Positions 1-64,000 of a stretch of 64,000 nt of DNA are shown here, piece after piece (positions within the stretch are counted from its first letter, which is position 1; each line of letters begins with the position of its first letter). The notes under the pieces were generated by a model that saw only the letters and a list, made by a program, of their open reading frames with translations, did not search any database and was not told the DNA's origin. Source of the DNA: a virus (Duplodnaviria > Heunggongvirae > Uroviricota > Caudoviricetes). Both the position numbers and the translations under genes were made by a program. The stretch is from positions 14,062 through 78,061 of the IMG/VR virus record IMGVR_UViG_3300046786_000272; one strand, 5' to 3'.

Positions 1-470
1 CAAATAAACACCACATTACTGGAAAAGCACTGCATGATTTATTTGTTAAAAAGTTTAAAAGAACTCCTGATGATTGGGTCAAGGGAAAACTTGACGAAAC
101 TGACGATGAGCCTTCTTCTGAGATTGAAGATGAAGTAAACAAGTTTGCTCAATGGACAGGTAAAAAATTAAATCTAAAAAACATCCCTAAGATTGAGTTG
201 AGTTATGATACCCAAGACGCACAAGACAATCATCATACAGGTAGACACGTTACCGGTGGTGGAGATATTTGGGTTTATGTAAAGAATCGTAATCTAGTTG
301 ATATATTACGCACTGTATTTCACGAATTGGTTCATGTTCGCCAAGATGAGTTGAACATGATTAAACCTGGATCAAGCTATCCTGGTAGCCCAATCGAAGC
401 TATGGCTGATATGCTTGCGGGCAAGTATATCAAGATTTACGGCGAAAAGAACCATCACATCTTTCAATAA
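1..470 (+). CDS. 5'-truncated CDS; hypothetical protein with HExxH (HELVH) metallopeptidase-like motif
   Basis: Frame 3 is open from window start through the listed ORF 198..470. Motif FHELVHVRQDE. Confidence 0.5.
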   Translation, partial: NKHHITGKALHDLFVKKFKRTPDDWVKGKLDETDDEPSSEIEDEVNKFAQWTGKKLNLKNIPKIELSYDTQDAQDNHHTGRHVTGGGDIWVYVKNRNLVDILRTVFHELVHVRQDELNMIKPGSSYPGSPIEAMADMLAGKYIKIYGEKNHHIFQ

Positions 471-496
471 AATCCATTCTGTGCTATACTGCATAG

Positions 497-1090
497 ATGA
501 TTAAGATTTTAGTCCCTTTACCCAAAAAGATTACTATTGCTTGTAGCGGTGGTGTTGATAGTATGGCTGTCGTTGACTTTCTTAAACGAAAGCATGATGT
601 GACGATTGCATACTTCAATCATGGAACTAAACACGGTAGTGAGGCAATGATGTTTGTGGGAAAGTATTGTGCTGATAACAATATTCCCATGATGTACGGG
701 CAATGTCGTAGTGAAAAGGGTGAAAAAGAATCACAGGAAGAATATTGGCGCAGAGAACGATATGACTATCTGAGTGAATTGGGGCCGGTCATTACATGTC
801 ATCACTTAGACGATTGTATAGAAACATATATCTGGTCTAGTCTGCATGGTACTCCTAAAGTCATCCCACTCACACGCAATAACGTGCTTAGACCTTTTCT
901 AACTACACGTAAACAAGAATTTATTTCTTGGTGTGAGCGCCACAATGTATCTTGGATCGAAGACACTTCAAACAAAGACACAAAATATATGCGTAACTAT
1001 GTTCGCAACGAACTAATGCCTCACGCATTGCATGTTAATCCAGGTCTTCACAATGTAGTCAAACGTATTGTTGAAAACAAATCACAATGA
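497..1090 (+). CDS. PP-loop ATPase, TilS (tRNA(Ile)-lysidine synthetase) N-terminal-domain-like; lacks the C-terminal tRNA-binding domains
   Basis: SGGVDS PP-loop; CHHLDDCIETY and SWIEDTSNKDTKYMRNYVRNEL resemble the TilS HHLDDQ.ET / WxEDxSN / RN motifs; only 197 aa. Confidence 0.65.
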   Translation: MIKILVPLPKKITIACSGGVDSMAVVDFLKRKHDVTIAYFNHGTKHGSEAMMFVGKYCADNNIPMMYGQCRSEKGEKESQEEYWRRERYDYLSELGPVITCHHLDDCIETYIWSSLHGTPKVIPLTRNNVLRPFLTTRKQEFISWCERHNVSWIEDTSNKDTKYMRNYVRNELMPHALHVNPGLHNVVKRIVENKSQ

Positions 1091-2629
1091 GTACATTATT
1101 TTACAGTACTCTACTATCTTACTACGATTTTGAGTTCTAAAAAACTCAGCAGGATATTCATTTCTGCGCTTGTTTTCAATGTCATCTTTAGGTACACCGT
1201 ACCACAATAGATTGGGAATCGACCACGTAACTACTTTGCGATGTTCTGCTAGCTTTTCGTTCAGTCTATTTGCATGATACCCTGCACTATCTCTAGTCCA
1301 ATTGTCATTTTTCCAATCAGCAAAAATTGAATTAGGTTGAGATGGCAACATAGTAAACCCATACTTAGATGAATTTTTATCAAACTCTGATTTAATCGAC
1401 CATACAGGACCATCGTCAGGGCCATTTAATCCTAGGCGTTCAAATGTTATACTATGTAAATCATTCTGTATGAACCAATCAGCAGTACTATCTACACTCT
1501 CGATGGTTTCACCTGTAATGCCTACAATAAAGTTAGTATGAATAGGTACTTTGTGATCCCATATATTGTGATACAGTTCAGGAATAAATTCTCTAGCATG
1601 TTTTCCACTCCATGCTTTGCCCACAATGTTACTAGCACTTGGGTGTAATGATTCTAAACCAAAGAACGCTCCATACAATCCTGACTCTTTAAGATAATGT
1701 GCAGTGTCAGGGAAACGATGTACTAAGTCTGCACGAATATAACTTGCGTAGTTGATTTTAAACGGAAGCGTTTGTGTCATGTCATAGAACGCCTTCATTT
1801 TAGTTTCTGTATCGTTAAAGGTATCATCAATGATATAATATGTTGTGGTGCCAAAGTTCTCGTAGTTGTATAGAATTTCTTCTTTTAAAAATTCCATACC
1901 GCGTATATAATCTAATTTCTTTTTACCCAAATGAGGGTATTGGCAAAATCTGCAAGCAAAGATACATCCTCTGCTTATATCCAGTGGTAATGGTTCACCG
2001 GGTAAGATGCCATCTTGTTTAGACCATTTGAAGTCATCTACTTCAATGTTGTATATTGGATTTCTAGCCTTGTTGTATACTGGTCTCTTGTTTGGATCCC
2101 ACCAACATTCTACTGATTCTGGTGGCTCTGAACCTGTAGTTAAGTGATTCATATATTCTAAAAAGATTTCTTCAGATGCTGTAGTATATGACATTACGGT
2201 AGCATCAACTACTCCTAGTCCTGCTAGCTTTTCCGATTTGTAACCACCTAATACTATTTTTATATCAGGAAAGTCTTGCTTAATTCTTTTTAGGATATCT
2301 AAGTTAGATTCAGAGATCCAATACTTTCTACCATTTGAATGTGTATGCACAGACAATGCTAAAAAGGTTGTTGATATTGCCAAAACTTTTGTGTCTTTTG
2401 TGATAAATTTTCTGGTTAATTTTTCTATGATATCACTGGGTAGAAAATCAATGAAGTCGATAACCTGGGATGTATAGTTGTGCTTGCGTAACCAATATGC
2501 AACCTTATAAGGACCGATTGTCCTTGAAACACCCCAATCAACCCCACCATTCCAAAAGATTATATTCATGCAAATATTTAGTATGTGTTTTATGTTACCT
2601 AAAATAGTTGACTTCTCTACACAAGCCAA
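1082..2629 (-). CDS. Cobalamin (B12)-binding radical SAM enzyme
   Basis: CIFACRFC = CxxxCxxC radical-SAM cluster motif preceded by an N-terminal B12-binding-like domain (IKIVLGGYKSEK). 515 aa. Only minus-strand gene in the first 22 kb. Confidence 0.65.
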   Translation of the reverse strand: MACVEKSTILGNIKHILNICMNIIFWNGGVDWGVSRTIGPYKVAYWLRKHNYTSQVIDFIDFLPSDIIEKLTRKFITKDTKVLAISTTFLALSVHTHSNGRKYWISESNLDILKRIKQDFPDIKIVLGGYKSEKLAGLGVVDATVMSYTTASEEIFLEYMNHLTTGSEPPESVECWWDPNKRPVYNKARNPIYNIEVDDFKWSKQDGILPGEPLPLDISRGCIFACRFCQYPHLGKKKLDYIRGMEFLKEEILYNYENFGTTTYYIIDDTFNDTETKMKAFYDMTQTLPFKINYASYIRADLVHRFPDTAHYLKESGLYGAFFGLESLHPSASNIVGKAWSGKHAREFIPELYHNIWDHKVPIHTNFIVGITGETIESVDSTADWFIQNDLHSITFERLGLNGPDDGPVWSIKSEFDKNSSKYGFTMLPSQPNSIFADWKNDNWTRDSAGYHANRLNEKLAEHRKVVTWSIPNLLWYGVPKDDIENKRRNEYPAEFFRTQNRSKIVEYCKIMYSL

Positions 2630-2636
2630 GTATACT
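2608..2636 (+). promoter_or_regulatory. sigma70-like promoter TTGACT-17-TATACT in the divergent intergenic region
   Basis: TTGACT 2608-2613, 17-nt spacer, TATACT 2631-2636, followed by AAGGAG RBS and ATG at 2660. Confidence 0.5.
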
Positions 2637-2659
2637 AACTAGATATTTAAGGAGAACCT

Positions 2660-2926
2660 ATGTCAGACTATAACCGCACTTTCAATAACGAAGCAAAAAT
2701 CAAACTAACACAACTTATCAATGAGGGCATGACTGTAATGCATGAGATTGATACATTGAATGGTGGCTTGAACGACACTATTAAAGCAGTTGCAGAAGAA
2801 TTGGAAATCAAAGCTTCAACATTGAAGAAGGCAGTACGCATTGCACACAAAGCATCATTGGGTCAAACAAATAAGGACCATGATGAACTCAACACCATCT
2901 TGGAGACAGTTGGTAAGACTCTATGA
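2660..2926 (+). CDS. hypothetical protein (88 aa)
   Basis: ORF with AAGGAG RBS; its stop overlaps the start of the next gene. Confidence 0.55.
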   Translation: MSDYNRTFNNEAKIKLTQLINEGMTVMHEIDTLNGGLNDTIKAVAEELEIKASTLKKAVRIAHKASLGQTNKDHDELNTILETVGKTL

Positions 2927-5637
2927 GTTATATTGATGCGATTCACAGTAGAGATGAGGATCGTATTTATGTAGTTGAGAGGGATACTGCCGGCAAACGG
3001 CAGTATAAAGAATTCCCGACTAACTACGTATTCTATTATGCTGATCCTAAGGGTAAGCACCGTAGCATTTACAACGATTCGGTATCTAGATTCAGTACAC
3101 GAAAGCGTACTGAGTTTGAGAAAGAACGTAGGATTCATCATGGCAAGAAATTGTTCGAGAGTGATGTTAACGTTGTATTCCGTTGTCTAAGTGAAAACTA
3201 TTTAGGTGTTGATGCCCCTAAACTACACACATGCTTTTTCGACATTGAAGTAGACTTTGATCCTGAGAAAGGCTTCAGTCCTACAAGTGATCCATTCAAT
3301 CCTGTAACAGCGATTAGTTGTTACTTAGATTGGCTAGATCAATGTGTTACTCTAGTCATTGCGCCTAAGCATATGTCTAAAGAAACGGCGAATGAGATTG
3401 TCAGTGAGTTTGAAAACACTATGCTATTCACAAATGAGAAGGACATGTTTGATGTGTTCTTTCAATTGATTGAAGATGCAGATGTGTTAACTGGTTGGAA
3501 CTCAGAAGGCTATGATATTCCATACATGGTCAATAGAGTTACACGTGTCATGTCGAAAGATGATACTCGCAAGTTCTGCTTGATGGGTCAATTGCCTAAG
3601 CCAAGAGAATACGAACGATTCGGCAAAGTTGAAATGACATATGACTTAGTAGGTCGTATTCACATGGACTATTTACAGTTGTACAAGAAGTATAACTATG
3701 AATCACGACACAGTTACAAACTAGATTCTATCGGTGAGATGGAAGTAGGTGAGAACAAAACACAATATGAAGGTACACTTGACCAGTTGTATAACAAAGA
3801 CTTTAAAAAGTTTATTGAATACAACAGACAAGATACAATGCTTTTAGTGAAGATTCACAACAAGCTTAAGTTTTTAGAGTTGGCAAATCAACTAGCACAC
3901 GAGAATACTGTACTGCTTCCAACAGTTATGGGTTCAGTGGCTATGATTGAAATGGCTATTATGAATGAATCGCACGAGCGAGGATTAGTTGTTCCAGATA
4001 AAAAACGAAAGGTTGAAGATGCAGATGAAATCCAGCAAGCGGCAGGTGCCTTTGTTGCTACGCCGAAACGAGGCATGCACGAATGGGTCGGAGCAGTTGA
4101 CATTAACTCGCTCTACCCCTCGGTTATTCGTGCCCTTAACATGGCCCCAGAAACAATCGTTGCTCAAGTCAGACAAACACTCACTGACCAGTACATGAAA
4201 GAAAAGGGACTCAAACTTGCAATGGAGAAAAAACGTTACAAGGATGGGGACGATGCGGTTGAAGGTGCTATCTTATGGGAAGGATTGTTTGGTGCATTAG
4301 AGTACACAGCAATCATGAGCCAAGAACGTGGTACTATCTTAACTGTAGACTTTGAAGATGGTCGCACTGTGGAAATGAGTGCGGCAGAAGTATGGAAGAT
4401 GATTTTTGATAGTCATAAGCCTTACATGTTATCAGCAAATGGTACAATCTTTACTTACGAGAAAGAGGGTGTGATTCCTGGTCTATTGACTCGTTGGTAC
4501 TCAGATCGTAAGACGATGCAGAAGAAACTAAAAGAAGCTACAACTGATAGTGATAAAGAGTATTGGGATAAGCGTCAATTAGTTCGTAAGATTTTACTTA
4601 ACTCAGCTTACGGTGCGTTGTTGAATGAACACTGTCGTTTCTATGATAAGCGTATCGGTCAAAGTGTTACATTGAGTGGTCGTCAGATTGTTAAACACAT
4701 GATGAGCCAGATCAATCAAACTGTTGCAGGTGAGTATTCACATGAAGGTGAAGCTATTGTATATGGAGATACTGACTCATGTTATTTCTCTGCGTACAAA
4801 ACATTGAAGCCTCAGATTGAATCTGGTGAGTTATCTTGGGACAAAGAGTTGTGCATTGGGTTGTATGATTCAATCGCAGACGAAGCTAATGATAGTTTCC
4901 CAGCATTCATGGAGAAAGCATTTCATGCTCCTCGTAAGAATGGTGAGATTATCAAAGCTGGTCGTGAATTGATCGGTGATCGTAGTATCTTTATCACGAA
5001 GAAGCGTTATGCTATCAACATCTTTGACAAAGAGGGCAAGCGCAAAGACAAAGATAAACCTGGTGATATCAAAGCTATGGGTCTTGACTTGAAACGTGCT
5101 GATACACCTAAGTATGTGCAAGAGTTCTTGTTAGAAGTTCTCAGTATGGTTATTCAACATGGTAAACAACGTGATGAAGTCATTGAGAAGGTAAAAGAAT
5201 TCAAACGTGTACTAGCCGCACAAGACAGTTGGACTAAAGGTTCTCCTAAGGGTGTGAACAAGCTTACATACTACGGTGATCTTGAAGCTAAGAGTGCATC
5301 AGGCAAAGCAAACATGCCTGGTCACGTTCGTGCGGCATTGAACTACAATTACTTGCGTAGAGTAAATGGAGATCAATATAGTCAGAAGATTGTTGATGGT
5401 ATGAAGGTAATCGTTTGTAAGTTAAAACCTAATCCCTTAGGATTTACAAGTGTTGCTTACCCAACTGATGAACTACGATTGCCTCAATGGTTCTGCGAGT
5501 TACCATTCGATGATAAAGAAATGGAAAAGACTCTAGTTGACGAAAAGATTGACAACTTACTGGGCGTGTTAGATTGGGATATTCGTTCTAACACAGATAC
5601 AAATTCAACGTTTGATGATTTATTCACATTCGGTTAA
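2923..5637 (+). CDS. Family B DNA polymerase (T4 gp43-like) with 3'-5' exonuclease domain
   Basis: Exo I motif FFDIEVD; KILLNSAYGAL (KxxxNSxYG); YGDTDS catalytic motif. 904 aa. Confidence 0.92.
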   Translation: MSYIDAIHSRDEDRIYVVERDTAGKRQYKEFPTNYVFYYADPKGKHRSIYNDSVSRFSTRKRTEFEKERRIHHGKKLFESDVNVVFRCLSENYLGVDAPKLHTCFFDIEVDFDPEKGFSPTSDPFNPVTAISCYLDWLDQCVTLVIAPKHMSKETANEIVSEFENTMLFTNEKDMFDVFFQLIEDADVLTGWNSEGYDIPYMVNRVTRVMSKDDTRKFCLMGQLPKPREYERFGKVEMTYDLVGRIHMDYLQLYKKYNYESRHSYKLDSIGEMEVGENKTQYEGTLDQLYNKDFKKFIEYNRQDTMLLVKIHNKLKFLELANQLAHENTVLLPTVMGSVAMIEMAIMNESHERGLVVPDKKRKVEDADEIQQAAGAFVATPKRGMHEWVGAVDINSLYPSVIRALNMAPETIVAQVRQTLTDQYMKEKGLKLAMEKKRYKDGDDAVEGAILWEGLFGALEYTAIMSQERGTILTVDFEDGRTVEMSAAEVWKMIFDSHKPYMLSANGTIFTYEKEGVIPGLLTRWYSDRKTMQKKLKEATTDSDKEYWDKRQLVRKILLNSAYGALLNEHCRFYDKRIGQSVTLSGRQIVKHMMSQINQTVAGEYSHEGEAIVYGDTDSCYFSAYKTLKPQIESGELSWDKELCIGLYDSIADEANDSFPAFMEKAFHAPRKNGEIIKAGRELIGDRSIFITKKRYAINIFDKEGKRKDKDKPGDIKAMGLDLKRADTPKYVQEFLLEVLSMVIQHGKQRDEVIEKVKEFKRVLAAQDSWTKGSPKGVNKLTYYGDLEAKSASGKANMPGHVRAALNYNYLRRVNGDQYSQKIVDGMKVIVCKLKPNPLGFTSVAYPTDELRLPQWFCELPFDDKEMEKTLVDEKIDNLLGVLDWDIRSNTDTNSTFDDLFTFG

Positions 5638-5645
5638 ACTGGTAG

Positions 5646-5674
5646 TTGACTTACGTATTAAGTGCCGCTATAAT
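5646..5674 (+). promoter_or_regulatory. sigma70-like promoter TTGACT-17-TATAAT
   Basis: TTGACT 5646-5651, TATAAT 5669-5674, upstream of the ATG at 5718. Confidence 0.5.
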
Positions 5675-5717
5675 ACTAAGAACAACTACCTAAATAGTTA
5701 CTATACAAAGGAAAAAC

Positions 5718-6449
5718 ATGAAAGATAATTTACAAGACTTGATTCAATACACACATGGTCTAGGTGTCATTGACTTGATTAAAATCACAGGTACAGACAA
5801 AGAGACACAAATCAATGCTATTGCAGAAGACAAGAGCGTTGTTGTCAGTGGCACTACAAAGCACCCGATCGCTGAATTTATCGGCACATTTGGTATGCCT
5901 AACTTGAGCAAACTAAAGACGATCTTGGGCTTTGATGACTACGGTACTGACTCAAAAATTAACGTTACACAAACACAACGTGACGGTGTCGATGTTCCTA
6001 GCGCAATTCACTTTGAAACTAAGTCAGGTGATTTCGTTAACGACTATCGCTTGATGGCAAAGACTATCGTTGACGAGAAAGTTAAGAGTGTTACATTCAA
6101 AGGTGCTACTTGGAATGTTGAGTTTACTCCAACTATCGCAGGTATTCAGCGTTTGAAGAAGCAAGCGCAAGCAAACAGTGAAGAACAAAACTTTGCTACA
6201 AAAACAGATAATGGTGATTTGAAGATTTACTTTGGTGACCCATCAACTCACAGCGGTAACTTTGTGTTTCAATCAGGTGTGACTGGTAACTTAACTAAGC
6301 CTCACAAGTGGCCTGTGAAAGTATTCCAAGCTATCATGGATCTTCCCGGTGACAAGACTGTTCGTATCAGTGATGCAGGCGCAGTTGAAATCACAGTCGA
6401 TAGTGGTCTAGCTACATATCGTTACTTGTTGCCCGCACAAGCAAAATGA
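5718..6449 (+). CDS. hypothetical protein (243 aa); position next to the polymerase makes a replication accessory role possible
   Basis: ORF with own promoter and AAGGA RBS; no diagnostic motif recognised. Confidence 0.55.
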   Translation: MKDNLQDLIQYTHGLGVIDLIKITGTDKETQINAIAEDKSVVVSGTTKHPIAEFIGTFGMPNLSKLKTILGFDDYGTDSKINVTQTQRDGVDVPSAIHFETKSGDFVNDYRLMAKTIVDEKVKSVTFKGATWNVEFTPTIAGIQRLKKQAQANSEEQNFATKTDNGDLKIYFGDPSTHSGNFVFQSGVTGNLTKPHKWPVKVFQAIMDLPGDKTVRISDAGAVEITVDSGLATYRYLLPAQAK

Positions 6450-6823
6450 TTGACTACGTAGTTGGTGGTGAGTACCTCAATGTTACTAGTAACAAAGGTG
6501 CTCAGCCTTATATCAATATGTCTAGTACTCAGCCTATGATAGGTGCATTGTCATACGACCACAATAGTCAACAGATGAAAGTCTATGATGGTAATGGATG
6601 GATGACTATTGGTGGAGGTAGTGCTACTGTCAATCTATCAGCAAACGCTATCAGTATATTGAAGTGGGCTGAAAAGAAAATGTTCGAAGAATACGAACGT
6701 GAACGATTAGCAGAAACTAATCCTACTATCAAAGACCTTATAGATCAGATTAAACAAAAAGAAGAACAAATTAAAGTTGTTCAAACATTGATTAAAGAAG
6801 AAGAAAAAATTGCAACAAGATAA
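6446..6823 (+). CDS. hypothetical protein with C-terminal coiled-coil
   Basis: ATGA overlap with the upstream gene; K/E-rich heptad-like C-terminus. Confidence 0.5.
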   Translation: MIDYVVGGEYLNVTSNKGAQPYINMSSTQPMIGALSYDHNSQQMKVYDGNGWMTIGGGSATVNLSANAISILKWAEKKMFEEYERERLAETNPTIKDLIDQIKQKEEQIKVVQTLIKEEEKIATR

Positions 6824-8387
6824 TCTATCAGCAAAACAAGATCCTGAATGGGCACTGTTCTTACCAGCAGTCTCTAGCTTTTACATCAGTGGGCTAGGTA
6901 AACAACGTAAAGGTGAAAATTATTTTGACCAGTCACGTATTCCTGCAGGGTTCAACGGTGATGTTGAGAAATTGAACTTCTTGAATAGCAAAGAAGGTGT
7001 CTATACTTATAAGTGGGGTTTGTATTCTGCTGGTCACGCAAATTTAGATCCAACTAAAGATGACTCTAGTGAGAGTATCATCCGTGAGCGTGAAGAAGGT
7101 ACGTTCATGTTGGGTGACTCAGGTGGATTTCAGATTCTCAAATGTCAGTGGCCTGCTGATTGGAAAGATCCTAACTGCCCACGTGCAATGAAGAAACGTA
7201 AAGAAGTTCTCACGTGGATGGATACATACATGGACTATGGTATGTGTTTAGATATTCCATCACAGTCCTTAACAACCTTTAACATTAAGGATCCTAAGAC
7301 TGGTAAGAGTGCTCACGGTATCAGTACTATTGAGGAAGCTATAACTGCTACCCATATCAACAACGAATACTTTATCAAGAATCGTTCGGGTAAATGCAAG
7401 TTCTTAAATGTATTGCAAGGTCGCAATCATACACAAAGTGATGATTGGTATGCTGAAATGAAGAAGTATTGTGATCCAAATATTTACCCAGAGAATCACT
7501 TTAATGGTTGGGCATTCGGTGGTCAGAATAAGATTGATCCTCATTTGATGTTGACCCGTATGGTTGATATTATTCATGATGGATTACTACAAGAAGGTAA
7601 GCATGACTTGATTCACTGCTTGGGTACAAGTATTTTAGAGTATGCTGTATTGTTTACGGATATTCAGAAAGCTATTCGCAAGTATCACAACCCAAAACTT
7701 CAGATTACATTTGACTGTGCAAGCCCATTCTATAGTGCGGCTAAAGGTTTAGGTTATTTCAATACAAGTATTGAACACAATAAAAAGTGGGCATACAGTA
7801 TGGAAAAGACAATGGATAATAAGAAGTATGGCGTACCTCAAACAGGTATGGCAGGTGGTGACCAACGTAAGTTTAGTGATGCTATTATTAATGACGGCAT
7901 CCATAAACTCTTTACAGATAGTCCAGTAACTGATAAACTAGTCGTTAAGGACGTGTGTTATAGGGGTCAAGGCTTCTTAGGCGCACATAATAAAGAAACA
8001 AAAACTAGTTGGGATACTTTGAGCTACACATTGATTCAGTCTCATAATGTTTGGATGCATATGAATGCAGTTCAAGAGGCTAATCGTCAATATCAGAACG
8101 GTGTTGTTCCTAAGATGCTAGTTCATAAATTAGAAGGTGACAAATTCTTTAGTAATCTTGTTGATGAAATCTTTAGTAAGAAAACTAAACAAGAAGCACT
8201 AGATGTTATTAACTATCACAATAGCTATTGGAAGCAGTTTCAATCAGGTAGTCAAGGTATTAGCGGTAAGAAAACTGAGAACGCTATGACTATGTTTGAC
8301 CAATTGTTTGAAGTAGCTAGTGAGCCTGAAGTAGACGAAATCGTTGAAGATAGCGATGATGCAATGTTAGAAGTATTGGGGGATTAA
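6810..8387 (+). CDS. tRNA-guanine transglycosylase superfamily protein, DpdA-like (candidate DNA 7-deazaguanine transglycosylase)
   Basis: FMLGDSGGFQIL matches the TGT/DpdA catalytic LTDSGGFQ motif; 525 aa; no CxCxxC zinc motif seen. Confidence 0.6.
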   Translation: MQQDNLSAKQDPEWALFLPAVSSFYISGLGKQRKGENYFDQSRIPAGFNGDVEKLNFLNSKEGVYTYKWGLYSAGHANLDPTKDDSSESIIREREEGTFMLGDSGGFQILKCQWPADWKDPNCPRAMKKRKEVLTWMDTYMDYGMCLDIPSQSLTTFNIKDPKTGKSAHGISTIEEAITATHINNEYFIKNRSGKCKFLNVLQGRNHTQSDDWYAEMKKYCDPNIYPENHFNGWAFGGQNKIDPHLMLTRMVDIIHDGLLQEGKHDLIHCLGTSILEYAVLFTDIQKAIRKYHNPKLQITFDCASPFYSAAKGLGYFNTSIEHNKKWAYSMEKTMDNKKYGVPQTGMAGGDQRKFSDAIINDGIHKLFTDSPVTDKLVVKDVCYRGQGFLGAHNKETKTSWDTLSYTLIQSHNVWMHMNAVQEANRQYQNGVVPKMLVHKLEGDKFFSNLVDEIFSKKTKQEALDVINYHNSYWKQFQSGSQGISGKKTENAMTMFDQLFEVASEPEVDEIVEDSDDAMLEVLGD

Positions 8388-8388
8388 C

Positions 8389-8601
8389 ATGCCATATAAA
8401 AATCGTATTAAAACACTAGAAGAATCACATAGACTAGTTGACAATCAGTTGTTCCAATTAGAGAAGTCAGGTAGCAACGATTCTGATAAAATACAGAAAC
8501 TACGTGAAACAAAAGATAAGTATCTCACCGATCTGCGTATCATGCGCCGAGCACAATGGGATCATGACCATGAAACAATTGACTATGAGGATGACAGATG
8601 A
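8389..8601 (+). CDS. hypothetical protein (70 aa), DUF465/YdcH-like
   Basis: Short coiled-coil protein with pattern L..H..LD..I..LEK....D...L..LK..K..L.D. Confidence 0.45.
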   Translation: MPYKNRIKTLEESHRLVDNQLFQLEKSGSNDSDKIQKLRETKDKYLTDLRIMRRAQWDHDHETIDYEDDR

Positions 8602-9053
8602 TTGAACAACGTAACCAAGTAATGTTAGAAACACGAACACGTATCAAAGATAAAGCCAAGCGTATGATCTTTGTTACTTTTCAAAAAGAAGGTATTCATA
8701 AATACCCGGCAGCCGCATCAGACTTTAACCTCAAAACAGGTGACCAGTATGATGTTAGCTTTTTAGGAACTCCACATCGTCACATCTTTCACTTTAATGT
8801 GGCGATTGAAGTATTTCACAACGACAGGGATATTGAGTTTATTCAATTCAAACGTTGGCTAGAGAATCAATACTCTAACGGCATCTTAGAATTGAATTAC
8901 AAAAGTTGTGAAATGATTAGTGATGACCTCTATGATGTTATTGCTAGTAGATATCCAGAACGTGAAATCATTATCACAGTCTCCGAAGACGGTGAGAATG
9001 GTGCTACGATTCAATATAAACTTAACCAACCTTATCAACAACTCGCTATTTAA
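8598..9053 (+). CDS. hypothetical protein (151 aa)
   Basis: ATGA overlap with the upstream gene. Confidence 0.5.
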   Translation: MIEQRNQVMLETRTRIKDKAKRMIFVTFQKEGIHKYPAAASDFNLKTGDQYDVSFLGTPHRHIFHFNVAIEVFHNDRDIEFIQFKRWLENQYSNGILELNYKSCEMISDDLYDVIASRYPEREIIITVSEDGENGATIQYKLNQPYQQLAI

Positions 9054-9066
9054 AGGAATTAATAAA

Positions 9067-9273
9067 ATGGCAAAACCTACTTTTCAACCTAATCCCCGCG
9101 TCCGTCAGATTTTTGAAGACCTAGAAAAATATCTAGAATTCTGTCAGGATTTCGGTTACAAGTTTGATGAATCCACGATGTATGACATGCGTAGTTTTGC
9201 ATATCGTCAGCATCAAAAGAACTTGGCAGGTAAGCCTGCTAAGGACATGTGGCAGGAAGCAATTATCCGATGA
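9067..9273 (+). CDS. hypothetical protein (68 aa)
   Basis: ATG at 9067 preceded by AAGGA. The listed ORF 8920..9273 extends upstream without an RBS and overlaps the previous gene. Confidence 0.45.
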   Translation: MAKPTFQPNPRVRQIFEDLEKYLEFCQDFGYKFDESTMYDMRSFAYRQHQKNLAGKPAKDMWQEAIIR

Positions 9274-10031
9274 AGATAGTTGTAGTCACTGGTGGATTTG
9301 ATCCACTACACAGCGGTCACATTGAATACTTCAAGGCTGCTAAACAACTCGGTGATAAACTAATCGTTGGGTTGAACAGTGACGAATGGCTGACTCGTAA
9401 GAAGGGTCAGCCTTTCATGCCTATGGAAGAACGACTAGCTATCATAAGTCATCTAGCAATGGTAGACGGTACCGTTAAATTTAACGATGACGATAATTCT
9501 AGTATAGATGCAATTCATAAAACAAGAACATCATTTCCAGACGCAGAAATTATCTTTGCGAATGGTGGTGATAGAACATCATATAATATACCCGAAATGT
9601 CAGAGAAAGATGTTGTCTTTAAGTTTGGTGTAGGCGGTGAGAACAAAATGAATAGTAGTTCTTGGATATTACGTGAATGGAAACAACCAAAAACATTGCG
9701 TGACTGGGGATACTATCGTATACTACATGATGTGCCCGGCTGTAAAGTAAAAGAATTAACAGTAGAGCCAGGTAAGAGTTTAAGTATGCAAAAACATTTT
9801 AAACGTCATGAATTTTGGCATGTTACTGAAGGTAAATGTATACTTGATATGAAATTACCCAGTGGATATAGTTTGCCACCTATGGATCTTGTAACACACA
9901 GTCAAGTACAAATTCCACAGGGTGATTGGCATAGACTAAGTAATCCATATAGTACACCATGTCGTATCGTAGAGATACAATATGGTGATGAATGTATTGA
10001 AGAAGACATAGAAAGAAAAAATAATGCGTAG
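9270..10031 (+). CDS. Bifunctional sugar-phosphate nucleotidyltransferase (RfaE-domain-II / HldE-C cytidylyl/adenylyl-transferase-like) fused to a PMI-type cupin domain
   Basis: IVVVTGGFDPLHSGHIEYF (HxGH nucleotidyltransferase motif, RfaE-II-like); C-terminal WGYYRIL...VKELTVEPGKSLSMQKHFKRHEFWHVTEG is cupin-like as in ManC / type II PMI. Confidence 0.65.
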   Translation: MKIVVVTGGFDPLHSGHIEYFKAAKQLGDKLIVGLNSDEWLTRKKGQPFMPMEERLAIISHLAMVDGTVKFNDDDNSSIDAIHKTRTSFPDAEIIFANGGDRTSYNIPEMSEKDVVFKFGVGGENKMNSSSWILREWKQPKTLRDWGYYRILHDVPGCKVKELTVEPGKSLSMQKHFKRHEFWHVTEGKCILDMKLPSGYSLPPMDLVTHSQVQIPQGDWHRLSNPYSTPCRIVEIQYGDECIEEDIERKNNA

Positions 10032-11211
10032 ACTTATTTACATGGGACTAGAGCCCTATAAAGCACGATACACATTGCAACTACAGCAGTGGAATACACG
10101 TGTATTTGAAAAACGCAAAATTACATACGTAGTCGTTCCGGGTGAAACACTTGATGATGAAGAAGCTATTGTTACTGGTCAAGTACTAGATGCACATGGT
10201 CGTAGTTATTTTGCCATGAGCCAGATGATGAATCTTGTTATGTGGATGAAGCAAGGTAAAATCAATAATGAAGACGTTATCTATTTTGAAGACATGTTTC
10301 AACCGGGCTTTGAGAGCTTGCCTTATATTCTTAATCAAGTCCCTGCATCGCATCGTCCGAAGATTTATGTTAGGTGTTTGGCGCAGTCAATTGATCCTGA
10401 CGATTTTGTTCACGTTTGGGGGATGTCCAAATGGATGGGACTCTATGAACAGATGGTTTGTGAGGCCGTACTACAATCTGGCGGTGCAGTTCTTGCGACT
10501 AACGAAGAAATGGTCATCAACATGAAGATTGCAGGTTGGACAGCACCGATCTACAATATCAGTGGTTTAGCATTTGGCATGGATGAAGTACGTGAACGTG
10601 TAAATCATCAACTTAAACCATTTGAAGAACGAGCTATGCGTGTTGTATTCTCAGCACGTTGGGATCAAGAGAAACAACCAGACTTCTATATGGATCTGAT
10701 TGAAGAATGGCATGAGCGTTATGGCAACAACGTTGAGTTCTGTGTTTGCTCAGGTAGTAAATTAAAAAGCAATAATGATAGCTATATGGCTCGTACCCGT
10801 GACTTAGTAAGTCGTGGTTTATTGACATTGCATGAGGATTTGAATAAGAATGATTACTACAATATTGTTAATAATAGTCGTGTTGTCTTTAATTGTGCTT
10901 TACAAGACTGGGTTTCGAACACCGTTAGCGAAGCCGATGCTCTTGGTTGTAATGTTCTCTATCCTGCTTATCGTAGCTTCCCTGAGACATTCGCCAACGA
11001 TGCATCTAGACTTTACGTTCCTTGGTCTATAGATGACGCTATTAACAAACTACATCCATTATTGAGAGACCCTCATTATAATCAAGGTGCTATCGCAAAA
11101 CATAACGATGGTACCATAGACAGAATTTGTGACATCCTTGAAGGTAAGGGTGAACAATATTTGCGAATGTCAACTGACTATCGCAAGCATACACGTGAAG
11201 CAAAATATTAA
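10024..11211 (+). CDS. putative GT-B-fold glycosyltransferase; weak resemblance to T4 DNA alpha/beta-glucosyltransferases
   Basis: N-terminus MRRLIYMGLEPYKARYT resembles T4 AGT/BGT starts; size and sugar-metabolism context fit; similarity is weak. Confidence 0.35.
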   Translation: MRRLIYMGLEPYKARYTLQLQQWNTRVFEKRKITYVVVPGETLDDEEAIVTGQVLDAHGRSYFAMSQMMNLVMWMKQGKINNEDVIYFEDMFQPGFESLPYILNQVPASHRPKIYVRCLAQSIDPDDFVHVWGMSKWMGLYEQMVCEAVLQSGGAVLATNEEMVINMKIAGWTAPIYNISGLAFGMDEVRERVNHQLKPFEERAMRVVFSARWDQEKQPDFYMDLIEEWHERYGNNVEFCVCSGSKLKSNNDSYMARTRDLVSRGLLTLHEDLNKNDYYNIVNNSRVVFNCALQDWVSNTVSEADALGCNVLYPAYRSFPETFANDASRLYVPWSIDDAINKLHPLLRDPHYNQGAIAKHNDGTIDRICDILEGKGEQYLRMSTDYRKHTREAKY

Positions 11212-11221
11212 GGAGAAAATT

Positions 11222-11416
11222 ATGAGCGCACAAAATGATATTGAAACAAGCTTGGCAGCATACAATGCTGAAAATGAAAAGTTTAACAAAGGCAATGCGG
11301 CAGCAGGTACACGTGCCCGTAAGGCCCTTGCTGAACTAGCTAAAGCAGTTAAGGCTCGCCGTAATGAAATTACAGCAGAAAAAGCCGCACGTGCAGAAGC
11401 AAAAGCTAAGGCTTAA
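11222..11416 (+). CDS. small Ala/Lys-rich histone-like DNA-binding protein (64 aa)
   Basis: GGAGAAAATT RBS then ATG; KALAELAKAVKARRNEITAEKAARAEAKAKA; GC-rich codons. Confidence 0.55.
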   Translation: MSAQNDIETSLAAYNAENEKFNKGNAAAGTRARKALAELAKAVKARRNEITAEKAARAEAKAKA

Positions 11417-11418
11417 TT

Positions 11419-11712
11419 ATGGCACTGACTCCAGCAAATGACCGTATCTTGGTCAAGCCGCAGGAAGTAAAGACTAGAACTGAGTCAGGGTTTTATATCC
11501 CTGACTCGGCTCAAGAGAAACTACCGCGTGGTACAGTATTCAAGGTAGGCAAAGGTCGCAGACTAGACGACGGTACTTTCGCTACACCTGAAGTAAAAGA
11601 GGGCGATGTAGTCATCTACACTGAATCAGGTCCTCAAAAGATTACGGTGGGAAATCAAGACTACATTGTAATGAAAGAAGAAGATATTCTTTGTATAGTA
11701 GACGAAGAATGA
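11419..11712 (+). CDS. groES: Co-chaperonin GroES (Cpn10)
   Basis: DRILVKPQEV...GKGRRLDDG...VKEGDVVIY...ILCIVDE aligns to GroES along its length. Confidence 0.85.
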   Translation: MALTPANDRILVKPQEVKTRTESGFYIPDSAQEKLPRGTVFKVGKGRRLDDGTFATPEVKEGDVVIYTESGPQKITVGNQDYIVMKEEDILCIVDEE

Positions 11713-11779
11713 TAAATAGTTGTGAGACACAACGGTCTCACAATGTCAAAACAAAAACCATCACAAAGGAAGGTTATCT

Positions 11780-12460
11780 ATGAGTTATAATAAAACAAAA
11801 ACAGATCCAGCATTGGGTCAACGAGTGCATGAGCACTTAGTCAAAATGGGAGTCGAAACCCCTACATTTCAAACATCAATGGATCGTAAAGATAAGATAG
11901 CAGAGATTGAAAAGTCTTTCAGTCATATCATGCAAGTCTTGGGACTTGATTTAGAAGATGATAGTCTTATGGAAACACCCAAGCGTGTTGCTAAGATGTA
12001 TGTCAATGAAATCTTTTGGGGTCTAGATTATGAAGCTTTTCCAAAGTGTACAACCGTTGATAATAAGATGCAGTATAATGAAATGGTCGTGGAACGTAAT
12101 GTTAACGTCCAAAGTAACTGTGAACATCACTTTGTCGTTATTGACGGCCTCGCTACTGTGGCATATGTTCCTAAGCAAAGAGTCCTCGGACTATCTAAAA
12201 TCAATCGAATCGTGGAATACTTTTCTAAGCGACCACAGATTCAAGAGCGTCTTACTGAACAAATCTTTCACACCCTACAGTTCATCCTTGATACAGAAGA
12301 CGTTGCAGTTATGATTGACGCACAACACTATTGCGTTAAGAGTCGAGGTGTAGAAGATACAGGTAGTTCAACTGTTACTTGTCGCTTAGGTGGTGGTTTC
12401 AAAACTGACCCTGCGGCACGACAAGAGTTCTTGCAGATTGCAAACAAGGGTTGCAAATGA
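11780..12460 (+). CDS. folE: GTP cyclohydrolase I
   Basis: NCEHHFVVIDG (CEHH zinc motif), 226 aa, FolE-like throughout. Confidence 0.85.
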   Translation: MSYNKTKTDPALGQRVHEHLVKMGVETPTFQTSMDRKDKIAEIEKSFSHIMQVLGLDLEDDSLMETPKRVAKMYVNEIFWGLDYEAFPKCTTVDNKMQYNEMVVERNVNVQSNCEHHFVVIDGLATVAYVPKQRVLGLSKINRIVEYFSKRPQIQERLTEQIFHTLQFILDTEDVAVMIDAQHYCVKSRGVEDTGSSTVTCRLGGGFKTDPAARQEFLQIANKGCK

Positions 12461-12894
12461 GTGAAATTATTGAAGATACTATCAGTAGAAATAAAAAATT
12501 TCAAGAAGAAAGAACTCGCAGATTAAAAAGAATGCGAGAACTTAAAGCACCTGATATCATAATTCAAACTGAAGAAATGATATCAAAAATGACTATAGCG
12601 GAATATAACATCTTCTGTCAGCAAGCCGATCAAGAAGATAAAAAAATTAAAGCAGAATACGCTAAAAATAATCCCATTCAAAAACATATAGTTGATGAAA
12701 TTTATGATAGGGAAAGCAAACTCTCTTATACTTTCCTTACTTACTCATCTACTGTACAGTGGACGATGGCGATTAATCCTTTGAGTTTTATGAGTGCAGA
12801 TGATTACTATAATGATTTGTATCAAACTTTTTTAGACCATGCCCAAGAACTTTATCAAAAGAGATTCAAAGAACAATGGGAAGCTGACCAATGA
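12451..12894 (+). CDS. hypothetical protein (147 aa)
   Basis: ORF in series with neighbours. Confidence 0.5.
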   Translation: MQMSEIIEDTISRNKKFQEERTRRLKRMRELKAPDIIIQTEEMISKMTIAEYNIFCQQADQEDKKIKAEYAKNNPIQKHIVDEIYDRESKLSYTFLTYSSTVQWTMAINPLSFMSADDYYNDLYQTFLDHAQELYQKRFKEQWEADQ

Positions 12895-12957
12895 ACTTAC
12901 TAATTTTATTAATCGTAGTTGCAGTCGCTGTAACAATCATTCGTAGATTGCCAAAGA

Positions 12958-13257
12958 GTGATTGTACAGGTGATTGCAATCAAGGACGTAACTGTGACTG
13001 CAAAAATAAACAGTCTTAATATGACTCCTGAAGAGGCCCAAGCTTTCATTAGAAAGATAATGGGACCTCCCAAACGAGTATTAGAAGGTACCGAACGTGA
13101 GCACATGCTAACTGTGTTGCGTTTGGTTGAACCTATTAGGTCAACGAATAATCAACGTTCATTCACTGATGAATATGTACATGCTGGAAAGATGTATGAT
13201 GTTCATTACTTTGAAGGTGAAACTGTAGTGGAGGAATATTTAGATGAGGAATCTTAA
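12958..13257 (+). CDS. hypothetical protein (99 aa)
   Basis: ORF. Confidence 0.45.
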   Translation: MIVQVIAIKDVTVTAKINSLNMTPEEAQAFIRKIMGPPKRVLEGTEREHMLTVLRLVEPIRSTNNQRSFTDEYVHAGKMYDVHYFEGETVVEEYLDEES

Positions 13258-13435
13258 ATTAATTGATGCAGTGGTAGCATTGCATGAAATAAAGAGATTA
13301 GTGGAAGAAGAATGTGGTATCTGTAGAGTAAGTATAGAGATAGAACGATGTGCTAACCAACTACATGAAATGTCATTGCAAGATGCAAAGAATAGTATAA
13401 TTGCAGGACAAGTTATTCAGAAAGCTAAAGAATGA
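13244..13435 (+). CDS. hypothetical protein (63 aa)
   Basis: ORF overlapping its neighbours by a few nt. Confidence 0.4.
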   Translation: MRNLKLIDAVVALHEIKRLVEEECGICRVSIEIERCANQLHEMSLQDAKNSIIAGQVIQKAKE

Positions 13436-13902
13436 TTTTCAATCATGTTAAAAAACTTAAACAAGAAGGCAAGAGAATTGGCATCACGTTTAGTACGTTC
13501 GATATGTTACATGCGGGACATATTGCTATGCTTAGTGAAGCGAAGAATCACTGCGATTATCTTATTGCAGGACTTCAAACAGACCCTACAATCGACCGTC
13601 CAGACACTAAAAATAAACCTATTCAAAGTATTGTGGAACGTCAAATCCAACTGGCTGCGTGTCGTTACGTTGACGAAGTGGTTGTGTATAGTACAGAGCA
13701 GGACCTCGCTGATCTCTTACTCATACTTCCGGTGGATGTCAGAATCCTTGGTGTTGAATATGCCGATACAGAGTTCTCGGGTAAAAGTGAGTGCGAACTC
13801 AGATCCATCAGTCTTGTCTTTAATGGTAGAGATCACTCCTTTAGCTCCAGTAGCCTACGTAAACGTGTCTATGATAGTGAAACCAAAAAGCGAGGACAAT
13901 AA
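13432..13902 (+). CDS. Cytidylyltransferase-family nucleotidyltransferase (RfaE-II/TagD-like)
   Basis: GITFSTFDMLHAGHIAMLSEAK HxGH motif; 156 aa. Confidence 0.7.
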   Translation: MIFNHVKKLKQEGKRIGITFSTFDMLHAGHIAMLSEAKNHCDYLIAGLQTDPTIDRPDTKNKPIQSIVERQIQLAACRYVDEVVVYSTEQDLADLLLILPVDVRILGVEYADTEFSGKSECELRSISLVFNGRDHSFSSSSLRKRVYDSETKKRGQ

Positions 13903-14204
13903 TGAGTAATTTTTACAATTCGTTCATGAGTAAATACCGTGTCAAACATGTGCAGGTAGTTCGTGACCGCAATTTTGAGACTATCAATTACAGTTACAAT
14001 CAATCTGCTAGTTATTACGCTGATCGTGAAGAACTTATTGAAATGGAACTCACACGTAGTGGATTTGAAGATTTGGTCAAGATGGATCGTGAGTATGACA
14101 ACATATGGCAAGACCAGCGTGATGAAGCATACTTGCGTAGAACGTACCCTGCAGTAGCAGAAGCATATAGTAAATATCGTATGATGTTAGAACTGTACAA
14201 ATAA
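13902..14204 (+). CDS. hypothetical protein (100 aa)
   Basis: ATGA overlap. Confidence 0.5.
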   Translation: MSNFYNSFMSKYRVKHVQVVRDRNFETINYSYNQSASYYADREELIEMELTRSGFEDLVKMDREYDNIWQDQRDEAYLRRTYPAVAEAYSKYRMMLELYK

Positions 14205-14213
14205 AAAGAAGAT

Positions 14214-15236
14214 ATGCTAAAAAAGAACGTATACATATTATATCCTGCAGGATACTACGGAACATATGTTAATTGGGCAATAAACATTTCGGATTCTGAT
14301 AGGGCTAAAGAAACAGTACTTGATCCTATCAATAGAGAGAAAAGTGATGAGTATGGTGGGGTAGGTACTAGCCACTTACATACAAAGATTCCAACTCATC
14401 AGGGACCAATGAGTCACTTTATGTGGGTAATGTATAACAAGCCAGTTGATACTAGGATATATAATATCAATATGGGCGCAGATACTTTGCCCCCTCTAGA
14501 AAAGACAATCTCAATATTATTAAACTCTGACCCCGACCCAACAATCATTGTTATCCATGACAACAGTGAAATGGACATGATAAATTTCGGGACCATCAAT
14601 GCTATAACAAAATGGCCTACTCAGTTTGCTATTAGGGCAATATACGAGCTATTTGGTCCTGATAAGAAATTGTATAAGTTTGATCCATTCAACTGTGCTG
14701 ATGATATAAATTTTAGAAACTTAATAGTTGAGCACCACTCTATACTGACTAGAAGGAACAATCCGATCAATCACGCAACGTTGAAGAACTTTGTCAATAT
14801 GGAAGACTCTTGGTACAGAATAAGAAATAAACTTCAACCGCATGAGATAAACGAAGAAACTTACATAAATCCACAAACATATGTTATGGATGACAAGTAT
14901 AAGTCAAACATTTTTGAACTATCTTGCTTAAATGTAGTCACACCACAATTTCCAGACATTCTTGAAAATATATTAAATTTATCTAAACTCAGTGATTCTT
15001 ATGATACAAGTCAGGTAAGAACTATACACCAATCTTTCATTGACTCACAACCCAATCTCAAGTGGTTTGATTCTATAAACAATTGGAGAGAAACAGGAGT
15101 TTTGGATAAATATCTACTTTCCCATTCATGCATACAGGGCATGGTTCTTAAAGAATTACTAGAAAAGAATGCCAATTTAAAAGATACTATAGATTGGAAA
15201 ACAATGTCTTTAGAAGATATTAACCAATTTTGGTAA
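14214..15236 (+). CDS. hypothetical protein (340 aa), AT-rich gene
   Basis: Long ORF; lower GC than the flanking genes. Confidence 0.55.
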   Translation: MLKKNVYILYPAGYYGTYVNWAINISDSDRAKETVLDPINREKSDEYGGVGTSHLHTKIPTHQGPMSHFMWVMYNKPVDTRIYNINMGADTLPPLEKTISILLNSDPDPTIIVIHDNSEMDMINFGTINAITKWPTQFAIRAIYELFGPDKKLYKFDPFNCADDINFRNLIVEHHSILTRRNNPINHATLKNFVNMEDSWYRIRNKLQPHEINEETYINPQTYVMDDKYKSNIFELSCLNVVTPQFPDILENILNLSKLSDSYDTSQVRTIHQSFIDSQPNLKWFDSINNWRETGVLDKYLLSHSCIQGMVLKELLEKNANLKDTIDWKTMSLEDINQFW

Positions 15237-15313
15237 ATACAATAGCGGCCTTGGCTTCATCCCGCTTTACAAACTCTGCCAGCCTATGCTATAATTAACA
15301 TAGGAGAAAAAGC

Positions 15314-15817
15314 ATGTCATTACAACCAGTCAGTTATAAATTTACAAGTACTAAAGAGTACCACGATTCATTCCCTTGCGCTTATCGCCAATGGAGAGCA
15401 GATAGTCACTGCAATATGATTCACGGTTACAGTTTCAGTATGAAGTTCTATTTTGGTACAAACGACCTAGATGTTCGCAATTGGGCGGCAGACTATGGTG
15501 GACTAAAAGAATTGAAAAAGATTCTTGAGGATCAATTTGACCACACATTACTAGTCGCACAAGACGATCCCGAACTTGAAACATTCAAGATGCTACAAGA
15601 AAAGAAATTAGCTAAACTAACTATTCTTCCACGAATCGGTTGCGAGAGTTTAGCAGACATGCTTTACAAGTATGTCAATGGCGTTTACATCCCTGACATG
15701 TGGGGTCAAGGTGAAGCAGAACGTCTATGGTGTTATCGTGTAGAAGTACGTGAGACACAAAGCAACATGGCTTTCCGTGAAGGTCATCGTGAATGGAATG
15801 AGGATTTGCTTGCGTGA
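15314..15817 (+). CDS. queD: 6-carboxy-5,6,7,8-tetrahydropterin synthase (QueD / PTPS family)
   Basis: HCNMIHGYSF resembles the QueD CxxxHGH zinc motif; PTPS-like length and context with FolE/QueE. Confidence 0.65.
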   Translation: MSLQPVSYKFTSTKEYHDSFPCAYRQWRADSHCNMIHGYSFSMKFYFGTNDLDVRNWAADYGGLKELKKILEDQFDHTLLVAQDDPELETFKMLQEKKLAKLTILPRIGCESLADMLYKYVNGVYIPDMWGQGEAERLWCYRVEVRETQSNMAFREGHREWNEDLLA

Positions 15818-16578
15818 ATGATGTTAAGCAATTAACAATAGCAGGTTCATCTATACTTATTCCCTGGACATCTCAATACAAAGAACTGCTTTTCTTTCAA
15901 GCAGTTCCTAGAGATAATAGAACGATAGACGATATAGATGAAGATGCTAGAATAGCTAAACTAAAACGTAGATTCGAATACACATTGAATCCTCTATTAG
16001 AAACTTTAGCAAAACTTCCAGTAGGTGCTACTATACTGGACATAGGCGCCGGCAACAGTTTAATAGACGTAATCATTAATGCAAAGTTTCTAGATAAAAA
16101 ATTTAAATTTATTTTAGTAGACGAAGATAATACATATCCACCAAAGGATCCTAGTAATGAATTCTACAAAAATGATTATACGACATATAATGATTGGTTC
16201 TTTATTGAGAAATTAGTAGAAGTCAATAATATGGATATCAACTCATTTACAAAAAAATTACCTGAAGCTGATTGGTCCGATACCCCAGTTGATTTAGTAA
16301 TTTCATCAGCATCATGGGGATGGCATTATCCAATTGATACCTATTTAAATAAAACACATACTGTATTGAAAGACAGTGGTTATTTGTATATCAGTGAGGT
16401 ACTCAACGTTGATGACTCACTTGAAAAACTATCTAATATATTTAAACCGATTAATGTGACTATGAGTAAGTTTTCACCTACCCAATCACTAATCGAAAAC
16501 AAGAGAGTTCTAGTTTTTGTAGTTGCTAATAAGATGGATGTTCGTAAATTTGCATTTATATTCTTAGGACAAAAATAA
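15814..16578 (+). CDS. Class I SAM-dependent methyltransferase-fold protein
   Basis: ILDIGAGNSLIDVI motif I (GxGxG) about 70 aa from the N-terminus; ATGA overlap with queD. Confidence 0.5.
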   Translation: MNDVKQLTIAGSSILIPWTSQYKELLFFQAVPRDNRTIDDIDEDARIAKLKRRFEYTLNPLLETLAKLPVGATILDIGAGNSLIDVIINAKFLDKKFKFILVDEDNTYPPKDPSNEFYKNDYTTYNDWFFIEKLVEVNNMDINSFTKKLPEADWSDTPVDLVISSASWGWHYPIDTYLNKTHTVLKDSGYLYISEVLNVDDSLEKLSNIFKPINVTMSKFSPTQSLIENKRVLVFVVANKMDVRKFAFIFLGQK

Positions 16579-16580
16579 CT

Positions 16581-17663
16581 GTGCAGTTTGTACTAAAATC
16601 AGAAAGTGACTATAAAAGACCAGAGTCGTATTTAAAAGACTTTGGATGTTTTAGAATATCACGTTACTTGGAAATTCATACTAACGGGGACGTAAGTATA
16701 TGCTGTCATTCTTGGTTACCTGAATTTTGCGGTAATATACTCACTGATACAGTTGAAGATATTCTTAATAATTCTAATAGGCTGTCTATGATAAAAGACA
16801 TGGACAGTGGAGAATTCACTAATTGCAATGACCATTGTCCGTTTATTAGTGCTATGCTTTCTGGTAAACAAGAATCAGTTAATTTCATAGTACCACTACG
16901 TGCATTACCCTTTCACAAGAAGAACAAGCCGCTAGTGATTAACTTTAGTTATGACCAGTCGTGTAACTTACAATGCCCTAGCTGTAGAAATTCTTTAATA
17001 CTTCATAAAGTAGGAGAGAATAACTTGTTAGTTAGAGTTCATGCAGGGGTAGAAAAACTAGTTGATTATCTATTATCACAGGGTGAAAATCTTGTTTTGA
17101 ATATTACTGGCAGCGGTGATGCTTTTGCTAGCCCCACATATTGGCAGTATTTAAAAACACTATCAACTAAAAATATAGGAGCTAATCTCCAAATCAAATT
17201 GATGACTAACGGTATCTTAATGACTGAAGCACGATGGAATGATATAAAGCCGTTATGGAATAATATTACTCACATAGGGGTAAGCATTGATGCGTTTACT
17301 AATGAAACTTACTCAAAGATAAGAGTCAATGGATCTAAAGCTACACTAGATAAAAATTTAAAAATTCTCAATGAACTCATTAAGAATAAAAGCTTTACAA
17401 GATTAACAGGTTGGCAAACTAACTATACTGTGCAAAAAGATAACTACAAAGAGCTTATAGATTATGTTAATTGGCAACTGTCATATGACCAACTGTCAAC
17501 TATATTTTTTAACTGTATAGATCAATGGGGTCATTTGAATGACATGACATTCAACCAATTAAATATAAATCAAGAAGACAAACTACTATTAAAAGAAATA
17601 TTATCTAACGACATTTTTAATAATAAAAAAGTAATGTTAGGGAACCTAAACTCATTTAGATAA
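16581..17663 (+). CDS. Radical SAM enzyme with atypical N-terminal Cys-rich extension
   Basis: CNLQCPSC (CxxxCxxC) near residue 128; additional N-terminal cysteines (ICCHSW..FCGN..CNDHCPF); GTG start. Confidence 0.55.
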   Translation: MQFVLKSESDYKRPESYLKDFGCFRISRYLEIHTNGDVSICCHSWLPEFCGNILTDTVEDILNNSNRLSMIKDMDSGEFTNCNDHCPFISAMLSGKQESVNFIVPLRALPFHKKNKPLVINFSYDQSCNLQCPSCRNSLILHKVGENNLLVRVHAGVEKLVDYLLSQGENLVLNITGSGDAFASPTYWQYLKTLSTKNIGANLQIKLMTNGILMTEARWNDIKPLWNNITHIGVSIDAFTNETYSKIRVNGSKATLDKNLKILNELIKNKSFTRLTGWQTNYTVQKDNYKELIDYVNWQLSYDQLSTIFFNCIDQWGHLNDMTFNQLNINQEDKLLLKEILSNDIFNNKKVMLGNLNSFR

Positions 17664-17671
17664 GGCATATT

Positions 17672-18847
17672 ATGAACAAAACAACAAAAAATGTAGCAGT
17701 GATCGGTGCAGGCATCACTGGCATCACCACAGCATATTATCTTGCTAAACAAGGTTATCAAGTAACTGTCTACGAACAAGAACCACATGCGGCAATGCGT
17801 ACTAGCTTTGCTAATGGTGGTCAAGTATCAGTAAGCAACAGTGAAGTTTGGACTACATGGAGCAACGTCAAGAAGGGCATTAAGTGGCTCTTTAAGAAAG
17901 ATGCCCCATTACTGATTCGTCCTCGCTTAGACTTTAAGCAATGGAAGTGGATCGCTAAGTTCTTGTATAACACTGCTACCAATCAGTATGAAAAGAATAC
18001 TAGCGAAACAATCAAGATGGGTCTGGAGTCTAGTAAATTGTACAAAGAAATTATGTACACTGAGAAACTAAGTTTTGACCAATCACCATCGGGTATTCTT
18101 CACTTCTATAAAGATGAACAATACTTTGAGGCTGCGAAACAAGCACAATATATCTATCGTAAGAATGGTTGTGAGTGGGATATTGTTGATACCCAACGAG
18201 TTAAAGAACTAGACAGTACACTAGAGAACGTTGAAGGTATTGTCGGTGGTGCTTGGACATTGAGTGATTGGACAGGTGACATTCACAAGTTTTGTATTGA
18301 ACTTGAAAAAGTATTAGTAAAAAAATACGGTGTAGTGTTTAACTATAATTGGAAGATCAATCATATTGAAGAAGTTTCATTCTATGATGCTGTAGTGATT
18401 TCGAATGGTGTAGGTAGCACTCAATTAGCAAAGACGGTAGGAGATAGTATTGATGTTTATCCCGTAAAAGGATACAGCATCACTATCAATAATGTAGATA
18501 AGAAACATCTACCTGTAGTCAGTCTGTTAGATGACCAAGCTAAGATTGTTACAAGTAGTTTGGGTAATCGTTTTCGTGTTGCGGGTACTGCTGAACTAGC
18601 GGGTGAGAACTATGATATTCGTCATGACCGTATCAAACCATTACTTGATTGGGTAAGAACTAACTTCCCAAACATGAGCACACATGATTATACTAGCTGG
18701 GCATGTCTCAGACCAATGACTCCTAATATGATGCCTATTACCAAAAGAAGTGACAAGAACAGTAAAGTATATTATAATACAGGACACGGGCACTTAGGCT
18801 GGACCTTAGCACCATATACAGCAAAACTTATTTCGGAACAAGTATGA
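17672..18847 (+). CDS. FAD-dependent oxidoreductase (DAO / glycine-D-amino-acid oxidase family)
   Basis: VAVIGAGITGITTAYYLAKQGYQVTVYE dinucleotide-binding fold; 391 aa. Confidence 0.75.
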   Translation: MNKTTKNVAVIGAGITGITTAYYLAKQGYQVTVYEQEPHAAMRTSFANGGQVSVSNSEVWTTWSNVKKGIKWLFKKDAPLLIRPRLDFKQWKWIAKFLYNTATNQYEKNTSETIKMGLESSKLYKEIMYTEKLSFDQSPSGILHFYKDEQYFEAAKQAQYIYRKNGCEWDIVDTQRVKELDSTLENVEGIVGGAWTLSDWTGDIHKFCIELEKVLVKKYGVVFNYNWKINHIEEVSFYDAVVISNGVGSTQLAKTVGDSIDVYPVKGYSITINNVDKKHLPVVSLLDDQAKIVTSSLGNRFRVAGTAELAGENYDIRHDRIKPLLDWVRTNFPNMSTHDYTSWACLRPMTPNMMPITKRSDKNSKVYYNTGHGHLGWTLAPYTAKLISEQV

Positions 18848-19692
18848 GTCATTTAAAAATATCAGAGTTATTTTACAGCATTCAAGGTGAGGGTAAATTC
18901 ATGGGAGTTCCCTCTGTGTTTTTACGAACATATGGATGTAATTTTACATGCGGTGGATTCGGCATGCCTAAAGGAGAATTGAGTAGTGAGAGAGATGTTA
19001 TTGCGATTAAAGCAGAAGATTATACAGATTATAAATCCTTACCACTTGTCAGTACGGGCTGTGACTCTTATGCATCTTGGGACCCTGCTTTTAAACACCT
19101 TAGTCCTGTTCTCGATACCGATGTTATTGCTGACAGCATTGTTAGTACACTTCCTAGAGGTCGTTGGATGGATGAGCACTTGGTTATCACGGGCGGTGAA
19201 CCTCTTCTTGGATGGCAAAGAGCGTATCCAGACTTACTTTCACATGAAAAAATGAAAAGTCTTAAAGAGATGACGTTTGAAACGAACGGCACTCAGCGCA
19301 TCAGTGAAGAATTTGGTAAATACTTGCATCAATGGCAACGCAACAGAGCAAAAGACGCTATCACATTCAGTGTCAGTCCTAAACTCAGCATTAGTGGTGA
19401 GAAGTGGGAAGAAGCAATCTGTCCTGATATAGTATCTCATTATAAACAATATGGCTTTGTTTACTTGAAGTTTGTTGTTGCAACTAAGGAAGATGTTAAA
19501 GAAGCTGAACAAGCAGTTGACGAATATCGCAAACGAGGTTTTACAGGTCCTGTGTATTTGATGCCGTGCGGTGGTGTTGAGAGTTTGTATAGCTTGAATG
19601 CACGTAATGTAGCAATCGAAGCAATGAATAGAGGATGGCGTTACAGTGATAGATTGCAAGTGCCGTTGTTTAAAAATGAATGGGGAACATGA
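18844..19692 (+). CDS. queE: Radical SAM 7-carboxy-7-deazaguanine synthase (QueE)-like
   Basis: FLRTYGCNFTCGGFG cluster region, QueE-like size, position in the FolE/QueD context; motif is a variant. Confidence 0.55.
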   Translation: MSHLKISELFYSIQGEGKFMGVPSVFLRTYGCNFTCGGFGMPKGELSSERDVIAIKAEDYTDYKSLPLVSTGCDSYASWDPAFKHLSPVLDTDVIADSIVSTLPRGRWMDEHLVITGGEPLLGWQRAYPDLLSHEKMKSLKEMTFETNGTQRISEEFGKYLHQWQRNRAKDAITFSVSPKLSISGEKWEEAICPDIVSHYKQYGFVYLKFVVATKEDVKEAEQAVDEYRKRGFTGPVYLMPCGGVESLYSLNARNVAIEAMNRGWRYSDRLQVPLFKNEWGT

Positions 19693-19871
19693 ACTCATTA
19701 ACAAGAGCATTAGGTGGCTGGTTATTTCATCTATATAGATGTGACGTATGTAAGAAAAGCATGAACATACATGAGGGGTTAGTATTGAATCCTAAAGACA
19801 ATACTAGAGTTATACACAAAGAATGTAGGGGCAAAAATGAAACAAGTAGTAATCACAAGAAATCAGTTTGA
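19689..19871 (+). CDS. hypothetical protein (60 aa) with CxxC..C
   Basis: ATGA overlap with queE stop. Confidence 0.4.
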   Translation: MNSLTRALGGWLFHLYRCDVCKKSMNIHEGLVLNPKDNTRVIHKECRGKNETSSNHKKSV

Positions 19872-20025
19872 GAAACTAAAAGAAGTATTTGAAATGTACG
19901 ACCTTGATAGAGTAATCTTAACCGAAGACGCTAGTAAGGGTGCTGGTATAGGAGCAACTACAACTATTGAGTTTGACCCTAAGCAGTCTATCAAGATGGA
20001 CATTACAGACGTAGAGAGTTGGTAA
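19837..20025 (+). CDS. hypothetical protein (62 aa)
   Basis: ORF; overlaps the previous one by 35 nt. Confidence 0.4.
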   Translation: MKQVVITRNQFEKLKEVFEMYDLDRVILTEDASKGAGIGATTTIEFDPKQSIKMDITDVESW

Positions 20026-20268
20026 ATGTTATACACTGATAGTGATGTAATGGGTGCTCCGAGAGAAGAAGACTGGGGCCTTAATAAGGTACAGAACTGG
20101 GAATACAAACTGTGTTGGAGACCGCAGACCTGTTTTTTAACAGGAAAGCAATTATGGGCTAAACGAGCGTATCACGGTGTGCGAATTATTAGCGGTCCTG
20201 GTGAACCTGTATACGAAGATTACTGGGTATGCAGAAATGAATTTTTAATTTGGAGATTAACAAAATAA
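20026..20268 (+). CDS. hypothetical protein (80 aa)
   Basis: TGGTAAATG junction. Confidence 0.45.
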   Translation: MLYTDSDVMGAPREEDWGLNKVQNWEYKLCWRPQTCFLTGKQLWAKRAYHGVRIISGPGEPVYEDYWVCRNEFLIWRLTK

Positions 20269-20471
20269 TGGAAACTAAAAAAAGAACTGTAGTTAGAATG
20301 ATAACATATAGACTTACTGCATGGGTATTTACAATTTTTTGGACATACTTGTTTACCGGTAACTTAGGTAATTCAGCGGGCTTTGCGACTGCATTGCATA
20401 TATTGTTAAGTGTTGACTATTACATTCACGAACGTATCTGGCTCAAGATTAAATGGGGAAAGATAGAGTGA
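20250..20471 (+). CDS. hypothetical small membrane protein
   Basis: Two hydrophobic segments (LTAWVFTIFWTYLFTG..; FATALHILLSV). Confidence 0.45.
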   Translation: MEINKIMETKKRTVVRMITYRLTAWVFTIFWTYLFTGNLGNSAGFATALHILLSVDYYIHERIWLKIKWGKIE

Positions 20472-21796
20472 GAACATACGACAAGCGTATTGGATTCTTA
20501 GTAAGTTATCAGACTCTTATACCGCATGGTGGTATAGGTCAATTTACCAAGAGCTTCTGCGAACTGATGGATCAACACAATATTAAGGTTGATATCATTA
20601 CGGATAAAGAACCACAGGATAGTGACTTTGTAAAATCACTTAAAGCTAATGTTATAGCCCCTCTGGAATCATTACGTTACACAGACCATAGTAATATCTT
20701 TATGTATGGTGATACATTCTGCTATGAACGTATGGCTAACTTCCGTAATGCAATTGTTGAAGCATTAGAACATAATATATATGATGCATTTATCTGCAAC
20801 ACATACGAAACTGTTCAGGTTGCTAGTACAATGGGTCTAGAAGATTGTATTCAGATTATTGCTTATACTCATTTGGAAAGTCAGATATTTAAAGACACGA
20901 AGAACCCCTTCTTATTCAACACCAATGTAATGATGCGTCAGCAATTAAGCACGACAAATATTGATGTAGGCACACAAAGTAAATTCAATCAACTTAACTT
21001 AGACGAATCTTCTTATCATCTCCCTATCCCGATCACAGAGCGAGACTTACTAACTGAGTACAACGGTGACCGTGAAGGCATACTGTTTGTAGGTCGTTGG
21101 GAAGAAGGTAAAAATCCTGAGTTGTTTATTGAGTTGATTGAACAGACTAAATTACCTGCAAAGGTGATGACTAGCCCTAATGGTGTTAAGAAGTTTGAAG
21201 ATAGACTGTCTAAGCTAGGTGTCAAATATGATGTTCGTGCTAGTATCACTGGACAAGAGAAAGTAGACTTTATTAAGTCTAGTAGAATCGCATTCAACCC
21301 TAGTGTAGTTGAAAGTTATGGTATGGCATTCTATGAACAACATATTCAGTTGCCTACACTTGTACTAGAAAAACAGCGATGGACTAATAACTTCAATAGT
21401 GATTTCTTTTATACATGTACTAAGAAAGACATGGCTGAGAGAGCTAAACAATTGTATGATAGTTTTGAAAAAGCAGAAACATACTATAACTTGGGAGCAC
21501 TAAAGCATTTCAATACCATGGAGAATCATGTATTTCACAAATGGAATGATTGCTTTCATGCATTTGAGCCTAGAACTTCTAATAGTAACACTGCTAAAAT
21601 TTGTAATGAAACTACAGTAAAATTGCAAGATTACATCACTGCTTTAGGTCGTAAGATTATTTGTATTGACGATATTCGTAGTGTTTTGACAAATAAACAT
21701 AAGTTCAGAATTATCTACACAGATGAAGATACATACTTGACAAAAGATCCGTCATTTGAACCAAACGAACAAGAAGAAAGTTTATTCTCATGGTAA
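20453..21796 (+). CDS. Glycosyltransferase, GT4-like (GT-B fold)
   Basis: GILFVGRWEEGKN and ESYGMAFYEQ (E-x7-E motif). Confidence 0.55.
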   Translation: MGKDRVRTYDKRIGFLVSYQTLIPHGGIGQFTKSFCELMDQHNIKVDIITDKEPQDSDFVKSLKANVIAPLESLRYTDHSNIFMYGDTFCYERMANFRNAIVEALEHNIYDAFICNTYETVQVASTMGLEDCIQIIAYTHLESQIFKDTKNPFLFNTNVMMRQQLSTTNIDVGTQSKFNQLNLDESSYHLPIPITERDLLTEYNGDREGILFVGRWEEGKNPELFIELIEQTKLPAKVMTSPNGVKKFEDRLSKLGVKYDVRASITGQEKVDFIKSSRIAFNPSVVESYGMAFYEQHIQLPTLVLEKQRWTNNFNSDFFYTCTKKDMAERAKQLYDSFEKAETYYNLGALKHFNTMENHVFHKWNDCFHAFEPRTSNSNTAKICNETTVKLQDYITALGRKIICIDDIRSVLTNKHKFRIIYTDEDTYLTKDPSFEPNEQEESLFSW

Positions 21797-22632
21797 AAAA
21801 AGTTTTAATTACAGGTAGCTCAGGCTACATCGGTAGTCATCTTGCTAAGATGCTAATGGATAAAACATTAGAGTATGAAGTACATGGGCTGGATGTTAAT
21901 GAACCCCAACAAACAATGCATAGATTTTATCGTCAAGATATCAATAGATTGTTTACGATTGACGAAGAATTTGATGCAGTCATACATTTAGCCGCATTAG
22001 TTCGTGTAGGTGAAAGTGAGCAAATACCTATCAAGTACTATATCACTAACTTGAATGGCACGATGAATGTAGTTAACAAGATAAAGACAAAGAACTTTAT
22101 CTTTGCAAGTACAGGTGCCGCACAAGATTGCTCTAGTGCATATGGCATCAGCAAACGTGCGGCAGAAGATGTAGTCAGCGAGTTCTGCACACACCATAGA
22201 CCTACACCATATACTATCTTTCGTTTTTATAACGTAATCGGCAGTGATGGTTTTGATCCTACTAATCCAGATGGACTGATGTGGAACTTAATGAAAGCAC
22301 AAGAGACAGGGAAATTTACTATTTTTGGTAACGACTATGATGTATCTCCTGACGGAACTTGTGTGCGTGATTATGTGCATGTGAATGAAATATGTGACTC
22401 ATTAATACAAGCAATTGAAAAACCTAGCAATAGTGTAGAATGTTTAGGACACGGTGTTGGGTACACAGTTAGCGAGATTGTCAATTTATTTCAGAAAGTC
22501 AATGACGTTGACTTTGATGTAGTATACGGCCCAAGAAGAAAGGGTGACTTATCTAGCTCAGTGCTAGAAGATGTGTCACCCTATATGAAGAACATGTATA
22601 CTATGGAAGAATTACTCAGACTTCCCGTATAA
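21790..22632 (+). CDS. NAD-dependent epimerase/dehydratase (SDR family)
   Basis: VLITGSSGYIGSHL Rossmann motif; YGISK (YxxxK) catalytic dyad. Confidence 0.8.
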   Translation: MVKKVLITGSSGYIGSHLAKMLMDKTLEYEVHGLDVNEPQQTMHRFYRQDINRLFTIDEEFDAVIHLAALVRVGESEQIPIKYYITNLNGTMNVVNKIKTKNFIFASTGAAQDCSSAYGISKRAAEDVVSEFCTHHRPTPYTIFRFYNVIGSDGFDPTNPDGLMWNLMKAQETGKFTIFGNDYDVSPDGTCVRDYVHVNEICDSLIQAIEKPSNSVECLGHGVGYTVSEIVNLFQKVNDVDFDVVYGPRRKGDLSSSVLEDVSPYMKNMYTMEELLRLPV

Positions 22633-23421
22633 CTCAAATGCAGTGATAGATTCTTTATCACCGATCTTTTCTAATACGTAATTAAATCCTTGTGGATGTT
22701 TTGCAATGATATCTTTCTTTGCTTTACATCCACTAAGTATTTTTGACTTGAATATAGGAGCAGAACCATCGGTGCATCTTACTGATAACGCTAGTCTATT
22801 CGCATCACCATCTTGCGTCTTATGGATAATATCACCCCTCATTAAAAGCAAGTCGCCTGCACGTAATTCAGGACTTGTAGCAATATCGTCTAAGTCACCT
22901 CGTATCACATAAGTGATACCTTTATCATCATTGGTTACACGAGTATCTGAACCTAGCTTGTGATACGTTGATGCACCACCGCCTATTATTGCGTTAGCAT
23001 ATATCTTTAACTTGTCACGAACGGTATCTAACGATATTAAACTTATACCAGAAGTCAACGGATCATCTTTTTCTACTATGATATAGAAATTTAGATAATT
23101 GATATGTTGTTGCAAGATATAAAATGATTCATGATCTTGGTGCCACCCTGGTCTCATATATTGATTACTGAAATAAACAGCCTCTGGTGTAATCAAATCA
23201 ACATGTAAACTAGTCTGCTCATTGATAGCATCTAACACTTCATTGATTTTCTCTTGTAGTGATATCATTACCCCAGGTGATGCTAGGTGTGTTTTTTGAT
23301 TTTTATTATCACTTTCTTCACTGTTATGGTAATCTGATGCGATGAAACTAGCATCAGCATCAGATATCCAATTGGGGATTACTGCGAATCCTTTAGTATC
23401 AAAATCAGAAAAATCTAACAT
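22612..23421 (-). CDS. Phytanoyl-CoA dioxygenase (PhyH)-like Fe(II)/2-oxoglutarate oxygenase
   Basis: PGWHQDHESF (HxD facial-triad-like); 269 aa; convergent 21-nt tail overlap with the epimerase. Confidence 0.45.
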   Translation of the reverse strand: MLDFSDFDTKGFAVIPNWISDADASFIASDYHNSEESDNKNQKTHLASPGVMISLQEKINEVLDAINEQTSLHVDLITPEAVYFSNQYMRPGWHQDHESFYILQQHINYLNFYIIVEKDDPLTSGISLISLDTVRDKLKIYANAIIGGGASTYHKLGSDTRVTNDDKGITYVIRGDLDDIATSPELRAGDLLLMRGDIIHKTQDGDANRLALSVRCTDGSAPIFKSKILSGCKAKKDIIAKHPQGFNYVLEKIGDKESITAFELYGKSE

Positions 23422-23433
23422 ATTATTATTCCC

Positions 23434-23988
23434 TTAAAGGCTCTTACCCCAACGAGTATTAATTACATTCCAGTTAATAATCTTCCACTGTTCTTTTAAG
23501 TATTTCTTTTTGTCAGAACCGTAATCTAACATGAATGCATGTTCCCACCAATCTACTAATAGTAGAATGTCGTTGCGAACTTCATGGTTCTTTATTGTTT
23601 TAATCTTACCATCAGTTGCTAAGTATATCCAACCACTACCTTGAATCTTCATTGCTTCTTCTTCAAACAGCGACTTCATACTATCATATGAACCAAAATG
23701 TTTGTTGATAAAGCCCATCATAGGACCGTTTGGTTTGTTAGTGTTTCGTACTTCACGGAACTGAGGGAATAACATGTTATGCAAGAATGCGCCTGCATAG
23801 TTAAAGTCTCTGTCTCCCTCTTTCTTATTATATCTTTCAGCATAACCATGCGCCAACTTGCCGTAGTGTAAGTCCAATGTCTCTTTAGATAGTACAGGAC
23901 TTACTTCTTTTGGCTCAAAGTTAAGCTGAATGATTTCTATATCTTGAGGTTTACTCTTCTCCTCAAGTAGCTGAATTAAGTCACGCAT
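23434..23988 (-). CDS. Fe/Mn superoxide dismutase-like
   Basis: LDLHYGKLAHGYAERYN and LLLVDWWEHAFMLDYG resemble the SOD HHxKHH and DVWEHAYY motifs. Confidence 0.55.
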   Translation of the reverse strand: MRDLIQLLEEKSKPQDIEIIQLNFEPKEVSPVLSKETLDLHYGKLAHGYAERYNKKEGDRDFNYAGAFLHNMLFPQFREVRNTNKPNGPMMGFINKHFGSYDSMKSLFEEEAMKIQGSGWIYLATDGKIKTIKNHEVRNDILLLVDWWEHAFMLDYGSDKKKYLKEQWKIINWNVINTRWGKSL

Positions 23989-25619
23989 TAGTGTTTCAAA
24001 AGTAATGTGGATATAATATTAGGATCATTAGCACTGATATCACCTTCACCAGGGGCAACGATAACATTATACTTCATACCTGCAGGGATACTCTTACGCT
24101 TAGCCATGTATTCATCATAGTTAAGAATAGAGTTAGCACTGAGTCCATACTGTTTTGCTAGACGTTGTTTTAGTTCAGGTAACTTGTCAGGTTGTACTTG
24201 CCATTGGCCTTGTGACCCCTTAACTAAGTTTTTCTTTTCGTCCTTAACTAACAAATCTTGGAACAACTCATCAGGAACAATACGACTGTTCTTAGTTGTA
24301 TCTAAGTTAGCATCACTTGCTTTAACTTGTTTCTCTTGACTTGTATGAGCACCTTCACTCCAGTTGATAATGAAGTTGTCTGGCTTCTTAGCTAATGCGG
24401 CACCAGCCATTTTTGTGTAAGCATAGAATCTAACATTAGGATGCTTTGCAGCCATCTTCAATGCCATGTCTAAGTATTCTGGGCTAAAGAAGTCACCAGC
24501 ATCATGCCATCGAACAGTTACTTGCCAACCATTTGGAAACTTCTTATCACCCTTTTGTCCAGCAGCCTCTTCTTTACTAATCTCTGCGCTTAGTTGATTG
24601 AAGAAACCATCAGGATCATTCAACAAGTAAGTTAAAATACGACCATCACTTAACCAAGCGGCTTTGAACTGAACCTTGCCACCCTTCATAGCGAAACAAT
24701 CTACTTTACATGAACCAGCACCTGGACATGTGTTTACAATGATTAGGTTGTTTGTATCTTCATCTAATGCAATACCTGTCAATGCGGCAAAGCCTACGTT
24801 AAAGAACTGCTCGAACTCTCCGTTTGAATGCTTCATCTTTTCGTTTTGCTTTAGTAAAGACTTTGGTCGCTGTGCTAATGCTTGTTTAATTTTATCTTCA
24901 TCGTATGTTTTTCCATCTGGACCAACATATTCAATTACACTACTACGATGGATATAAGGCATCTTGTATCTGTCACTCTTAGTCTTACCAGACACATACT
25001 TCTCATTGCCCTTTTTATCTACCTTAACATTACCTGCTTTGTCAACATCAGGAGTACCAATAATACGTTTCATGTAGTCTTGGAATTCATCACCACCAAA
25101 ATCACGTGCTTGTGCTGGTAGTTTAGTTGCTTCATCTAAGCCAGATAGCTTACGAATTCTTGCTAAGTGTTCTTCACTTTCGTTGGCTGCATCTTTAAAA
25201 TTCTGTGCTGTAGGTGCGCCCTTGCTTCCAGGCTTACGCATCTTTTCACCAGACCCGTGCTTAATACGGTTTTGTTTAGCGTGTATGTTTGCCCATAAGC
25301 CTTTACCCTCGTCAACTTCTAAGTCACCTGTCATATCATCAAGGTCATTATCGTGAGGTCCAGTGTGTTTGGCATGTATCTTACCCCACTTTTTAGCATA
25401 AGCAGGATCAGTATCCATACGATCACCGTGTGCCAACAACTTTTCAAAAGAACCTTTTAAATTATCTAGTGCTGGCCCTACATCTACTTGTTCTTCATCC
25501 TCGTCAACTTTTTCATCACCAGCTTTAGCAACGAATTGTTGAGGAGTCATAATTTGAATGCCACCGGGTGCACCGGGCATCTTTGGCTCTGTGCCTTCCA
25601 TTAATTCTTTAAAGTTCAT
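23988..25619 (-). CDS. hypothetical protein (543 aa)
   Basis: Long ORF; internal repeated K.HAK.. motifs (KIHAKHTGP, ANIHAKQNRIKHG); Cys cluster NTCPGAGSCKVDCFA; RWHDAGDFF...FYAYTK. Confidence 0.55.
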   Translation of the reverse strand: MNFKELMEGTEPKMPGAPGGIQIMTPQQFVAKAGDEKVDEDEEQVDVGPALDNLKGSFEKLLAHGDRMDTDPAYAKKWGKIHAKHTGPHDNDLDDMTGDLEVDEGKGLWANIHAKQNRIKHGSGEKMRKPGSKGAPTAQNFKDAANESEEHLARIRKLSGLDEATKLPAQARDFGGDEFQDYMKRIIGTPDVDKAGNVKVDKKGNEKYVSGKTKSDRYKMPYIHRSSVIEYVGPDGKTYDEDKIKQALAQRPKSLLKQNEKMKHSNGEFEQFFNVGFAALTGIALDEDTNNLIIVNTCPGAGSCKVDCFAMKGGKVQFKAAWLSDGRILTYLLNDPDGFFNQLSAEISKEEAAGQKGDKKFPNGWQVTVRWHDAGDFFSPEYLDMALKMAAKHPNVRFYAYTKMAGAALAKKPDNFIINWSEGAHTSQEKQVKASDANLDTTKNSRIVPDELFQDLLVKDEKKNLVKGSQGQWQVQPDKLPELKQRLAKQYGLSANSILNYDEYMAKRKSIPAGMKYNVIVAPGEGDISANDPNIISTLLLKH

Positions 25620-26041
25620 TTCTTAAGGTTCCTAATTTTTTGTTCTGCCAACATTACTAATTGTTCAAGTTGTTCTACACTTTCGCAGTTCCAACGGCGT
25701 AGTGCCTTGTTGATTGGGCTATCTGGATCTCGTTTAGTCTTAGCACTTGCGTGTGCTTTCTTCATACCACTCATACGAGCGCAGAATGATTTACGGCGTT
25801 TAGCACTCTTAGAACCCTTCTTTAGTTTTGAAGGCTTTGTAGTTACAGCAGTCTTTAGTTTACTGCCCGGATTCTCTCTACGATATGCTTTAACTGCTTT
25901 ACTGCTCATGCCGTCAGTTTTGTCCTTTTTGTTGACCTTTTGCCAGTCTTCATCCAGTCCTTGCTCTTTCTTTTTAGCAATGGCAATAGCGGCTTGCTGT
26001 GCTGGGTTAGCGGCTTCAGCTAAAATTTCTGTTATTCTCAT
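25616..26041 (-). CDS. hypothetical basic protein (141 aa)
   Basis: ATGA-type overlap with the downstream gene; K/R-rich; shares KKAHASAK flavour with the neighbour. Confidence 0.5.
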   Translation of the reverse strand: MRITEILAEAANPAQQAAIAIAKKKEQGLDEDWQKVNKKDKTDGMSSKAVKAYRRENPGSKLKTAVTTKPSKLKKGSKSAKRRKSFCARMSGMKKAHASAKTKRDPDSPINKALRRWNCESVEQLEQLVMLAEQKIRNLKK

Positions 26042-26059
26042 AGTATTATCCGTAAATAG

Positions 26060-26088
26060 TTGACTTTATTGCGTAGGTATGCTACACT
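26060..26088 (+). promoter_or_regulatory. sigma70-like promoter TTGACT-17-TACACT
   Basis: TTGACT 26060-65, TACACT 26083-88, upstream of the uvdE-like gene. Confidence 0.45.
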
Positions 26089-26117
26089 ATATCTATTATT
26101 TATCACTTTGGTCTACT

Positions 26118-27140
26118 ATGCACTCTTTTGACATTACTACTAAACGTATCGGTTTTGCTTGCAAATTCGCTGAAATTAACAAAAAAGGCGAGATTGCTTC
26201 CGTCGAAGGTCTCAACACAGGAGGCACTACAATGGCATGGGCAAAGCGTAACAAGCGTGACGTTGTAGAACAAAAAATCATTGATGTAGCAAAAAGTAAC
26301 ATTCTTGCTACACATGCACTTGTCAAAAAAGTTGCAACACTAGAACCCGAACTGCGTATGGTTCGTATCACAAGTGACATGTTCAGTTTCTACACACATG
26401 ATGACTACAAAGACTTCTGGCAATCAAATGATGTTCAATCTAATCTAGCACGTTGGATGGCACCGATCGGTGAAACAGCACGACAAAACAATGTTCGTCT
26501 TTCGTTTCACCCTGACCAATTTGTAGTTTTAGCAAGCGACCGTGAAGAGGTAGTAAATAAGAGTATCGAAGAATTTGAATATCATGTTGACATGGCAAAA
26601 TTTATGGGCTTTGGTAAACAGTTTCAAGATATCAAAATCAACGTACACATTTCTGGTCGCAAGGGTCCTCAGGGTATCAGAGATGTATTTGGTCGACTAT
26701 CACCTGAGGCACGTAACACACTAACACTCGAAAATGAGGAATACACACATGGACTATCTGACTGCTTATCATTATCTGACCTCGTCCCTACGGTCTTGGA
26801 CATTCACCATAATTGGATTCGTGAGGGAACCTATATTGACTGTAATAGTGACCTTGCTAAAAAGGTTATTGATAGTTGGCGCGGCATTCGCCCTACTATC
26901 CATTACAGCGTATCTAGGGAAGATGTACTTGTTGGCCATTCCGGATCACAGCTACCCGATCATGGTGCGTTGATTGCTGAAGGATACAACAAACAAAAGT
27001 TGCGGGCACACAGTGACTACTTCTGGAATGATGCAGTTAACGATTGGGCATTGACATTTCGTGATAACTTTGATATCATGTGTGAGGCTAAGGGTAAGAA
27101 CTTAGCAAGCTTCAAACTACTTGAACATGCCAAACGATAA
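26118..27140 (+). CDS. uvdE: UV damage endonuclease (UvdE/UVDE family)
   Basis: RLSFHPDQFVVL, KINVHISG, TLTLENEE, DIHHNWI match the UvdE signature blocks (RLSMHPGQF / KINIHVGG / RLTLENDD / DYHHHW). ATG 26118 chosen because the ATG at 26079 lies inside the promoter. Confidence 0.75.
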   Translation: MHSFDITTKRIGFACKFAEINKKGEIASVEGLNTGGTTMAWAKRNKRDVVEQKIIDVAKSNILATHALVKKVATLEPELRMVRITSDMFSFYTHDDYKDFWQSNDVQSNLARWMAPIGETARQNNVRLSFHPDQFVVLASDREEVVNKSIEEFEYHVDMAKFMGFGKQFQDIKINVHISGRKGPQGIRDVFGRLSPEARNTLTLENEEYTHGLSDCLSLSDLVPTVLDIHHNWIREGTYIDCNSDLAKKVIDSWRGIRPTIHYSVSREDVLVGHSGSQLPDHGALIAEGYNKQKLRAHSDYFWNDAVNDWALTFRDNFDIMCEAKGKNLASFKLLEHAKR

Positions 27141-27600
27141 TAATTCTGCTAACGGTGTGCATAGCTATGATAGCACTAGCACTGGAAACTTAATTCACTT
27201 CTTTAACAGGAATGTGAGTGAGTATCCTACCGAAGCAGGGGGACCAAAGTTTGATTTGATTCCTGTTACTAAGCAAAAAGATATTATGATTAATCATGCT
27301 AGGTTGTATGCCCAGCAGGAATATGATCGTATTATGGAGCTTGTTAATGTATTGCAAAAACAAGCACTAGATATTAAACGTAGATTAGACGTAACAGACG
27401 CAGTACATGCGGCTGAATATCAATTTCAAATAGTAATGGGTAACTGTTACTGGATAGTATGGGATAAAAGAAAAGAGAAGACGTTGCTAGTACTCAATGG
27501 GCCTAATGATTGGTCGACTGGTATACCGGAATCTTATGAGTATGTCACACAAGTTAAATACATGGGAGATCATACATGGATGGAAATAAAAGAGGACTAA
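27121..27600 (+). CDS. hypothetical protein (159 aa)
   Basis: ORF. Confidence 0.5.
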   Translation: MNMPNDNNSANGVHSYDSTSTGNLIHFFNRNVSEYPTEAGGPKFDLIPVTKQKDIMINHARLYAQQEYDRIMELVNVLQKQALDIKRRLDVTDAVHAAEYQFQIVMGNCYWIVWDKRKEKTLLVLNGPNDWSTGIPESYEYVTQVKYMGDHTWMEIKED

Positions 27601-27601
27601 T

Positions 27602-28030
27602 ATGGGATTATTTGATAAACTATTTGGCAAGAAGCCAGAACCAATAAAGGTTGAAGAACCTAAAAAAGAACGTAAGCCACGCAAACCTAAGGAAAAGAAG
27701 GTTGAACCTACACTTTCAGCTAAAGAAAAAGCTACTGCTGCCGGCGAACCCTACGTATCTATTCTAACTGTTGACATTGACCCTACTAATATCAACAACG
27801 GTGCGTTTGAACTAGATTGGAATGACAAGTTTATTCTAAATCTTATTCGTGCAGGATATAAACAAAAAGATAGTGACACTGACCAAGTTATGGTAGATCG
27901 TTGGTTTCAGTCAGTGTGTCGTAACATCGCACTAGAAATCTATGAACAACAGCAAGCAGATCCTGACAATAGAGATATGCGAGTTGTCAGAACTAAAGAC
28001 TTAGGTGATGGCAGGAGCGAAGTGAGTTGA
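27602..28030 (+). CDS. hypothetical protein with Lys-rich N-terminus
   Basis: ORF; TAATATG junction. Confidence 0.5.
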   Translation: MGLFDKLFGKKPEPIKVEEPKKERKPRKPKEKKVEPTLSAKEKATAAGEPYVSILTVDIDPTNINNGAFELDWNDKFILNLIRAGYKQKDSDTDQVMVDRWFQSVCRNIALEIYEQQQADPDNRDMRVVRTKDLGDGRSEVS

Positions 28031-29220
28031 ACTTACCAAAGATAAATGAGTACATACCCAATGACTTGTTTACATCTTTAGGTAATGATATGATAATTGT
28101 AGATACATCTGATTTTGTACCTACAACGCAAGAACATGTAATAGCAATAGCACACTATATTCATTCTATTTGTGACGCAAAAGAGGAATATAAAATATGC
28201 TTTGATATCACTAGTGAAGGCATAACGTATCACCAGATTAACGAAGTTAATAAAGTCATTGTAGAATTGATTAAGATTAATCATGTACACTACCATTATC
28301 GTAATTTCTTCTTAGCATTAGGTTGTGCTCCGGATCCAATCAATCTCAGTTATTACAGACAACATTGTGCTAGATTTGGGTGGATAGAAATAAACTGTCT
28401 ATTCAAGAATTCACTTGAGTGTACTTCTGCTAATAATTACATCAGACAAAACAAAAATTCAGGCACGATAAACAATACTCCTAGAGTTAAAGGTAAAAAG
28501 TTTGTTTCATTAAATCGCCATCCTAAATGGGATAGGCTACATATTGTTGCTCAATTAATAAAACGAAACTTATTAGACAAAGGTTACTGTTCGTGTTATC
28601 TTAATAGTGATGTGGCAAATAATCATAACAACATAGCACTAACCGGGCTACATCATTATCTACCCAACACACATCTAGAAACTAAAAAAATCATTGAAGA
28701 TAATTATAAGCTGTTTCCTATTAATTTAGACTTACAGAATCTAAGTAGTGACGATGTTATATCTAGTATGAATCGTGTAGATGGAACTTGGTATTATGAG
28801 GACAGCTATTTTGGTATAGTAACTGAAAGTAAATTCTTTCATGATAAAGATCCTAACAATGCATACCTTTCAAAGCCCTCACTCAGTGGTGTGTCATTAG
28901 ACTGTTACATGTTTACTGAAAAAACGTACAAGTTCATTGCGACCAAACTACCGTTCATTCTTTCAGGATTTACCGGGGCACTAGAAGTATTAAAACGTGC
29001 GGGATACAAAACGTTCCACCCATATATCAACGAAAGCTATGACAGTATAGAAAACGATGAAGAACGACTAATGGCAATTTGTGATGAAATCGAAAGATTG
29101 TGTTCTAAAACAGACGATGAGTTTCTAGAATGGCAAACTGCATTACAACCCATAATAGACCATAATTTCAATTTACTAAAAGAACAACGGAACATACACT
29201 TTATATACAGAATCAACTAA
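28027..29220 (+). CDS. hypothetical protein (397 aa), AT-rich gene
   Basis: ATGA overlap; markedly AT-rich codon usage. Confidence 0.5.
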   Translation: MNLPKINEYIPNDLFTSLGNDMIIVDTSDFVPTTQEHVIAIAHYIHSICDAKEEYKICFDITSEGITYHQINEVNKVIVELIKINHVHYHYRNFFLALGCAPDPINLSYYRQHCARFGWIEINCLFKNSLECTSANNYIRQNKNSGTINNTPRVKGKKFVSLNRHPKWDRLHIVAQLIKRNLLDKGYCSCYLNSDVANNHNNIALTGLHHYLPNTHLETKKIIEDNYKLFPINLDLQNLSSDDVISSMNRVDGTWYYEDSYFGIVTESKFFHDKDPNNAYLSKPSLSGVSLDCYMFTEKTYKFIATKLPFILSGFTGALEVLKRAGYKTFHPYINESYDSIENDEERLMAICDEIERLCSKTDDEFLEWQTALQPIIDHNFNLLKEQRNIHFIYRIN

Positions 29221-29303
29221 TTTGGGCAACATCTTGCCCAAAACTGCTTGTCTTAAATTACGAACTGTGATAATATACGCATATTATTACTCAGAATCAT
29301 ATC

Positions 29304-30302
29304 ATGAAATACGCACTCATTGACACAGCAAACACATTCTTTCGTGCCCGTCACGTTGCATCACGCAATGCAGACACATGGGAGAAGATCGGTATGGCTC
29401 TACATCTTACATTGGCTAGCGTCAATCAAGCTGTCAGACGTTATGGTATTGACCACGTAGTATTTTGCTTGGAGGGTCGAAGCTGGCGTAAGGACGTATA
29501 CGAGCCTTACAAGAAAAATCGCATCGTTGATGCAATGTCAGTGACTGAGGCTGAGAAGGAAGAATCGGAAATGTTTTGGCAAACATACGAAGCCTTCACT
29601 ACATACATCAAAGAAAAGACCAATGTTTCTGTACTCAGACACGAACAAGCTGAGGCAGATGATTTGATTGCACGTTTTATTCATCTACACCCAAATGACA
29701 CGCACTACATTATTTCTACTGATTCTGATTATGTACAACTTATCAATGACACAGTGTTCCAGTACAATGGTGTCACAAACGAGCTTATCACCCTCAACGG
29801 TTACTTCAAAGAAAATGGTAAGCCTGTATTAGACAAGGAAAAGAATCCTAAGTTGCTAGAAAGCCCCGAGTATTTGCTATTCAAAAAAATCGTGCGTGGT
29901 GACGCAGGCGACAACGTATTCAGTGCATACCCAGGTGTTCGTGAAACTGGTACTAAGAATAAAGTTGGTATTCGTGAAGCGTTTGAGGATCGCAATAATC
30001 AAGGCTTTAACTGGAATAACTTCATGTTGCAAAAGTGGGTCGACCATAATGATGTTGAAATCTGTGTGCGTGATGCATATAATCGCAATAAAATGTTGAT
30101 TGACTTGAAAGCACAGCCCGAAGATATTAAACAAAAAGTTGACCAGCGTATTCGTGAATCTGTACGCATTAAAACTACTCCTCATGTCGGAATCCATTTT
30201 ATGAAACTTTGTGGCAAATATGAACTTACGAAAATCTCTCAGCAAGCTGACTCTTATACTGCATGGCTTAATACACCGTATCAAGGGAACGTACATGAAT
30301 GA
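29304..30302 (+). CDS. 5'-3' exonuclease / flap endonuclease (T4 RNase H homologue)
   Basis: CLEGRSWRKDVYEPYKKNR, AEADDLIAR, ISTDSDYVQL align to T4 RNase H CIDNAKSGYWRRDFAYYYKKNR / YEADDHIAV / ISSDGDFTQL. Confidence 0.85.
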   Translation: MKYALIDTANTFFRARHVASRNADTWEKIGMALHLTLASVNQAVRRYGIDHVVFCLEGRSWRKDVYEPYKKNRIVDAMSVTEAEKEESEMFWQTYEAFTTYIKEKTNVSVLRHEQAEADDLIARFIHLHPNDTHYIISTDSDYVQLINDTVFQYNGVTNELITLNGYFKENGKPVLDKEKNPKLLESPEYLLFKKIVRGDAGDNVFSAYPGVRETGTKNKVGIREAFEDRNNQGFNWNNFMLQKWVDHNDVEICVRDAYNRNKMLIDLKAQPEDIKQKVDQRIRESVRIKTTPHVGIHFMKLCGKYELTKISQQADSYTAWLNTPYQGNVHE

Positions 30303-30531
30303 TTTAATTGAGAAGCAATTATACTTGGGTATCGTTGCGGTTCTCAAGGATGATAAACTCTATTACGAATCTAACATTGGTGGTAAAGGTGCCTACAATC
30401 ATTTTCGTGACGGTGGTGAAGAGGCATTGATTACATACATTACTGCAATGGCTCCACTCATTCTAAAAAATGAACGTGAGAAACTTGACAAACGTGCTAA
30501 ACAATTGATGTGGGAAGAGTTGAAGAAATGA
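30297..30531 (+). CDS. hypothetical protein (78 aa)
   Basis: ATGAATGA overlap with the upstream stop. Confidence 0.45.
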
Positions 30532-30755
30532 CATTCACTGTACAAGAAAATCGTATCAAAGAGATTCGTCAAGACGATGCTCATTTTAGAATGATTGATG
30601 GTATCAAAATGGTACCACGTGCTGGAATTGAAATTTCTAAAAGTTGTCCATATAACTATCAACAAATTCTAGCCGATTGTATTGACCGAGGCTGGGTAAA
30701 GCCAGTCGCATATGTCAAGACTAAAGAACTGTTCTGGGAAGTATTGGGAGATTAA
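30522..30755 (+). CDS. hypothetical protein
   Basis: ORF; start overlaps the upstream gene. Confidence 0.4.
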   Translation, partial: EEMTFTVQENRIKEIRQDDAHFRMIDGIKMVPRAGIEISKSCPYNYQQILADCIDRGWVKPVAYVKTKELFWEVLGD

Positions 30756-30756
30756 T

Positions 30757-30993
30757 ATGAATGATAAAGAAATTAGAATTGACGGCCTCACTGCCGAACA
30801 AGTGCAAATGCTTGACATGATGTGGTCAATTGAATCTTACCAAGACTATCAAGATTGGATCGACAACCTAACGCACGAAGATGCGGTGATGGCTCAAGAG
30901 CTACAGGATCTATTAATGATAGAAATGTTTGAGCATGAACTAGATGATGATGTTGGTATTGCTAAAGAATATTTGAAAAAATTTCAACTATGA
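30757..30993 (+). CDS. hypothetical protein
   Basis: TAATATG junction; ATGA overlap downstream. Confidence 0.45.
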   Translation: MNDKEIRIDGLTAEQVQMLDMMWSIESYQDYQDWIDNLTHEDAVMAQELQDLLMIEMFEHELDDDVGIAKEYLKKFQL

Positions 30994-31451
30994 AGAAGAT
31001 ATATTATGAAAAAGTTGGACGCAAATATGTCCCGGTTGCGGAATATGACAGTGATTACATGGATAGCTTTCCAAAAGGTAATCATTTGGTTATGTGCTAT
31101 CCCGGAGGCACTAGTCGCAGGTTTAATGTTGATCCTAACTATGCCGCGATGATTGCCGCGGCCCGTGTTGCTGAGGATGTTATCTGTAGAGAGATTAGTA
31201 AAGCAAGCGAACTTAGACCACAGCGCACCCTACTCACGGAAGGTCAAAAGAAAGCATGGACAAAGTTAGCTAAGGAATTCGGAGACGAACTTGCCACACT
31301 TCATGGATTATGTATTCGTGATTGTGCAGAAGCAGGTGTTAAAGCAATGATGGAAGAAGCTGACAAATTAATGACAAACCCATCTGTCAAAAAAGCTTAT
31401 GAGCACTTCCAATTGGTTTGTGAATTAACAAAGGAAAATCAACATGATTAA
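30990..31451 (+). CDS. hypothetical protein (153 aa)
   Basis: ORF. Confidence 0.5.
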   Translation: MKKIYYEKVGRKYVPVAEYDSDYMDSFPKGNHLVMCYPGGTSRRFNVDPNYAAMIAAARVAEDVICREISKASELRPQRTLLTEGQKKAWTKLAKEFGDELATLHGLCIRDCAEAGVKAMMEEADKLMTNPSVKKAYEHFQLVCELTKENQHD

Positions 31452-31620
31452 GGTAATTTTAGCGTTTGTAGTACTTTTTGTTCTATTTTTTGCGGGCATT
31501 ACGCTAGCCCGAAATATGACAGGAAAAGAAGCACTGGCCTTGACAAAAATGCTAGGGTATAGTATAATTTGTACTGTACTGACAATTGCAGTATTAATTT
31601 CAATCGTTGTAATTTTTTAA
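31444..31620 (+). CDS. small two-TM membrane protein (58 aa), not in ORF track
   Basis: ATG 31444 overlaps the upstream stop; hydrophobic VILAFVVLFVLFFAGI and IICTVLTIAVLISIVVIF. Contains an internal TTGACA-18-TATAAT (31540..31569) that may instead be the promoter of the next gene. Confidence 0.35.
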   Translation: MIKVILAFVVLFVLFFAGITLARNMTGKEALALTKMLGYSIICTVLTIAVLISIVVIF

Positions 31621-31628
31621 GGATACAC

Positions 31629-32441
31629 ATGAAAAACGTTTTTAAACTCTCCGCTATCGTTGCCCTCGTGGCATTGGCAACTGGTTGTACCCGTATTGAG
31701 ACAGGTGAAGTTGGTCTTCGCCGTGGCTTTGATAAACAGGTGTCTGGTCAAGAACTGTTGCCTGGTTCGTTCAATCAAGTGATTGTTGGTGAAGTGCTTA
31801 CATTCCCAATCAAGGATGTTACTGTTAAGGTTGAGGACATGACTCCATTGGCTAAAGACAATAGCACAATGAAAGATTTTGACGCATTGGTTGTTTACAA
31901 CATCAATCAAGCTAATGTCAGTGACCTGTACAATACCAAGAACAAAAGCTTTCACGCCAATCATGGTGGTGATGTTTATTTGATGTACAATTACATTTTT
32001 AACGCAACACGTAATGCTATTTACAAGGCTTCACGTAAATACGAAGCACTGGACATGGCTGATAATCGTCAGTCTATGGAAGCAGATATCCGAGATATCG
32101 TTATCAAAACACTTGCAGAAGAAAAACTTGATGGCATGATTAATGTTAGCCAAGTATTGATTCGTAACATTGTACCAGCTGATGCTATCGTTGCTAGTGC
32201 TAACGAATTGGTCAAAGCCAAGAATGAATTGAAACAAAAAGAAGTTGAAGTTGCAACCGCTCAAGCAGAAGCCCGTCGTATTGCCGCACTGAACAGTAAT
32301 GCAGGTGCTATTCAATACATGGATGCTCAGGCTCGTATGAAGCAAGCTGATGCATCCCTCAAAGTAGCAGAAGCTATTGCATCATTCAAGGGTCAGACTC
32401 TTGTTATTGGTGCTGGCGCTAACGTCAACGTAGGTAAGTAA
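31629..32441 (+). CDS. SPFH/band-7 (stomatin/prohibitin-like) domain lipoprotein
   Basis: MKNVFKLSAIVALVALATGC lipoprotein signal (lipobox LATG|C); coiled AQAEARRIAALN region typical of SPFH. ATG at 31629 with AAGGA RBS preferred over the listed 31569 start. Confidence 0.7.
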   Translation: MKNVFKLSAIVALVALATGCTRIETGEVGLRRGFDKQVSGQELLPGSFNQVIVGEVLTFPIKDVTVKVEDMTPLAKDNSTMKDFDALVVYNINQANVSDLYNTKNKSFHANHGGDVYLMYNYIFNATRNAIYKASRKYEALDMADNRQSMEADIRDIVIKTLAEEKLDGMINVSQVLIRNIVPADAIVASANELVKAKNELKQKEVEVATAQAEARRIAALNSNAGAIQYMDAQARMKQADASLKVAEAIASFKGQTLVIGAGANVNVGK

Positions 32442-32443
32442 TT

Positions 32444-32563
32444 ATGATGTCCCTGAATGAATTCAGTATGTTTGTCACTGGAGTATTCTGGGGCATCTTT
32501 ATTATCAAGCCATTATGGGACATAGTGGCTAAGATTTACAAAAACGCTAAGGAAAGAACATGA
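32444..32563 (+). CDS. small membrane protein (39 aa), not in ORF track
   Basis: TAATTATG junction; hydrophobic FVTGVFWGIFIIKPLW; ATGA overlap downstream. Confidence 0.3.
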   Translation: MMSLNEFSMFVTGVFWGIFIIKPLWDIVAKIYKNAKERT

Positions 32564-32727
32564 ACAAATTTCGTGAATGGTATACTAGAAACAGTAATGA
32601 GATTACTTGGTTTCTTATAGGTATCTTGACTATCGGTGGACTTGAATCACTGGTGCGTGAACAATACGGGAACGCCGCATTGAGTTTCGGTATCGCATAT
32701 CTTAATTACTTGATGAACAAGCGATGA
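32560..32727 (+). CDS. small membrane protein (55 aa), not in ORF track
   Basis: ATGA overlaps on both sides; TM segment WFLIGILTIGGL. Confidence 0.35.
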   Translation: MNKFREWYTRNSNEITWFLIGILTIGGLESLVREQYGNAALSFGIAYLNYLMNKR

Positions 32728-33047
32728 ACAATTTACCAAACAAGTTTCGCCCTAGCTCGGCAATGGATACTAAGAGTATCATGCGTGAGCGCCGAAAGTA
32801 TGGTGCATGTCTGGGGAACTACAATTGGCAAAGTCGTATTGAATGGTACCCAGTTGGGTTTAAAACCAATCATAAAACAATCTTTAAACAGTTTGGCAAA
32901 CTTCACTATCTTGCTTGTCACAGCCCTGAGACAATACAAAAGAAGTGGCAGAGTGCATACAACAACTTTCACACGAAACACTTTGGTACATTTAAAGGTG
33001 CGAGTATTCGTTACCTTAATAAATACTCCTGTCACAGTTGGTTATGA
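32724..33047 (+). CDS. hypothetical protein (107 aa)
   Basis: ATGA overlap; the opposite-strand ORF 32733..33035 is judged a shadow. Confidence 0.45.
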   Translation: MNNLPNKFRPSSAMDTKSIMRERRKYGACLGNYNWQSRIEWYPVGFKTNHKTIFKQFGKLHYLACHSPETIQKKWQSAYNNFHTKHFGTFKGASIRYLNKYSCHSWL

Positions 33048-33280
33048 ACTTAGCAGAATATTTTAAACTAAACCGATATCAAGCAAAATATGATATCGGT
33101 GATCGCATTTTTGGCAAATGGAATAAGATTCCGTTTGTGGGTACGGTCGGTAATGATACATTGATTAACGAGATTGAAGGTCCTCGTATAAGTGTGCATT
33201 TAGATTTACCAATTAAGTATCAAGACAAAATATATACTGTTATAATCGTAAAACATAAGGATGTAAAATTATACAAATAG
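33038..33280 (+). CDS. hypothetical protein (80 aa)
   Basis: ORF overlapping the upstream stop. Confidence 0.45.
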   Translation: MVMNLAEYFKLNRYQAKYDIGDRIFGKWNKIPFVGTVGNDTLINEIEGPRISVHLDLPIKYQDKIYTVIIVKHKDVKLYK

Positions 33281-33289
33281 GAACATTGA

Positions 33290-33511
33290 ATGAACGATAA
33301 AATAAGAATTATAAAAGAAAACGCTATCACAGAATCCACATCAACTACAGATTTTCCATGGGAATTGTTTGCTGAAATGTTGATTAAAGAATGTGCAACA
33401 GTTGTTAGGAATACGGGCACCCAGTGTGCCTTTACTACCTATGACCTAGTAACAGTTAAATGCACGATTGATAAATGTGCCGAGACACTTGAGAATTACT
33501 TTAAGGAATAA
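33290..33511 (+). CDS. hypothetical protein (73 aa)
   Basis: ORF. Confidence 0.45.
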   Translation: MNDKIRIIKENAITESTSTTDFPWELFAEMLIKECATVVRNTGTQCAFTTYDLVTVKCTIDKCAETLENYFKE

Positions 33512-33512
33512 T

Positions 33513-33974
33513 ATGTCTAATCTAATTGCGAAACCAGTAGTTAAAGATCAGTTTTGGATTGTTACTAATGGTAGCGAGAAAGTTGGCAATGTAGTAGCCA
33601 ATGGTTCTGGCTTTGAATTGAAACTAAACGGTAGCAAGTCACAGCATAAGAATACAAACGCTATTAAGAAATATGGCAAGATTGAGTTCGCTAGTGAAAA
33701 GTACACTGGGAAGTCAAAACAAGACTTGCCGTTTTCTGATTATCCTACAACAAAGAAGATACACAATTCTGTATTAGATATCAAGCGTAAACTGCATTTG
33801 TTTACAAAAACTTTAAAGAGTAAATGTTATTATGCGGCAGGTTGGTATGTGTTAAAACAAGGTAACACAAATGAAATCGCATTCTGCCCTAAATACATCT
33901 TTATTCAACGATATGAGTACTTAGGCCCTTATAAAACAGAAGATGAAGCTAAAAATGTGATAAATAGTCTATGA
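33513..33974 (+). CDS. hypothetical protein (153 aa)
   Basis: ATG at 33513 after AAGGAATAATATG; in frame with listed ORF 33468..33974. Confidence 0.5.
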   Translation: MSNLIAKPVVKDQFWIVTNGSEKVGNVVANGSGFELKLNGSKSQHKNTNAIKKYGKIEFASEKYTGKSKQDLPFSDYPTTKKIHNSVLDIKRKLHLFTKTLKSKCYYAAGWYVLKQGNTNEIAFCPKYIFIQRYEYLGPYKTEDEAKNVINSL

Positions 33975-34174
33975 TTAATATTAAACGTTTCATAGAAAAA
34001 GTATCGTATACTGAAGGAAGACAAGGGAAAGATGTTGTTATCCCTATAAGTGAGGCTCGAATCTTGCGTGACGAGTTAGCAATGATATTAGTTGACCTCC
34101 ACGATACAAGTAAAAACGAAAACACGGCACCGGAACAGGTAATTCAAGTAGAAGTTACCGGCGGTAAATTTTAA
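33971..34174 (+). CDS. hypothetical protein (67 aa)
   Basis: ATGA overlap. Confidence 0.45.
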   Translation: MINIKRFIEKVSYTEGRQGKDVVIPISEARILRDELAMILVDLHDTSKNENTAPEQVIQVEVTGGKF

Positions 34175-34467
34175 TGAGCAGAACACAACCCAAAGTACTA
34201 CTTGAACTAGTAGATAAAGTGACTTACAAATGCGACCAGATTGTGGAAGCATCTGGTATTTGGGCCGTGTTTTATGATGGCCAGCCTATCAACCTCAAGT
34301 CACAACACTATCTAGACAACGAAGCAACACCTAAGTACAAAAAGACTAGCTTTAGCAATCCTGGTCATGCCAGAAATCTTTGCAGAAAATTAAACCTGCA
34401 GTTTAAAACAAACAAATTTACAGTTGTCTTTATGAACTCGGGTAGAGTCGTCTACCCAGATGAGTAA
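34174..34467 (+). CDS. hypothetical protein (97 aa)
   Basis: TAATG overlap. Confidence 0.45.
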   Translation: MSRTQPKVLLELVDKVTYKCDQIVEASGIWAVFYDGQPINLKSQHYLDNEATPKYKKTSFSNPGHARNLCRKLNLQFKTNKFTVVFMNSGRVVYPDE

Positions 34468-34864
34468 TAAAAAGTCCCTAAAAGAAGTTATCACTGAGGC
34501 TGTGCAAGGTCAGTTGCCAGCCATTGCACATGACCGTGTTAGCACTGTAGATAGTATACTCACTAAATGGTGGGCTAGTGGTAGACAAGACGGATTACGC
34601 CTTACTGAATGGGGCGACATGAATTTCAGATTAGCTGAGATTGAATACTATCAAGCAGACTTTAAATTGCGTGAAGGCACTAGTCATCACGCATACCTAC
34701 TTGAGCTAAACAAAAAAATCAAATGTCCTTACTATCTCGGTGTAAATAAAGAAAGTAAGAATAAACAAACGTATATTAGATTCTATGACAGCAAGATTGC
34801 TATGATGGTAGAATTGTACGGAAGTCTCAATGATTACTTAGATTCCATAAAGGTAAAAAGATGA
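34460..34864 (+). CDS. hypothetical protein (134 aa)
   Basis: ORF. Confidence 0.5.
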   Translation: MSNKKSLKEVITEAVQGQLPAIAHDRVSTVDSILTKWWASGRQDGLRLTEWGDMNFRLAEIEYYQADFKLREGTSHHAYLLELNKKIKCPYYLGVNKESKNKQTYIRFYDSKIAMMVELYGSLNDYLDSIKVKR

Positions 34865-35031
34865 CAGAAAAGAAAAACCCAAATCCATTCATCAGAATGG
34901 CACAAGAAGCAAAAGAACGTGCTACTAAAATTACCCCTGAAAAAGCACAGCAAATACAGAAAGCTAAAGCACCTAAACCAAGTAAAGGTTTTGGGTCAAG
35001 TGTAATGCGAAAAACTGGGCGTGGTGGTTAA
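34861..35031 (+). CDS. small basic protein (56 aa), not in ORF track
   Basis: ATGA overlap with the upstream gene; K/R-rich (..KAKAPKPSKGFGSSVMRKTGRGG). Confidence 0.35.
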   Translation: MTEKKNPNPFIRMAQEAKERATKITPEKAQQIQKAKAPKPSKGFGSSVMRKTGRGG

Positions 35032-35113
35032 TAACTTGTCAACGAATACAAGAGCTACCGCGTTATATATATGTAGACACAAATTGTTCTACTTAACTTA
35101 AAGGAAACTTAAA

Positions 35114-35389
35114 ATGAAATCAGTCGCAACACTTATCGCTACTTTGGTAGCAACAGCATCTTTCGCCGCAGAACCTGCTAAGGCTCCTGTAGCACCAGCA
35201 ACACCAGCTCCGGCAGCATCTGCACCAGCACCCGCTAAAGCAGAAGCACCTAAGACTGAAATGAAGTTGGCTAAGAAGAAGGAAGACAAGGCTGCCCCCA
35301 AAGCAGAGGCCACTAAAAGTACCCCTGCCAAGACAGAAGCGGCACCAGCAACACCTGCTCCAAAAGCAGACGCCAAACCAGCTAAGTGA
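35114..35389 (+). CDS. secreted Ala/Pro/Lys-rich low-complexity protein (AlgP/histone-H1-like repeats) with signal peptide
   Basis: AAGGAAACTTAAAATG RBS; MKSVATLIATLVATASFA|AEP signal peptide; APAxxAPA/KAEAPK repeats; locally GC-rich. Confidence 0.6.
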   Translation: MKSVATLIATLVATASFAAEPAKAPVAPATPAPAASAPAPAKAEAPKTEMKLAKKKEDKAAPKAEATKSTPAKTEAAPATPAPKADAKPAK

Positions 35390-35426
35390 AGTAGATGACA
35401 ATGATGGTCCCGATGTAGTTGAAATA

Positions 35427-35570
35427 GACATGCATCGGGGCTATAGTCGCCCCAAACTAGTCCCGGTTAATCTTTGGGATGATGATGCGGAATTACCCGA
35501 AAGAATCACAAAAAGGTTAGCTGAGATTAGAGACCAAGCTCTACAAAAATACCGAGAAAGTATGTTATAA
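35427..35570 (+). CDS. possible small ORF (47 aa), not in ORF track
   Basis: Open frame ATG 35427 to TAA 35568; no clear RBS. Confidence 0.2.
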   Translation, partial: DMHRGYSRPKLVPVNLWDDDAELPERITKRLAEIRDQALQKYRESML

Positions 35571-35650
35571 TCTATTCGTAGGTGATAAATACTTTCAGAG
35601 TTAGTCCTCTCTATAAAAGGGCAACACTTAAACACACACAGGAGAAAATT

Positions 35651-35920
35651 ATGTTTAATCAATACGCATTCCAGGCCGTCGACGCCGTTCAAAACGCAAA
35701 GAAACAATTCGTTTCTACATTCGTTCAACACGAACAATTCGCTAAAGTACTCAACGGTTTCGTTGATGCTCAAGCGGCATATACCAAAGAAGCAATCACA
35801 GCAGGTTCTGTAGCCGTATCAGGCGTACAAGGAATCTTGACCGATCGCACACCTTATGTTAAGTTTGCGGAGAAGATTCAGTCTTACTTCCCAACATCTA
35901 CAAACAAGAAGGCTAAGTAA
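35651..35920 (+). CDS. hypothetical protein, phasin-like helical (89 aa)
   Basis: AGGAGAAAATTATG RBS; MFNQYAFQAVDAVQNAKKQF.. helical; the listed 35582 start lacks an RBS. Confidence 0.5.
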   Translation: MFNQYAFQAVDAVQNAKKQFVSTFVQHEQFAKVLNGFVDAQAAYTKEAITAGSVAVSGVQGILTDRTPYVKFAEKIQSYFPTSTNKKAK

Positions 35921-35921
35921 T

Positions 35922-36119
35922 ATGATTAGCATTTTGTTAACGATATGCGGTTTAGCTGTTGTAGGCATCGTAGGCCCATTAGTTGCAATGGCTAGTGAAT
36001 CTAACACATATGGTTCTAGATTAGAAGAATACATTGTCAGCAAAAATCCACAAGACACAGCGGATGTTGAACGTCTAGCTAGAGAATATGACTTAGCTGT
36101 TAATAGGAGGTTCCTATGA
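35922..36119 (+). CDS. small membrane protein (65 aa)
   Basis: TAATATG junction; TM ISILLTICGLAVVGIVGPLVAMA. Confidence 0.45.
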   Translation: MISILLTICGLAVVGIVGPLVAMASESNTYGSRLEEYIVSKNPQDTADVERLAREYDLAVNRRFL

Positions 36120-36340
36120 TTAACAAAATCAAGCAACTCTTACTAAACGTACTTGAGGCTATTCAGTCTATTAAAGAATACAAAGCGAGTAAGTTAAAAT
36201 GAACCAATGGCAACCAATGACTGACGAAGATTGGGAATGGGTTAATCATGGTACACTACCAGCTAAGTTACCAAAACCAATTGACAATCAACCTAAACCA
36301 GCATACAATTAATACACATACACTTTTTTAAGGAAATAAA

Positions 36341-36610
36341 ATGACAGACTTTACACCAAAAGTACCCGAAGTTAAATTTAACAAAAACGGTTACGAAATT
36401 CGTTCAGATATCTTGGCACTAGCTAAAGATGTAGTACAACAAGAATATCAAATGAAATTCCAGGGTTGGGAATTAAGCGCACAACGTGACGAGAAAACAG
36501 GACAACTTATTTCTACAGTTACAATGCCTGAGTTTCCAGGTCTAGACAAGATCCTTGAGACTGCTGAAAAGATGTATGGTTTTGTAAACCAAGCTTCTAC
36601 TAAAAAGTAA
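36341..36610 (+). CDS. hypothetical protein (89 aa)
   Basis: AAGGAAATAAAATG RBS. Confidence 0.55.
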   Translation: MTDFTPKVPEVKFNKNGYEIRSDILALAKDVVQQEYQMKFQGWELSAQRDEKTGQLISTVTMPEFPGLDKILETAEKMYGFVNQASTKK

Positions 36611-36624
36611 TACTTAAGTAAAAC

Positions 36625-36653
36625 TTGACAATAAATCCATAGTGTGTGATAAT
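36625..36653 (+). promoter_or_regulatory. sigma70-like promoter TTGACAATAAAT..-GATAAT (variant of the repeated promoter family)
   Basis: TTGACA 36625-30, 17-nt spacer, GATAAT 36648-53. Confidence 0.5.
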
Positions 36654-36674
36654 TCAATATCACAGACACTATGG
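36637..36674. promoter_or_regulatory. imperfect palindrome CCATAGTGTGTG-N-CACAGACACTATGG overlapping the -10 and start site (operator candidate)
   Basis: Arms ccatagtgtgtg / cacagacactatgg are reverse complements except for 2 extra nt. Confidence 0.4.
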
Positions 36675-37924
36675 ATTTTCCTATGCGTATTTTAATTTGT
36701 TTTCTCGCTATTCTATTAACTGCATGCGGTGGGGGCGGTGGTGGATCCGGAACAGTTGCGCCATCTACTACCCCCGTTTCAACTTGCACACTTAAAACAT
36801 ATTCTACTAATTACCCTAGTCAATATCTAGGTTCTAATAGTATACCAACACCCACTCAACGTTTTGATTCTACTGTTAGTAGGATGATTGGATTGAAAGA
36901 TTATTATCCATACGAAAATAATGGTTGTGATAATTATGAATATACTAGACTATTGTATAAGAAAACATTAGATAGATTACAAACATTAGGAGTTGATACT
37001 GTTGAAATTTATCAATATGCTCCAGTTAATAATTTTAACGATACTATTTGGACTATTAATGAATCACGATTGCAAATACCTAAAGCTGAATTAGTTTGGT
37101 TCTTTCAAGAGGCACATCGTAGAAATTTAAAAGTAACATTAGTATGGCAATTATGGAATGTTGATTCTCAAAACAATTACATTAATACGACAAACCCCAC
37201 AGAAACTGATATGGTTAAAGTGTTGCGTGGATGGCGTGATGTTATTAAAGCAATGGCTGTGATTAGTGCTGAAAATCAAGTAGATAATTTATTGATTCAG
37301 TGGAGTGCATTTTACTATCCTGTAGTTAGAGATTATCCAGAAACCGCAACACGTGAATTTCTTTCTATTATCAGTGATATTAGAACCGTGTATTCAGGTA
37401 AACTGTTTATGGGTACTCCTAGATTCTATGACCGCCGCATTATCGAAAAAGTTGACGCTATCGTTATTCCATTGACTCCTAGTAATTGGTCGTACAATGA
37501 TGATACTAATATGTCAGTTAGTTTATTGCGTGACAGATATAGTGACGCAATTGCAGGGCATTATTTAGAATTCTCATTGTATTCAGGGATGAATCCTAGA
37601 GATATTCCTGTAATCTGGGATTTCAATATTCAAAGCCGTGACAAAGCATTAAGTCAGGGTTGGGTTGAAGATGGGTTTTGTGTTAATAATTGTATTCAAA
37701 ACACGTATGTAACTGATTTTAGTGTGCAAGCATTAGCGGTCGAGGGAGCTTTTCAGGCTATTAAAAACCAATCATATTTCAAAACATACGGGATTAACTT
37801 TAGTACAGGTTACTGGCATACTGATACTATGACCCCCGGAAATGAGGGTTATCCTAATATATCACAATCTATTAGAAATAAACCTGCAGAATCAATAGTT
37901 AAGCACTGGTATGCTAAATACTAG
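36671..37924 (+). CDS. lipoprotein (about 413 aa); possible glycoside-hydrolase-like fold but unassigned
   Basis: MRILICFLAILLTACGGGGGGSG lipoprotein signal (lipobox LLTA|C); the true start may be the Met at 36683. Confidence 0.6.
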   Translation: MDFPMRILICFLAILLTACGGGGGGSGTVAPSTTPVSTCTLKTYSTNYPSQYLGSNSIPTPTQRFDSTVSRMIGLKDYYPYENNGCDNYEYTRLLYKKTLDRLQTLGVDTVEIYQYAPVNNFNDTIWTINESRLQIPKAELVWFFQEAHRRNLKVTLVWQLWNVDSQNNYINTTNPTETDMVKVLRGWRDVIKAMAVISAENQVDNLLIQWSAFYYPVVRDYPETATREFLSIISDIRTVYSGKLFMGTPRFYDRRIIEKVDAIVIPLTPSNWSYNDDTNMSVSLLRDRYSDAIAGHYLEFSLYSGMNPRDIPVIWDFNIQSRDKALSQGWVEDGFCVNNCIQNTYVTDFSVQALAVEGAFQAIKNQSYFKTYGINFSTGYWHTDTMTPGNEGYPNISQSIRNKPAESIVKHWYAKY

Positions 37925-37927
37925 ACT

Positions 37928-38560
37928 ATGCAACAATATTCTATCATAACAATCAACGGCGCAAGTGGTCCTTTTATTTCAAATGTGTTTACACAATTAG
38001 GACTAACATGTGAGTATAATAACTACAGACCATTAGAATCTGAGGAATCTGCGGTTATTATATCTTATCAACATGGAACATTTGCTTGGGTAATGACCAG
38101 TCATTTTATAGATAATATATTAGAGCCCTATATTGATGGTGATACATCCATGTTTGAAGCTTGGGAAGAGCATTGGATTGGTCCTGATATTATAACTACT
38201 CCACTAGAAATTACGCCAGAATCTTGGGCTAAACATGTAATACGTAGTTATGACCATATTGGTAAATATGCTCCATTAAATGGTTTATATGAAGAAATAG
38301 AAAAGTCAATTAAAAATGATAATTGCGACAGATTCCATATTGAATTAGAAAATCTAATAATGAATCCAGAAAGCGTATTAAAATATATAGGCGAAATAAC
38401 CAGTCAGGATACTACTGATATCAAAGACCACTTTCTAGCAAACTGGGCCGCAACAAAAGAAAAAATGAAACCGTGGATGGATGCTATCATTGCAGAAAAT
38501 GACGGAACAACGGACTTGACAATAAATCACTTTGGGACTACAATACAGATTACAGTTTAA
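37928..38560 (+). CDS. hypothetical protein (210 aa)
   Basis: ORF. Confidence 0.5.
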   Translation: MQQYSIITINGASGPFISNVFTQLGLTCEYNNYRPLESEESAVIISYQHGTFAWVMTSHFIDNILEPYIDGDTSMFEAWEEHWIGPDIITTPLEITPESWAKHVIRSYDHIGKYAPLNGLYEEIEKSIKNDNCDRFHIELENLIMNPESVLKYIGEITSQDTTDIKDHFLANWAATKEKMKPWMDAIIAENDGTTDLTINHFGTTIQITV

Positions 38561-38573
38561 AAACAGGTGATCT

Positions 38574-38813
38574 ATGTCCGAAGCCCGCGACTTGAATAAC
38601 ATCAAGTTCATCCAAGAAACTCTTGCCGATACAGGTCCTGCAGGATTTCGTTCCTGGTATAATAAGCAAGAAGTATACATTCAGGAATATGTTGTAAATT
38701 TACTACAAATGTATTCAATTGAGATCCAAGACTTGGCTCAATCGTTGTCAGGTTCCGTTCAGGAAGCGTCTGACGTACTCGATAAATTTCGCCTTAACAC
38801 ATCCAAAACTTGA
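38574..38813 (+). CDS. hypothetical protein (79 aa)
   Basis: ORF. Confidence 0.45.
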   Translation: MSEARDLNNIKFIQETLADTGPAGFRSWYNKQEVYIQEYVVNLLQMYSIEIQDLAQSLSGSVQEASDVLDKFRLNTSKT

Positions 38814-38838
38814 CAATAAATGGGTTTGGGTATATAAT
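38810..38838 (+). promoter_or_regulatory. repeated early-type promoter P1: TTGACAATAAATGGGTTTGGGTATATAAT
   Basis: TTGACA 38810-15, 17-nt spacer, TATAAT 38833-38; ATG at 38871. Confidence 0.6.
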
Positions 38839-38870
38839 CATTACATAGACAGTTAACTAAAGGACTCGAA

Positions 38871-39143
38871 ATGTCAGCACTCACAGAATACACCCTGGAA
38901 ATCTACAAACAAGACAAGCGTACTAAGGAAGGCAAACGACTGATTGCCAAGCAAGATTTTGCTCCTAGTACTAAAGACTACATTAATGCAGTAGTTGAAG
39001 GTAAGCGTCGGTTGGGTTTCATTGTTGAAGTTTTTGAGACTTTCGTGACCCGCAAAAACACAATGTCAGGTCGTGATTTCCAAGAGCGTTACGACACTCC
39101 ATATTTTTGCTCTCCTTCTAGCGAATCCTACTGGTCAATGTGA
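38871..39143 (+). CDS. hypothetical protein (90 aa)
   Basis: Own promoter P1; ORF. Confidence 0.55.
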   Translation: MSALTEYTLEIYKQDKRTKEGKRLIAKQDFAPSTKDYINAVVEGKRRLGFIVEVFETFVTRKNTMSGRDFQERYDTPYFCSPSSESYWSM

Positions 39144-39144
39144 T

Positions 39145-39173
39145 TTGACAATAAATGGTTTTGGTGCTATAAT
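39145..39173 (+). promoter_or_regulatory. repeated early-type promoter P2: TTGACAATAAATGGTTTTGGTGCTATAAT plus conserved leader AGAATCTTAGACAGTTAGATAAAGGA
   Basis: TTGACA 39145-50, TATAAT 39168-73; ATG at 39207. Confidence 0.6.
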
Positions 39174-39206
39174 AGAATCTTAGACAGTTAGATAAAGGAA
39201 TACACG

Positions 39207-39953
39207 ATGCCTGGATTTGTTGACGTTAGCGGTATGACATACGAACAAGTGCGCCGCATGGGTCATGCTGATGACTACGATGCTCCCACTCGCAACCCAT
39301 ACGCATATCGCAAACCCGCATTTGGTGCTTCTAAGGTTACTATGTCATTCAATGCCGATGACGTGTGGGCAGTAGCATGTGCGGCATTCAGAATCAATGG
39401 TTCGTATGTCAAAGCTATTGCACCCGGTACTACACAAAAGACCAATCGTCAAATTGCTGAGGAACTGTTGAAAGACCAATCATTGGTAACTAGCGATGAC
39501 CGTGCGAAGGGTCAACTGGCTCGTCAATACTACAAAGGTCTCACATTCAAAGTAATTGAAGGCAAAACTCTCAACGACTTTAATAAGAATGCAATGGAGA
39601 TTGCAAGTCTTGAGACTATCACTACAACCTATCAACTTGCAATTATTGTTAGTTTGCCAGCATCTTATGAAAAGTCTAGTAAGCGTGATGACGTTGATCG
39701 CCGTATCAATTTTGCACGTGGCGGATATGTAGGTGTTGTAGGTGAGAAAGTCTCGCTTAACATTGAAGTACTCAAACAATTGTGGAGCGAGAAATATAAC
39801 ACATGGTACTTGACCGGTATCACTACCGAGGATCAAGTTGTGTTCTTTGCTTGCAGAGAGAATTTTGATATTGGTACACATCTCACTATCACAGGCTCTG
39901 TTAAGGGACAACGTGAAACTTCAACTCAACTCAACCGTGTAAAGGTAATCTAA
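39207..39953 (+). CDS. hypothetical protein (248 aa)
   Basis: Own promoter P2; ORF. Confidence 0.55.
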   Translation: MPGFVDVSGMTYEQVRRMGHADDYDAPTRNPYAYRKPAFGASKVTMSFNADDVWAVACAAFRINGSYVKAIAPGTTQKTNRQIAEELLKDQSLVTSDDRAKGQLARQYYKGLTFKVIEGKTLNDFNKNAMEIASLETITTTYQLAIIVSLPASYEKSSKRDDVDRRINFARGGYVGVVGEKVSLNIEVLKQLWSEKYNTWYLTGITTEDQVVFFACRENFDIGTHLTITGSVKGQRETSTQLNRVKVI

Positions 39954-39954
39954 A

Positions 39955-40080
39955 ATGAATTTTATTTATGGCGTAGTATTTGGTATTGTTATCGCTACAG
40001 TTGGCTTTAGCGGCATCGCTAAAATGGCTGACAAAGGTGTTGACAAAGTTAAAGAAGTTACCCTTGAACAAGTCAAGTGA
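39955..40080 (+). CDS. possible small membrane protein (41 aa), not in ORF track
   Basis: TAAAATG junction; hydrophobic FIYGVVFGIVIATVGFSGIA. Confidence 0.25.
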   Translation: MNFIYGVVFGIVIATVGFSGIAKMADKGVDKVKEVTLEQVK

Positions 40081-40109
40081 AATTTAAACGTAAGCAACTG
40101 GAGGATAAA

Positions 40110-40520
40110 ATGGGTCTAGATATGTACGCATACGTTGGTCGTCCCGGTCAACGTGACGAATTCTATGAGAAGGCTGAATGGAACGAAGATACTAAAGAGT
40201 TTGATAGTCCGATTTCAAAGCCTGTTGAAATTGCTTACTGGCGCAAGCATCCTTCACTTCATGGTTGGATGGAACAACTTTGGCAGAAGAAAAATCCTGA
40301 GGATATGTCTACTTTCAACGGCATTGAACTTGAACTAACTTGGGAAGACGTTGACGAACTTGAACAAACAGTAGTTCACGGACAACTACCGTTCACTGAA
40401 GGTTTCTTCTTTGGTAAGCCTGCAGATAATGTTTACTACCATGAAGACCTCAAGTTTTGCCTTGAAGCTAAAGCAGAATTGTTCTTGGGCAACAAAGTCT
40501 TTTACAACAGTAGCTGGTAA
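40110..40520 (+). CDS. hypothetical protein (136 aa)
   Basis: GGAGGATAAAATG RBS; in frame with listed ORF 40077..40520. Confidence 0.55.
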   Translation: MGLDMYAYVGRPGQRDEFYEKAEWNEDTKEFDSPISKPVEIAYWRKHPSLHGWMEQLWQKKNPEDMSTFNGIELELTWEDVDELEQTVVHGQLPFTEGFFFGKPADNVYYHEDLKFCLEAKAELFLGNKVFYNSSW

Positions 40521-40523
40521 TGT

Positions 40524-40853
40524 ATGAGACTAATGTTAGGCACAAAAGAACGTCCAAGTTTACTCGTCAATGTTGGGCAAGAGTATAGTCCCACTCACTT
40601 TGACTTTTGGGTAGTCAATGGTGCATGGGATGGAACATTCTATAATGGATATGTGACTGTGCATCATCCTTATAATCCACATTCTAGTCTTGACAAGATT
40701 GAGATACTGTGCGATAATCAAGATAGGTTACGATGTAATGATTGGAGTGGTGGTTACCAAGAAGTGTTCGATAACTTCCATGATGAAAGTTATGTTGCAC
40801 CTAAGCCCAAGCCAGTAGTATTTGATGACATGGATGATGATATCCCTTTTTAA
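40524..40853 (+). CDS. hypothetical protein ending in the SSB C-terminal-tip-like motif DDMDDDIPF
   Basis: Last codons gat gac atg gat gat gat atc cct ttt taa (40824..40853); body (109 aa) is not an obvious OB fold. Confidence 0.5.
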   Translation: MRLMLGTKERPSLLVNVGQEYSPTHFDFWVVNGAWDGTFYNGYVTVHHPYNPHSSLDKIEILCDNQDRLRCNDWSGGYQEVFDNFHDESYVAPKPKPVVFDDMDDDIPF

Positions 40854-40960
40854 ACTATGTACATTACAAACAAATACGATTCAATCAAACTACCTTATAG
40901 TGAAGAACTACTAGAGTGGTTGATTGAGAATTATCCCTTTTCAAAATATAGAGTAGTAGA

Positions 40961-41314
40961 ATGAGCGGCTATCACATGATCCTTCAAATTGAACGATTAA
41001 AAGAGACAGCAGACAAACTTGGTTTCATGCTTTGCTATCCACGTGCTGGATGGGGACAAGAGCACGGTGACCTAGTTGCGATCAAGCCTAAGGACAAAGA
41101 TGCATTGCCTATCTATGCACGTGATGCACAATTCTTTACTGGTACTATTGATGAAATGATGTCCTTCTTTCGTGGTATTGAATGGGCCCGTCAATATGAC
41201 GAAATGCTCCGAGTGTCCACAGACGTAAAACGTGAGCGCAAGGAACAGGATGTTCGTAATAAACAAATGGTTGCAATATTGATGGATGAAAAAGTTCCTG
41301 AGATTACAACCTAA
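40961..41314 (+). CDS. hypothetical protein (117 aa)
   Basis: ORF. Confidence 0.5.
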   Translation: MSGYHMILQIERLKETADKLGFMLCYPRAGWGQEHGDLVAIKPKDKDALPIYARDAQFFTGTIDEMMSFFRGIEWARQYDEMLRVSTDVKRERKEQDVRNKQMVAILMDEKVPEITT

Positions 41315-41325
41315 GTAAATAGCGT

Positions 41326-41523
41326 ATGCTTAAAAACTCTATTATTATAATTCTTTCTATCATGGTTGTACTGTTCTGGCTCAAGGACGATTCAGATGAT
41401 GAATTTGATCCGGAAGGAGTTATCATTGAATACAACTGCCGCTCAATAGATGAGTATGAAAGTGTGCCACCTGAGGTTTTGGATGAGTGTCGTATACGCG
41501 GCTTGTTGACTGTAAGGAAATAA
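41326..41523 (+). CDS. hypothetical protein with N-terminal TM segment (65 aa)
   Basis: IIIILSIMVVLFWL hydrophobic N-terminus. Confidence 0.4.
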   Translation: MLKNSIIIILSIMVVLFWLKDDSDDEFDPEGVIIEYNCRSIDEYESVPPEVLDECRIRGLLTVRK

Positions 41524-41524
41524 A

Positions 41525-42004
41525 ATGACTATTCTATATCGCATTAAACCCGCAGATAAAAAATCTGTTGAGGCATTCTATGACGTATACAAAAAAATGC
41601 CTGATGGCTCTACTAAAGGATGGAATGTAACTGAACTATATCGTTGGGGACAAGGGTTCGTTGAAGGTGAAGACGAATTACCATATAGTGATGACAGATA
41701 TCATAGTGTCGATCCTACTATTGGTTGGGGGTGTGAACTTGATGACCTCTGTGCTGTAGATTTTGAATTTGATGATAGTTTCACGGACGAAGAAAAAGCT
41801 GAAATTGAACAAGCATGGGAAGACGGTGGTGCAGGTTGGCTCTATGATGGTGACCATGATTGGCTAGTAGAAGACGATAGTGTTACTATTTTAGGACCCT
41901 TTGTGGTTGACAAAATTGACGAAAACGTGTATAATGAGTCTATTGAAGTAATTGAATTGAAACCCAGACCCCCACGTGACAAAACTAGTGCGTGGCCCTT
42001 CTAA
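41525..42004 (+). CDS. highly acidic Trp-rich protein (159 aa)
   Basis: D/E-rich (..ELDDLCAVDFEFDDSFTDEEKAEIEQAWEDGGAGWLYDGDHDWLVEDD..). Confidence 0.5.
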   Translation: MTILYRIKPADKKSVEAFYDVYKKMPDGSTKGWNVTELYRWGQGFVEGEDELPYSDDRYHSVDPTIGWGCELDDLCAVDFEFDDSFTDEEKAEIEQAWEDGGAGWLYDGDHDWLVEDDSVTILGPFVVDKIDENVYNESIEVIELKPRPPRDKTSAWPF

Positions 42005-42012
42005 GGATTAAA

Positions 42013-43362
42013 ATGTCAGCAAGTTGGATTAATAAACTAAACGAATCAGATGGTCGTCTTCACAAGGAAGATGTACTCAAACAAGCCCTTGAAGCCGCTA
42101 CTCTTGGTAGCACAAATTCGCAAGTCTTTCTAGGTCTATTGAAAGCATGTTACAATCCTTACGTAACATTTGGTGTCAAAAAGATTCCTGACACTGTAGG
42201 TATAGTTGGCGCTGAGAACCCTTGGCAGGCATTTAACGAACTTCTCGTTCAACTTTCTCAGCGCCAACTTACTGGTCACGCCGCACGTGATGCAATTCAA
42301 GAAATGGCAGAACAGTTTGATAGTGATGAATGGAATACATTCTGTGCCCCTGTCATGCGCCGAGACATGCGGGCTGGTATCTCGTCAACTACTATCAACA
42401 AAATCTGTAAAAAGACAGAATACGAAATCCCAATCTTTGGTTGCCAACTTGCAACTAACAGTGAAGGTCGTCCTGAAATGAAGGGTACTAAGCGACTTGA
42501 GCCTAAACTAGACGGTGTTCGTGCGTTGTTCACTGTTATCCCTAGCGACTTCGGTGGTGTCACTGTTGTTTGCTATAGCCGTAATGGTAAAGTGTTTGAA
42601 AACTTTACTCACATTGAAGAACAAATTAGTGAGAATTTTACTAAACTAGTTCGTGCGTGTAACGGTACTGACCAAGGTCGTAGCCTCACTGATGGTTTTG
42701 TACTTGACGGTGAAGTGATTGGTAATACATTCCAAGAACTTATGCGACAAGCACGCCGTAAGACTGACGCACAGGCAGATGATAGTGTGCTAAACATTTT
42801 TGACATTATCCCTCTTGCTGATTTCCGTCGAGGTCATTGGAATGCTCAACTGAAAAAGCGTATCGCATTGCTTGATGCTATTCGCCCTGTTATTGACACT
42901 ATGCCCAACGTTGAACTGTTGCCTCACATCATGGTTGATCTTGACACTGCCGCAGGTAAGGATCAACTTGAGCGTTATGCTAAGGATAATGTAAACGCAG
43001 GGTTCGAAGGCATTATGATTAAGAACATGGATGCCCCATATCAGTGCAAGCGTAGCACTGACTGGATGAAGTGGAAGCCAACAATTACTGTAGACTTGGA
43101 GGTCGTAGGTGTTGAAGAAGGTACTGGACGTAATATCGGACGCTTGGGAGCACTTGTGTGTGCAGGTGTTGATGACGGAAAGGAGATTTCCGTCAATGTT
43201 GGTAGTGGTTTCTCTGATGGTGATCGAGATGACTATTGGATTAACCGCAATTTGGTTATTGGTAGAACTGCTGAGGTCTTGTGTGATGTGATTACACAGA
43301 ACCAAGATGGTACTTACAGTCTGCGCTTCCCTCGCTTTGTTCGTTTTAGGGATGACAAATGA
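42013..43362 (+). CDS. ATP-dependent DNA ligase
   Basis: KLDGVR adenylation motif (KxDG); about 450 aa; AAGGATTAAAATG RBS favours the 42013 start over the listed 41992. Confidence 0.8.
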   Translation: MSASWINKLNESDGRLHKEDVLKQALEAATLGSTNSQVFLGLLKACYNPYVTFGVKKIPDTVGIVGAENPWQAFNELLVQLSQRQLTGHAARDAIQEMAEQFDSDEWNTFCAPVMRRDMRAGISSTTINKICKKTEYEIPIFGCQLATNSEGRPEMKGTKRLEPKLDGVRALFTVIPSDFGGVTVVCYSRNGKVFENFTHIEEQISENFTKLVRACNGTDQGRSLTDGFVLDGEVIGNTFQELMRQARRKTDAQADDSVLNIFDIIPLADFRRGHWNAQLKKRIALLDAIRPVIDTMPNVELLPHIMVDLDTAAGKDQLERYAKDNVNAGFEGIMIKNMDAPYQCKRSTDWMKWKPTITVDLEVVGVEEGTGRNIGRLGALVCAGVDDGKEISVNVGSGFSDGDRDDYWINRNLVIGRTAEVLCDVITQNQDGTYSLRFPRFVRFRDDK

Positions 43363-43634
43363 ATGAGCGAATTAAACAACTAGTAAAGAAAGCGGGCGGT
43401 CATTTTCAAACGCACAATTTAGCAAGTAATCCGGTACAATATCGTGAGTCCATTGAGTTATGGGATGATAGAATTGAAAAGTTTGCTAAGTTACTTGTCG
43501 AAGATGTGTTAAACGAAGTTAAAGAACGTGCGTATTATACAGGCGACAGAGACTGGAGTGACGAAGTAGATCGCCCTTGGATTCAGTTAGAGTTTGGGTA
43601 TGGTCCACTACAGGAGATGAAGAATGACAAATGA
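43359..43634 (+). CDS. hypothetical protein; paralogue of 43900..44100
   Basis: MNERIKQLVKKAGG...EKFAKLLVEDVL matches MNEKIKQLAEQAGM...EKFAELIVKEML. Confidence 0.5.
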   Translation: MNERIKQLVKKAGGHFQTHNLASNPVQYRESIELWDDRIEKFAKLLVEDVLNEVKERAYYTGDRDWSDEVDRPWIQLEFGYGPLQEMKNDK

Positions 43635-43730
43635 CCCAATGACAAATTATATGTGTGCGGCAATTGTTGCTGTAGGCTTTGGATATGTATTGTGGTTCTT
43701 TCACAAGTATTGTGTAATTAGGGATGACAA

Positions 43731-43898
43731 ATGATTCCCTACACTGACTATGAAAAACTACTCCTGCTCGAAGAACTTGAGCGTGGCGAAAAGGTTGTGT
43801 TACCCGTTAGTTTAGAACATGCTGAATGTATGCTTCGGCTTGCACAACTATACATCAATGAACACAGGAAAGAAATGCTTGACATTTTAAAGGCGTAA
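43731..43898 (+). CDS. possible small ORF (55 aa), not in ORF track
   Basis: Preceded by the same GGGATGACAAATGA junction as at 43349. Confidence 0.3.
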   Translation: MIPYTDYEKLLLLEELERGEKVVLPVSLEHAECMLRLAQLYINEHRKEMLDILKA

Positions 43899-43899
43899 T

Positions 43900-44100
43900 A
43901 TGAACGAAAAAATTAAACAACTTGCTGAACAGGCTGGTATGCACGATTTTGTCCTTGAAGCAATGGGCATTGGTGAAGAATTTGAAAAGTTCGCCGAGTT
44001 GATTGTCAAGGAAATGTTAGTGACTTGTGATGGACATCCTGCTTGGACTGGTCGTATGATCGGTGAACAGATTAAACAACATTTCGGAGTCAAAGAATGA
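43900..44100 (+). CDS. hypothetical protein; paralogue of 43359..43634
   Basis: See paralogue. Confidence 0.5.
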   Translation: MNEKIKQLAEQAGMHDFVLEAMGIGEEFEKFAELIVKEMLVTCDGHPAWTGRMIGEQIKQHFGVKE

Positions 44101-44256
44101 CAGACAAAGAATTTTTCCTACAATATAATATCAATTGGAAACAAGAGTACCAAAACTGGTATTCTTTTGTTGACACTATGACTGAATCTCTGTTAGAATC
44201 TAGTGATATGACAGAAGCAAAAGAAGTTATTGCTAGAGTCAAAAAACATATATAAA
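44097..44256 (+). CDS. possible small ORF (52 aa)
   Basis: ATGA overlap; followed by a terminator-like hairpin. Confidence 0.3.
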
Positions 44257-44282
44257 TTACTGTTTTTACAGGTATAAATAAT

Positions 44283-44326
44283 TCTATACAGTGCCCGTTT
44301 GGGGCTGTATAGAATCTTGCTTTTTT
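44283..44326 (+). terminator. rho-independent terminator-like hairpin (ttctatacag..ctgtatagaa) followed by a T-run
   Basis: 10-bp perfect arms around tgcccgtttgggg, then TCTTGCTTTTTT; lies just upstream of the dnaK RBS. Confidence 0.45.
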
Positions 44327-44339
44327 AAAGGAGAAAAAT

Positions 44340-46184
44340 ATGAGCAAAGTAATCGGTATCGACCTCGGTACAACCAATTCATGTGTAGCCGTTATTGAGA
44401 ACGGAATCCCCAAAGTTATTGAAAACAGTGAAGGTGCTAGAACTACACCCTCTATCGTTGCCTATGCAAACGATGAAATCTTAGTCGGTGCAAGTGCTAA
44501 ACGACAAGCTGTTACTAATCCAAAGAATACTATCTATGCGGCTAAACGTCTAATTGGACGTAAGTTCAAAGAAGACGCTGTACAAAAAGATATTGACTTG
44601 ATGCCCTACAAAATCGTTGAAGCAGGTAACGGTGATGCATGGGTTAAGGTAGGTGATAAGGATCTTGCACCTCCCGGCATCAGTGCAGAAGTCTTGCGTA
44701 AGATGAAAACAACCGCAGAAGATTATCTCGGCCATGAAGTTACTCAAGCTGTTATCACAGTTCCTGCATACTTTAACGATAGTCAACGTCAAGCAACTAA
44801 AGACGCAGGTAAGATTGCGGGTCTTGAAGTATTGCGTATTATTAATGAACCAACAGCGGCAGCATTGGCATATGGTGTTGACAAACAAGACAAGACAGAC
44901 CGCAAAGTTGCAGTCTATGACTTAGGTGGTGGTACATTTGACGTTTCTATCATTGAGATTGCTAACGTTGATGGTGAAAAACAAATTGAAGTACTATCTA
45001 CAAATGGTGATACATTCTTAGGTGGTGAAGACTTTGACCAACGCATCATGGATTTCTTGGTCGATGAATTCAAGAAAGAGTCAGGAGTTGACTTGAAGCA
45101 AGATATGCTTGCATTGCAACGACTGAAAGAAGCTAGTGAAAAAGCTAAGATTGAATTGTCTAGTTCTCAACAAACTAGCGTCAACTTGCCGTACATCACT
45201 GCTGATGCAACTGGTCCAAAGCACATGAACGTTAGTATCAATCGTGCAAAGCTAGAACAGTTGGTTGAAGAGTTGATTCAACGAAGTGTCGGACCTTGCA
45301 AAACAGCAATGAAAGATGCTGGTGTTAGTGCTAGTGATATTGACGAAGTTATCTTAGTCGGTGGTATGACACGTATGCCTAAGGTACAGGAGACAGTTGA
45401 AAAATTGTTTGGTAAGCAACCTCGCAAAGACGTTAACCCTGACGAAGCGGTTGCCGCAGGCGCCGCAATTCAAGGTGCAGTGTTGAGCGGTGATCGTAAA
45501 GACGTATTGTTGCTAGACGTTACTCCACTATCATTGGGTATCGAAACAATGGGCGGTGTAATGACTAAGTTGATTCAGAAGAATACAACTATCCCCACAA
45601 AGCATTCACAAGTGTTTAGTACCGCTGATGACAATCAACCTGCAGTTACTATTAAGGCTTATCAAGGTGAGCGTGAGTTTGTTCAACATAATAAGTTGTT
45701 GGGTGAGTTTAACTTGGAAGGTATTGCACCAGCACGCCGAGGCACACCTCAGATTGAAGTTACACTTGATATTGACGCAAACGGTATCATGCATGTATCA
45801 GCTAAAGACAAGAATACAGGCAAAGAAAACAAGATTACTATCAAGAGTAATAGTGGATTGACTGATGCAGAAATTGAGCAAATGATTAAAGATGCTGAAT
45901 TGAATGCAGAAGAAGATAAGAAGAAGCGTGAAATCGTAGAGACTAAAAACTCCGCTGAATCACAGATTCATTCTATCCGCAAAGACCTTGAAGAAACTAC
46001 TGTTTCCCAAGATGTTAAAGATAAGATTGAACAAGCTATTACAGAAGTTCAAACTGCTATCAGCACTGAGGATAAGGAACAGATTACCCAAAAGTTGAGC
46101 GAGTTGTTTGTTGCGGCACAACCATTAATGGAAGCTAAAAACAAACCTTCTGACGAAACGGTAGTTGATGCCGAAGTAGTATAA
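44340..46184 (+). CDS. dnaK: Molecular chaperone DnaK (Hsp70)
   Basis: [23 protein letters not shown], 614 aa, bacterial-DnaK-like throughout. Confidence 0.95.
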
Positions 46185-46245
46185 CCGTTATTGTTTACAA
46201 CGTTATCATGGTAGCGTACAATTAATATAATTAAAAGGAGCTACT

Positions 46246-46776
46246 ATGGTAACAATCGTTAAACATGAATGGCATCAACATGATCGCCAATATGCAATTG
46301 AGCTTGATGAACAATTGCTTCAAGAAATCTATCCCGATTTAGATGAGGATGAGATTGCACAGAAACTTGCAGACATTGAATCAGGTGAAGTTGACTACGA
46401 AGAAGTACTCAATGATGCATATGACAATGATGTAGAGATTGAGTGGGACTTTCAGTATGATGATTGTTGGACTGACCGTAAAGGTGGTTACGATGTTACA
46501 TACGAGCTAGGTGATGAATCTAGTTGGGTCACTCCTGATACTCCGCCTGAACCTACACACAAGTGTACCAAGTGTAAGTGGAAAGGTCAGGAATACGATG
46601 CTGAATGGCAGTGGGAAGACAGTGAAGGTAACGAATATGATGAAGCAAAACATGTTTGCCCTATGTGCGATTCAAAATTAGAATTAACTGAACATGGTGT
46701 TAGCGAAGAAAACGCTAAGAGGAAACGCATGGCAGAAATAGAAGCTATGTTTACCGAAGAAGAAGAGGAGAACTGA
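46246..46776 (+). CDS. highly acidic Trp-rich protein with CxxC..CxxC zinc ribbon (176 aa)
   Basis: D/E-rich; CTKCKW..CPMCDSK. Confidence 0.5.
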   Translation: MVTIVKHEWHQHDRQYAIELDEQLLQEIYPDLDEDEIAQKLADIESGEVDYEEVLNDAYDNDVEIEWDFQYDDCWTDRKGGYDVTYELGDESSWVTPDTPPEPTHKCTKCKWKGQEYDAEWQWEDSEGNEYDEAKHVCPMCDSKLELTEHGVSEENAKRKRMAEIEAMFTEEEEEN

Positions 46777-46777
46777 A

Positions 46778-47320
46778 ATGGCTGAATGGAGTGTAAAACC
46801 TACATGGAAGAAATCAATCTTAGAACGTAACTATCTACACAAAGATGGTCAAACGATAATGATTGAAACAGGTTGGCGTTGGGGTGAGTTTACTGTTTAT
46901 ACAGACGATGACACACCACCTAATCTAGAGGCAGGTGTAGATATCTATGACTGTGGATATGAAAGTGAATTAGTTGAAACAACTGATGGTTGCTGGGAAG
47001 AACACGACTTTGACGAGTGTGATGAAGAAACACAAGAATGGTTAGAAGAATTCTTTGACGAAGGTAACAGCTGGCTTGACCTAGAAGAACACGGTTGGCA
47101 TCAAGGTGACTGTGAAATGATTATTGACTGTGATATGGAAATCACACGAATGGACGGTGACGGAGACGAAGAACCTATCATTACTGGCATGCAGGATGAA
47201 GGTGAAGAAATCAAAGAAGCTTTGAAACTAGAGCCTAATGCTCAGTGGCCATTCTCAAACAGTGATTTTGTAGAAACTGCTAAGTGGCCCTTTGATAAAC
47301 CTAAAGAAGGTAGCAAATGA
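46778..47320 (+). CDS. highly acidic Trp/Cys-containing protein (180 aa)
   Basis: D/E-rich (..EEHDFDECDEETQEWLEEFFDEGNSWLDLEEHGW..). Confidence 0.5.
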   Translation: MAEWSVKPTWKKSILERNYLHKDGQTIMIETGWRWGEFTVYTDDDTPPNLEAGVDIYDCGYESELVETTDGCWEEHDFDECDEETQEWLEEFFDEGNSWLDLEEHGWHQGDCEMIIDCDMEITRMDGDGDEEPIITGMQDEGEEIKEALKLEPNAQWPFSNSDFVETAKWPFDKPKEGSK

Positions 47321-47532
47321 TTCCGAGTGAACTAGTCGGAAAATCATACACATTTGAAGATGGTAACAAGATTGAAGTAGTTCAAGTTAAGCTACGAGAC
47401 AGTGATTACGATGGATTAGTTCCGTGGGTCACTTATCATGTTACTCAAGGAAGAGGCATGCCACAGAAATTAGTGCTCCCTATCAGCGAGTTTGGTGCTG
47501 TATATGGTCACTTATTTGGCATGGAAGACTGA
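47317..47532 (+). CDS. hypothetical protein (71 aa)
   Basis: ATGA overlap. Confidence 0.45.
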   Translation: MIPSELVGKSYTFEDGNKIEVVQVKLRDSDYDGLVPWVTYHVTQGRGMPQKLVLPISEFGAVYGHLFGMED

Positions 47533-47542
47533 TAAATATAGA

Positions 47543-49126
47543 ATGTTCAAAAAATATACAAGTTTTTCTAATCTAACTTTACTAGTGGCATTGTCACTAA
47601 GTTCAGTTGCGGCTTACTACAGTATCATAGGTTTAACCGCTATCTTTGCAGGTGCGGTTATTCCTGTCATCATTATGGGTTCTATCCTCGAAGTAGGAAA
47701 GATCACTACTACTGTTTGGCTACGTAAGTATTGGAATCGTGCTGGTTGGGTACTCAAACTTTACCTAGTACCTGCTGTTGTTGCATTGGCACTACTAACC
47801 TCTATGGGTATCTTTGGTTTCTTAAGTAAAGCACACATGGAAACAGGTATCACATCAGGTGATAGCCAATCTAAACTTGCATTGTATGATGAAAAGATTA
47901 AAACGCAACGTGACAATATTGAGTTAGCACGTAAAGCACTAACTCAAATGGATGCACAAGTTGACCAAATGCTAGGTCGTACTGATAGTGACAAGGGAGC
48001 AGAACGTGCTGTTGCCATTCGTAAGCAACAGGCTAAAGAACGTGCATCATTACAAAATGATATCGGTCTAGCTCAAAAAGAAATAGCAAAGTTAAATGAA
48101 GAACGTGCTCCTATCGCCGCAGAGAATCGTAAGATTGAAGCAGAAGTAGGTCCAATCAAGTATATTGCCGCATTGATTTACGGTGATAATGCTGATGCGA
48201 ACATGCTTGAAGCCGCAGTACGTTGGGTTATTATTTTGCTTGTTGTGGTATTTGATCCACTTGCTATCGCACTTGTACTAGCGGCTAACGCAAGCAAAGA
48301 GTGGGACAAAGAAGAACCTGAGGAAGAAAATAAGCCGGATGCTTGGGTTGCTGACGTAGGTGAAAAGCCAACTATAGAAGAAATAGAACCTGACATTGAT
48401 GAAGGCAACAAGCTGATTGATGAGTTGGAAAAAGAAGTACCTGAAGTTATTATACCTGAGGTCATCGTTGAACCCATGAAGTTTAATGATCCGGGTGAGC
48501 ACCCTGATGATTTTGTTGAGTATGAAGAAGTTAAGCCAGAAGTAAAAACAGAAGATTCTGAGATTGAATGCTTAAAATGCGGTACTGTATTAGTTGATAT
48601 CCCTAGAATAGGTTTGTATTGTCCAAACACCGAATGTGGCGTTGAGATTGAATTAGAAGAAGCTGAACCTGAGATTGAACCAGTTGAAGCTGTGCCAGAA
48701 ATCGTTACAGAGAATGTGACTGTTGAAGTTCAGGAAACAAAACCTTTTGAAGAACATGGTGATTATGTCCTCTATGAGGGTAAGCACATGCACCGAGATG
48801 CTCTTAAGAGCATGAAGCCCGAATTGTTTAGACTAACTGCTGATTCTACTACCAGTATCAAGACAAGTTTTGGAACAGATTTTCCCAAAATAGCTACCAA
48901 AGGTGATATTAGGGTCCGTGTAGATGTGCTACCAAACCGTGTATACAAGTTTGACGGTAGAAAATGGATAGAAATCAACAAGGAACAGTCGGATACATAT
49001 TTGTACGACCAAGAATACATCAAGTTTTTAATTGAGCGTATAGAATTGGGCGAATACGATATTGACTTATTATCTGATGCAGAAAAACAACAAGTTGAAG
49101 ATTACTTAAGTAACCAAAAAAGTTGA
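47543..49126 (+). CDS. membrane protein with 3-4 TM helices, coiled-coil, acidic E/P/V-rich repeats and a zinc ribbon
   Basis: TM segments (LLVALSLSSVAAYYSIIGL, VIPVIIMGSIL, LVPAVVALALLTSMGIFGF, VIILLVVVFDPLAIALVLAA); CLKCG..CPNTEC; EAEPEIEPVEAVPEI repeats. Internal Met start chosen. Confidence 0.55.
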   Translation: MFKKYTSFSNLTLLVALSLSSVAAYYSIIGLTAIFAGAVIPVIIMGSILEVGKITTTVWLRKYWNRAGWVLKLYLVPAVVALALLTSMGIFGFLSKAHMETGITSGDSQSKLALYDEKIKTQRDNIELARKALTQMDAQVDQMLGRTDSDKGAERAVAIRKQQAKERASLQNDIGLAQKEIAKLNEERAPIAAENRKIEAEVGPIKYIAALIYGDNADANMLEAAVRWVIILLVVVFDPLAIALVLAANASKEWDKEEPEEENKPDAWVADVGEKPTIEEIEPDIDEGNKLIDELEKEVPEVIIPEVIVEPMKFNDPGEHPDDFVEYEEVKPEVKTEDSEIECLKCGTVLVDIPRIGLYCPNTECGVEIELEEAEPEIEPVEAVPEIVTENVTVEVQETKPFEEHGDYVLYEGKHMHRDALKSMKPELFRLTADSTTSIKTSFGTDFPKIATKGDIRVRVDVLPNRVYKFDGRKWIEINKEQSDTYLYDQEYIKFLIERIELGEYDIDLLSDAEKQQVEDYLSNQKS

Positions 49127-49132
49127 TGTATA

Positions 49133-49157
49133 ATTGATAGTATGTTACACTATCAAT
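49133..49157. promoter_or_regulatory. perfect 9-bp inverted repeat ATTGATAGT-N7-ACTATCAAT in intergenic region
   Basis: Seen directly; overlaps TTGATA / TAATAT promoter-like hexamers upstream of the 49183 gene. Confidence 0.3.
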
Positions 49158-49182
49158 ATCGTTAACTACTAATAGGTTATTT

Positions 49183-49812
49183 ATGAATATCCGTCTCTCT
49201 GTACTCGCATTGTCACTTGTTTTGGGTGCATGTGCTACAAAAACTACCAACGATTCTGAACCAATCAGAAATCAGAAGTTGTCAACTTCTTTTAAAGAAG
49301 ACACCATCCATATTGAAACAGATTGCACTTGGTACAAGCCTTGGAAGAGTGAATGTGAAGTGGTATCTATTACTACAGTAGGTAGTGCTACTACTAACGG
49401 CAACACTGTTAACAATCGCAACACAGCCCTCACTAGAGCTAAGGACAAAGCACTTGCTAACGTTGCTCACTTTATGAGTGAAGAAGTTTCTAGTAATCGT
49501 GTATCTACTACACTGGCTAAGAACGTTGAGAAGGCAAGTGATCGCCTTAAGTCTAGAGCTAAAGAAGGTGAAGTTGTTGAAATGTCTGACAAGGATGCAG
49601 AAAAAGACACTAACTTTACTGTGCGTGAAAATAGCAATGACACTGCATTTAGTCTTGCTGAAAACATTCGTGTGAATGCACGTGCAAGACTGCGTGGATT
49701 TATCCCTGTTAAACAAGAAGTATCCGGGCCTCAAGAAGTTACAGTAACTATGCGTTGGACTAAAGATAGCGACAATACAGCTAGCCAACTCCGCAAACGT
49801 TTCGGTAACTAA
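49183..49812 (+). CDS. lipoprotein (209 aa)
   Basis: MNIRLSVLALSLVLGACATKT lipobox (LGA|C). Confidence 0.6.
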   Translation: MNIRLSVLALSLVLGACATKTTNDSEPIRNQKLSTSFKEDTIHIETDCTWYKPWKSECEVVSITTVGSATTNGNTVNNRNTALTRAKDKALANVAHFMSEEVSSNRVSTTLAKNVEKASDRLKSRAKEGEVVEMSDKDAEKDTNFTVRENSNDTAFSLAENIRVNARARLRGFIPVKQEVSGPQEVTVTMRWTKDSDNTASQLRKRFGN

Positions 49813-49813
49813 T

Positions 49814-50791
49814 ATGCTCAAACTACTTTTTGTAGTAGTATCTTTATTCATATCTAACGCCTTCGCCAATGATTACATCCGTGTAGTCGGTGAGGGCGCT
49901 ACACTTGAATCTGCTAAAGAAAACGGCTTTCGTGAAGCTGTGCAAATTCGTGCCGGCACTATTGTGCTTAGTGAAAGAGAAAGTACATTACAGCGATTAG
50001 AACGTGATGATATCAACGTCTATAGTGCTGGTTATGTACGAGACTATAAAATCAATAACGTTAATACATTCAATGGCAAATACAGTGTAACTATGGATGT
50101 GTTAATTGCTGATAGCAGACTGTTTAATCAATTGCTATCTACCGGCAAGTCTACTACTGAAATAGACGGGGCAGTTGCAGGTACAAGTTATAAGTCTTTC
50201 ATCAATCAACGAAACAAAGGTGATGTTGTTTTGAGTAGAGTATTAGCTACATATCCGCAACATGCATTCAACATTAAACAAGAAGCACCTAGCATAACAA
50301 CCGATCAATATCGCAATACATTGTTACGAGTTCCTTATCAACTTAGTTGGAACTATGATTACGTGGTAGCATTCAGTGAAGCCATGAAGATGTTTGATGA
50401 TAATAGGTTTGGTAGATTTACTCCTGCTCCCAGTAACGTAGTTGTTATGGGAAAAAATCCTAGTAATTTCCTCATAGGATCTAGCACTCAGTATAGATTT
50501 AATGATATAATCATGCTTGACAGAATTAAAGATTCAGTCACAGGATCAAGAGAAGTTAGACTAATGCTATCTCTACGTGATGACGCCAATAAAGTGATGC
50601 TTAAAACATGTTCTGCTCCGATGTTAGTTAACGGCGGACCTAGTTTTTATAGCATCGGTGATCCTAAGTACTTTGTTATTTATGGTAATACTACTGAACA
50701 AGGTGTATTCCAAACAAATCTCAAAGATCGTACCGTGATAGACCGAGCTAGAACCGTTGAGTTGTCTGTTGTAGCAGAAGCAAATTGTTAA
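49814..50791 (+). CDS. secreted protein with signal peptide (325 aa)
   Basis: MLKLLFVVVSLFISNAFA|ND signal peptide. Confidence 0.55.
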   Translation: MLKLLFVVVSLFISNAFANDYIRVVGEGATLESAKENGFREAVQIRAGTIVLSERESTLQRLERDDINVYSAGYVRDYKINNVNTFNGKYSVTMDVLIADSRLFNQLLSTGKSTTEIDGAVAGTSYKSFINQRNKGDVVLSRVLATYPQHAFNIKQEAPSITTDQYRNTLLRVPYQLSWNYDYVVAFSEAMKMFDDNRFGRFTPAPSNVVVMGKNPSNFLIGSSTQYRFNDIIMLDRIKDSVTGSREVRLMLSLRDDANKVMLKTCSAPMLVNGGPSFYSIGDPKYFVIYGNTTEQGVFQTNLKDRTVIDRARTVELSVVAEANC

Positions 50792-50827
50792 AAATACTGC
50801 AGGAAAAATAAAAAGATAAATTATAAT

Positions 50828-52024
50828 ATGTCAAATGAAAATAAACTAAACCATTGTTCCTTTTGTGGTAACCACAAAGATATAGTAAAGAAACTTATCG
50901 TAAGTGATAACGTTGCTATTTGCAGTGACTGCATTGAACAATGCACTCAACTTATAACTGATGACAGTTCTGTAGTAGAGTCAGAAGGACCCAAACAAAA
51001 CTACGATCCATCTGATATCAAGAACTTCTTAGACTTGCACATCATTGGTCAAGACCATGCTAAAATGGTTCTTAGCGTAGCAATCGCTAATCATTATAAA
51101 CGAATCACACATCCCCCTAAAGATTTAGAAATTCAAAAGGGTAATGTATTGTTGATTGGGCCTACTGGTAGCGGTAAGACATTGCTTGCTAAAACAGTAG
51201 CAAAGTACCTTAACGTTCCTTTCGTAGTAGCTGATGCAACTAGCTTGACAGAAGCAGGTTACGTAGGTGATGACGTTGAATCTATGATTAGTATGCTTCT
51301 CACTAACGCCGGCGGTGATGCTAAACTAGCAGAAAAAGGTATTGTTTTCATTGATGAAGTTGATAAGATTGCACGTAAAGGTGAATCCGCAAGCTTGACA
51401 CGTGATGTATCAGGTGAAGGTGTTCAACAAGCATTGTTGAAATTAGTTGAGGGCACGGTATGTCGTGTGCCAGCAGGTGGTGGCAGAAAGCATCCATCAG
51501 GTGAAATGATTGAAATCAACACAAAAAATATCTTATTCATTGCAGGTGGTGCATTTGTTGGCTTGAAAGATATTATCTCTAGTAGACATTCAGGATCTAG
51601 TATTGGATTTGGTGCAGAGATTAAAGACAAGAAAAAAGAAGGTGACTTGGGTCTAGTATCACCTGATGACCTCACTAAGTTTGGTATGATTCCTGAATTG
51701 ATCGGTCGTTTTACTACTGCGGTTAGTGTAGCAAACTTGACCAAAGAAGAACTTATCAAGGTACTTACTTCTGTTAAAAATAATTATATTGACCAATATA
51801 AGTATTTGTTTAGTATCGACCAGATTGATTTGCAATTCAGCGATGATGCATTAGAACAAATGGTTGACAACTGTATGAAGTTGAATACTGGTGCTCGTGG
51901 ACTTCATACTGAGATTGAACGTGCTTTGATGCCGCACATGTACAATACTAAGAAGTATCGTGAAAGCGAAATCAAAGTGGTAAATATTACACAAGCGGGT
52001 GTAGTAGAACCAAAAGCACTGTAA
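50828..52024 (+). CDS. clpX: ATP-dependent Clp protease ATP-binding subunit ClpX
   Basis: N-terminal C4 zinc finger CSFCGNHKD..CSDCIEQC; Walker A GPTGSGKTLLAKTVA; ClpX-like throughout. Confidence 0.9.
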   Translation: MSNENKLNHCSFCGNHKDIVKKLIVSDNVAICSDCIEQCTQLITDDSSVVESEGPKQNYDPSDIKNFLDLHIIGQDHAKMVLSVAIANHYKRITHPPKDLEIQKGNVLLIGPTGSGKTLLAKTVAKYLNVPFVVADATSLTEAGYVGDDVESMISMLLTNAGGDAKLAEKGIVFIDEVDKIARKGESASLTRDVSGEGVQQALLKLVEGTVCRVPAGGGRKHPSGEMIEINTKNILFIAGGAFVGLKDIISSRHSGSSIGFGAEIKDKKKEGDLGLVSPDDLTKFGMIPELIGRFTTAVSVANLTKEELIKVLTSVKNNYIDQYKYLFSIDQIDLQFSDDALEQMVDNCMKLNTGARGLHTEIERALMPHMYNTKKYRESEIKVVNITQAGVVEPKAL

Positions 52025-52125
52025 CCTAAATACTAGAATTTTTTGCGTATTTTTAGTATAATAAATACGTATGTAGATGCCGATGGTCGGGTCTACTAAG
52101 TCATCTTGCTTAATAGGAGAAAAAT

Positions 52126-52569
52126 ATGACAAATCAACTAACCCTTCGTTCCTTAGACATTCCGTCTATTCACAAATTTGCAGTAGGTTTTGACAATCTA
52201 TTTGATGAAATGTTGCGTATCAATGCACAACAAGGCTCTACTAACTATCCACCATTCAACATTGTTCAAATCAATGAAGATGAGTATCAGATTAGTTTAG
52301 CAGTCGCTGGATTCGGGCCTGACAATATTGATGTTACTAAAGAAGGTAACTATCTTGTTATTGAAGGTACACCTGTATTGCCACTAGACGAAATCAATTA
52401 CCTACACAAAGGAATCAGCACACGTAGTTTCCGTCGTGAGTTCAAACTTGCTGACCATGTGGATATTGAGAATTGTAATCTTGAATTGGGTATCCTCTCA
52501 ATTAATTTAAAGAGAACAATTCCTGAAGAACAGAAGCCCAAGAAAATTGCAATTAACTACAATAAATAA
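52126..52569 (+). CDS. Small heat-shock protein (Hsp20/IbpA-like, alpha-crystallin domain)
   Basis: 147 aa; YQISLAVAGFGPDNIDV...GILSINLKR pattern typical of Hsp20. Confidence 0.65.
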   Translation: MTNQLTLRSLDIPSIHKFAVGFDNLFDEMLRINAQQGSTNYPPFNIVQINEDEYQISLAVAGFGPDNIDVTKEGNYLVIEGTPVLPLDEINYLHKGISTRSFRREFKLADHVDIENCNLELGILSINLKRTIPEEQKPKKIAINYNK

Positions 52570-52594
52570 TATAATGTAGTTTGAAGGAAACACT

Positions 52595-52900
52595 ATGTCA
52601 AAAACAGAAACTAAACTTAAAATCAAGCCAATCACAACACTTGCTGAACCACCATTGTTTAAGATTATCTACTTCAACGATGATGTGACTAGCGTGGAAT
52701 TCGTGGTAACTTCGTTGATTGATTACTTTAATTATACGAATGATACTGCGGCTGATATCACTAACAGCATCCATAATACTGGTAGTGCAGTTGTTGCTGT
52801 TTTGCCATACGAAATAGCAGAGCAAAAAGGAATTGAGGTTACACTTGACGCACGTAGTCAGGGATTCCCGCTACAAGTTAAGGTAGAAGCAGAAGCTTAA
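52595..52900 (+). CDS. clpS: ATP-dependent Clp protease adaptor ClpS
   Basis: PPLFKIIYFNDDVTSVEFVVTSLIDYF aligns with ClpS PxxYKVxLxNDDYTPMEFV. Confidence 0.8.
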   Translation: MSKTETKLKIKPITTLAEPPLFKIIYFNDDVTSVEFVVTSLIDYFNYTNDTAADITNSIHNTGSAVVAVLPYEIAEQKGIEVTLDARSQGFPLQVKVEAEA

Positions 52901-53640
52901 ATCTTTATTTCTATTCTCTTAGCCCAATAGGGCTTTCTCTTGTAATAAGAGTTGTTCAAGTAGTTGATGCCATTGATAACGGTGTCAACTACTTTTCCAT
53001 ATGTTCCATATACCCAATGTGATACTTTCTTTTCAGTATCACTAGTTAATATCAAGTCCAATGAGAGTTGTGAGTCTATTGCGCTAGGCTCTTCACCAAA
53101 ATATAAGTCTACACCAGGCACTGAGTGTGAGACTATCAATATCTTTTTAACGTCCAAGTGTCTTTGGAGTCGTTCTATAGTAGACTTCAAATAATACAAA
53201 TCCTCGTATCTTTGATTGTCAATAGCTATTTCTGTTTTCATGTCCGAGGTAGCTATTTCCCCGTACCATCCATTTGCGCCAACGATTGCGATTCCATCAA
53301 CTATAACTACATGATGATGTAGCATCACTACCTTCTGTAGATTTTTACTGATTCTAAAAATGTCATCAGTGCGTTGATTTATATCAGTGGCGCCCTCGTA
53401 TTCTAGGGTTCCTATAGTGTAAAATACACCTTGATAAAACCTAGATAAATGCGCTAAGGTCTGGTGTATAGTCCTTAGGTCGTTACTGATATTACCAGCA
53501 ACTATGCAATACAAGCTTGTAGCCTTCCCCTCCCAGTTAAACGAGTCTTCCGGTGATAGGTTTAGGTCACTTATTATGTCAAAACCAATAGTCATAAAGG
53601 CATGATAACAGGTTTCCCTGTTATCATGATTACTTAGCAA
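52897..53640 (-). CDS. hypothetical protein (247 aa); degenerate metallophosphoesterase-like motifs
   Basis: IISDLNL (DxH-like, H replaced by N) and VAGNIS; weak. Confidence 0.4.
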   Translation of the reverse strand: MLSNHDNRETCYHAFMTIGFDIISDLNLSPEDSFNWEGKATSLYCIVAGNISNDLRTIHQTLAHLSRFYQGVFYTIGTLEYEGATDINQRTDDIFRISKNLQKVVMLHHHVVIVDGIAIVGANGWYGEIATSDMKTEIAIDNQRYEDLYYLKSTIERLQRHLDVKKILIVSHSVPGVDLYFGEEPSAIDSQLSLDLILTSDTEKKVSHWVYGTYGKVVDTVINGINYLNNSYYKRKPYWAKRIEIKI

Positions 53641-53902
53641 CAGTCATTTTTGGCTTTTTTGCTGTCCTAGCTTTTGGCTTTGCGGGCGCTTTCGCTTTGG
53701 CAGGTGCCTTAGCTTTTGGCTCAGCTTTCTTTTTAGTAGCAGTTATTGCAGGGGTAGCTGGTGTAGCTTCCACAACAGGTGCTTCTACCTTTACAGCTGG
53801 TGCTGCCTCTACTACAGGGGCTACTTCTACCTTATAAGGTACTTCGGCTACTGTCTCTTGTTTTGTGGATAATCCCAACAAACGCTTAAAAAAGTCTAAC
53901 AT
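53630..53902 (-). CDS. Ala/Pro/Lys-rich low-complexity histone-H1/AlgP-like protein (90 aa)
   Basis: AAPAVKVEAPVVEATPATPA...KAKAPAKAKAPAKPKARTAKKPKMTVAK. Confidence 0.5.
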   Translation of the reverse strand: MLDFFKRLLGLSTKQETVAEVPYKVEVAPVVEAAPAVKVEAPVVEATPATPAITATKKKAEPKAKAPAKAKAPAKPKARTAKKPKMTVAK

Positions 53903-53983
53903 TTTTATCTCCTAAACATATATTTACTCTAGGGCTAAAACATAGCATTTTTTCTGCAATGCGCCCACTTAAATACATTTATT

Positions 53984-54475
53984 ATGTTCCTAAGAAATAA
54001 CCTCAAAGACTTGATGCAGGAAGAGCTACCTAGTATAGCCTACCAAAAACGTCTGTATTATAGGACAGATTATGATGAAGTAGTCAAGCTTTATCGTATG
54101 CTAAACAAGCAAGTATTCAACAATAAATTGATTATGCCCGAGATTGAGGTTATGGGACGTTGCAGAAAGTACTGGGGCATGTGCTACGGCTCAACAACAA
54201 TGCCCACAAAAACTAAGAGTTTTTGCAAGATACGTATGATGGATAAGTGGTATTGCAAACAATGGCTTATCACAGTATTAGCACATGAAATGTGCCATCA
54301 ATATCAGTGGGATGTTGAGGGATTGAAAAGACTATATCAAGGGAAAGAACCGATAATGAGTCATGGACCTAGTTTCTTTATCTTTAGGGATAAATTAAAG
54401 AAACTAGGTATTCCTTTAAAGAGCGCACATAGCAAGCGCAAATGGTTTAAACATCAAAATCTATTTAAGTGCTAA
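53984..54475 (+). CDS. SprT-like zinc metalloprotease domain protein
   Basis: VLAHEMCHQYQWD (HExxH) in SprT-like context. Confidence 0.55.
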   Translation: MFLRNNLKDLMQEELPSIAYQKRLYYRTDYDEVVKLYRMLNKQVFNNKLIMPEIEVMGRCRKYWGMCYGSTTMPTKTKSFCKIRMMDKWYCKQWLITVLAHEMCHQYQWDVEGLKRLYQGKEPIMSHGPSFFIFRDKLKKLGIPLKSAHSKRKWFKHQNLFKC

Positions 54476-54493
54476 AACGCATAAATACACATT

Positions 54494-55993
54494 ATGCGTG
54501 AATATCTAGACCTAATCCAAATCCTTTCAGAAGCCCCAGTTGGCTTAAGTGCCAACGAAATCAAAAAATATGACTGGCGCTTTAAAAAATTCATTGAATA
54601 CATTACTCAAAAAAAGCCCTTTACAAAAATTGATGGTAGTGAAGTTATCGCTGACCCTAGAGAAGCAAGACGTTTCCAACAACTGTTTAATAATGGACAG
54701 TTTGGTGGTGCATTAAAGATTCGTTTAAGTGATGGTGACGAGATAGCATTAAGTCAATTGGCTAAGACAGGTGACTTTGGTGGCGCCGCAGTAGCCGCAG
54801 GACAGGATGCTAGTCAAGCAGGTAAAGAAGGATTAGTAGTTAAACCTAGTCAAATTGGTATCTGTGATAAGAATATCCCGGCAGAAGATTTGTATGAAGT
54901 TATTGAATCTAACGCCGCATTAGCTAGTACAGACTATGGACAAGTTGTTCAACTATTAGCTACTATGATTGTTTCAGGTGATGCAGTGATGTTGCCGCCC
55001 GAGTATCAAGGAAAAGAAAAAGAAAAAGTTCGCAAAGCTATCGTTGACTACGCAGGCGAATACTTAGGTGTACTAGCACTAATTTACAATCGTAGTCGTT
55101 TCCCTAGAAAAGCAGAATTTCAAAAGTGGATGGGGGCAGATACTAATCAGTTAACAGTTAACTTCCCCTTGAAGGCTAATACTAACTTAGCAGATAGTTA
55201 CGCTACTGTTACTAACAGTGCAACTAATCACACACTAAACATCTCTAGTAAAGGCACAGGTGGTGGAGCCGCTCCTGCTATCTCAGGATTAAAAGTTCCT
55301 GACTATATCAGAAATGATCCTAACTATGAAAATGCTATTCAGTTCATTGATATTTGTCAGAAATTAGGAACTGTTCCTCAAGCGTTCGCGGCTATGGATT
55401 TGATTTTTCAAGTTAATCCAAACGCAATAAACAAGAAATGGCACAAGTTCTTACCTTTCTCACAGAAGAACCCTAAATTAGCTACACTAGCTAAACAAAG
55501 TTTAGACTTGAAAAAGCAACGTGTTGACCAACCACTTCCAGCAAAGTATCAGTCTTTGTTCAACGATATCAATTCTCCTAGCGCCAGCGACGGTGGTAAA
55601 TTAATTTATTGTATTAAACGTGAAGTAGCAGATGCTATGAACAGTCGTGATGCTATCCCTGAGTTTAAAGATGCCATCATTCAGATTTTGGAAATGAACT
55701 TTATTCAACAGTATTGTGATTATAAGAGTGGTCAACTAATGTTCGCTACGCAATGGCCTGCAAAGCTTGATGGTAAGATTAGTGTTGAAAACAAGTCTAG
55801 TGCTATTGACCCAACAGCAGGTGGTTTCAGCTTTAAACTTGGCCGCACTGACGATTCAGTAAGCGCAGAGCCCGGAGAAGAGCCAGTAGACGGATTAGAA
55901 AACGAACCCGATCTAGCGACTGCATCTAAAGAGATTGCAGAACCTACGAAGACTAAAGAAAAAGAAACTGGTCAACGTAAAAAGAGAAAATAA
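54494..55993 (+). CDS. hypothetical protein (499 aa) with basic C-terminal tail
   Basis: Long ORF; C-terminal KTKEKETGQRKKRK. Confidence 0.55.
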   Translation: MREYLDLIQILSEAPVGLSANEIKKYDWRFKKFIEYITQKKPFTKIDGSEVIADPREARRFQQLFNNGQFGGALKIRLSDGDEIALSQLAKTGDFGGAAVAAGQDASQAGKEGLVVKPSQIGICDKNIPAEDLYEVIESNAALASTDYGQVVQLLATMIVSGDAVMLPPEYQGKEKEKVRKAIVDYAGEYLGVLALIYNRSRFPRKAEFQKWMGADTNQLTVNFPLKANTNLADSYATVTNSATNHTLNISSKGTGGGAAPAISGLKVPDYIRNDPNYENAIQFIDICQKLGTVPQAFAAMDLIFQVNPNAINKKWHKFLPFSQKNPKLATLAKQSLDLKKQRVDQPLPAKYQSLFNDINSPSASDGGKLIYCIKREVADAMNSRDAIPEFKDAIIQILEMNFIQQYCDYKSGQLMFATQWPAKLDGKISVENKSSAIDPTAGGFSFKLGRTDDSVSAEPGEEPVDGLENEPDLATASKEIAEPTKTKEKETGQRKKRK

Positions 55994-55995
55994 GT

Positions 55996-56035
55996 ATCCA
56001 TAATAGTTGATTTTGTATTGTTATGGATGTACAAT
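55996..56035 (+). promoter_or_regulatory. promoter TTGATT-17-TACAAT for clpP, with 8-bp inverted repeat ATCCATAA..TTATGGAT flanking the -35
   Basis: TTGATT 56007-12, TACAAT 56030-35; IR arms at 55996-56003 and 56021-56028. Confidence 0.45.
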
Positions 56036-56058
56036 ACAGTTTTAACTAAAGGATCCTT

Positions 56059-56646
56059 ATGAGTCTAGTACCAATCGTTGTAGAACAAACCGCTAAAGGC
56101 GAACGCAGTTATGACATTTACAGTCGTCTACTGCGTGACCGAGTCATTTTGCTTGAGGGTGAAGTTCACGACCAAATGGCAAACTTGATTGTTGCCCAAT
56201 TGTTATTCCTTGAATCAGAGGATGCAGACAAAGATATTTCAATGTACATTAATAGCCCAGGTGGTAGTGTTACTGCAGGTATGGCAATCTATGATACAAT
56301 GCAATTCATCAAACCAAACGTTCATACTATCGTAATGGGACAAGCATGTTCAATGGGTTCACTACTTGCACAAGCAGGTGCTCCAGGTAAACGTTTTATG
56401 TTGCCTAACGCACGACACATGATTCATCAACCAAGTGGTGGCGCACGTGGTATGCAATCTGACATTGAAATCAGTTATCGAGAAATCACATTCTTGAAAA
56501 AACGACTGACTGAAATCTATGTTAAGCACAACAGTGCAGGAAAAACATACGAAGATTTTGAACGTGATATGGATCGTGACAAATTCATGAGTGCTGAAGA
56601 GGCATTGGCATACGGCTTGATTGACAAGATCGTTGAAAAACGTTAA
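56059..56646 (+). CDS. clpP: ATP-dependent Clp protease proteolytic subunit ClpP
   Basis: [24 protein letters not shown]...[10 protein letters not shown]...MIHQPSGG: near-canonical bacterial ClpP with Ser/His/Asp triad context. Confidence 0.9.
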
Positions 56647-57317
56647 TGATTAAATTCACCCCTGTACCCATCAGTGGACATGAAGCAATCCTAGGGAAAG
56701 ACTTCAACAACAAGTTTGCTACATTCATGGCTGACTTTTATGCACCATTCAAAAAGCATAACCTTGATATTCAAGTTGCAAAAGAGACATGGGAGTATGG
56801 CGTAACTGCCGGCGTGCCTAATGCCTCTTGGGTGGGTGCAGGGAAAAATGTAGTAGATGTTAAATCTCCTACCGCTGACTTAGACGTTAAAGGTCTTAGT
56901 TGTAATTGGATCGCAAGCAATCAGACTACAGAGGCAAGTTTCTTGCAGAATAACAAAAAAGAAAATGACAATTTTGCTAAGTTATTTGAATCAAAAGACT
57001 TTACAGCCTTGAAGGAAATGTTTGTCGATCCTTTGCAGGAAAAAATCAAAAACACTAATAACCTACACATGTTTTGTATTATTCGTGACAAGGAATATAA
57101 AGATGTGTATTATGCATTGATGAAGGTAGAACCCACTTCATTGACGGACACTGAGTTTGTCAATGGGATGTGCCTTGACGCAGGTCGTAGTGTTTCCGTT
57201 CCTATGATAGACCCTGCATACGGTAAAACGTATATCTACATCCCAAAGCGCAGACTAGAACTAAGACTAAACCCTGCAGGAATGAGTACTTTTTTAGTAA
57301 ATTCGCACAGATACTAA
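56646..57317 (+). CDS. hypothetical protein (223 aa)
   Basis: TAATG overlap with clpP. Confidence 0.5.
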   Translation: MIKFTPVPISGHEAILGKDFNNKFATFMADFYAPFKKHNLDIQVAKETWEYGVTAGVPNASWVGAGKNVVDVKSPTADLDVKGLSCNWIASNQTTEASFLQNNKKENDNFAKLFESKDFTALKEMFVDPLQEKIKNTNNLHMFCIIRDKEYKDVYYALMKVEPTSLTDTEFVNGMCLDAGRSVSVPMIDPAYGKTYIYIPKRRLELRLNPAGMSTFLVNSHRY

Positions 57318-57320
57318 AGG

Positions 57321-57349
57321 TTGACAATAAATGGATTTGGGCTTATAAT
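57321..57349 (+). promoter_or_regulatory. repeated early-type promoter P3: TTGACAATAAATGGATTTGGGCTTATAAT plus conserved leader
   Basis: TTGACA 57321-26, TATAAT 57344-49. Confidence 0.6.
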
Positions 57350-57381
57350 AGAGTCTTAGACAGTTAGATAACGGAGCAAAA

Positions 57382-57849
57382 ATGAAGATCGTAATCAACA
57401 CTCAAATCCGCGAAAACTACGGTGACGCTAACAAGCCCTATTGGAAGTTCAAAGGTGGTGACGTTTACGTTGTTTCCAATCTCTCTCCTGAACAAGTTAT
57501 CAAAGTTAAAGAGAACGGTATCCCCACTCTCAAGGCCCTGATTGAAGTTAAAAATGCGGGTTTCGAGGAGTACGTGATTGACTATTCTATCCTTGACGAT
57601 GACGCCGTTGTGTGCGAACCCTGGGAATCCCCCACTGAGCTATCTTGGAAGAACGGGCGTTGGGTCGCTATTCGCACGGTAGAGAACGGTGAGTATGGTC
57701 ACTTGCGTTCCGAAATCGAACGTAGGACTGAGGAATACGACATGCTGATGGAAGGTGGTCGTGAAAACTACCGAGTAGTTTATACCATGCGTAACGGTGA
57801 TGTGGTCAACGGTTTGGACTTTACTGAGTATTTTTGCGAGGCCGCATAA
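57382..57849 (+). CDS. hypothetical protein (155 aa)
   Basis: Own promoter P3. Confidence 0.55.
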   Translation: MKIVINTQIRENYGDANKPYWKFKGGDVYVVSNLSPEQVIKVKENGIPTLKALIEVKNAGFEEYVIDYSILDDDAVVCEPWESPTELSWKNGRWVAIRTVENGEYGHLRSEIERRTEEYDMLMEGGRENYRVVYTMRNGDVVNGLDFTEYFCEAA

Positions 57850-57851
57850 GG

Positions 57852-57880
57852 TTGACAATAAATGGATTTGGGCGTATAAT
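57852..57880 (+). promoter_or_regulatory. repeated early-type promoter P4: TTGACAATAAATGGATTTGGGCGTATAAT
   Basis: TTGACA 57852-57, TATAAT 57875-80. Confidence 0.6.
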
Positions 57881-57909
57881 ACATGTATTGATTGATTAAA
57901 GGAGCTTGT

Positions 57910-58152
57910 ATGACAGTTAAGCGTTTCAAACAAACACAGCGTTTCCGTGTCAACGTTGGTGAGGTTTCGTTCTATTCAACAGCCAAACAGATTCGCAACG
58001 GTGTAGGCGACTTTATTAAGTGCAATGCCGCAACACAAAAAGCACTAGATGCACTTGAATACATCCGTTCTGGTACAGGTGCTGCCGATCAATGTACCTC
58101 GGGTCTTGCAGGTACTTGGGAAGGTCTGCAAGTACAATTGAATGTGGCTTAA
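57910..58152 (+). CDS. hypothetical protein (80 aa)
   Basis: AAAGGAGCTTGTATG RBS; the listed ORF starts at an upstream TTG inside the leader. Confidence 0.5.
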   Translation: MTVKRFKQTQRFRVNVGEVSFYSTAKQIRNGVGDFIKCNAATQKALDALEYIRSGTGAADQCTSGLAGTWEGLQVQLNVA

Positions 58153-58248
58153 TCATGGCATGGCTTTTTGTGATTATTTTAGTACTACTAGGGCACCTCG
58201 GTTGGGCTTTCTTTTTTGCAATACTGATTTTAATGCTTGGCTAAAAGG

Positions 58249-58277
58249 TTGACAATAAATCAGTTTGGGTATATAAT
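58249..58277 (+). promoter_or_regulatory. repeated early-type promoter P5: TTGACAATAAATCAGTTTGGGTATATAAT
   Basis: TTGACA 58249-54, TATAAT 58272-77. Confidence 0.6.
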
Positions 58278-58311
58278 AGAATCTTAAACAGTTAAACAAC
58301 AGGAGTTAGAA

Positions 58312-58773
58312 ATGGGTACTCGTTCACTTATCGGCGTGATGCATGGTGATAAATGTAAAGCAGTTTATTGTCACTGGGATGGTTACCTGTCGCACAATGG
58401 CAAAATTTTGCAAGAGCACTATAACAGTGCCAAAGCAAATAATCTAGTAGCACTGGGTGATATCTCAAGCCTGCGTCCCGAGATTGGCGAAGAACACCCG
58501 TTTGATGCTCCAGGTAGCTATGGTGATGCTGAGTACACAGCATTCAAAGAAAAGTATGGCAACATGACTACCTTCTATGGTCGTGATCGTGGCGAAACTG
58601 GTGTTGACTTCAAAGTGTTCCAAAACTATGATGAAGTGTTGGACTTTGCAGACGGCACTTTGGCAGAATTCTACTATATTATGAAAGATGGTGTGTGGTA
58701 CGTTGCTGACTACGACAATCGTGAACTCCGTGTGTTAGCAGACGAATTGGCTAAAGAAACTGAGGAAGTATAA
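58312..58773 (+). CDS. hypothetical protein (153 aa)
   Basis: Own promoter P5; AGGAGTTAGAAATG RBS. Confidence 0.55.
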   Translation: MGTRSLIGVMHGDKCKAVYCHWDGYLSHNGKILQEHYNSAKANNLVALGDISSLRPEIGEEHPFDAPGSYGDAEYTAFKEKYGNMTTFYGRDRGETGVDFKVFQNYDEVLDFADGTLAEFYYIMKDGVWYVADYDNRELRVLADELAKETEEV

Positions 58774-59108
58774 TGGAAGCGGTACGTGAAGTCACTGTAT
58801 GGAATGACTCTAATAATGCAAATCATACATACCTATTTGATGGTATGAAGATGGTTGCATATATTAAAGTTGGCGACACTGTACCATTCTATTTCAAAAA
58901 CCCGATCACAATCGACAAGCGTGGTCGTAAGTTTACTCCAGTTAAGCCAAATCCCTTTAAACAAATTAAAGAAAAGAGTACGGTTATTAAAGTGTCAGGT
59001 AGCAAAGGTGCTATATACTCTATTGACACAGAAGAAAAAACATGCACGTGTCCTGGCTTCTCATTTCGAGGTGCATGTAAACATTTGACAGAATTGGAAA
59101 ATAAATGA
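58773..59108 (+). CDS. SWIM zinc-finger protein (111 aa)
   Basis: CTCPGFSFRGACKHL = CxCx(n)CxH SWIM motif. Confidence 0.55.
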   Translation: MEAVREVTVWNDSNNANHTYLFDGMKMVAYIKVGDTVPFYFKNPITIDKRGRKFTPVKPNPFKQIKEKSTVIKVSGSKGAIYSIDTEEKTCTCPGFSFRGACKHLTELENK

Positions 59109-59953
59109 AAGTAGCACTATGCAGTGATCTACACTTAGAGTTTCAAGATATCAACCTTACGAATGATGAAGGTGCAGAAGTCCTTATCCTTTCAGGTGAC
59201 ATTATGATCGCCGAAGACCTGCACAATCATAAACACTTTGACTACAACCCATATACCCCAGGTGCACTCGCTGATTTGGGACGTAGACAATTAACTGCCC
59301 TTCGCTTCCGTGACTTTTTGAAGCGTTGTAGTTTTCAATTTCCGCATGTTGTTTACATTGCAGGCAACCATGAATTCTATCACGGTAAGTGGAAGGCAAG
59401 TTTGGATCACTTGCGTGAAGAATGTGCTCAGTTCACTAACGTCTATTTCCTAGAAAATGACATGAAAACAATCGGTGAGCATACGTTCATTGGTTGCACA
59501 TTGTGGACTGATATGAATAAGGGTGACCCTCTTACTCTACATGCCATTGGCGACATGATGAATGACTTTAGAATCATTCGGAATGACGAACATGGATACA
59601 CTAAGTTGCGTCCCGCACATGCAATGTGGAGACATCATCAGTCACTAAGCTACATCAAAAACGTTGTTCAAGGTATGCATGATGAAAAGTTTGTAGTGGT
59701 AGGACACCATGCTCCTAGCAAACAATCTACTCATCCAAAATATCAGAATGACCAATTGATGAACGGTGGTTATAGTTCGGACCTTAGTGAGTTCATCCTT
59801 GACCACCCACAAATCAAATTGTGGACTCATGGTCATACTCATGACCCGTTTGATTATGTGATCGGTGAAACTAGAATCGTATGTAATCCTCGCGGTTATG
59901 CGGGGCACGATCCTCAGGCTGATGTGTTTCAGTTGAAGTATTTGGACATCTGA
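59105..59953 (+). CDS. Calcineurin-like metallophosphoesterase
   Basis: LCSDLHLEF (DxH), ILSGDIM (GD), GNHEFY (GNHE), GHHAP / GHTH motifs. Confidence 0.8.
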   Translation: MKVALCSDLHLEFQDINLTNDEGAEVLILSGDIMIAEDLHNHKHFDYNPYTPGALADLGRRQLTALRFRDFLKRCSFQFPHVVYIAGNHEFYHGKWKASLDHLREECAQFTNVYFLENDMKTIGEHTFIGCTLWTDMNKGDPLTLHAIGDMMNDFRIIRNDEHGYTKLRPAHAMWRHHQSLSYIKNVVQGMHDEKFVVVGHHAPSKQSTHPKYQNDQLMNGGYSSDLSEFILDHPQIKLWTHGHTHDPFDYVIGETRIVCNPRGYAGHDPQADVFQLKYLDI

Positions 59954-59978
59954 ATGAAATCAGGTGTCCAATACTTGT

Positions 59979-60006
59979 TGCTTAATCAGGAGTATTATCG
60001 TATAAT
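59979..60006 (+). promoter_or_regulatory. sigma70-like promoter TTGCTT-16-TATAAT
   Basis: Upstream of ATG 60053 with AAAAGGAAAAAAGTTATG RBS. Confidence 0.4.
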
Positions 60007-60052
60007 CTATGTACGTTGTGAGAACAACGAAACATTTAAAAGGAAAAAAGTT

Positions 60053-60319
60053 ATGAATACGACTACAACAAAATCTCAAGCCCTTATCGAGGCTTTACAA
60101 AAAGGTGAGCAACTAACTGCGAAGCAGATCACTAGCCGTTTCGGCATTGCAAACCCAACTGCTACCGTGAGCGACCTTCGCATCCGCGGTGGTTTCGCTG
60201 TTTACGCTAACAAGCGTACTAACAAGCGCGGTGATACTTACACCAAGTACCGTTTGGGTACACCTAGCCGCGCAGTTGTCGCCGCAGGTTACAAGGCTTT
60301 GTCAATGGGTCTTGTGTAA
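60053..60319 (+). CDS. small GC-rich basic protein, possible HTH/winged-helix DNA-binding protein (88 aa)
   Basis: Own promoter, strong RBS, terminator; markedly higher GC than its flanks; basic composition. The listed ORF 59954 start is probably upstream of the true ATG. Confidence 0.55.
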   Translation: MNTTTTKSQALIEALQKGEQLTAKQITSRFGIANPTATVSDLRIRGGFAVYANKRTNKRGDTYTKYRLGTPSRAVVAAGYKALSMGLV

Positions 60320-60336
60320 TCTCAAATTGAGATAAC

Positions 60337-60364
60337 AGAAAAGGGCAGTAATGCCCTTTTCCTA
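60337..60364 (+). terminator. rho-independent terminator (GAAAAGGGCA gtaa TGCCCTTTTC)
   Basis: 10-bp GC-containing stem, 4-nt loop, T-run within/after the 3' arm. Confidence 0.6.
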
Positions 60365-60365
60365 C

Positions 60366-60394
60366 TTGCGTAATAATCAATTATGTGCTATAAT
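60366..60394 (+). promoter_or_regulatory. sigma70-like promoter TTGCGT-17-TATAAT
   Basis: TTGCGT 60366-71, TATAAT 60389-94; AGGAGCAATCAATG RBS follows. Confidence 0.5.
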
Positions 60395-60422
60395 TGTTTA
60401 TCAATTTCTATAGGAGCAATCA

Positions 60423-60941
60423 ATGAGTTTCTTTCACAATCTTATGGTCAAACTAGGTCGCTATCGTTTGATTCCTGATCGTCAAACAGGTGAAGACTAT
60501 ATGCATCGCTATTACTTGTTTTTGAAAGACCGCAAGTGGTTCCCTTTCAATTTCACATTACACAAAATCGTTCGCAGTGATGACCCTATCATGCACGACC
60601 ATCCTTGGGGTTACTTGACAATTGTCCTTAAAGGTGGTTACTGGGAACATACACCAATCTTCAATAGTGAAGGTAAGATGTTTGCAGAGTTTCAGACATG
60701 GCGTGGACCAGGTAGTATTATCAAACGTAAAGCAGGTGAGTATCATTGGCTTGAACTTGATGGAAGTGTCGGACCTGCTACTACATTGTTCTTCATGGGC
60801 AAGCAACAACGTGAATGGGGCTTTCTTGTACAGACAAAGAAAGGTCTGCATCGTTGGATCAAGTGGACAGACTACTTGAGTGACTGGAAACCCTATCACG
60901 CAAAGTATGTAGCAAAAGCCGCAAGCAAAAAGAAAGACTGA
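60423..60941 (+). CDS. hypothetical protein (172 aa)
   Basis: ORF with RBS. Confidence 0.55.
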   Translation: MSFFHNLMVKLGRYRLIPDRQTGEDYMHRYYLFLKDRKWFPFNFTLHKIVRSDDPIMHDHPWGYLTIVLKGGYWEHTPIFNSEGKMFAEFQTWRGPGSIIKRKAGEYHWLELDGSVGPATTLFFMGKQQREWGFLVQTKKGLHRWIKWTDYLSDWKPYHAKYVAKAASKKKD

Positions 60942-60942
60942 T

Positions 60943-61260
60943 ATGAACTACGGAGAATCATTTAATTTTAGTATTGATGAATACGGCAGTGAACTAACAC
61001 AACAATGTCACATGACATTGTATTGGTTAAACCGCAATGGTTATTTGACGAATGAAGATACTGAGGAACTAGTCAGTAGAATGCTTGTTACTCCTGTTCG
61101 CAATCGTCCTAGATTAGGTCAGCGTTTGCTTGCACGATTCTTTAACAAAGAATCAGCAGAAAACAGCTATGTGTTTCCAATCACACTGGTCGAAGATTGT
61201 TATAACAGTAATAGTCACGATGAAGGTAACGATAAACCAACATTAAAGGTAGTAAAATGA
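60943..61260 (+). CDS. hypothetical protein (105 aa)
   Basis: TGATATG junction. Confidence 0.5.
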   Translation: MNYGESFNFSIDEYGSELTQQCHMTLYWLNRNGYLTNEDTEELVSRMLVTPVRNRPRLGQRLLARFFNKESAENSYVFPITLVEDCYNSNSHDEGNDKPTLKVVK

Positions 61261-61538
61261 ACGAAGATACAAGAGAAATTATACTGATCCTCTCAGAGGA
61301 ATGTGCTGAGGTAGCAAAAGAAGTTTCAAAGATTATGCGCTTTGGACCCGATCAGATCAAACCTGGCAAAGATAAAACAAACATTGCTGTATTGGAAGAA
61401 GAACTTGGTGACTTGCTTGCTATGATTGAGCTATTAGTCGATAAAGATATCGGTGTCACTAATGAGGGTCTTGAATTTGCTAAAAAGGCTAAATTTGAGA
61501 AGCTAAAGAAATGGTCCAACATCATTATTAATAAATAA
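61257..61538 (+). CDS. hypothetical protein (93 aa)
   Basis: ATGA overlap. Confidence 0.5.
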   Translation: MNEDTREIILILSEECAEVAKEVSKIMRFGPDQIKPGKDKTNIAVLEEELGDLLAMIELLVDKDIGVTNEGLEFAKKAKFEKLKKWSNIIINK

Positions 61539-61544
61539 TCTATT

Positions 61545-61913
61545 ATGCTTGATCTTATCCTTCTTGCTTTCGTATTTTATATTGGTTACAACCTCGGACA
61601 AATAGTGTTGTCTTGGCAACTGCGTGACTTGATTGTCAAAGAAGCTAGAAAAGAGGGCTTTAAAATTGATAACTCATACAATATAATTGAAGATCCAGAT
61701 GATAAACCAAACGTATTGCAATTATTTGTAGAAACATCTAATGATATGTTGTATCTGTATGAGCGAGATAAAAACAACTTTATCTGTCAAGCCAAGACAC
61801 TAGAAGAACTTGCGAACCTGTCATTGAAATATAAAAATATCAAGTATGCCGCAGTATTACACGGTGACGATGTAGTGGCATTTGTAAATGGAGAGGTAAA
61901 ACTAAAAGTATGA
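61545..61913 (+). CDS. hypothetical protein with N-terminal TM (122 aa)
   Basis: LDLILLAFVFYIGYNL hydrophobic N-terminus. Confidence 0.5.
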   Translation: MLDLILLAFVFYIGYNLGQIVLSWQLRDLIVKEARKEGFKIDNSYNIIEDPDDKPNVLQLFVETSNDMLYLYERDKNNFICQAKTLEELANLSLKYKNIKYAAVLHGDDVVAFVNGEVKLKV

Positions 61914-62449
61914 AAGTCAATCTAGGGAAGTTCCCTTTAAAAGGGAATCGTAGAAAAATAAACGTAAGTCTTGACACTTATGATACATGGAACTTGGACC
62001 ACACTCTGGCACTAATCATTTACCCTGCACTGTTACAACTTAAAGCAGTCAAGCATGGTATTCCTAGTGAGTTCGTTGATGATGTTGGTGGTGAGGATTA
62101 TGTTGCCCAAGACAGTTTTGACTTCTATAAAGAAACACATCAAGAATCTTGGGAGATTGCATCAAAGCGTTGGGATGAAGTCCTTGACAAAATGATCTGG
62201 TCATTCAAGCAATTGTGTATTGATGACTACGGTGATTTGTATCATCACGGCAGTAGTGAGTTTGACTTTGTAGAGACAGAAAAACTATACCCCAACCCTG
62301 TAACAGGAGTGCCAGAACCGACATATAAAATGGTCGATAAAGATCCTGAATCACATTGGTTTGATGCTGAAGGGCACAAACTACACGAAGATAGAATTCA
62401 AGAAGGTCTTGAACTATTTGGTAAATACTACAGGAGTCTTTGGGATTGA
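61910..62449 (+). CDS. hypothetical protein (179 aa)
   Basis: ATGA overlap. Confidence 0.5.
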   Translation: MKVNLGKFPLKGNRRKINVSLDTYDTWNLDHTLALIIYPALLQLKAVKHGIPSEFVDDVGGEDYVAQDSFDFYKETHQESWEIASKRWDEVLDKMIWSFKQLCIDDYGDLYHHGSSEFDFVETEKLYPNPVTGVPEPTYKMVDKDPESHWFDAEGHKLHEDRIQEGLELFGKYYRSLWD

Positions 62450-62688
62450 ATTACTTTACTTTTGACCATACAGTTAGTATGCTCTCACAATTTAACAAAC
62501 CACCTACAGCTAAGATAAGTAAAAAAGAGTATCAAGTCTTCTGCAAAGAGTATATATTTGAGCAATTAAAAGGTAAACGATTTGGTAGTGCATTTTGCGA
62601 AAGATTTGATATCACTGACTACGTAATCAAATGTTTGATTGACGAAGATATTGCCCGAGAAATGATTGAAGTAAATTATATAAAATGA
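62440..62688 (+). CDS. hypothetical protein (82 aa)
   Basis: Overlap on both sides. Confidence 0.45.
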
Positions 62689-63008
62689 CACACCTAGTAA
62701 CAGAAAATTGTATTAAATGTAAGCACACTGATTGTGTGGTTGTATGTCCAGTCGATTGCTTTGTAGAAGGTCCAAACTTTCTAGCAATCAACCCTGATGA
62801 ATGTATTGACTGCGGTGTATGCATTCCTGAATGTCCAGTTGATGCTATCGTAACAGATGACCATGAAGGTATTGATGTTAAGTTTTGGTATGACCTTAAC
62901 AAACGGCTGAGCAACAAATGGCCTACTATCACTAAGCGCAAGCCTGCCCTACCTGATGCGGCAGAATGGAAAGACAAACCAAACAAGATTAACTTGTTAG
63001 AAGAATGA
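62685..63008 (+). CDS. Ferredoxin, 2x[4Fe-4S]-type (7Fe/FdxA-like)
   Basis: [17 protein letters not shown] and [15 protein letters not shown]: two CxxCxxC..CP cluster motifs; 107 aa. Confidence 0.8.
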
Positions 63009-63526
63009 AACAAAAATATATTGACTACTACATGGATGTAGCAGAGCGTACAGGTAAACTCAGTCACGCAATTCGCAGACAAGTTGGAGCTGTCATTGTC
63101 AAAGACAATAGAATTCTCTCATATGGATACAACGGTATGCCCACAGGATGGGATAACGATTGCGAATATAAAGACTACATGAGCGGTGATGCAGGTGGTT
63201 GGCTAAACCCAGACGAGATTGAAGAACGATGGCCCTTTAAGGAATATGATCCTGAAGTACAATCTAATCGCAGATATCGGTTGGTAACTAAGGATGAAGT
63301 GTTACACGCTGAAAGTAACGCAATCGCTAAAGTGTCCGGTTCAACTGAATCTAGCGAAGATGCTACATTATTTGTTACTACTGCACCTTGCATTCATTGT
63401 GCTAAGATGATTTTTCAATCAGGCATCAAAAACGTTTTCTACCGTGATTCGTACCGTGATACGGCAGGGGTAGATTTCTTAACAAAAGGTGGTGTTAGTG
63501 TCACCCAATACGCAGTACAAGACTGA
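63005..63526 (+). CDS. dCMP (deoxycytidylate) deaminase
   Basis: HAESNAI (HAE) and PCIHCAKMI (PCxxC) zinc-binding motifs of the CDA/dCMP deaminase family; ATGA overlap upstream. Confidence 0.8.
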
Positions 63527-63698
63527 TATCCTAATTGATTTTGGGAATTTAAAACCCTTGAGCAACTGGTGTGAATCTAATTGCTCGGGGGAATGGGGTT
63601 ACGAATGCTTAGTGCCTGCAGGAGCAGATGCAGGAATGTATGAGTTCTATTTTGAAGTAGAGAACGATTACGTAAATTTTATACTTTGGAAAAAATGA
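63489..63698 (+). CDS. hypothetical protein (about 69 aa); start uncertain
   Basis: ORF overlaps the deaminase by 38 nt in another frame; the true start may be downstream. Confidence 0.3.
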   Translation: MVLVSPNTQYKTDILIDFGNLKPLSNWCESNCSGEWGYECLVPAGADAGMYEFYFEVENDYVNFILWKK

Positions 63699-63967
63699 AA
63701 TACTATAACTTTCACCGTGAGAATAACAAGTTTGACGACATTCTAAAAGATCCAGCGGTTATGAAAGCCGTAGATTTCAAACTACAATGGTATCAATATC
63801 TTATCATCGGTATTAGATCAGAGAACAATGACAAGACTTTCAGCTACATCACGTTGATGTATGGGGAAGATATGGTTAATGAGTTAAGCAAAGACTACAC
63901 ACCCGTTGCAGGTGTTGATTATATGCCCAAGCGTGATAAGAATAGATATACAAAAGTTCAGCGATAA
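63686..63967 (+). CDS. hypothetical protein (93 aa)
   Basis: ORF. Confidence 0.45.
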   Translation: MEKMKYYNFHRENNKFDDILKDPAVMKAVDFKLQWYQYLIIGIRSENNDKTFSYITLMYGEDMVNELSKDYTPVAGVDYMPKRDKNRYTKVQR

Positions 63968-64000
63968 GCAATTAGTTGAGCTTCAGGAATACGTGTCTTA

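Follow-up and report, generated by a model that had tools for sequence, protein, structure and literature searches.

A phage-only protein that carries the C-terminal tip of bacterial SSB on a body without an OB fold, and its possible role as a competitor for SSB-interacting host proteins

The acidic tip at the C-terminus of bacterial SSB serves as a hub for at least 17 partner proteins. What does such a tip do at the end of a small phage protein whose body is not that of an SSB? This question is raised by an ORF in a 64,000-nt stretch of DNA (referred to here as the window), which covers positions 14,062–78,061 of the Caudoviricetes IMG/VR record IMGVR_UViG_3300046786_000272.

Anatomy of the protein and its likeness to SSB

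A sequence-only reading of the window had pointed to a small protein ending in DDDIPF, and this was borne out by a complete ORF of 109 aa (Table 1). Its translation closes with APKPKPVVFDDMDDDIPF in front of the stop codon (in another excerpt, YVAPKPKPVVFDDMDDDIPF), the last ten residues being FDDMDDDIPF. The first ATG was taken as the real start, since other family members likewise begin with a conserved MRLMLG. Among the 350 window ORFs of at least 40 aa, this is the only one with an acidic, hydrophobic-terminated tail of such a kind, and the chance expectation for ORFs ending in DDDIPF, calculated with the window's own amino-acid frequencies, is about 1.2e-5 for the window. Based on this expectation, on the uniqueness of the tail in the window, and on the constancy of its residues despite varying codons, a chance origin was ruled out.

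With regard to the closest relatives, 119 of 120 ended in DDDI[PA]F. Among the representatives of 50%-identity clusters, 85 of 144 ended in [ILV][PAC][FY], with D-[WMF]-D-D-D-I-P-F as consensus, and the last six positions of these 85 diverged proteins read D(65)-D(81)-D(68)-I(75)-P(69)-F(83), preceded by W, M, or F at position -7 and by mostly acidic residues at -8/-9. Across 64 distinct DNA versions of the tail, hardly any change was seen in the six residues, while their codons vary (GAT/GAC, ATT/ATC/ATA, CCA/CCT/CCG/CCC, and TTT/TTC), which points to purifying selection on the peptide. The PF00436 SSB of a betaproteobacterial MAG revealed the C-terminus GGSFDDMDDDIPF, and its last 10 residues are identical to those of the 109-aa protein. 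Comparison with a true SSB via hhalign resulted in an alignment of only the last 9 residues, which were 100% identical over 9 columns. By sequence, the likeness to E. coli SSB, which ends in MDFDDDIPF, spans the whole 9-residue acidic tip, and the protein harbors the conserved acidic form D-D-D-I/L-P-F with a free carboxylate.

Family alignments of residues 1–86 revealed the domain motif MRLMLG...LLV...F.F.V.NG.W.G...IL.D.QDRL.G.Y..VF.NF., with F.F.V.NG.W.G and QDRL(R)G.Y..VF as conserved body motifs. The linker starts with a semi-conserved Y.AP, while both sequence and length of its remainder differ between family members; it comprises about 10–25 aa, and the whole C-terminal extension 20–34 aa, in tip-bearing members. 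In the 109-aa protein, the linker is Pro/Lys-rich and not Gly/Gln/Pro-rich. The body displayed a median net charge of -5 in members with the tip and -4 in those without it (family range -13 to +2; pI about 4.8–5.3), and this acidic character argues against DNA binding. Being acidic with or without the tail, and having no OB fold, the body itself probably does not coat ssDNA. No OB-fold ssDNA-binding domain was detected by sequence profile in Pfam, NCBIfam, or PHROG, and the family profile resulted in 0 matches to PDB sequences at E≤10; the body fold has no solved relative. The predicted structure also did not display the OB-fold topology, i.e., a five-stranded barrel with a helix between strands 3 and 4, so that the earlier impression of a body unlike an OB fold held up in both structure prediction and profile searches. 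The view that the protein is simply a short SSB was ruled out by the absence of an SSB profile match and of an OB fold and by the restriction of the hhalign match to the tail.

Table 1. Coordinates of the ORF, its parts, and other features mentioned in the text (window positions, unless a locus is named)
Feature	Position	Strand	Details
Complete ORF	40524..40853	+	109 aa plus stop, by translation; member of an unannotated phage-only family
Residues 1-86, acidic all-beta domain	40524..40781	+	strands 2-6, 11-22, 25-30, 35-40, 43-46, 60-63; helix 78-83
Residues 87-100, linker DESYVAPKPKPVVF	40782..40823	+	no secondary structure in the model; family alignments
Residues 101-109, DDMDDDIPF	40824..40850	+	SSB-Ct acidic tip with free C-terminal Phe
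Tail peptide of the 109-aa protein			VVFDDMDDDIPF
Perfect sigma70 consensus promoter	39145..39173	+	TTGACA-17-TATAAT, TG before the -10 hexamer; 34 nt upstream of 39207
Three tightly packed upstream genes	39207..40520	+	248 aa (39207-39953), 41 aa (39955-40080), 147 aa (40077-40520)
Seven perfect promoters, 29 nt each	31540, 38810, 39145, 41907, 57321, 57852, 58249	+	
Acidic protein, two genes downstream	41525-42004	+	159 aa, ...TSAWPF
Members of the multi-copy family of about 65-90 aa	43359-43634 and 43900-44100	+	MNE.IKQL...AG...F..L.V.E
Family B polymerase	2923-5637	+	C-terminus ...STFDDLFTFG
PP-loop/QueC-like protein	497-1090		
Hsp70/DnaK	44340-46184		
ClpX-like protein with zinc finger	50828-52024		
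ClpP, ClpS, Hsp20, Fe/Mn superoxide dismutase	probably 52126-57317		
Tad3, Gad2, Acb1 anti-defence genes	L001:1-2213	+	99.8-kb relative
MoxR/CbbQ-type AAA+ ATPase	L029:900-2039	+	AAA_5, CbbQ_C; ends ...APDDEEIPF
PF00436 SSB, betaproteobacterial MAG	L085 7578-8081		
DDDIPF-ending examples (loci L086-L205)	L133:942-2771	+	
	L109:4839-6524	-	
	L202:9669-10490	-	
	L195:5733-6575	+	
	L191:351-578	-	

Distribution of the family and of the tip

Relatives of the 109-aa protein amounted to 647 clusters at 90% identity among metagenomic proteins, none of them annotated, and a profile search against 1.84 billion cluster representatives resulted in 144 matches (50%-identity clusters). Neither Pfam, PHROG, nor NCBIfam revealed a match for the protein, and no close relative was identified in 50,697 deposited phage genomes. 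In 185,579 bacterial and archaeal species (one genome each), the family was absent, the sole match being the tail of a real SSB. The family is phage-only and unannotated, and was found at 76 IMG/VR loci on contigs of up to 364 kb. Megablast and tblastn analysis using the protein, its short form, the family consensus, and a diverged member identified no cultured phage with a tail-bearing member; the matches in cultured phages were weak or tail-less. Some homologues, e.g., P0121 and P0136, displayed N-terminal extensions that are mutually unrelated or derive from an abundant family of about 80 aa encoded in the neighborhood, which in P0121 and P0136 is joined to the N-terminus of the tip-bearing family, either by fusion or by gene calling. 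These extensions are probably fusions or mis-called starts, and no functional clue was gained from them.

About 30 representative clusters (79–93 aa) end right after the helix, without linker or tip. The same beta-domain was identified in the tail-less gp131 of Acinetobacter phage TaPaz (hhalign probability 97.4%) and in the tail-less ORF020c of Aeromonas phage 25 (94.9%), the latter being located directly after dexA and near dda in a classical T4-type early region. Like the window protein, both are small early-region proteins of T4-like/large myoviruses and are annotated as hypothetical; unlike it, they stop behind the helix. In T4, no homologue was detectable in the dexA/dda region, and dexA.1, dexA.2, motB.2, and dda.1 were rejected as candidates. 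As about 30 lineages possess the domain but no tail, the tip can be regarded as a modular graft, and since tail-less members exist, the domain should have a function of its own to which the tip adds a second one. A conserved body that is also found tail-less argues against a mere inert carrier. A crude neighbor-joining and parsimony analysis, based on a short alignment in which some "tail-less" entries are fragments, resulted in 14 tip gain/loss events compared to 25 for shuffled states; this suggests that the tip was gained or lost repeatedly, though we do not rely on the number.

The tip had initially been taken for a singular oddity, a view that had to be given up, as it was found on many other non-SSB phage proteins. 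A scan of IMG/VR for DNA encoding DDDIPF-TAA resulted in at least 121 ORFs, with only rough proportions among the matches listed. Among these listed matches were 33 canonical OB SSBs and 2 members of the window family, as well as non-canonical SSB families (phrog_18154, DUF669/phrog_6015, phrog_44, phrog_9002, gp2.5-like phrog_112, and others). The non-SSB proteins among the matches listed comprised SF2 helicases (ResIII/DEAD/Helicase_C), a DnaB-like helicase, a primase-helicase, and an AEP primase, and furthermore a "polymerase processivity factor", Pam3_Gp34-like proteins, phrog_862, and a 75-aa phrog_1811 family (examples in Table 1). Going by these sequences, the grafting of the host SSB tip onto unrelated proteins looks common in phages. 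In the full-text literature searched (most subscription journals lie outside its coverage), we found neither a natural non-SSB protein that uses the SSB tip nor an SSB-tail decoy.

The phage and the surroundings of the gene

The family B polymerase encoded in the window is nearest to those of Phosso, Atu_ph07, and RaK2, which belong to the jumbo T4-superfamily (44–50% identity), and its C-terminus resembles the clamp-binding C-terminal tails of T4-type polymerases. Replication genes of the phage comprise this polymerase with its T4-like clamp tail, a ligase, and a 5'-3' exonuclease, and relatives carry rIIB, PstS, and UvdE nearby. Based on the polymerase affinity and on these nearby genes, we assigned the gene to large, lytic, T4-like environmental phages. 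A clamp-binding tail of the T4 type was ruled out for the 109-aa protein, since DDMDDDIPF is unlike the end of the polymerase. Apart from that, a complete set of proteostasis genes (DnaK, ClpX, ClpP, ClpS, and Hsp20) is found in the phage, together with one for superoxide dismutase. A 7-deazaguanine (queuosine-precursor) gene set, consisting of a PP-loop/QueC-like protein, GTP cyclohydrolase I, a QueD-like PTPS, and a QueE-like radical SAM protein, suggests modified phage DNA, and the window also harbors genes for the UV endonuclease UvdE, dCMP deaminase, and sugar-nucleotide enzymes.

The promoter at 39145–39173, with its extended -10, heads a tight gene run (39207–40853) with the ORF as its last gene, and the three genes in between are probably co-transcribed with it. 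The last of these, coding for the 147-aa phrog_7971 protein with the conserved C-terminus ...KVFYNSSW, ends 3 nt before the ATG of the ORF. In 15–18 related loci, it likewise adjoins the family gene and ends 3–4 nt before it, which suggests translational coupling. Neither the 147-aa nor the 248-aa protein revealed a match in Pfam, NCBIfam, or PDB. Altogether, the window contains seven perfect sigma70 promoters, compared to 0.06 expected, all of them on the + strand, and five of the seven share the spacer motif AATAAATGG.TTTGG, in its extended form TTGACAATAAATGG.TTTGG..TATAAT. In 71 distinct related loci (1.03 Mb), near-consensus promoters were detected 169 times on the strand of the gene versus 3 times on the opposite one. 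The promoters of the window and of the related loci look like a phage early-promoter family, and by analogy to T4, the units headed by them are predicted to be early and to be read by the host RNA polymerase.

The genes next to the family gene are small, mostly unannotated, and not conserved between loci, and guilt by association revealed no consistent partner gene. A multi-copy family of about 80 aa was found nearby in 41 of 69 distinct loci (141 copies), with two members in the window. In 16 of the 69 distinct loci, a neighbor cluster of about 450 aa, probably a DNA ligase, is located within about 1 kb downstream, and other recurring neighbors are an RNA-ligase-like protein, a phosphoesterase, and NAD-salvage genes. 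In a 99.8-kb relative (L001), the anti-defence genes Tad3, Gad2, and Acb1 belong to the same co-oriented run, 8–10 kb upstream of the family gene; among the loci examined, this was the only one with such genes. Two other proteins drew attention by their C-termini. The 159-aa acidic protein encoded two genes downstream was rejected as a second tip carrier: three of its relatives keep WPF, two of them with 2–4 residues following, so that it is not a free C-terminal tip. At another related locus, a MoxR/CbbQ-type AAA+ ATPase also ends in a tip-like fashion, as the sole further case in the 1.24 Mb of related loci, and has no homologue in the other loci.

Possible function of the tip and competing explanations

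In its general layout, the window protein resembles bacterial SSB (PF00436), as both consist of a folded domain, a linker (in the window protein a presumably flexible one), and an acidic tip with a free Phe carboxylate, including the hydrophobic residue at -7 and the acidic ones at -8/-9. Unlike in SSB, the OB fold and a PF00436 match are absent, the linker comprises 10–25 aa in the family instead of about 56, and the body is acidic and seems not to bind DNA; the two proteins align in the tail only. Binding of RecO, PriA, PriC, and chi was measured by ITC for the 9-residue SSB tip alone, independent of the linker (PMC7145534), and in a PriB-SSBc chimera the SSB C-terminal domain transferred function to another body (PMC8509808). 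Based on this tip-alone binding and on the functional chimera, it is likely that the tip of the 109-aa protein docks into SSB-Ct pockets. Such chimeras (PMC8509808) and free SSB-Ct competitor peptides (PMC7145534) engage partners with the tail on a foreign body or on its own, but they are artificial, whereas the graft in the window family is natural, occurs across hundreds of phage lineages, and sits on a body without a DNA-binding signature.

For the protein as a whole, we tentatively prefer, at somewhat less than even confidence, a role as a tip-anchored competitor or inhibitor of host SSB-interacting proteins. It would then be a two-module early accessory protein, whose presumably flexible linker presents a free SSB tip (D-[WMF]-DDDIPF-COOH) to the SSB-Ct pockets of host ExoI, RecJ, RecQ, RecO, PriA, chi, Ung, and RNase HI or, alternatively, of defence nucleases/helicases using the same pocket, while the acidic beta-domain would add a scaffold or another contact. 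Overall, the protein would act by competition, the targets being uncoupled from SSB-coated ssDNA or inhibited outright, and phage replication and recombination intermediates would be protected early in infection. We favor this because the body is acidic and apparently not DNA-binding, because the gene seems to be early and accessory, because its neighbors vary as those of takeover/anti-defence genes do, and because the phage carries its own T4-type replication enzymes, which leave a less obvious need to recruit parts of the host replisome. Also counted in its favor were the absence of the family from bacterial and archaeal genomes, the L001 stretch with Tad3, Gad2, and Acb1, the identity of the tip to a real SSB over 10 residues, and the retention of the tip while the linker varies. 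On the other hand, these anti-defence genes lie at a distance and at a single locus. A single tip binds partners weakly compared to tetrameric SSB on DNA, so that an effective decoy would need high copy number, oligomerization, or a second contact. The phage proteins gp5.9 and Ocr (PMC9836394) are comparable as small, acidic, early proteins for which a block of host enzymes by ligand mimicry is proposed or shown; they mimic DNA, whereas the window protein, as a putative inhibitor, would mimic a peptide motif of a host protein.

The conserved body, with its polar motif QDRLRG.Y, stands alone in tail-less lineages including cultured phages, and this implies a binding activity of its own, which counts against a competitor in that it fits an adaptor equally. 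As such, the beta-domain might bind a phage component (a tip-less ssDNA-binding protein, the replisome, or DNA), and the tail would supply the SSB-Ct in trans and recruit a host enzyme, e.g., PriA, RNase HI, topoisomerase III, RecQ, or Ung. T4-type SSBs do not possess an SSB-Ct tip. An adaptor, and not a competitor, is also favored by the finding of this tip on phage DnaB-like helicases, primases, SF2 helicases, and a processivity factor, for which docking suggests itself as the role and recruitment is the natural reading. The probable DNA ligase downstream as well as the recurring RNA-ligase-like and phosphoesterase genes are consistent with an adaptor. Nevertheless, we rate this main rival of the competitor as the less probable of the two: the immediate neighbors are not conserved, no replisome gene is consistently linked, and T4-like phages encode a self-sufficient replisome. 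Moreover, a search with probe sequences revealed neither a gp32-type nor a bacterial SSB in the window or in the 10 kb around each relative, so that there is no partner to nominate.

The tail could also serve contacts within the phage, like the tail of T7 gp2.5 or the clamp-binding tails of T4 proteins, by binding the phage polymerase, clamp, helicase, or recombinase; its likeness to SSB would then be convergent or inherited, and host proteins would not be its targets. Acidic Phe-ending tails mediate phage-internal contacts in T7 gp2.5 (10.64898/2026.02.22.705581), and phage annealing proteins were reported to read SSB C-terminal tails. What T7 gp2.5 and other phage SSBs have in common with the window protein is the device of an acidic, Phe-terminated C-terminus for protein docking, which in those SSBs is disordered and depends on the Phe. 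However, gp2.5 binds ssDNA by an OB fold and contacts phage proteins with its tail, whereas the window protein has no such fold and reproduces the SSB sequence of the host exactly in its tail. The tail of the window polymerase is different and of the T4 type, a similar tip is carried by no other ORF of the window and by only one protein in the related loci, and a 10-residue identity to SSB that includes the hydrophobic -7 and the acidic -8/-9 positions exceeds a convergence on "acidic plus Phe", all of which makes a phage-internal role improbable. We rate it as very improbable that the protein is an unconventional, non-OB ssDNA-binding protein, i.e., a functional SSB of novel fold. Many structurally different phage SSB families (gp2.5-like, DUF669, phrog_18154, phrog_9002, and others) end in DDDIPF, the beta-domain is rich in conserved aromatic residues, and ssDNA binders of novel fold are reported for phages, e.g., Drc (PMC7145618). 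But the body is acidic throughout the family and no OB fold, a PHROG SSB match is absent, unlike in the other small tip-bearing families, the gene is located among accessory and not replication genes, and tail-less members would have to be SSBs without a tip.

Returning to the competitor, a more far-reaching version of this preferred reading is doubtful, though worth stating: the family might be a natural SSB-tail decoy, possibly oligomeric, which saturates the SSB-Ct pockets of host nucleases, helicases, or SSB-linked defence sensors and disconnects the host SSB interactome from phage DNA, and might represent one case of a widespread, undescribed tip-grafting strategy.

Bacterial genome maintenance has its central docking site in the SSB tip, which has also been proposed as a target for antibiotics. 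A natural protein with this tip on a body that does not bind DNA would offer a probe for the SSB hub, or an inhibitor of it, that is ready to use, and would point to a route of phage takeover or defence evasion that works by peptide mimicry and not by DNA mimicry. Among environmental jumbo and T4-like phages, the family is abundant, yet wholly unannotated, and the presence of the tip on helicases, primases, and several small proteins suggests that phages may follow a general rule in linking up with the DNA metabolism of their hosts.

Follow-up and report, generated by a model that had tools for sequence, protein, structure and literature searches.

The stretch of viral DNA that was analysed (64 kb; hereafter the window) encodes DnaK, ClpX, an IbpA-like small heat-shock protein (sHsp, Hsp20), ClpS and ClpP within a 12-kb span, and a GroES-like co-chaperonin further upstream (Table 1). 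These six genes had been predicted from the letters alone, and the prediction is borne out by exact open reading frames (ORFs) and by Pfam support for all six. A gene for a SprT-like zinc metalloprotease lies between clpS and clpP. It is kept in this position in relatives, with the same slot filled in loci L003 and L005–L011, and SprT-like peptidases have been noted in group 2.2 jumbo phages (PMC7824862). Since six unrelated genes part dnaK from clpX in the window's subclade, the 12-kb span is not a single operon. When the window's remaining called ORFs (45 aa or longer) were scanned with Pfam, none matched DnaJ, GrpE, GroEL, ClpA or ClpB; the first four had been predicted to be missing. DnaK, GroES and ClpS have no partner gene within the window. 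The description of the set as a near-complete toolkit is correct as to the genes present, but overstated, as only ClpX plus ClpP are self-sufficient within the window.

Table 1. Genes and leader elements of the proteostasis module in the window.
Feature	Position	Strand	Length	Description and support
GroES-like co-chaperonin	11419..11712	+	97 aa	Pfam Cpn10, 92.7 bits
dnaK late-promoter-like box	44273..44280	+		TATAAATA; 60 nt upstream of dnaK start codon; read from sequence
dnaK leader hairpin I	44281..44315	+		Stable, GC-cored stem-loop; MFE -23.5 kcal/mol, z-score -4.76
dnaK leader hairpin II	44315..44334	+		Anti-SD UCUUGCUU, proposed pairing with AAGGAGA, bulged G; ROSE-like
DnaK (Hsp70)	44340..46184	+	614 aa	Pfam HSP70, 863 bits
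ClpX unfoldase	50828..52024	+	398 aa	Pfam zf-C4_ClpX plus AAA_2
hsp20 late-promoter-like box	52060..52067	+		AATAAATA; 59 nt upstream of hsp20 start codon; read from sequence
hsp20 leader hairpin I	52073..52096	+		GUAGAUGCCGAUGGUCGGGUCUAC; predicted fold, covariation
hsp20 leader hairpin II	52104..52120	+		UCUUGCU, proposed pairing with AGGAGA, bulged G; ROSE-like
IbpA-like sHsp (Hsp20)	52126..52569	+	147 aa	Pfam HSP20, 60 bits
ClpS N-degron adaptor	52595..52900	+	101 aa	Pfam ClpS, 79 bits
Terminator-like hairpin	52921..52934	+		Directly 3' of clpS, between convergent genes; consensus scan, weak
SprT-like zinc metalloprotease	53984..54475	+		HEMCH motif; Pfam SprT-like, 29.5 bits
ClpP proteolytic subunit	56059..56646	+	195 aa	No propeptide; Pfam CLP_protease, 272 bits

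The window is jumbo phage DNA, as had been assumed, with Agrobacterium phage Atu_ph07, Sinorhizobium phage Phosso and RaK2 as its kin. These phages provide the nearest matches to its family B DNA polymerase, which is 47–50% identical to those of Atu_ph07 and Phosso, the closest cultured relatives. IMG/VR holds 551 relatives of the window, and many independent metagenome assemblies contain the chaperone/Clp block too, on contigs of 340–383 kb. A 358,771-bp contig of one relative (L011) is collinear with the window over a stretch that starts with the DNA ligase gene and ends with a 499-aa gene upstream of clpP, and more than 120 ClpP clusters, at 88–96% identity, are found on contigs of up to 363 kb. 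Among loci with enough flanking sequence, Hsp20 lies near DnaK in 37 of 40 and ClpS in 36 of 39; distant family members contain a compact ClpX-S21-DnaK-Hsp20-ClpS cluster. A mis-assembled bacterial fragment, named beforehand as an outcome that would overturn the prediction, is of negligible probability and contradicted by the data, as only the host-like look of three genes speaks for it, whereas junctions and gene order are identical in independent assemblies from JGI, ENA, NCBI and Logan, phage genes lie on both sides of the block and between its members, and base composition is uniform along the whole window.

ClpX passes the NCBIfam ClpX equivalogs (509 against a cut-off of 359) and contains the zinc finger, Walker A and B, GYVG, RKH, IGF and GARG motifs. 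In 16 family sequences all of these are kept, except for the RKH His (10/16), the RKH Lys (14/16) and the first GARG Gly (11/16). ClpP scores 315 on the NCBIfam subfamily model for cellular ClpP (NF001368; cut-off 249). Its residues Ser98 and His123 are invariant across 122 sequences, and in alignments with PDB structures the catalytic Asp is matched and the N-terminal axial region conserved. By their sequences, ClpX and ClpP carry every motif for a self-contained protease, and together they would form a complete phage AAA+ protease.

A different function is implied by existing annotation: RefSeq (NC_042013) labels the Atu_ph07 homologue of ClpP as a head-maturation (prohead) protease, and the top PHROG match of ClpP is phrog_94, 'head maturation protease'. 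The ClpP-family prohead proteases of tailed phages indeed share the ClpP/crotonase-like serine protease fold family with the window ClpP, and PHROGs groups them together. Nevertheless, a prohead role is very improbable and is contradicted by the data. While the cellular model is passed, the NCBIfam ClpP-related head-maturation model is not (101.6 against a cut-off of 120). Unlike the prohead proteases, the window ClpP is of the full-length cellular type, 63–66% identical to bacterial ClpPs and with the axial region in place, co-occurs with a cognate ClpX bearing the IGF docking loop, and is located outside a head-gene module. The original prediction had argued against a prohead role and would have been undone by adjoining portal or capsid genes; no portal, scaffold or capsid gene is present within 10 kb of clpP, in the window or in relatives, and the Pfam scans of the window's remaining called ORFs (45 aa or longer) revealed no structural genes.

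DnaK passes the DnaK equivalogs (977 against a curated NCBIfam cut-off of 648), and its residues 1–599 align collinearly with Escherichia coli DnaK, including the ATPase motifs, the linker and the R167 region. The sHsp, ClpS and GroES are divergent members of their families, as they fall below every NCBIfam equivalog cut-off (GroES, at best 91.4 against 136; the sHsp, 121 against 212 for its best match, IbpA). The sHsp does show the YPPFN, AVAGF and C-terminal I-x-I (IAI) motifs. The best solved relative of ClpS is Agrobacterium tumefaciens ClpS2 (PDB entry 4yjm), and the ClpS-ClpA complexes 1mbx and 1r6q are among the solved structures listed. Over 52 family sequences, N34, D35, T38, H66 and E79 of ClpS are invariant and K84 nearly so; the gatekeeper M40 is a valine in the window protein. 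The docking site of ClpS is the N-domain of ClpA or ClpC. Since the N-degron pocket and the ClpA-docking residues are kept, ClpS, to judge from these residues, must act via a ClpA-type partner and not via ClpX. Of the earlier proposal that it redirects ClpAP and ClpXP, the ClpAP part is consistent with the conserved E79 and K84, but the ClpXP part does not hold.

The nearly canonical gammaproteobacterial look of ClpP and DnaK had been taken to suggest recent capture from a host. That the chaperone genes are fresh transfers from the current gammaproteobacterial host, still behaving as host genes, would agree with the canonical bacterial NCBIfam scores of DnaK, ClpX and ClpP and with the place of DnaK beside Burkholderiales in the tree. 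However, the window DnaK is 77–100% identical to the copies in its phage family (83–100% in one search; 77–84% among IMG/VR relatives) and at most 75% identical to that of any bacterial species representative found. The 80 phage DnaK sequences form one clade (bootstrap 100/100), the closest bacterial relatives of which are Burkholderiales, classically betaproteobacteria rather than gammaproteobacteria. Likewise, ClpP is closer to its homologues in Phosso (70.7%) and Atu_ph07 (67%) than to bacterial ClpPs, which reach at most 65.5% in the same search. The divergence of ClpS, the sHsp and GroES, the even GC content, the lack of the dnaK leader (see below) from 590 kb of bacterial dnaK loci and the lack of a sigma-32-like promoter upstream of the inspected chaperone genes likewise contradict a recent transfer, which is highly unlikely. 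The module is best explained as phage-owned, old and vertically inherited within a large family of uncultivated jumbo phages.

Clp proteins and chaperones encoded by phages have been described before, in Atu_ph07, other jumbo phages and 'moraphages', and the toolkit is of a known kind. Atu_ph07 and Phosso (RaK2-like, 'group 2.2') share with the window a cellular-type ClpP (67–71%) without structural neighbours and a ClpX (48%). ClpS and Hsp20 have been reported for Atu_ph07 (PMC6102473, PMC7824862) and were found by search in Phosso, where hsp20 and clpS are 1 kb apart. Unlike the clustered genes of the window, those of Atu_ph07 and Phosso are scattered over 470–490 kb; both phages are absent among the DnaK matches listed, whereas the window family adds a DnaK behind a ROSE-like leader; and their hosts are alphaproteobacteria, whereas the window family points to Burkholderiales. 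A full-length Hsp70 in a very large phage is also known from Lak megaphages, other huge phages and moraphages, the last of which carry DnaJ, Hsp20 and a ClpA-like ATPase as well (PMC12619734). All of these represent independent acquisitions. The Lak and other huge-phage DnaKs are 50–57% identical to that of the window. Moraphage DnaK is of Flavobacteriales origin and has been presented as a recent transfer, in contrast to the old, Burkholderiales-grouped DnaK of the window.

Within the 64-kb window, dnaK and hsp20 alone are preceded by a leader of common design, which is a new result of the analysis: a T4-late-promoter-like box, a covarying hairpin (I) and a hairpin (II) with a ROSE-like U(U/C)GCU anti-Shine-Dalgarno strand. 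The dnaK box matches the T4/KVP40 late-promoter consensus TATAAATA (PMC2984593) and may function as a promoter; 56 of the family's 57 distinct DnaK leaders contain NATAAATA. A box precedes hsp20 in 18 of 51 leaders and is missing at inspected loci where hsp20 directly follows dnaK. A promoter scan gave no enrichment over shuffles. In hairpin I, 6 of the 8 pairs have compensatory changes over 53 leaders, and that of hsp20 corresponds to hairpin I in the Rfam ROSE_3 consensus. The bulged-G register of hairpin II in the dnaK leader equals the unconstrained MFE structure at 25–42 °C. With the covariance model R1, the dnaK leader reaches 43.3 bits (E 1.4e-8) and the hsp20 leader 35.8 bits.

The reading that we favour, with somewhat more confidence than doubt, is that of an inherited phage quality-control module with a late folding and clearing role and a thermometer-like leader on dnaK and hsp20. 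Its most likely role would be to fold, hold and clear the heavy load of phage protein late in infection. The IbpA-like sHsp would keep unfolding proteins recoverable by DnaK, and a second arm would consist of N-degron and ClpX-degron proteolysis. The single-subunit components would have to work with host machines or with phage partners from beyond the window: DnaK would need a J-protein and GrpE, ClpS the N-domain of a ClpA-type unfoldase, and GroES a GroEL, like T4 gp31. In T4 the phage provides the lid alone, and gp31 depends on host GroEL in capsid protein folding. Supply of only the lid (Cpn10) is common to gp31, other phage GroES-type co-chaperonins and the window, but gp31 is a structural analogue, whereas the window GroES is a true Cpn10 family member.

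Alternatively, the module may serve host takeover or counter-defence, with ClpXP and ClpS mainly destroying host proteins (defence proteins, regulators) or retuning host ClpAP, and with the chaperones neutralising chaperone-dependent defences rather than folding phage proteins. In line with this alternative, ClpX has kept its N-terminal zinc finger, the part that binds adaptors and substrates, and the N-degron pocket and ClpA-docking surface of ClpS are strongly constrained; some relatives also encode a tmRNA with a tag that ends in the ClpX degron LAA. For patchily distributed peptidases, ClpP and ClpS among them, use against the host has been suggested by Iyer et al. (PMC7824862), and the work on moraphages puts forward a counter-defence role for phage heat-shock proteins (PMC12619734). 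A need for bulk folding, however, better accounts for the late-promoter-like boxes of dnaK and hsp20 and for the pairing of sHsp with DnaK, and the module is conserved over very different hosts. Counter-defence genes usually turn over quickly. Host takeover or counter-defence as the main role is judged unlikely. The two roles are not mutually exclusive.

The leader itself resembles a bacterial RNA thermometer. Its distribution is highly specific: 163 of 169 motif matches in 1.55 Mb of family DNA, and 116 of 122 leader sites in an IMG/VR scan, precede DnaK, Hsp20 or GroES. No match occurs in 590 kb of bacterial dnaK loci, and two occur in 936 kb of other phage loci. Through this common design dnaK and hsp20 would be co-regulated. 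In the weak hairpin II, the ROSE-type U(U/C)GCU would cover the Shine-Dalgarno site, so that translation would rise as temperature or another destabilising input opens the hairpin. Thermosensing of this kind is suggested by the resemblance to ROSE elements, in which U(U/C)GCU characteristically faces the Shine-Dalgarno site (PMC3669281, PMC11342760).

The closest known counterparts are the two-hairpin ROSE-like thermometers of Pseudomonas ibpA (RF02523, PMC3669281), which likewise lie in a leader of ~60 nt upstream of an IbpA-type sHsp gene. They share a stable, GC-rich hairpin I of similar sequence (GAUGCCGA..UCGGGUC) and a hairpin II in which U(U/C)GCU faces the Shine-Dalgarno site, with a bulged G and a U.G wobble. 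ROSE_3 is the top match for the window hsp20 leader and the best-E-value match for the P-RSM1 loci, but in both it scores about half the gathering score (21.1 bits for the window leader, E 0.019 in 201 nt; gathering score 43), and Rfam reports no ROSE element at threshold in 13 relatives. Unlike the Pseudomonas elements, the phage leader lacks G-C clamp pairs in hairpin II (about -2.4 kcal/mol at 37 °C), which is weaker, and any set-point would therefore be lower. It stands before dnaK and in one case groES as well, its carriers are phages, and a late-type promoter box replaces the sigma-32 promoter.

It is also possible, though less than probable, that the leader is no thermometer, but a general late-mRNA leader (a 5' stabilising hairpin with a strong ribosome-binding site) or a site bound by a translational regulator of the phage, with UCUUGCUU conserved for protein or sRNA binding. 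The weak nearest-neighbour energies of hairpin II and the sub-threshold Rfam scores are consistent with this. Covariation cannot discriminate at hairpin II, because both arms are almost invariant; formal covariation is not significant (88.3% of cells paired versus 86.3% in shuffles, with a covariation score not above shuffles), and in about a quarter of the leaders an A replaces the bulged G. On the other hand, the element is confined to heat-shock genes rather than general late genes, both in the family DNA and in the IMG/VR sample, its sequence is the ROSE signature, and the true register pairs best among slid registers. Moreover, lineages with a differing Shine-Dalgarno sequence carry matching anti-Shine-Dalgarno changes: CCAC[G]CUU with AAGGUGG in the S-TIM5 type, and CCUC[G]CUUU with AAAGGAGG in L489. 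These points argue for the thermometer-like reading.

The same leader design is found before hsp20 in Phosso, pelagiphage HTVC008M, P-RSM1 and S-TIM5 and in 46 of 46 cyanophage leaders, and is not mentioned for cyanophage or pelagiphage hsp20 in the literature searched. The hsp20 product, a core protein of T4-like cyanophages and HTVC008M proposed to aid capsid maturation (PMC3037559), is homologous to the window sHsp (35–43% identity). Unlike the window family, these phages have genomes of 150–180 kb and are absent among the DnaK and ClpS matches listed. In HTVC008M, S21 lies near hsp20, as it does in the window's relatives.

The ORF calls and Pfam assignments bear out the original prediction of six chaperone and protease genes in the window, each of which lies where it had been placed. 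By the curated cut-offs of NCBIfam these genes fall into two groups: DnaK, ClpX and ClpP pass bacterial models, whereas the small heat-shock protein (sHsp), ClpS and GroES stay well under all equivalog cut-offs. The absence of DnaJ, GrpE, GroEL and ClpA from the window also holds, as a Pfam search of all further called ORFs with a length of 45 aa or more revealed none of them, nor ClpB or structural genes.

Features of the window, with positions and basis of assignment
Feature	Position	Assignment or description
Histone-H1-like ORF	11222-11416	64 aa, Lys/Ala-rich, directly upstream of groES; strong ribosome-binding site (AAGGAGAAAATTATG)
GroES	11419-11712	Pfam Cpn10, 92.7 vs 21
DnaK	44340-46184	Pfam HSP70, 863 bits
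Six genes between dnaK and clpX	46246-50791	two highly acidic proteins, of which one has two CxxC pairs; 71-aa ORF, 544-aa DUF4407-like membrane protein, lipoprotein, secreted protein
ClpX	50828-52024	Pfam ClpX zinc finger and AAA_2
sHsp	52126-52569	Pfam HSP20
ClpS	52595-52900	Pfam ClpS, 79 vs 23
AKAPAKPK protein	53630-53902 (-)	90 aa, N-terminal amphipathic segment, C-terminal AKAPAKPK repeat tail (histone-H1/AlgP-like)
ClpP	56059-56646	Pfam CLP_protease, 272 bits
dnaK leader match	44263-44342	Rfam 'freshwater-2', weak, 19 bits vs gathering 49.9
Sigma-70 promoters	57321-57349, 57852-57880	perfect 12-of-12 (TTGACA, 17 nt, TATAAT), before small ORFs
PP-loop ATPase	497-1090	
GTP cyclohydrolase I	11780-12460	
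PTPS/QueD-like	15314-15817	
Radical-SAM/SPASM protein	16581-17663	
QueE-like	18844-19692	from sequence, not Pfam
Fe/Mn superoxide dismutase	23434-23988 (-)	
UvdE UV-damage endonuclease	26079-27140	
SPFH/Band-7 lipoprotein	31569-32441	

When aligned with E. coli ClpX, the window ClpX retains the C4 zinc finger, the Walker A and B motifs, the GYVG pore loop, the RKH motif, the IGF loop for docking to ClpP and the sensor-II arginine. These motifs are conserved in 16 sequences of the family, i.e., the uncultivated jumbo phages that share the gene block of the window, with three exceptions: RKH keeps its histidine in 10/16 and its lysine in 14/16, and GARG keeps its first glycine in 11/16; the NF003745 score is 509, with a cut-off of 359. 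The catalytic residues Ser98 and His123 of ClpP are invariant in 122 sequences, and an aspartate aligns with the catalytic aspartate. The protein passes the subfamily model NF001368 (315 vs 249) and narrowly misses the equivalog TIGR00493 (298.6 vs 308.6). All ClpP copies of the family start with MSLVP, which we take to mean that they lack a propeptide as found in E. coli ClpP. Together, ClpX and ClpP appear from these motifs to form a self-contained protease.

Both PHROG and the RefSeq record of Agrobacterium phage Atu_ph07 label this ClpP as a head maturation protease. A prohead protease is nevertheless rejected: NF045542, the NCBIfam model for ClpP-related head maturation proteins, gives 101.6 with a cut-off of 120, the cellular model is passed, and no portal, scaffold or capsid gene was found within 10 kb of clpP in the window and in the related loci L005-L010, in line with the predicted lack of structural neighbours. 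Since the cellular model is passed and the head-maturation model failed, the PHROG and RefSeq label is misleading.

The nearest solved structure of the window ClpS is that of A. tumefaciens ClpS2. Across 52 family sequences with 42-94% identity, the pocket residues N34, D35, T38 and H66 (E. coli numbering) are invariant and the residues that dock to ClpA are kept (E79 in 52/52, K84 in 51/52), while the gatekeeper M40 is a valine or isoleucine in the subclade of the window. The protein misses all NCBIfam equivalog cut-offs (best 68 vs 149) and is thus a divergent member. It had been suggested that ClpS would redirect ClpXP as well as ClpAP, but ClpS is known to work via the N-domain of ClpA or ClpC, and not via ClpX. 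Because neither a ClpA nor a ClpC gene was found in the window, host ClpA is the likely partner of the phage ClpS. In Atu_ph07 the protein AUZ95251.1 (L014:30758-32743), annotated as ClpB and elsewhere as ClpA, contains two AAA+ modules and an apparent coiled-coil insert, and has neither a Clp_N domain nor an IGL/IGF loop. It appears to resemble an N-terminally truncated ClpB-type disaggregase rather than a ClpP-binding ClpA and, lacking Clp_N and the loop, would not serve ClpS. An IMG/VR query with AUZ95251 for a ClpB/ClpA-like ATPase elsewhere in the family gave no match to the family by contig name, GC content or tetranucleotide profile among the 80 best loci. The 'ClpA gp292' and 'DnaJ gp293' of the published Atu_ph07 list appear, judging from gene positions, to be the MoxR-vWA pair that was re-annotated by Iyer et al. 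(PMC7824862).

DnaK passes NF001413 (977 vs 648) and TIGR02350 (912 vs 822). Its residues 1-599 align with E. coli DnaK and include all ATPase, linker and DnaJ-contact motifs, such that the architecture of nucleotide-binding domain, linker, substrate-binding domain and lid is complete; no domain of the partners of DnaK, a J-domain protein and the exchange factor GrpE, was found by Pfam in the called window ORFs. The sHsp contains the HSP20 domain, a C-terminal I-x-I motif (IAI) and the motifs YPPFN and AVAGF. Its best NCBIfam model is IbpA (121 vs 212), and by these features it would be an IbpA-like protein rather than an equivalog. GroES lies under all NCBIfam GroES cut-offs and has no GroEL gene beside it in the window; T4 gp31 is likewise encoded without a GroEL gene.

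The proposal that DnaK and ClpP were recently captured from a host is not supported. No bacterial DnaK exceeds 75% identity among the matches listed, in a scan that worked from peptide patterns and covered one genome per bacterial species; the best among them are from Thiomonas, Tibeticola, Polynucleobacter and other Burkholderiales. A distance-based, unrooted neighbour-joining tree built from 80 phage DnaKs and 79 bacterial ones unites the phage sequences in a single clade in 100/100 bootstraps, with Burkholderiales as nearest neighbours; the phage copies have diverged down to 74% among themselves. The single clade, its neighbours and this divergence indicate that DnaK was probably acquired once, long ago, from a betaproteobacterial lineage and then passed on by vertical descent. 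ClpP is closer to the copies of Sinorhizobium phage Phosso (70.7%) and Atu_ph07 (67%) than to bacterial copies in the same search, by a small margin, and ClpS, the sHsp and GroES are too divergent for recent capture. A tmRNA of the betaproteobacterial (two-piece) type lies near dnaK in two relatives (L052:2143-2487 and L037:11384-11808; RF01850, 119 and 106 bits vs a gathering score of 84), and the tag of the former has the ClpX degron LAA at its end. In the window itself, neither ARAGORN nor Rfam detected a tmRNA. The tmRNAs of the relatives hint at a Burkholderiales host group and at a link between phage tmRNA and ClpXP.

The closest relatives of the window DNA polymerase are those of Phosso (49.6%), Atu_ph07 (46.9%) and the RaK2 group (44%), jumbo phages that constitute group 2.2 of Iyer et al. 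(PMC7824862). When the 12-kb block was compared with 50,697 phage records in a near-identity search, nothing matched, and no cultured phage is thus closely related by DNA. The family is large in metagenomes, with more than 120 clusters of ClpP that are 88-96% identical and lie on contigs of up to 363 kb, DnaK relatives that are 83-100% identical on contigs of 343-363 kb, and 551 DnaK relatives in IMG/VR on contigs of up to 383 kb. An ENA contig of 358,771 bp keeps the gene order of the window from the ligase gene up to and including the 499-aa gene that lies upstream of clpP. Mis-assembly of bacterial DNA into a phage contig, which the original prediction had named as a possible flaw, is ruled out by the recurrence of the same junctions in independent JGI, ENA, NCBI and Logan assemblies and by the even composition.

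In the subclade of the window the gene order is dnaK, six unannotated genes, clpX, hsp20, clpS, two reverse genes, a sprT-like gene, one variable gene and clpP. The six genes after dnaK have no family assignment, and they are mostly missing in distant relatives, where hsp20 directly follows dnaK. The 176-aa and 180-aa proteins downstream of dnaK were considered as co-chaperones and rejected, as they lack Pfam and PHROG matches and are absent from these distant relatives. Distant members (DnaK about 78-84% identical) show a compact core, which on one contig reads clpX, ribosomal protein S21, dnaK, hsp20, clpS. Where loci have enough flanking sequence, Hsp20 is found together with DnaK in 37/40 and ClpS in 36/39. 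As a consequence of the compact distant cores and the general absence of the six intervening genes, the 12-kb span is to be regarded as a composite in which ClpX-(S21)-DnaK-Hsp20-ClpS is the conserved unit; some subclades have ClpP close to it.

Ribosomal protein S21 is encoded directly after clpX in many relatives (L005:5039-5257, L008:6181-6396 and L015:9682-9906, the last with 67.5 bits in Pfam); the gene is missing from the related locus L011 and from the window (52025-52125), and in Pelagibacter phage HTVC008M it adjoins hsp20. In relatives, too, the AKAPAKPK protein is encoded between clpS and the sprT-like gene. The region L005:16338-19529, some 6-9 kb downstream of clpP, encodes Fe-S_biosyn, eIF-1a (IF1-like) and rubrerythrin domains. 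At L069:15858-16985, 4 kb downstream of dnaK, a fusion of an SH3 domain with a CsgG-like lipoprotein (177 bits, family of the curli secretion channel) is encoded.

Reading of the intergenic regions shows that dnaK and hsp20, and no other ORF of the window, share one leader arrangement. Its elements are the box (A/T)ATAAATA at -59/-60, a hairpin with a GC core (hairpin I), UCUUGCUU, a spacer of 3-6 nt, (A)AGGAGA, 5 nt and the AUG; the box of the two leaders, a TATAAATA box, is presumed to guide the start of transcription. A covariance model finds only two sites in the window, at dnaK (43.3 bits) and hsp20 (35.8 bits), with the next best at 10.6 bits; both leaders are part of the seed, and the informative result is the absence of other matches. 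The motif was counted 169 times in 1.55 Mb of DNA from the family: 84 times before dnaK, 78 times before hsp20, once before a groES that follows dnaK, and as six copies of one site within a gene. No copy lies in 590 kb of sequence surrounding bacterial dnaK genes, and there are two in 936 kb from other jumbo phages. By an exact-pattern scan, IMG/VR contains at least 122 sites; of those listed, 107 lie before Hsp20 homologues (two of them cut), eight before DnaK and one before GroES. The window groES has no ROSE-like leader, unlike the groES of the comparison locus L072.

The ATAAATA box, present in 56/57 dnaK leaders, agrees with the consensus for late promoters in T4, KVP40 and cyanophages (PMC2984593), and dnaK and hsp20 are probably transcribed late. 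No sigma-32 promoters were found upstream of the chaperone genes, and a scan of the window for sigma-70 promoters and terminators gave no enrichment over shuffled sequences. Two perfect sigma-70 promoters are located just downstream of the block and are consistent with early transcription by host RNA polymerase. The Rfam family that weakly matches the dnaK leader is an orphan metagenomic RNA motif whose consensus ends in AAGGAGAAAAcAAAUG, and it might have been derived from leaders like this one.

Covariation supports the pairing of hairpin I: six of its eight pairs show compensatory changes across 53 leaders. This 5' hairpin is stable, with z-scores of -2.2 and -4.8. The second hairpin (hairpin II) is predicted to mask the Shine-Dalgarno sequence in a manner resembling ROSE elements, in which U(U/C)GCU pairs imperfectly with the Shine-Dalgarno sequence and a U.G wobble lies beside a bulged G (PMC3669281, PMC11342760). 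Both window leaders carry this signature, UCUUGCU(U) being placed opposite (A)AGGAGA, and the register with the bulged G is the unconstrained minimum-free-energy fold of the family consensus and of the window dnaK leader. On the window hsp20 leader the best Rfam match is ROSE_3, which models the short thermometer of Pseudomonas ibpA; ROSE_3 also has the lowest E-value in a search that included the leader of cyanophage P-RSM1. The two scores, 21.1 and 21.8 bits, amount to about half the gathering score of 43. At the gathering threshold Rfam detects no family in the window, and no ROSE match in the window and 13 relatives.

In the alignment of hairpin II, 88.3% of cells are paired, compared with 86.3% ± 0.9 in shuffles (6/500 reach 88.3%), and its true register pairs best among slid registers. 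The covariation score is not above shuffles because both arms are nearly invariant. Matching changes on the two arms are observed in lineages whose Shine-Dalgarno sequence differs: leaders of the S-TIM5 type combine the anti-Shine-Dalgarno CCAC[G]CUU with AAGGUGG, and the leader of the comparison locus L489 combines CCUC[G]CUUU with AAAGGAGG. The same design precedes hsp20 in Phosso, in HTVC008M and in cyanophages P-RSM1 and S-TIM5, and it is present in 46/46 distinct leaders of T4-like cyanophages that were retrieved by protein similarity alone. For the consensus hairpin II, nearest-neighbour energies weaken from about -6 to -8 kcal/mol at 4 °C to -4.4 at 25 °C and -2.4 at 37 °C. The Pseudomonas ROSE elements, which range from -4.1 to -7.6 (PMC3669281), are more stable, so that any thermometer formed by the weaker phage hairpin would have a lower set-point.

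With moderate confidence, the module is read as the phage's own protein quality control. ClpXP would degrade substrates, while ClpS would hand N-degron substrates to a ClpA-type unfoldase, or retune it. The sHsp would keep unfolding proteins recoverable and DnaK would refold them, the phage GroES would cap host GroEL, and DnaK and Hsp20 would be made together, probably late and probably in a temperature-dependent manner. That the module is directed at the host or at its defences is considered unlikely, and would be compatible with the quality-control reading. That the module is old and adapted to phages argues for a dedicated role in infection.

A further, tentative proposal is that phages have a heat-shock regulon of their own that is gated by temperature. 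A ROSE-like thermometer of two hairpins, placed behind a late promoter, would control the translation of hsp20 in T4-like cyanophages, pelagiphages and jumbo phages; in the jumbo family it would have been copied onto the captured dnaK and once onto groES, and the supply of chaperones for virion assembly would be tuned to water temperature. If so, this would be a class of ROSE-type thermometers not described before in viruses, and it would provide a testable function for hsp20, a long-unexplained core gene of cyanophages. Sensing of temperature by the leader would tie phage productivity to temperature in lakes and oceans, and can be tested in the cultured phage-host pairs of P-RSM1, S-TIM5, HTVC008M and Phosso. 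No paper linking cyanophage hsp20 with an RNA thermometer was found in the literature searched, which is not proof of novelty.

The toolkit adds to a known pattern, since genes for Clp proteins and chaperones are carried by the Atu_ph07/RaK2 lineage of jumbo phages and by other huge phages. For jumbo phages, published descriptions include Clp proteins, J-proteins, Hsp10 and sHsp (PMC6102473, PMC7824862), moraphages carry DnaK (PMC12619734), and our search found phage DnaK also in Lak and other huge phages. Like the window, Phosso and Atu_ph07 encode a cellular-type ClpP (70.7% and 67%) and ClpX (48%). ClpS and Hsp20 were found in Phosso by search, with hsp20 and clpS 1 kb apart, and have been reported for Atu_ph07 (PMC6102473, PMC7824862). 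The remaining Clp and chaperone genes are dispersed in these two genomes, whereas they are clustered in the window. The toolkit is set apart by this clustering, by the complete ClpXP with a constrained ClpS, and by the old, Burkholderiales-derived DnaK; with the sHsp-DnaK pair, the cluster is conserved across an uncultivated family that is very abundant. What may be new is the ROSE-like leader of the phage chaperone genes.

The other window genes recognised with Pfam have replication, nucleotide and auxiliary functions and include a family B DNA polymerase, an ATP-dependent ligase, a 5'-3' exonuclease, FolE/QueD/QueE-like genes, superoxide dismutase, UvdE, an SPFH protein, a ferredoxin, a dCMP deaminase and a SprT-like peptidase. 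The PP-loop ATPase, GTP cyclohydrolase I, QueD-like and QueE-like proteins suggest a 7-deazaguanine (preQ0-type) pathway, possibly for DNA modification; the radical-SAM/SPASM protein is separate from the QueE-like one. Bacterial SPFH proteins (HflK/C) modulate the FtsH protease, and by analogy the SPFH protein of the window could be another link to proteostasis.
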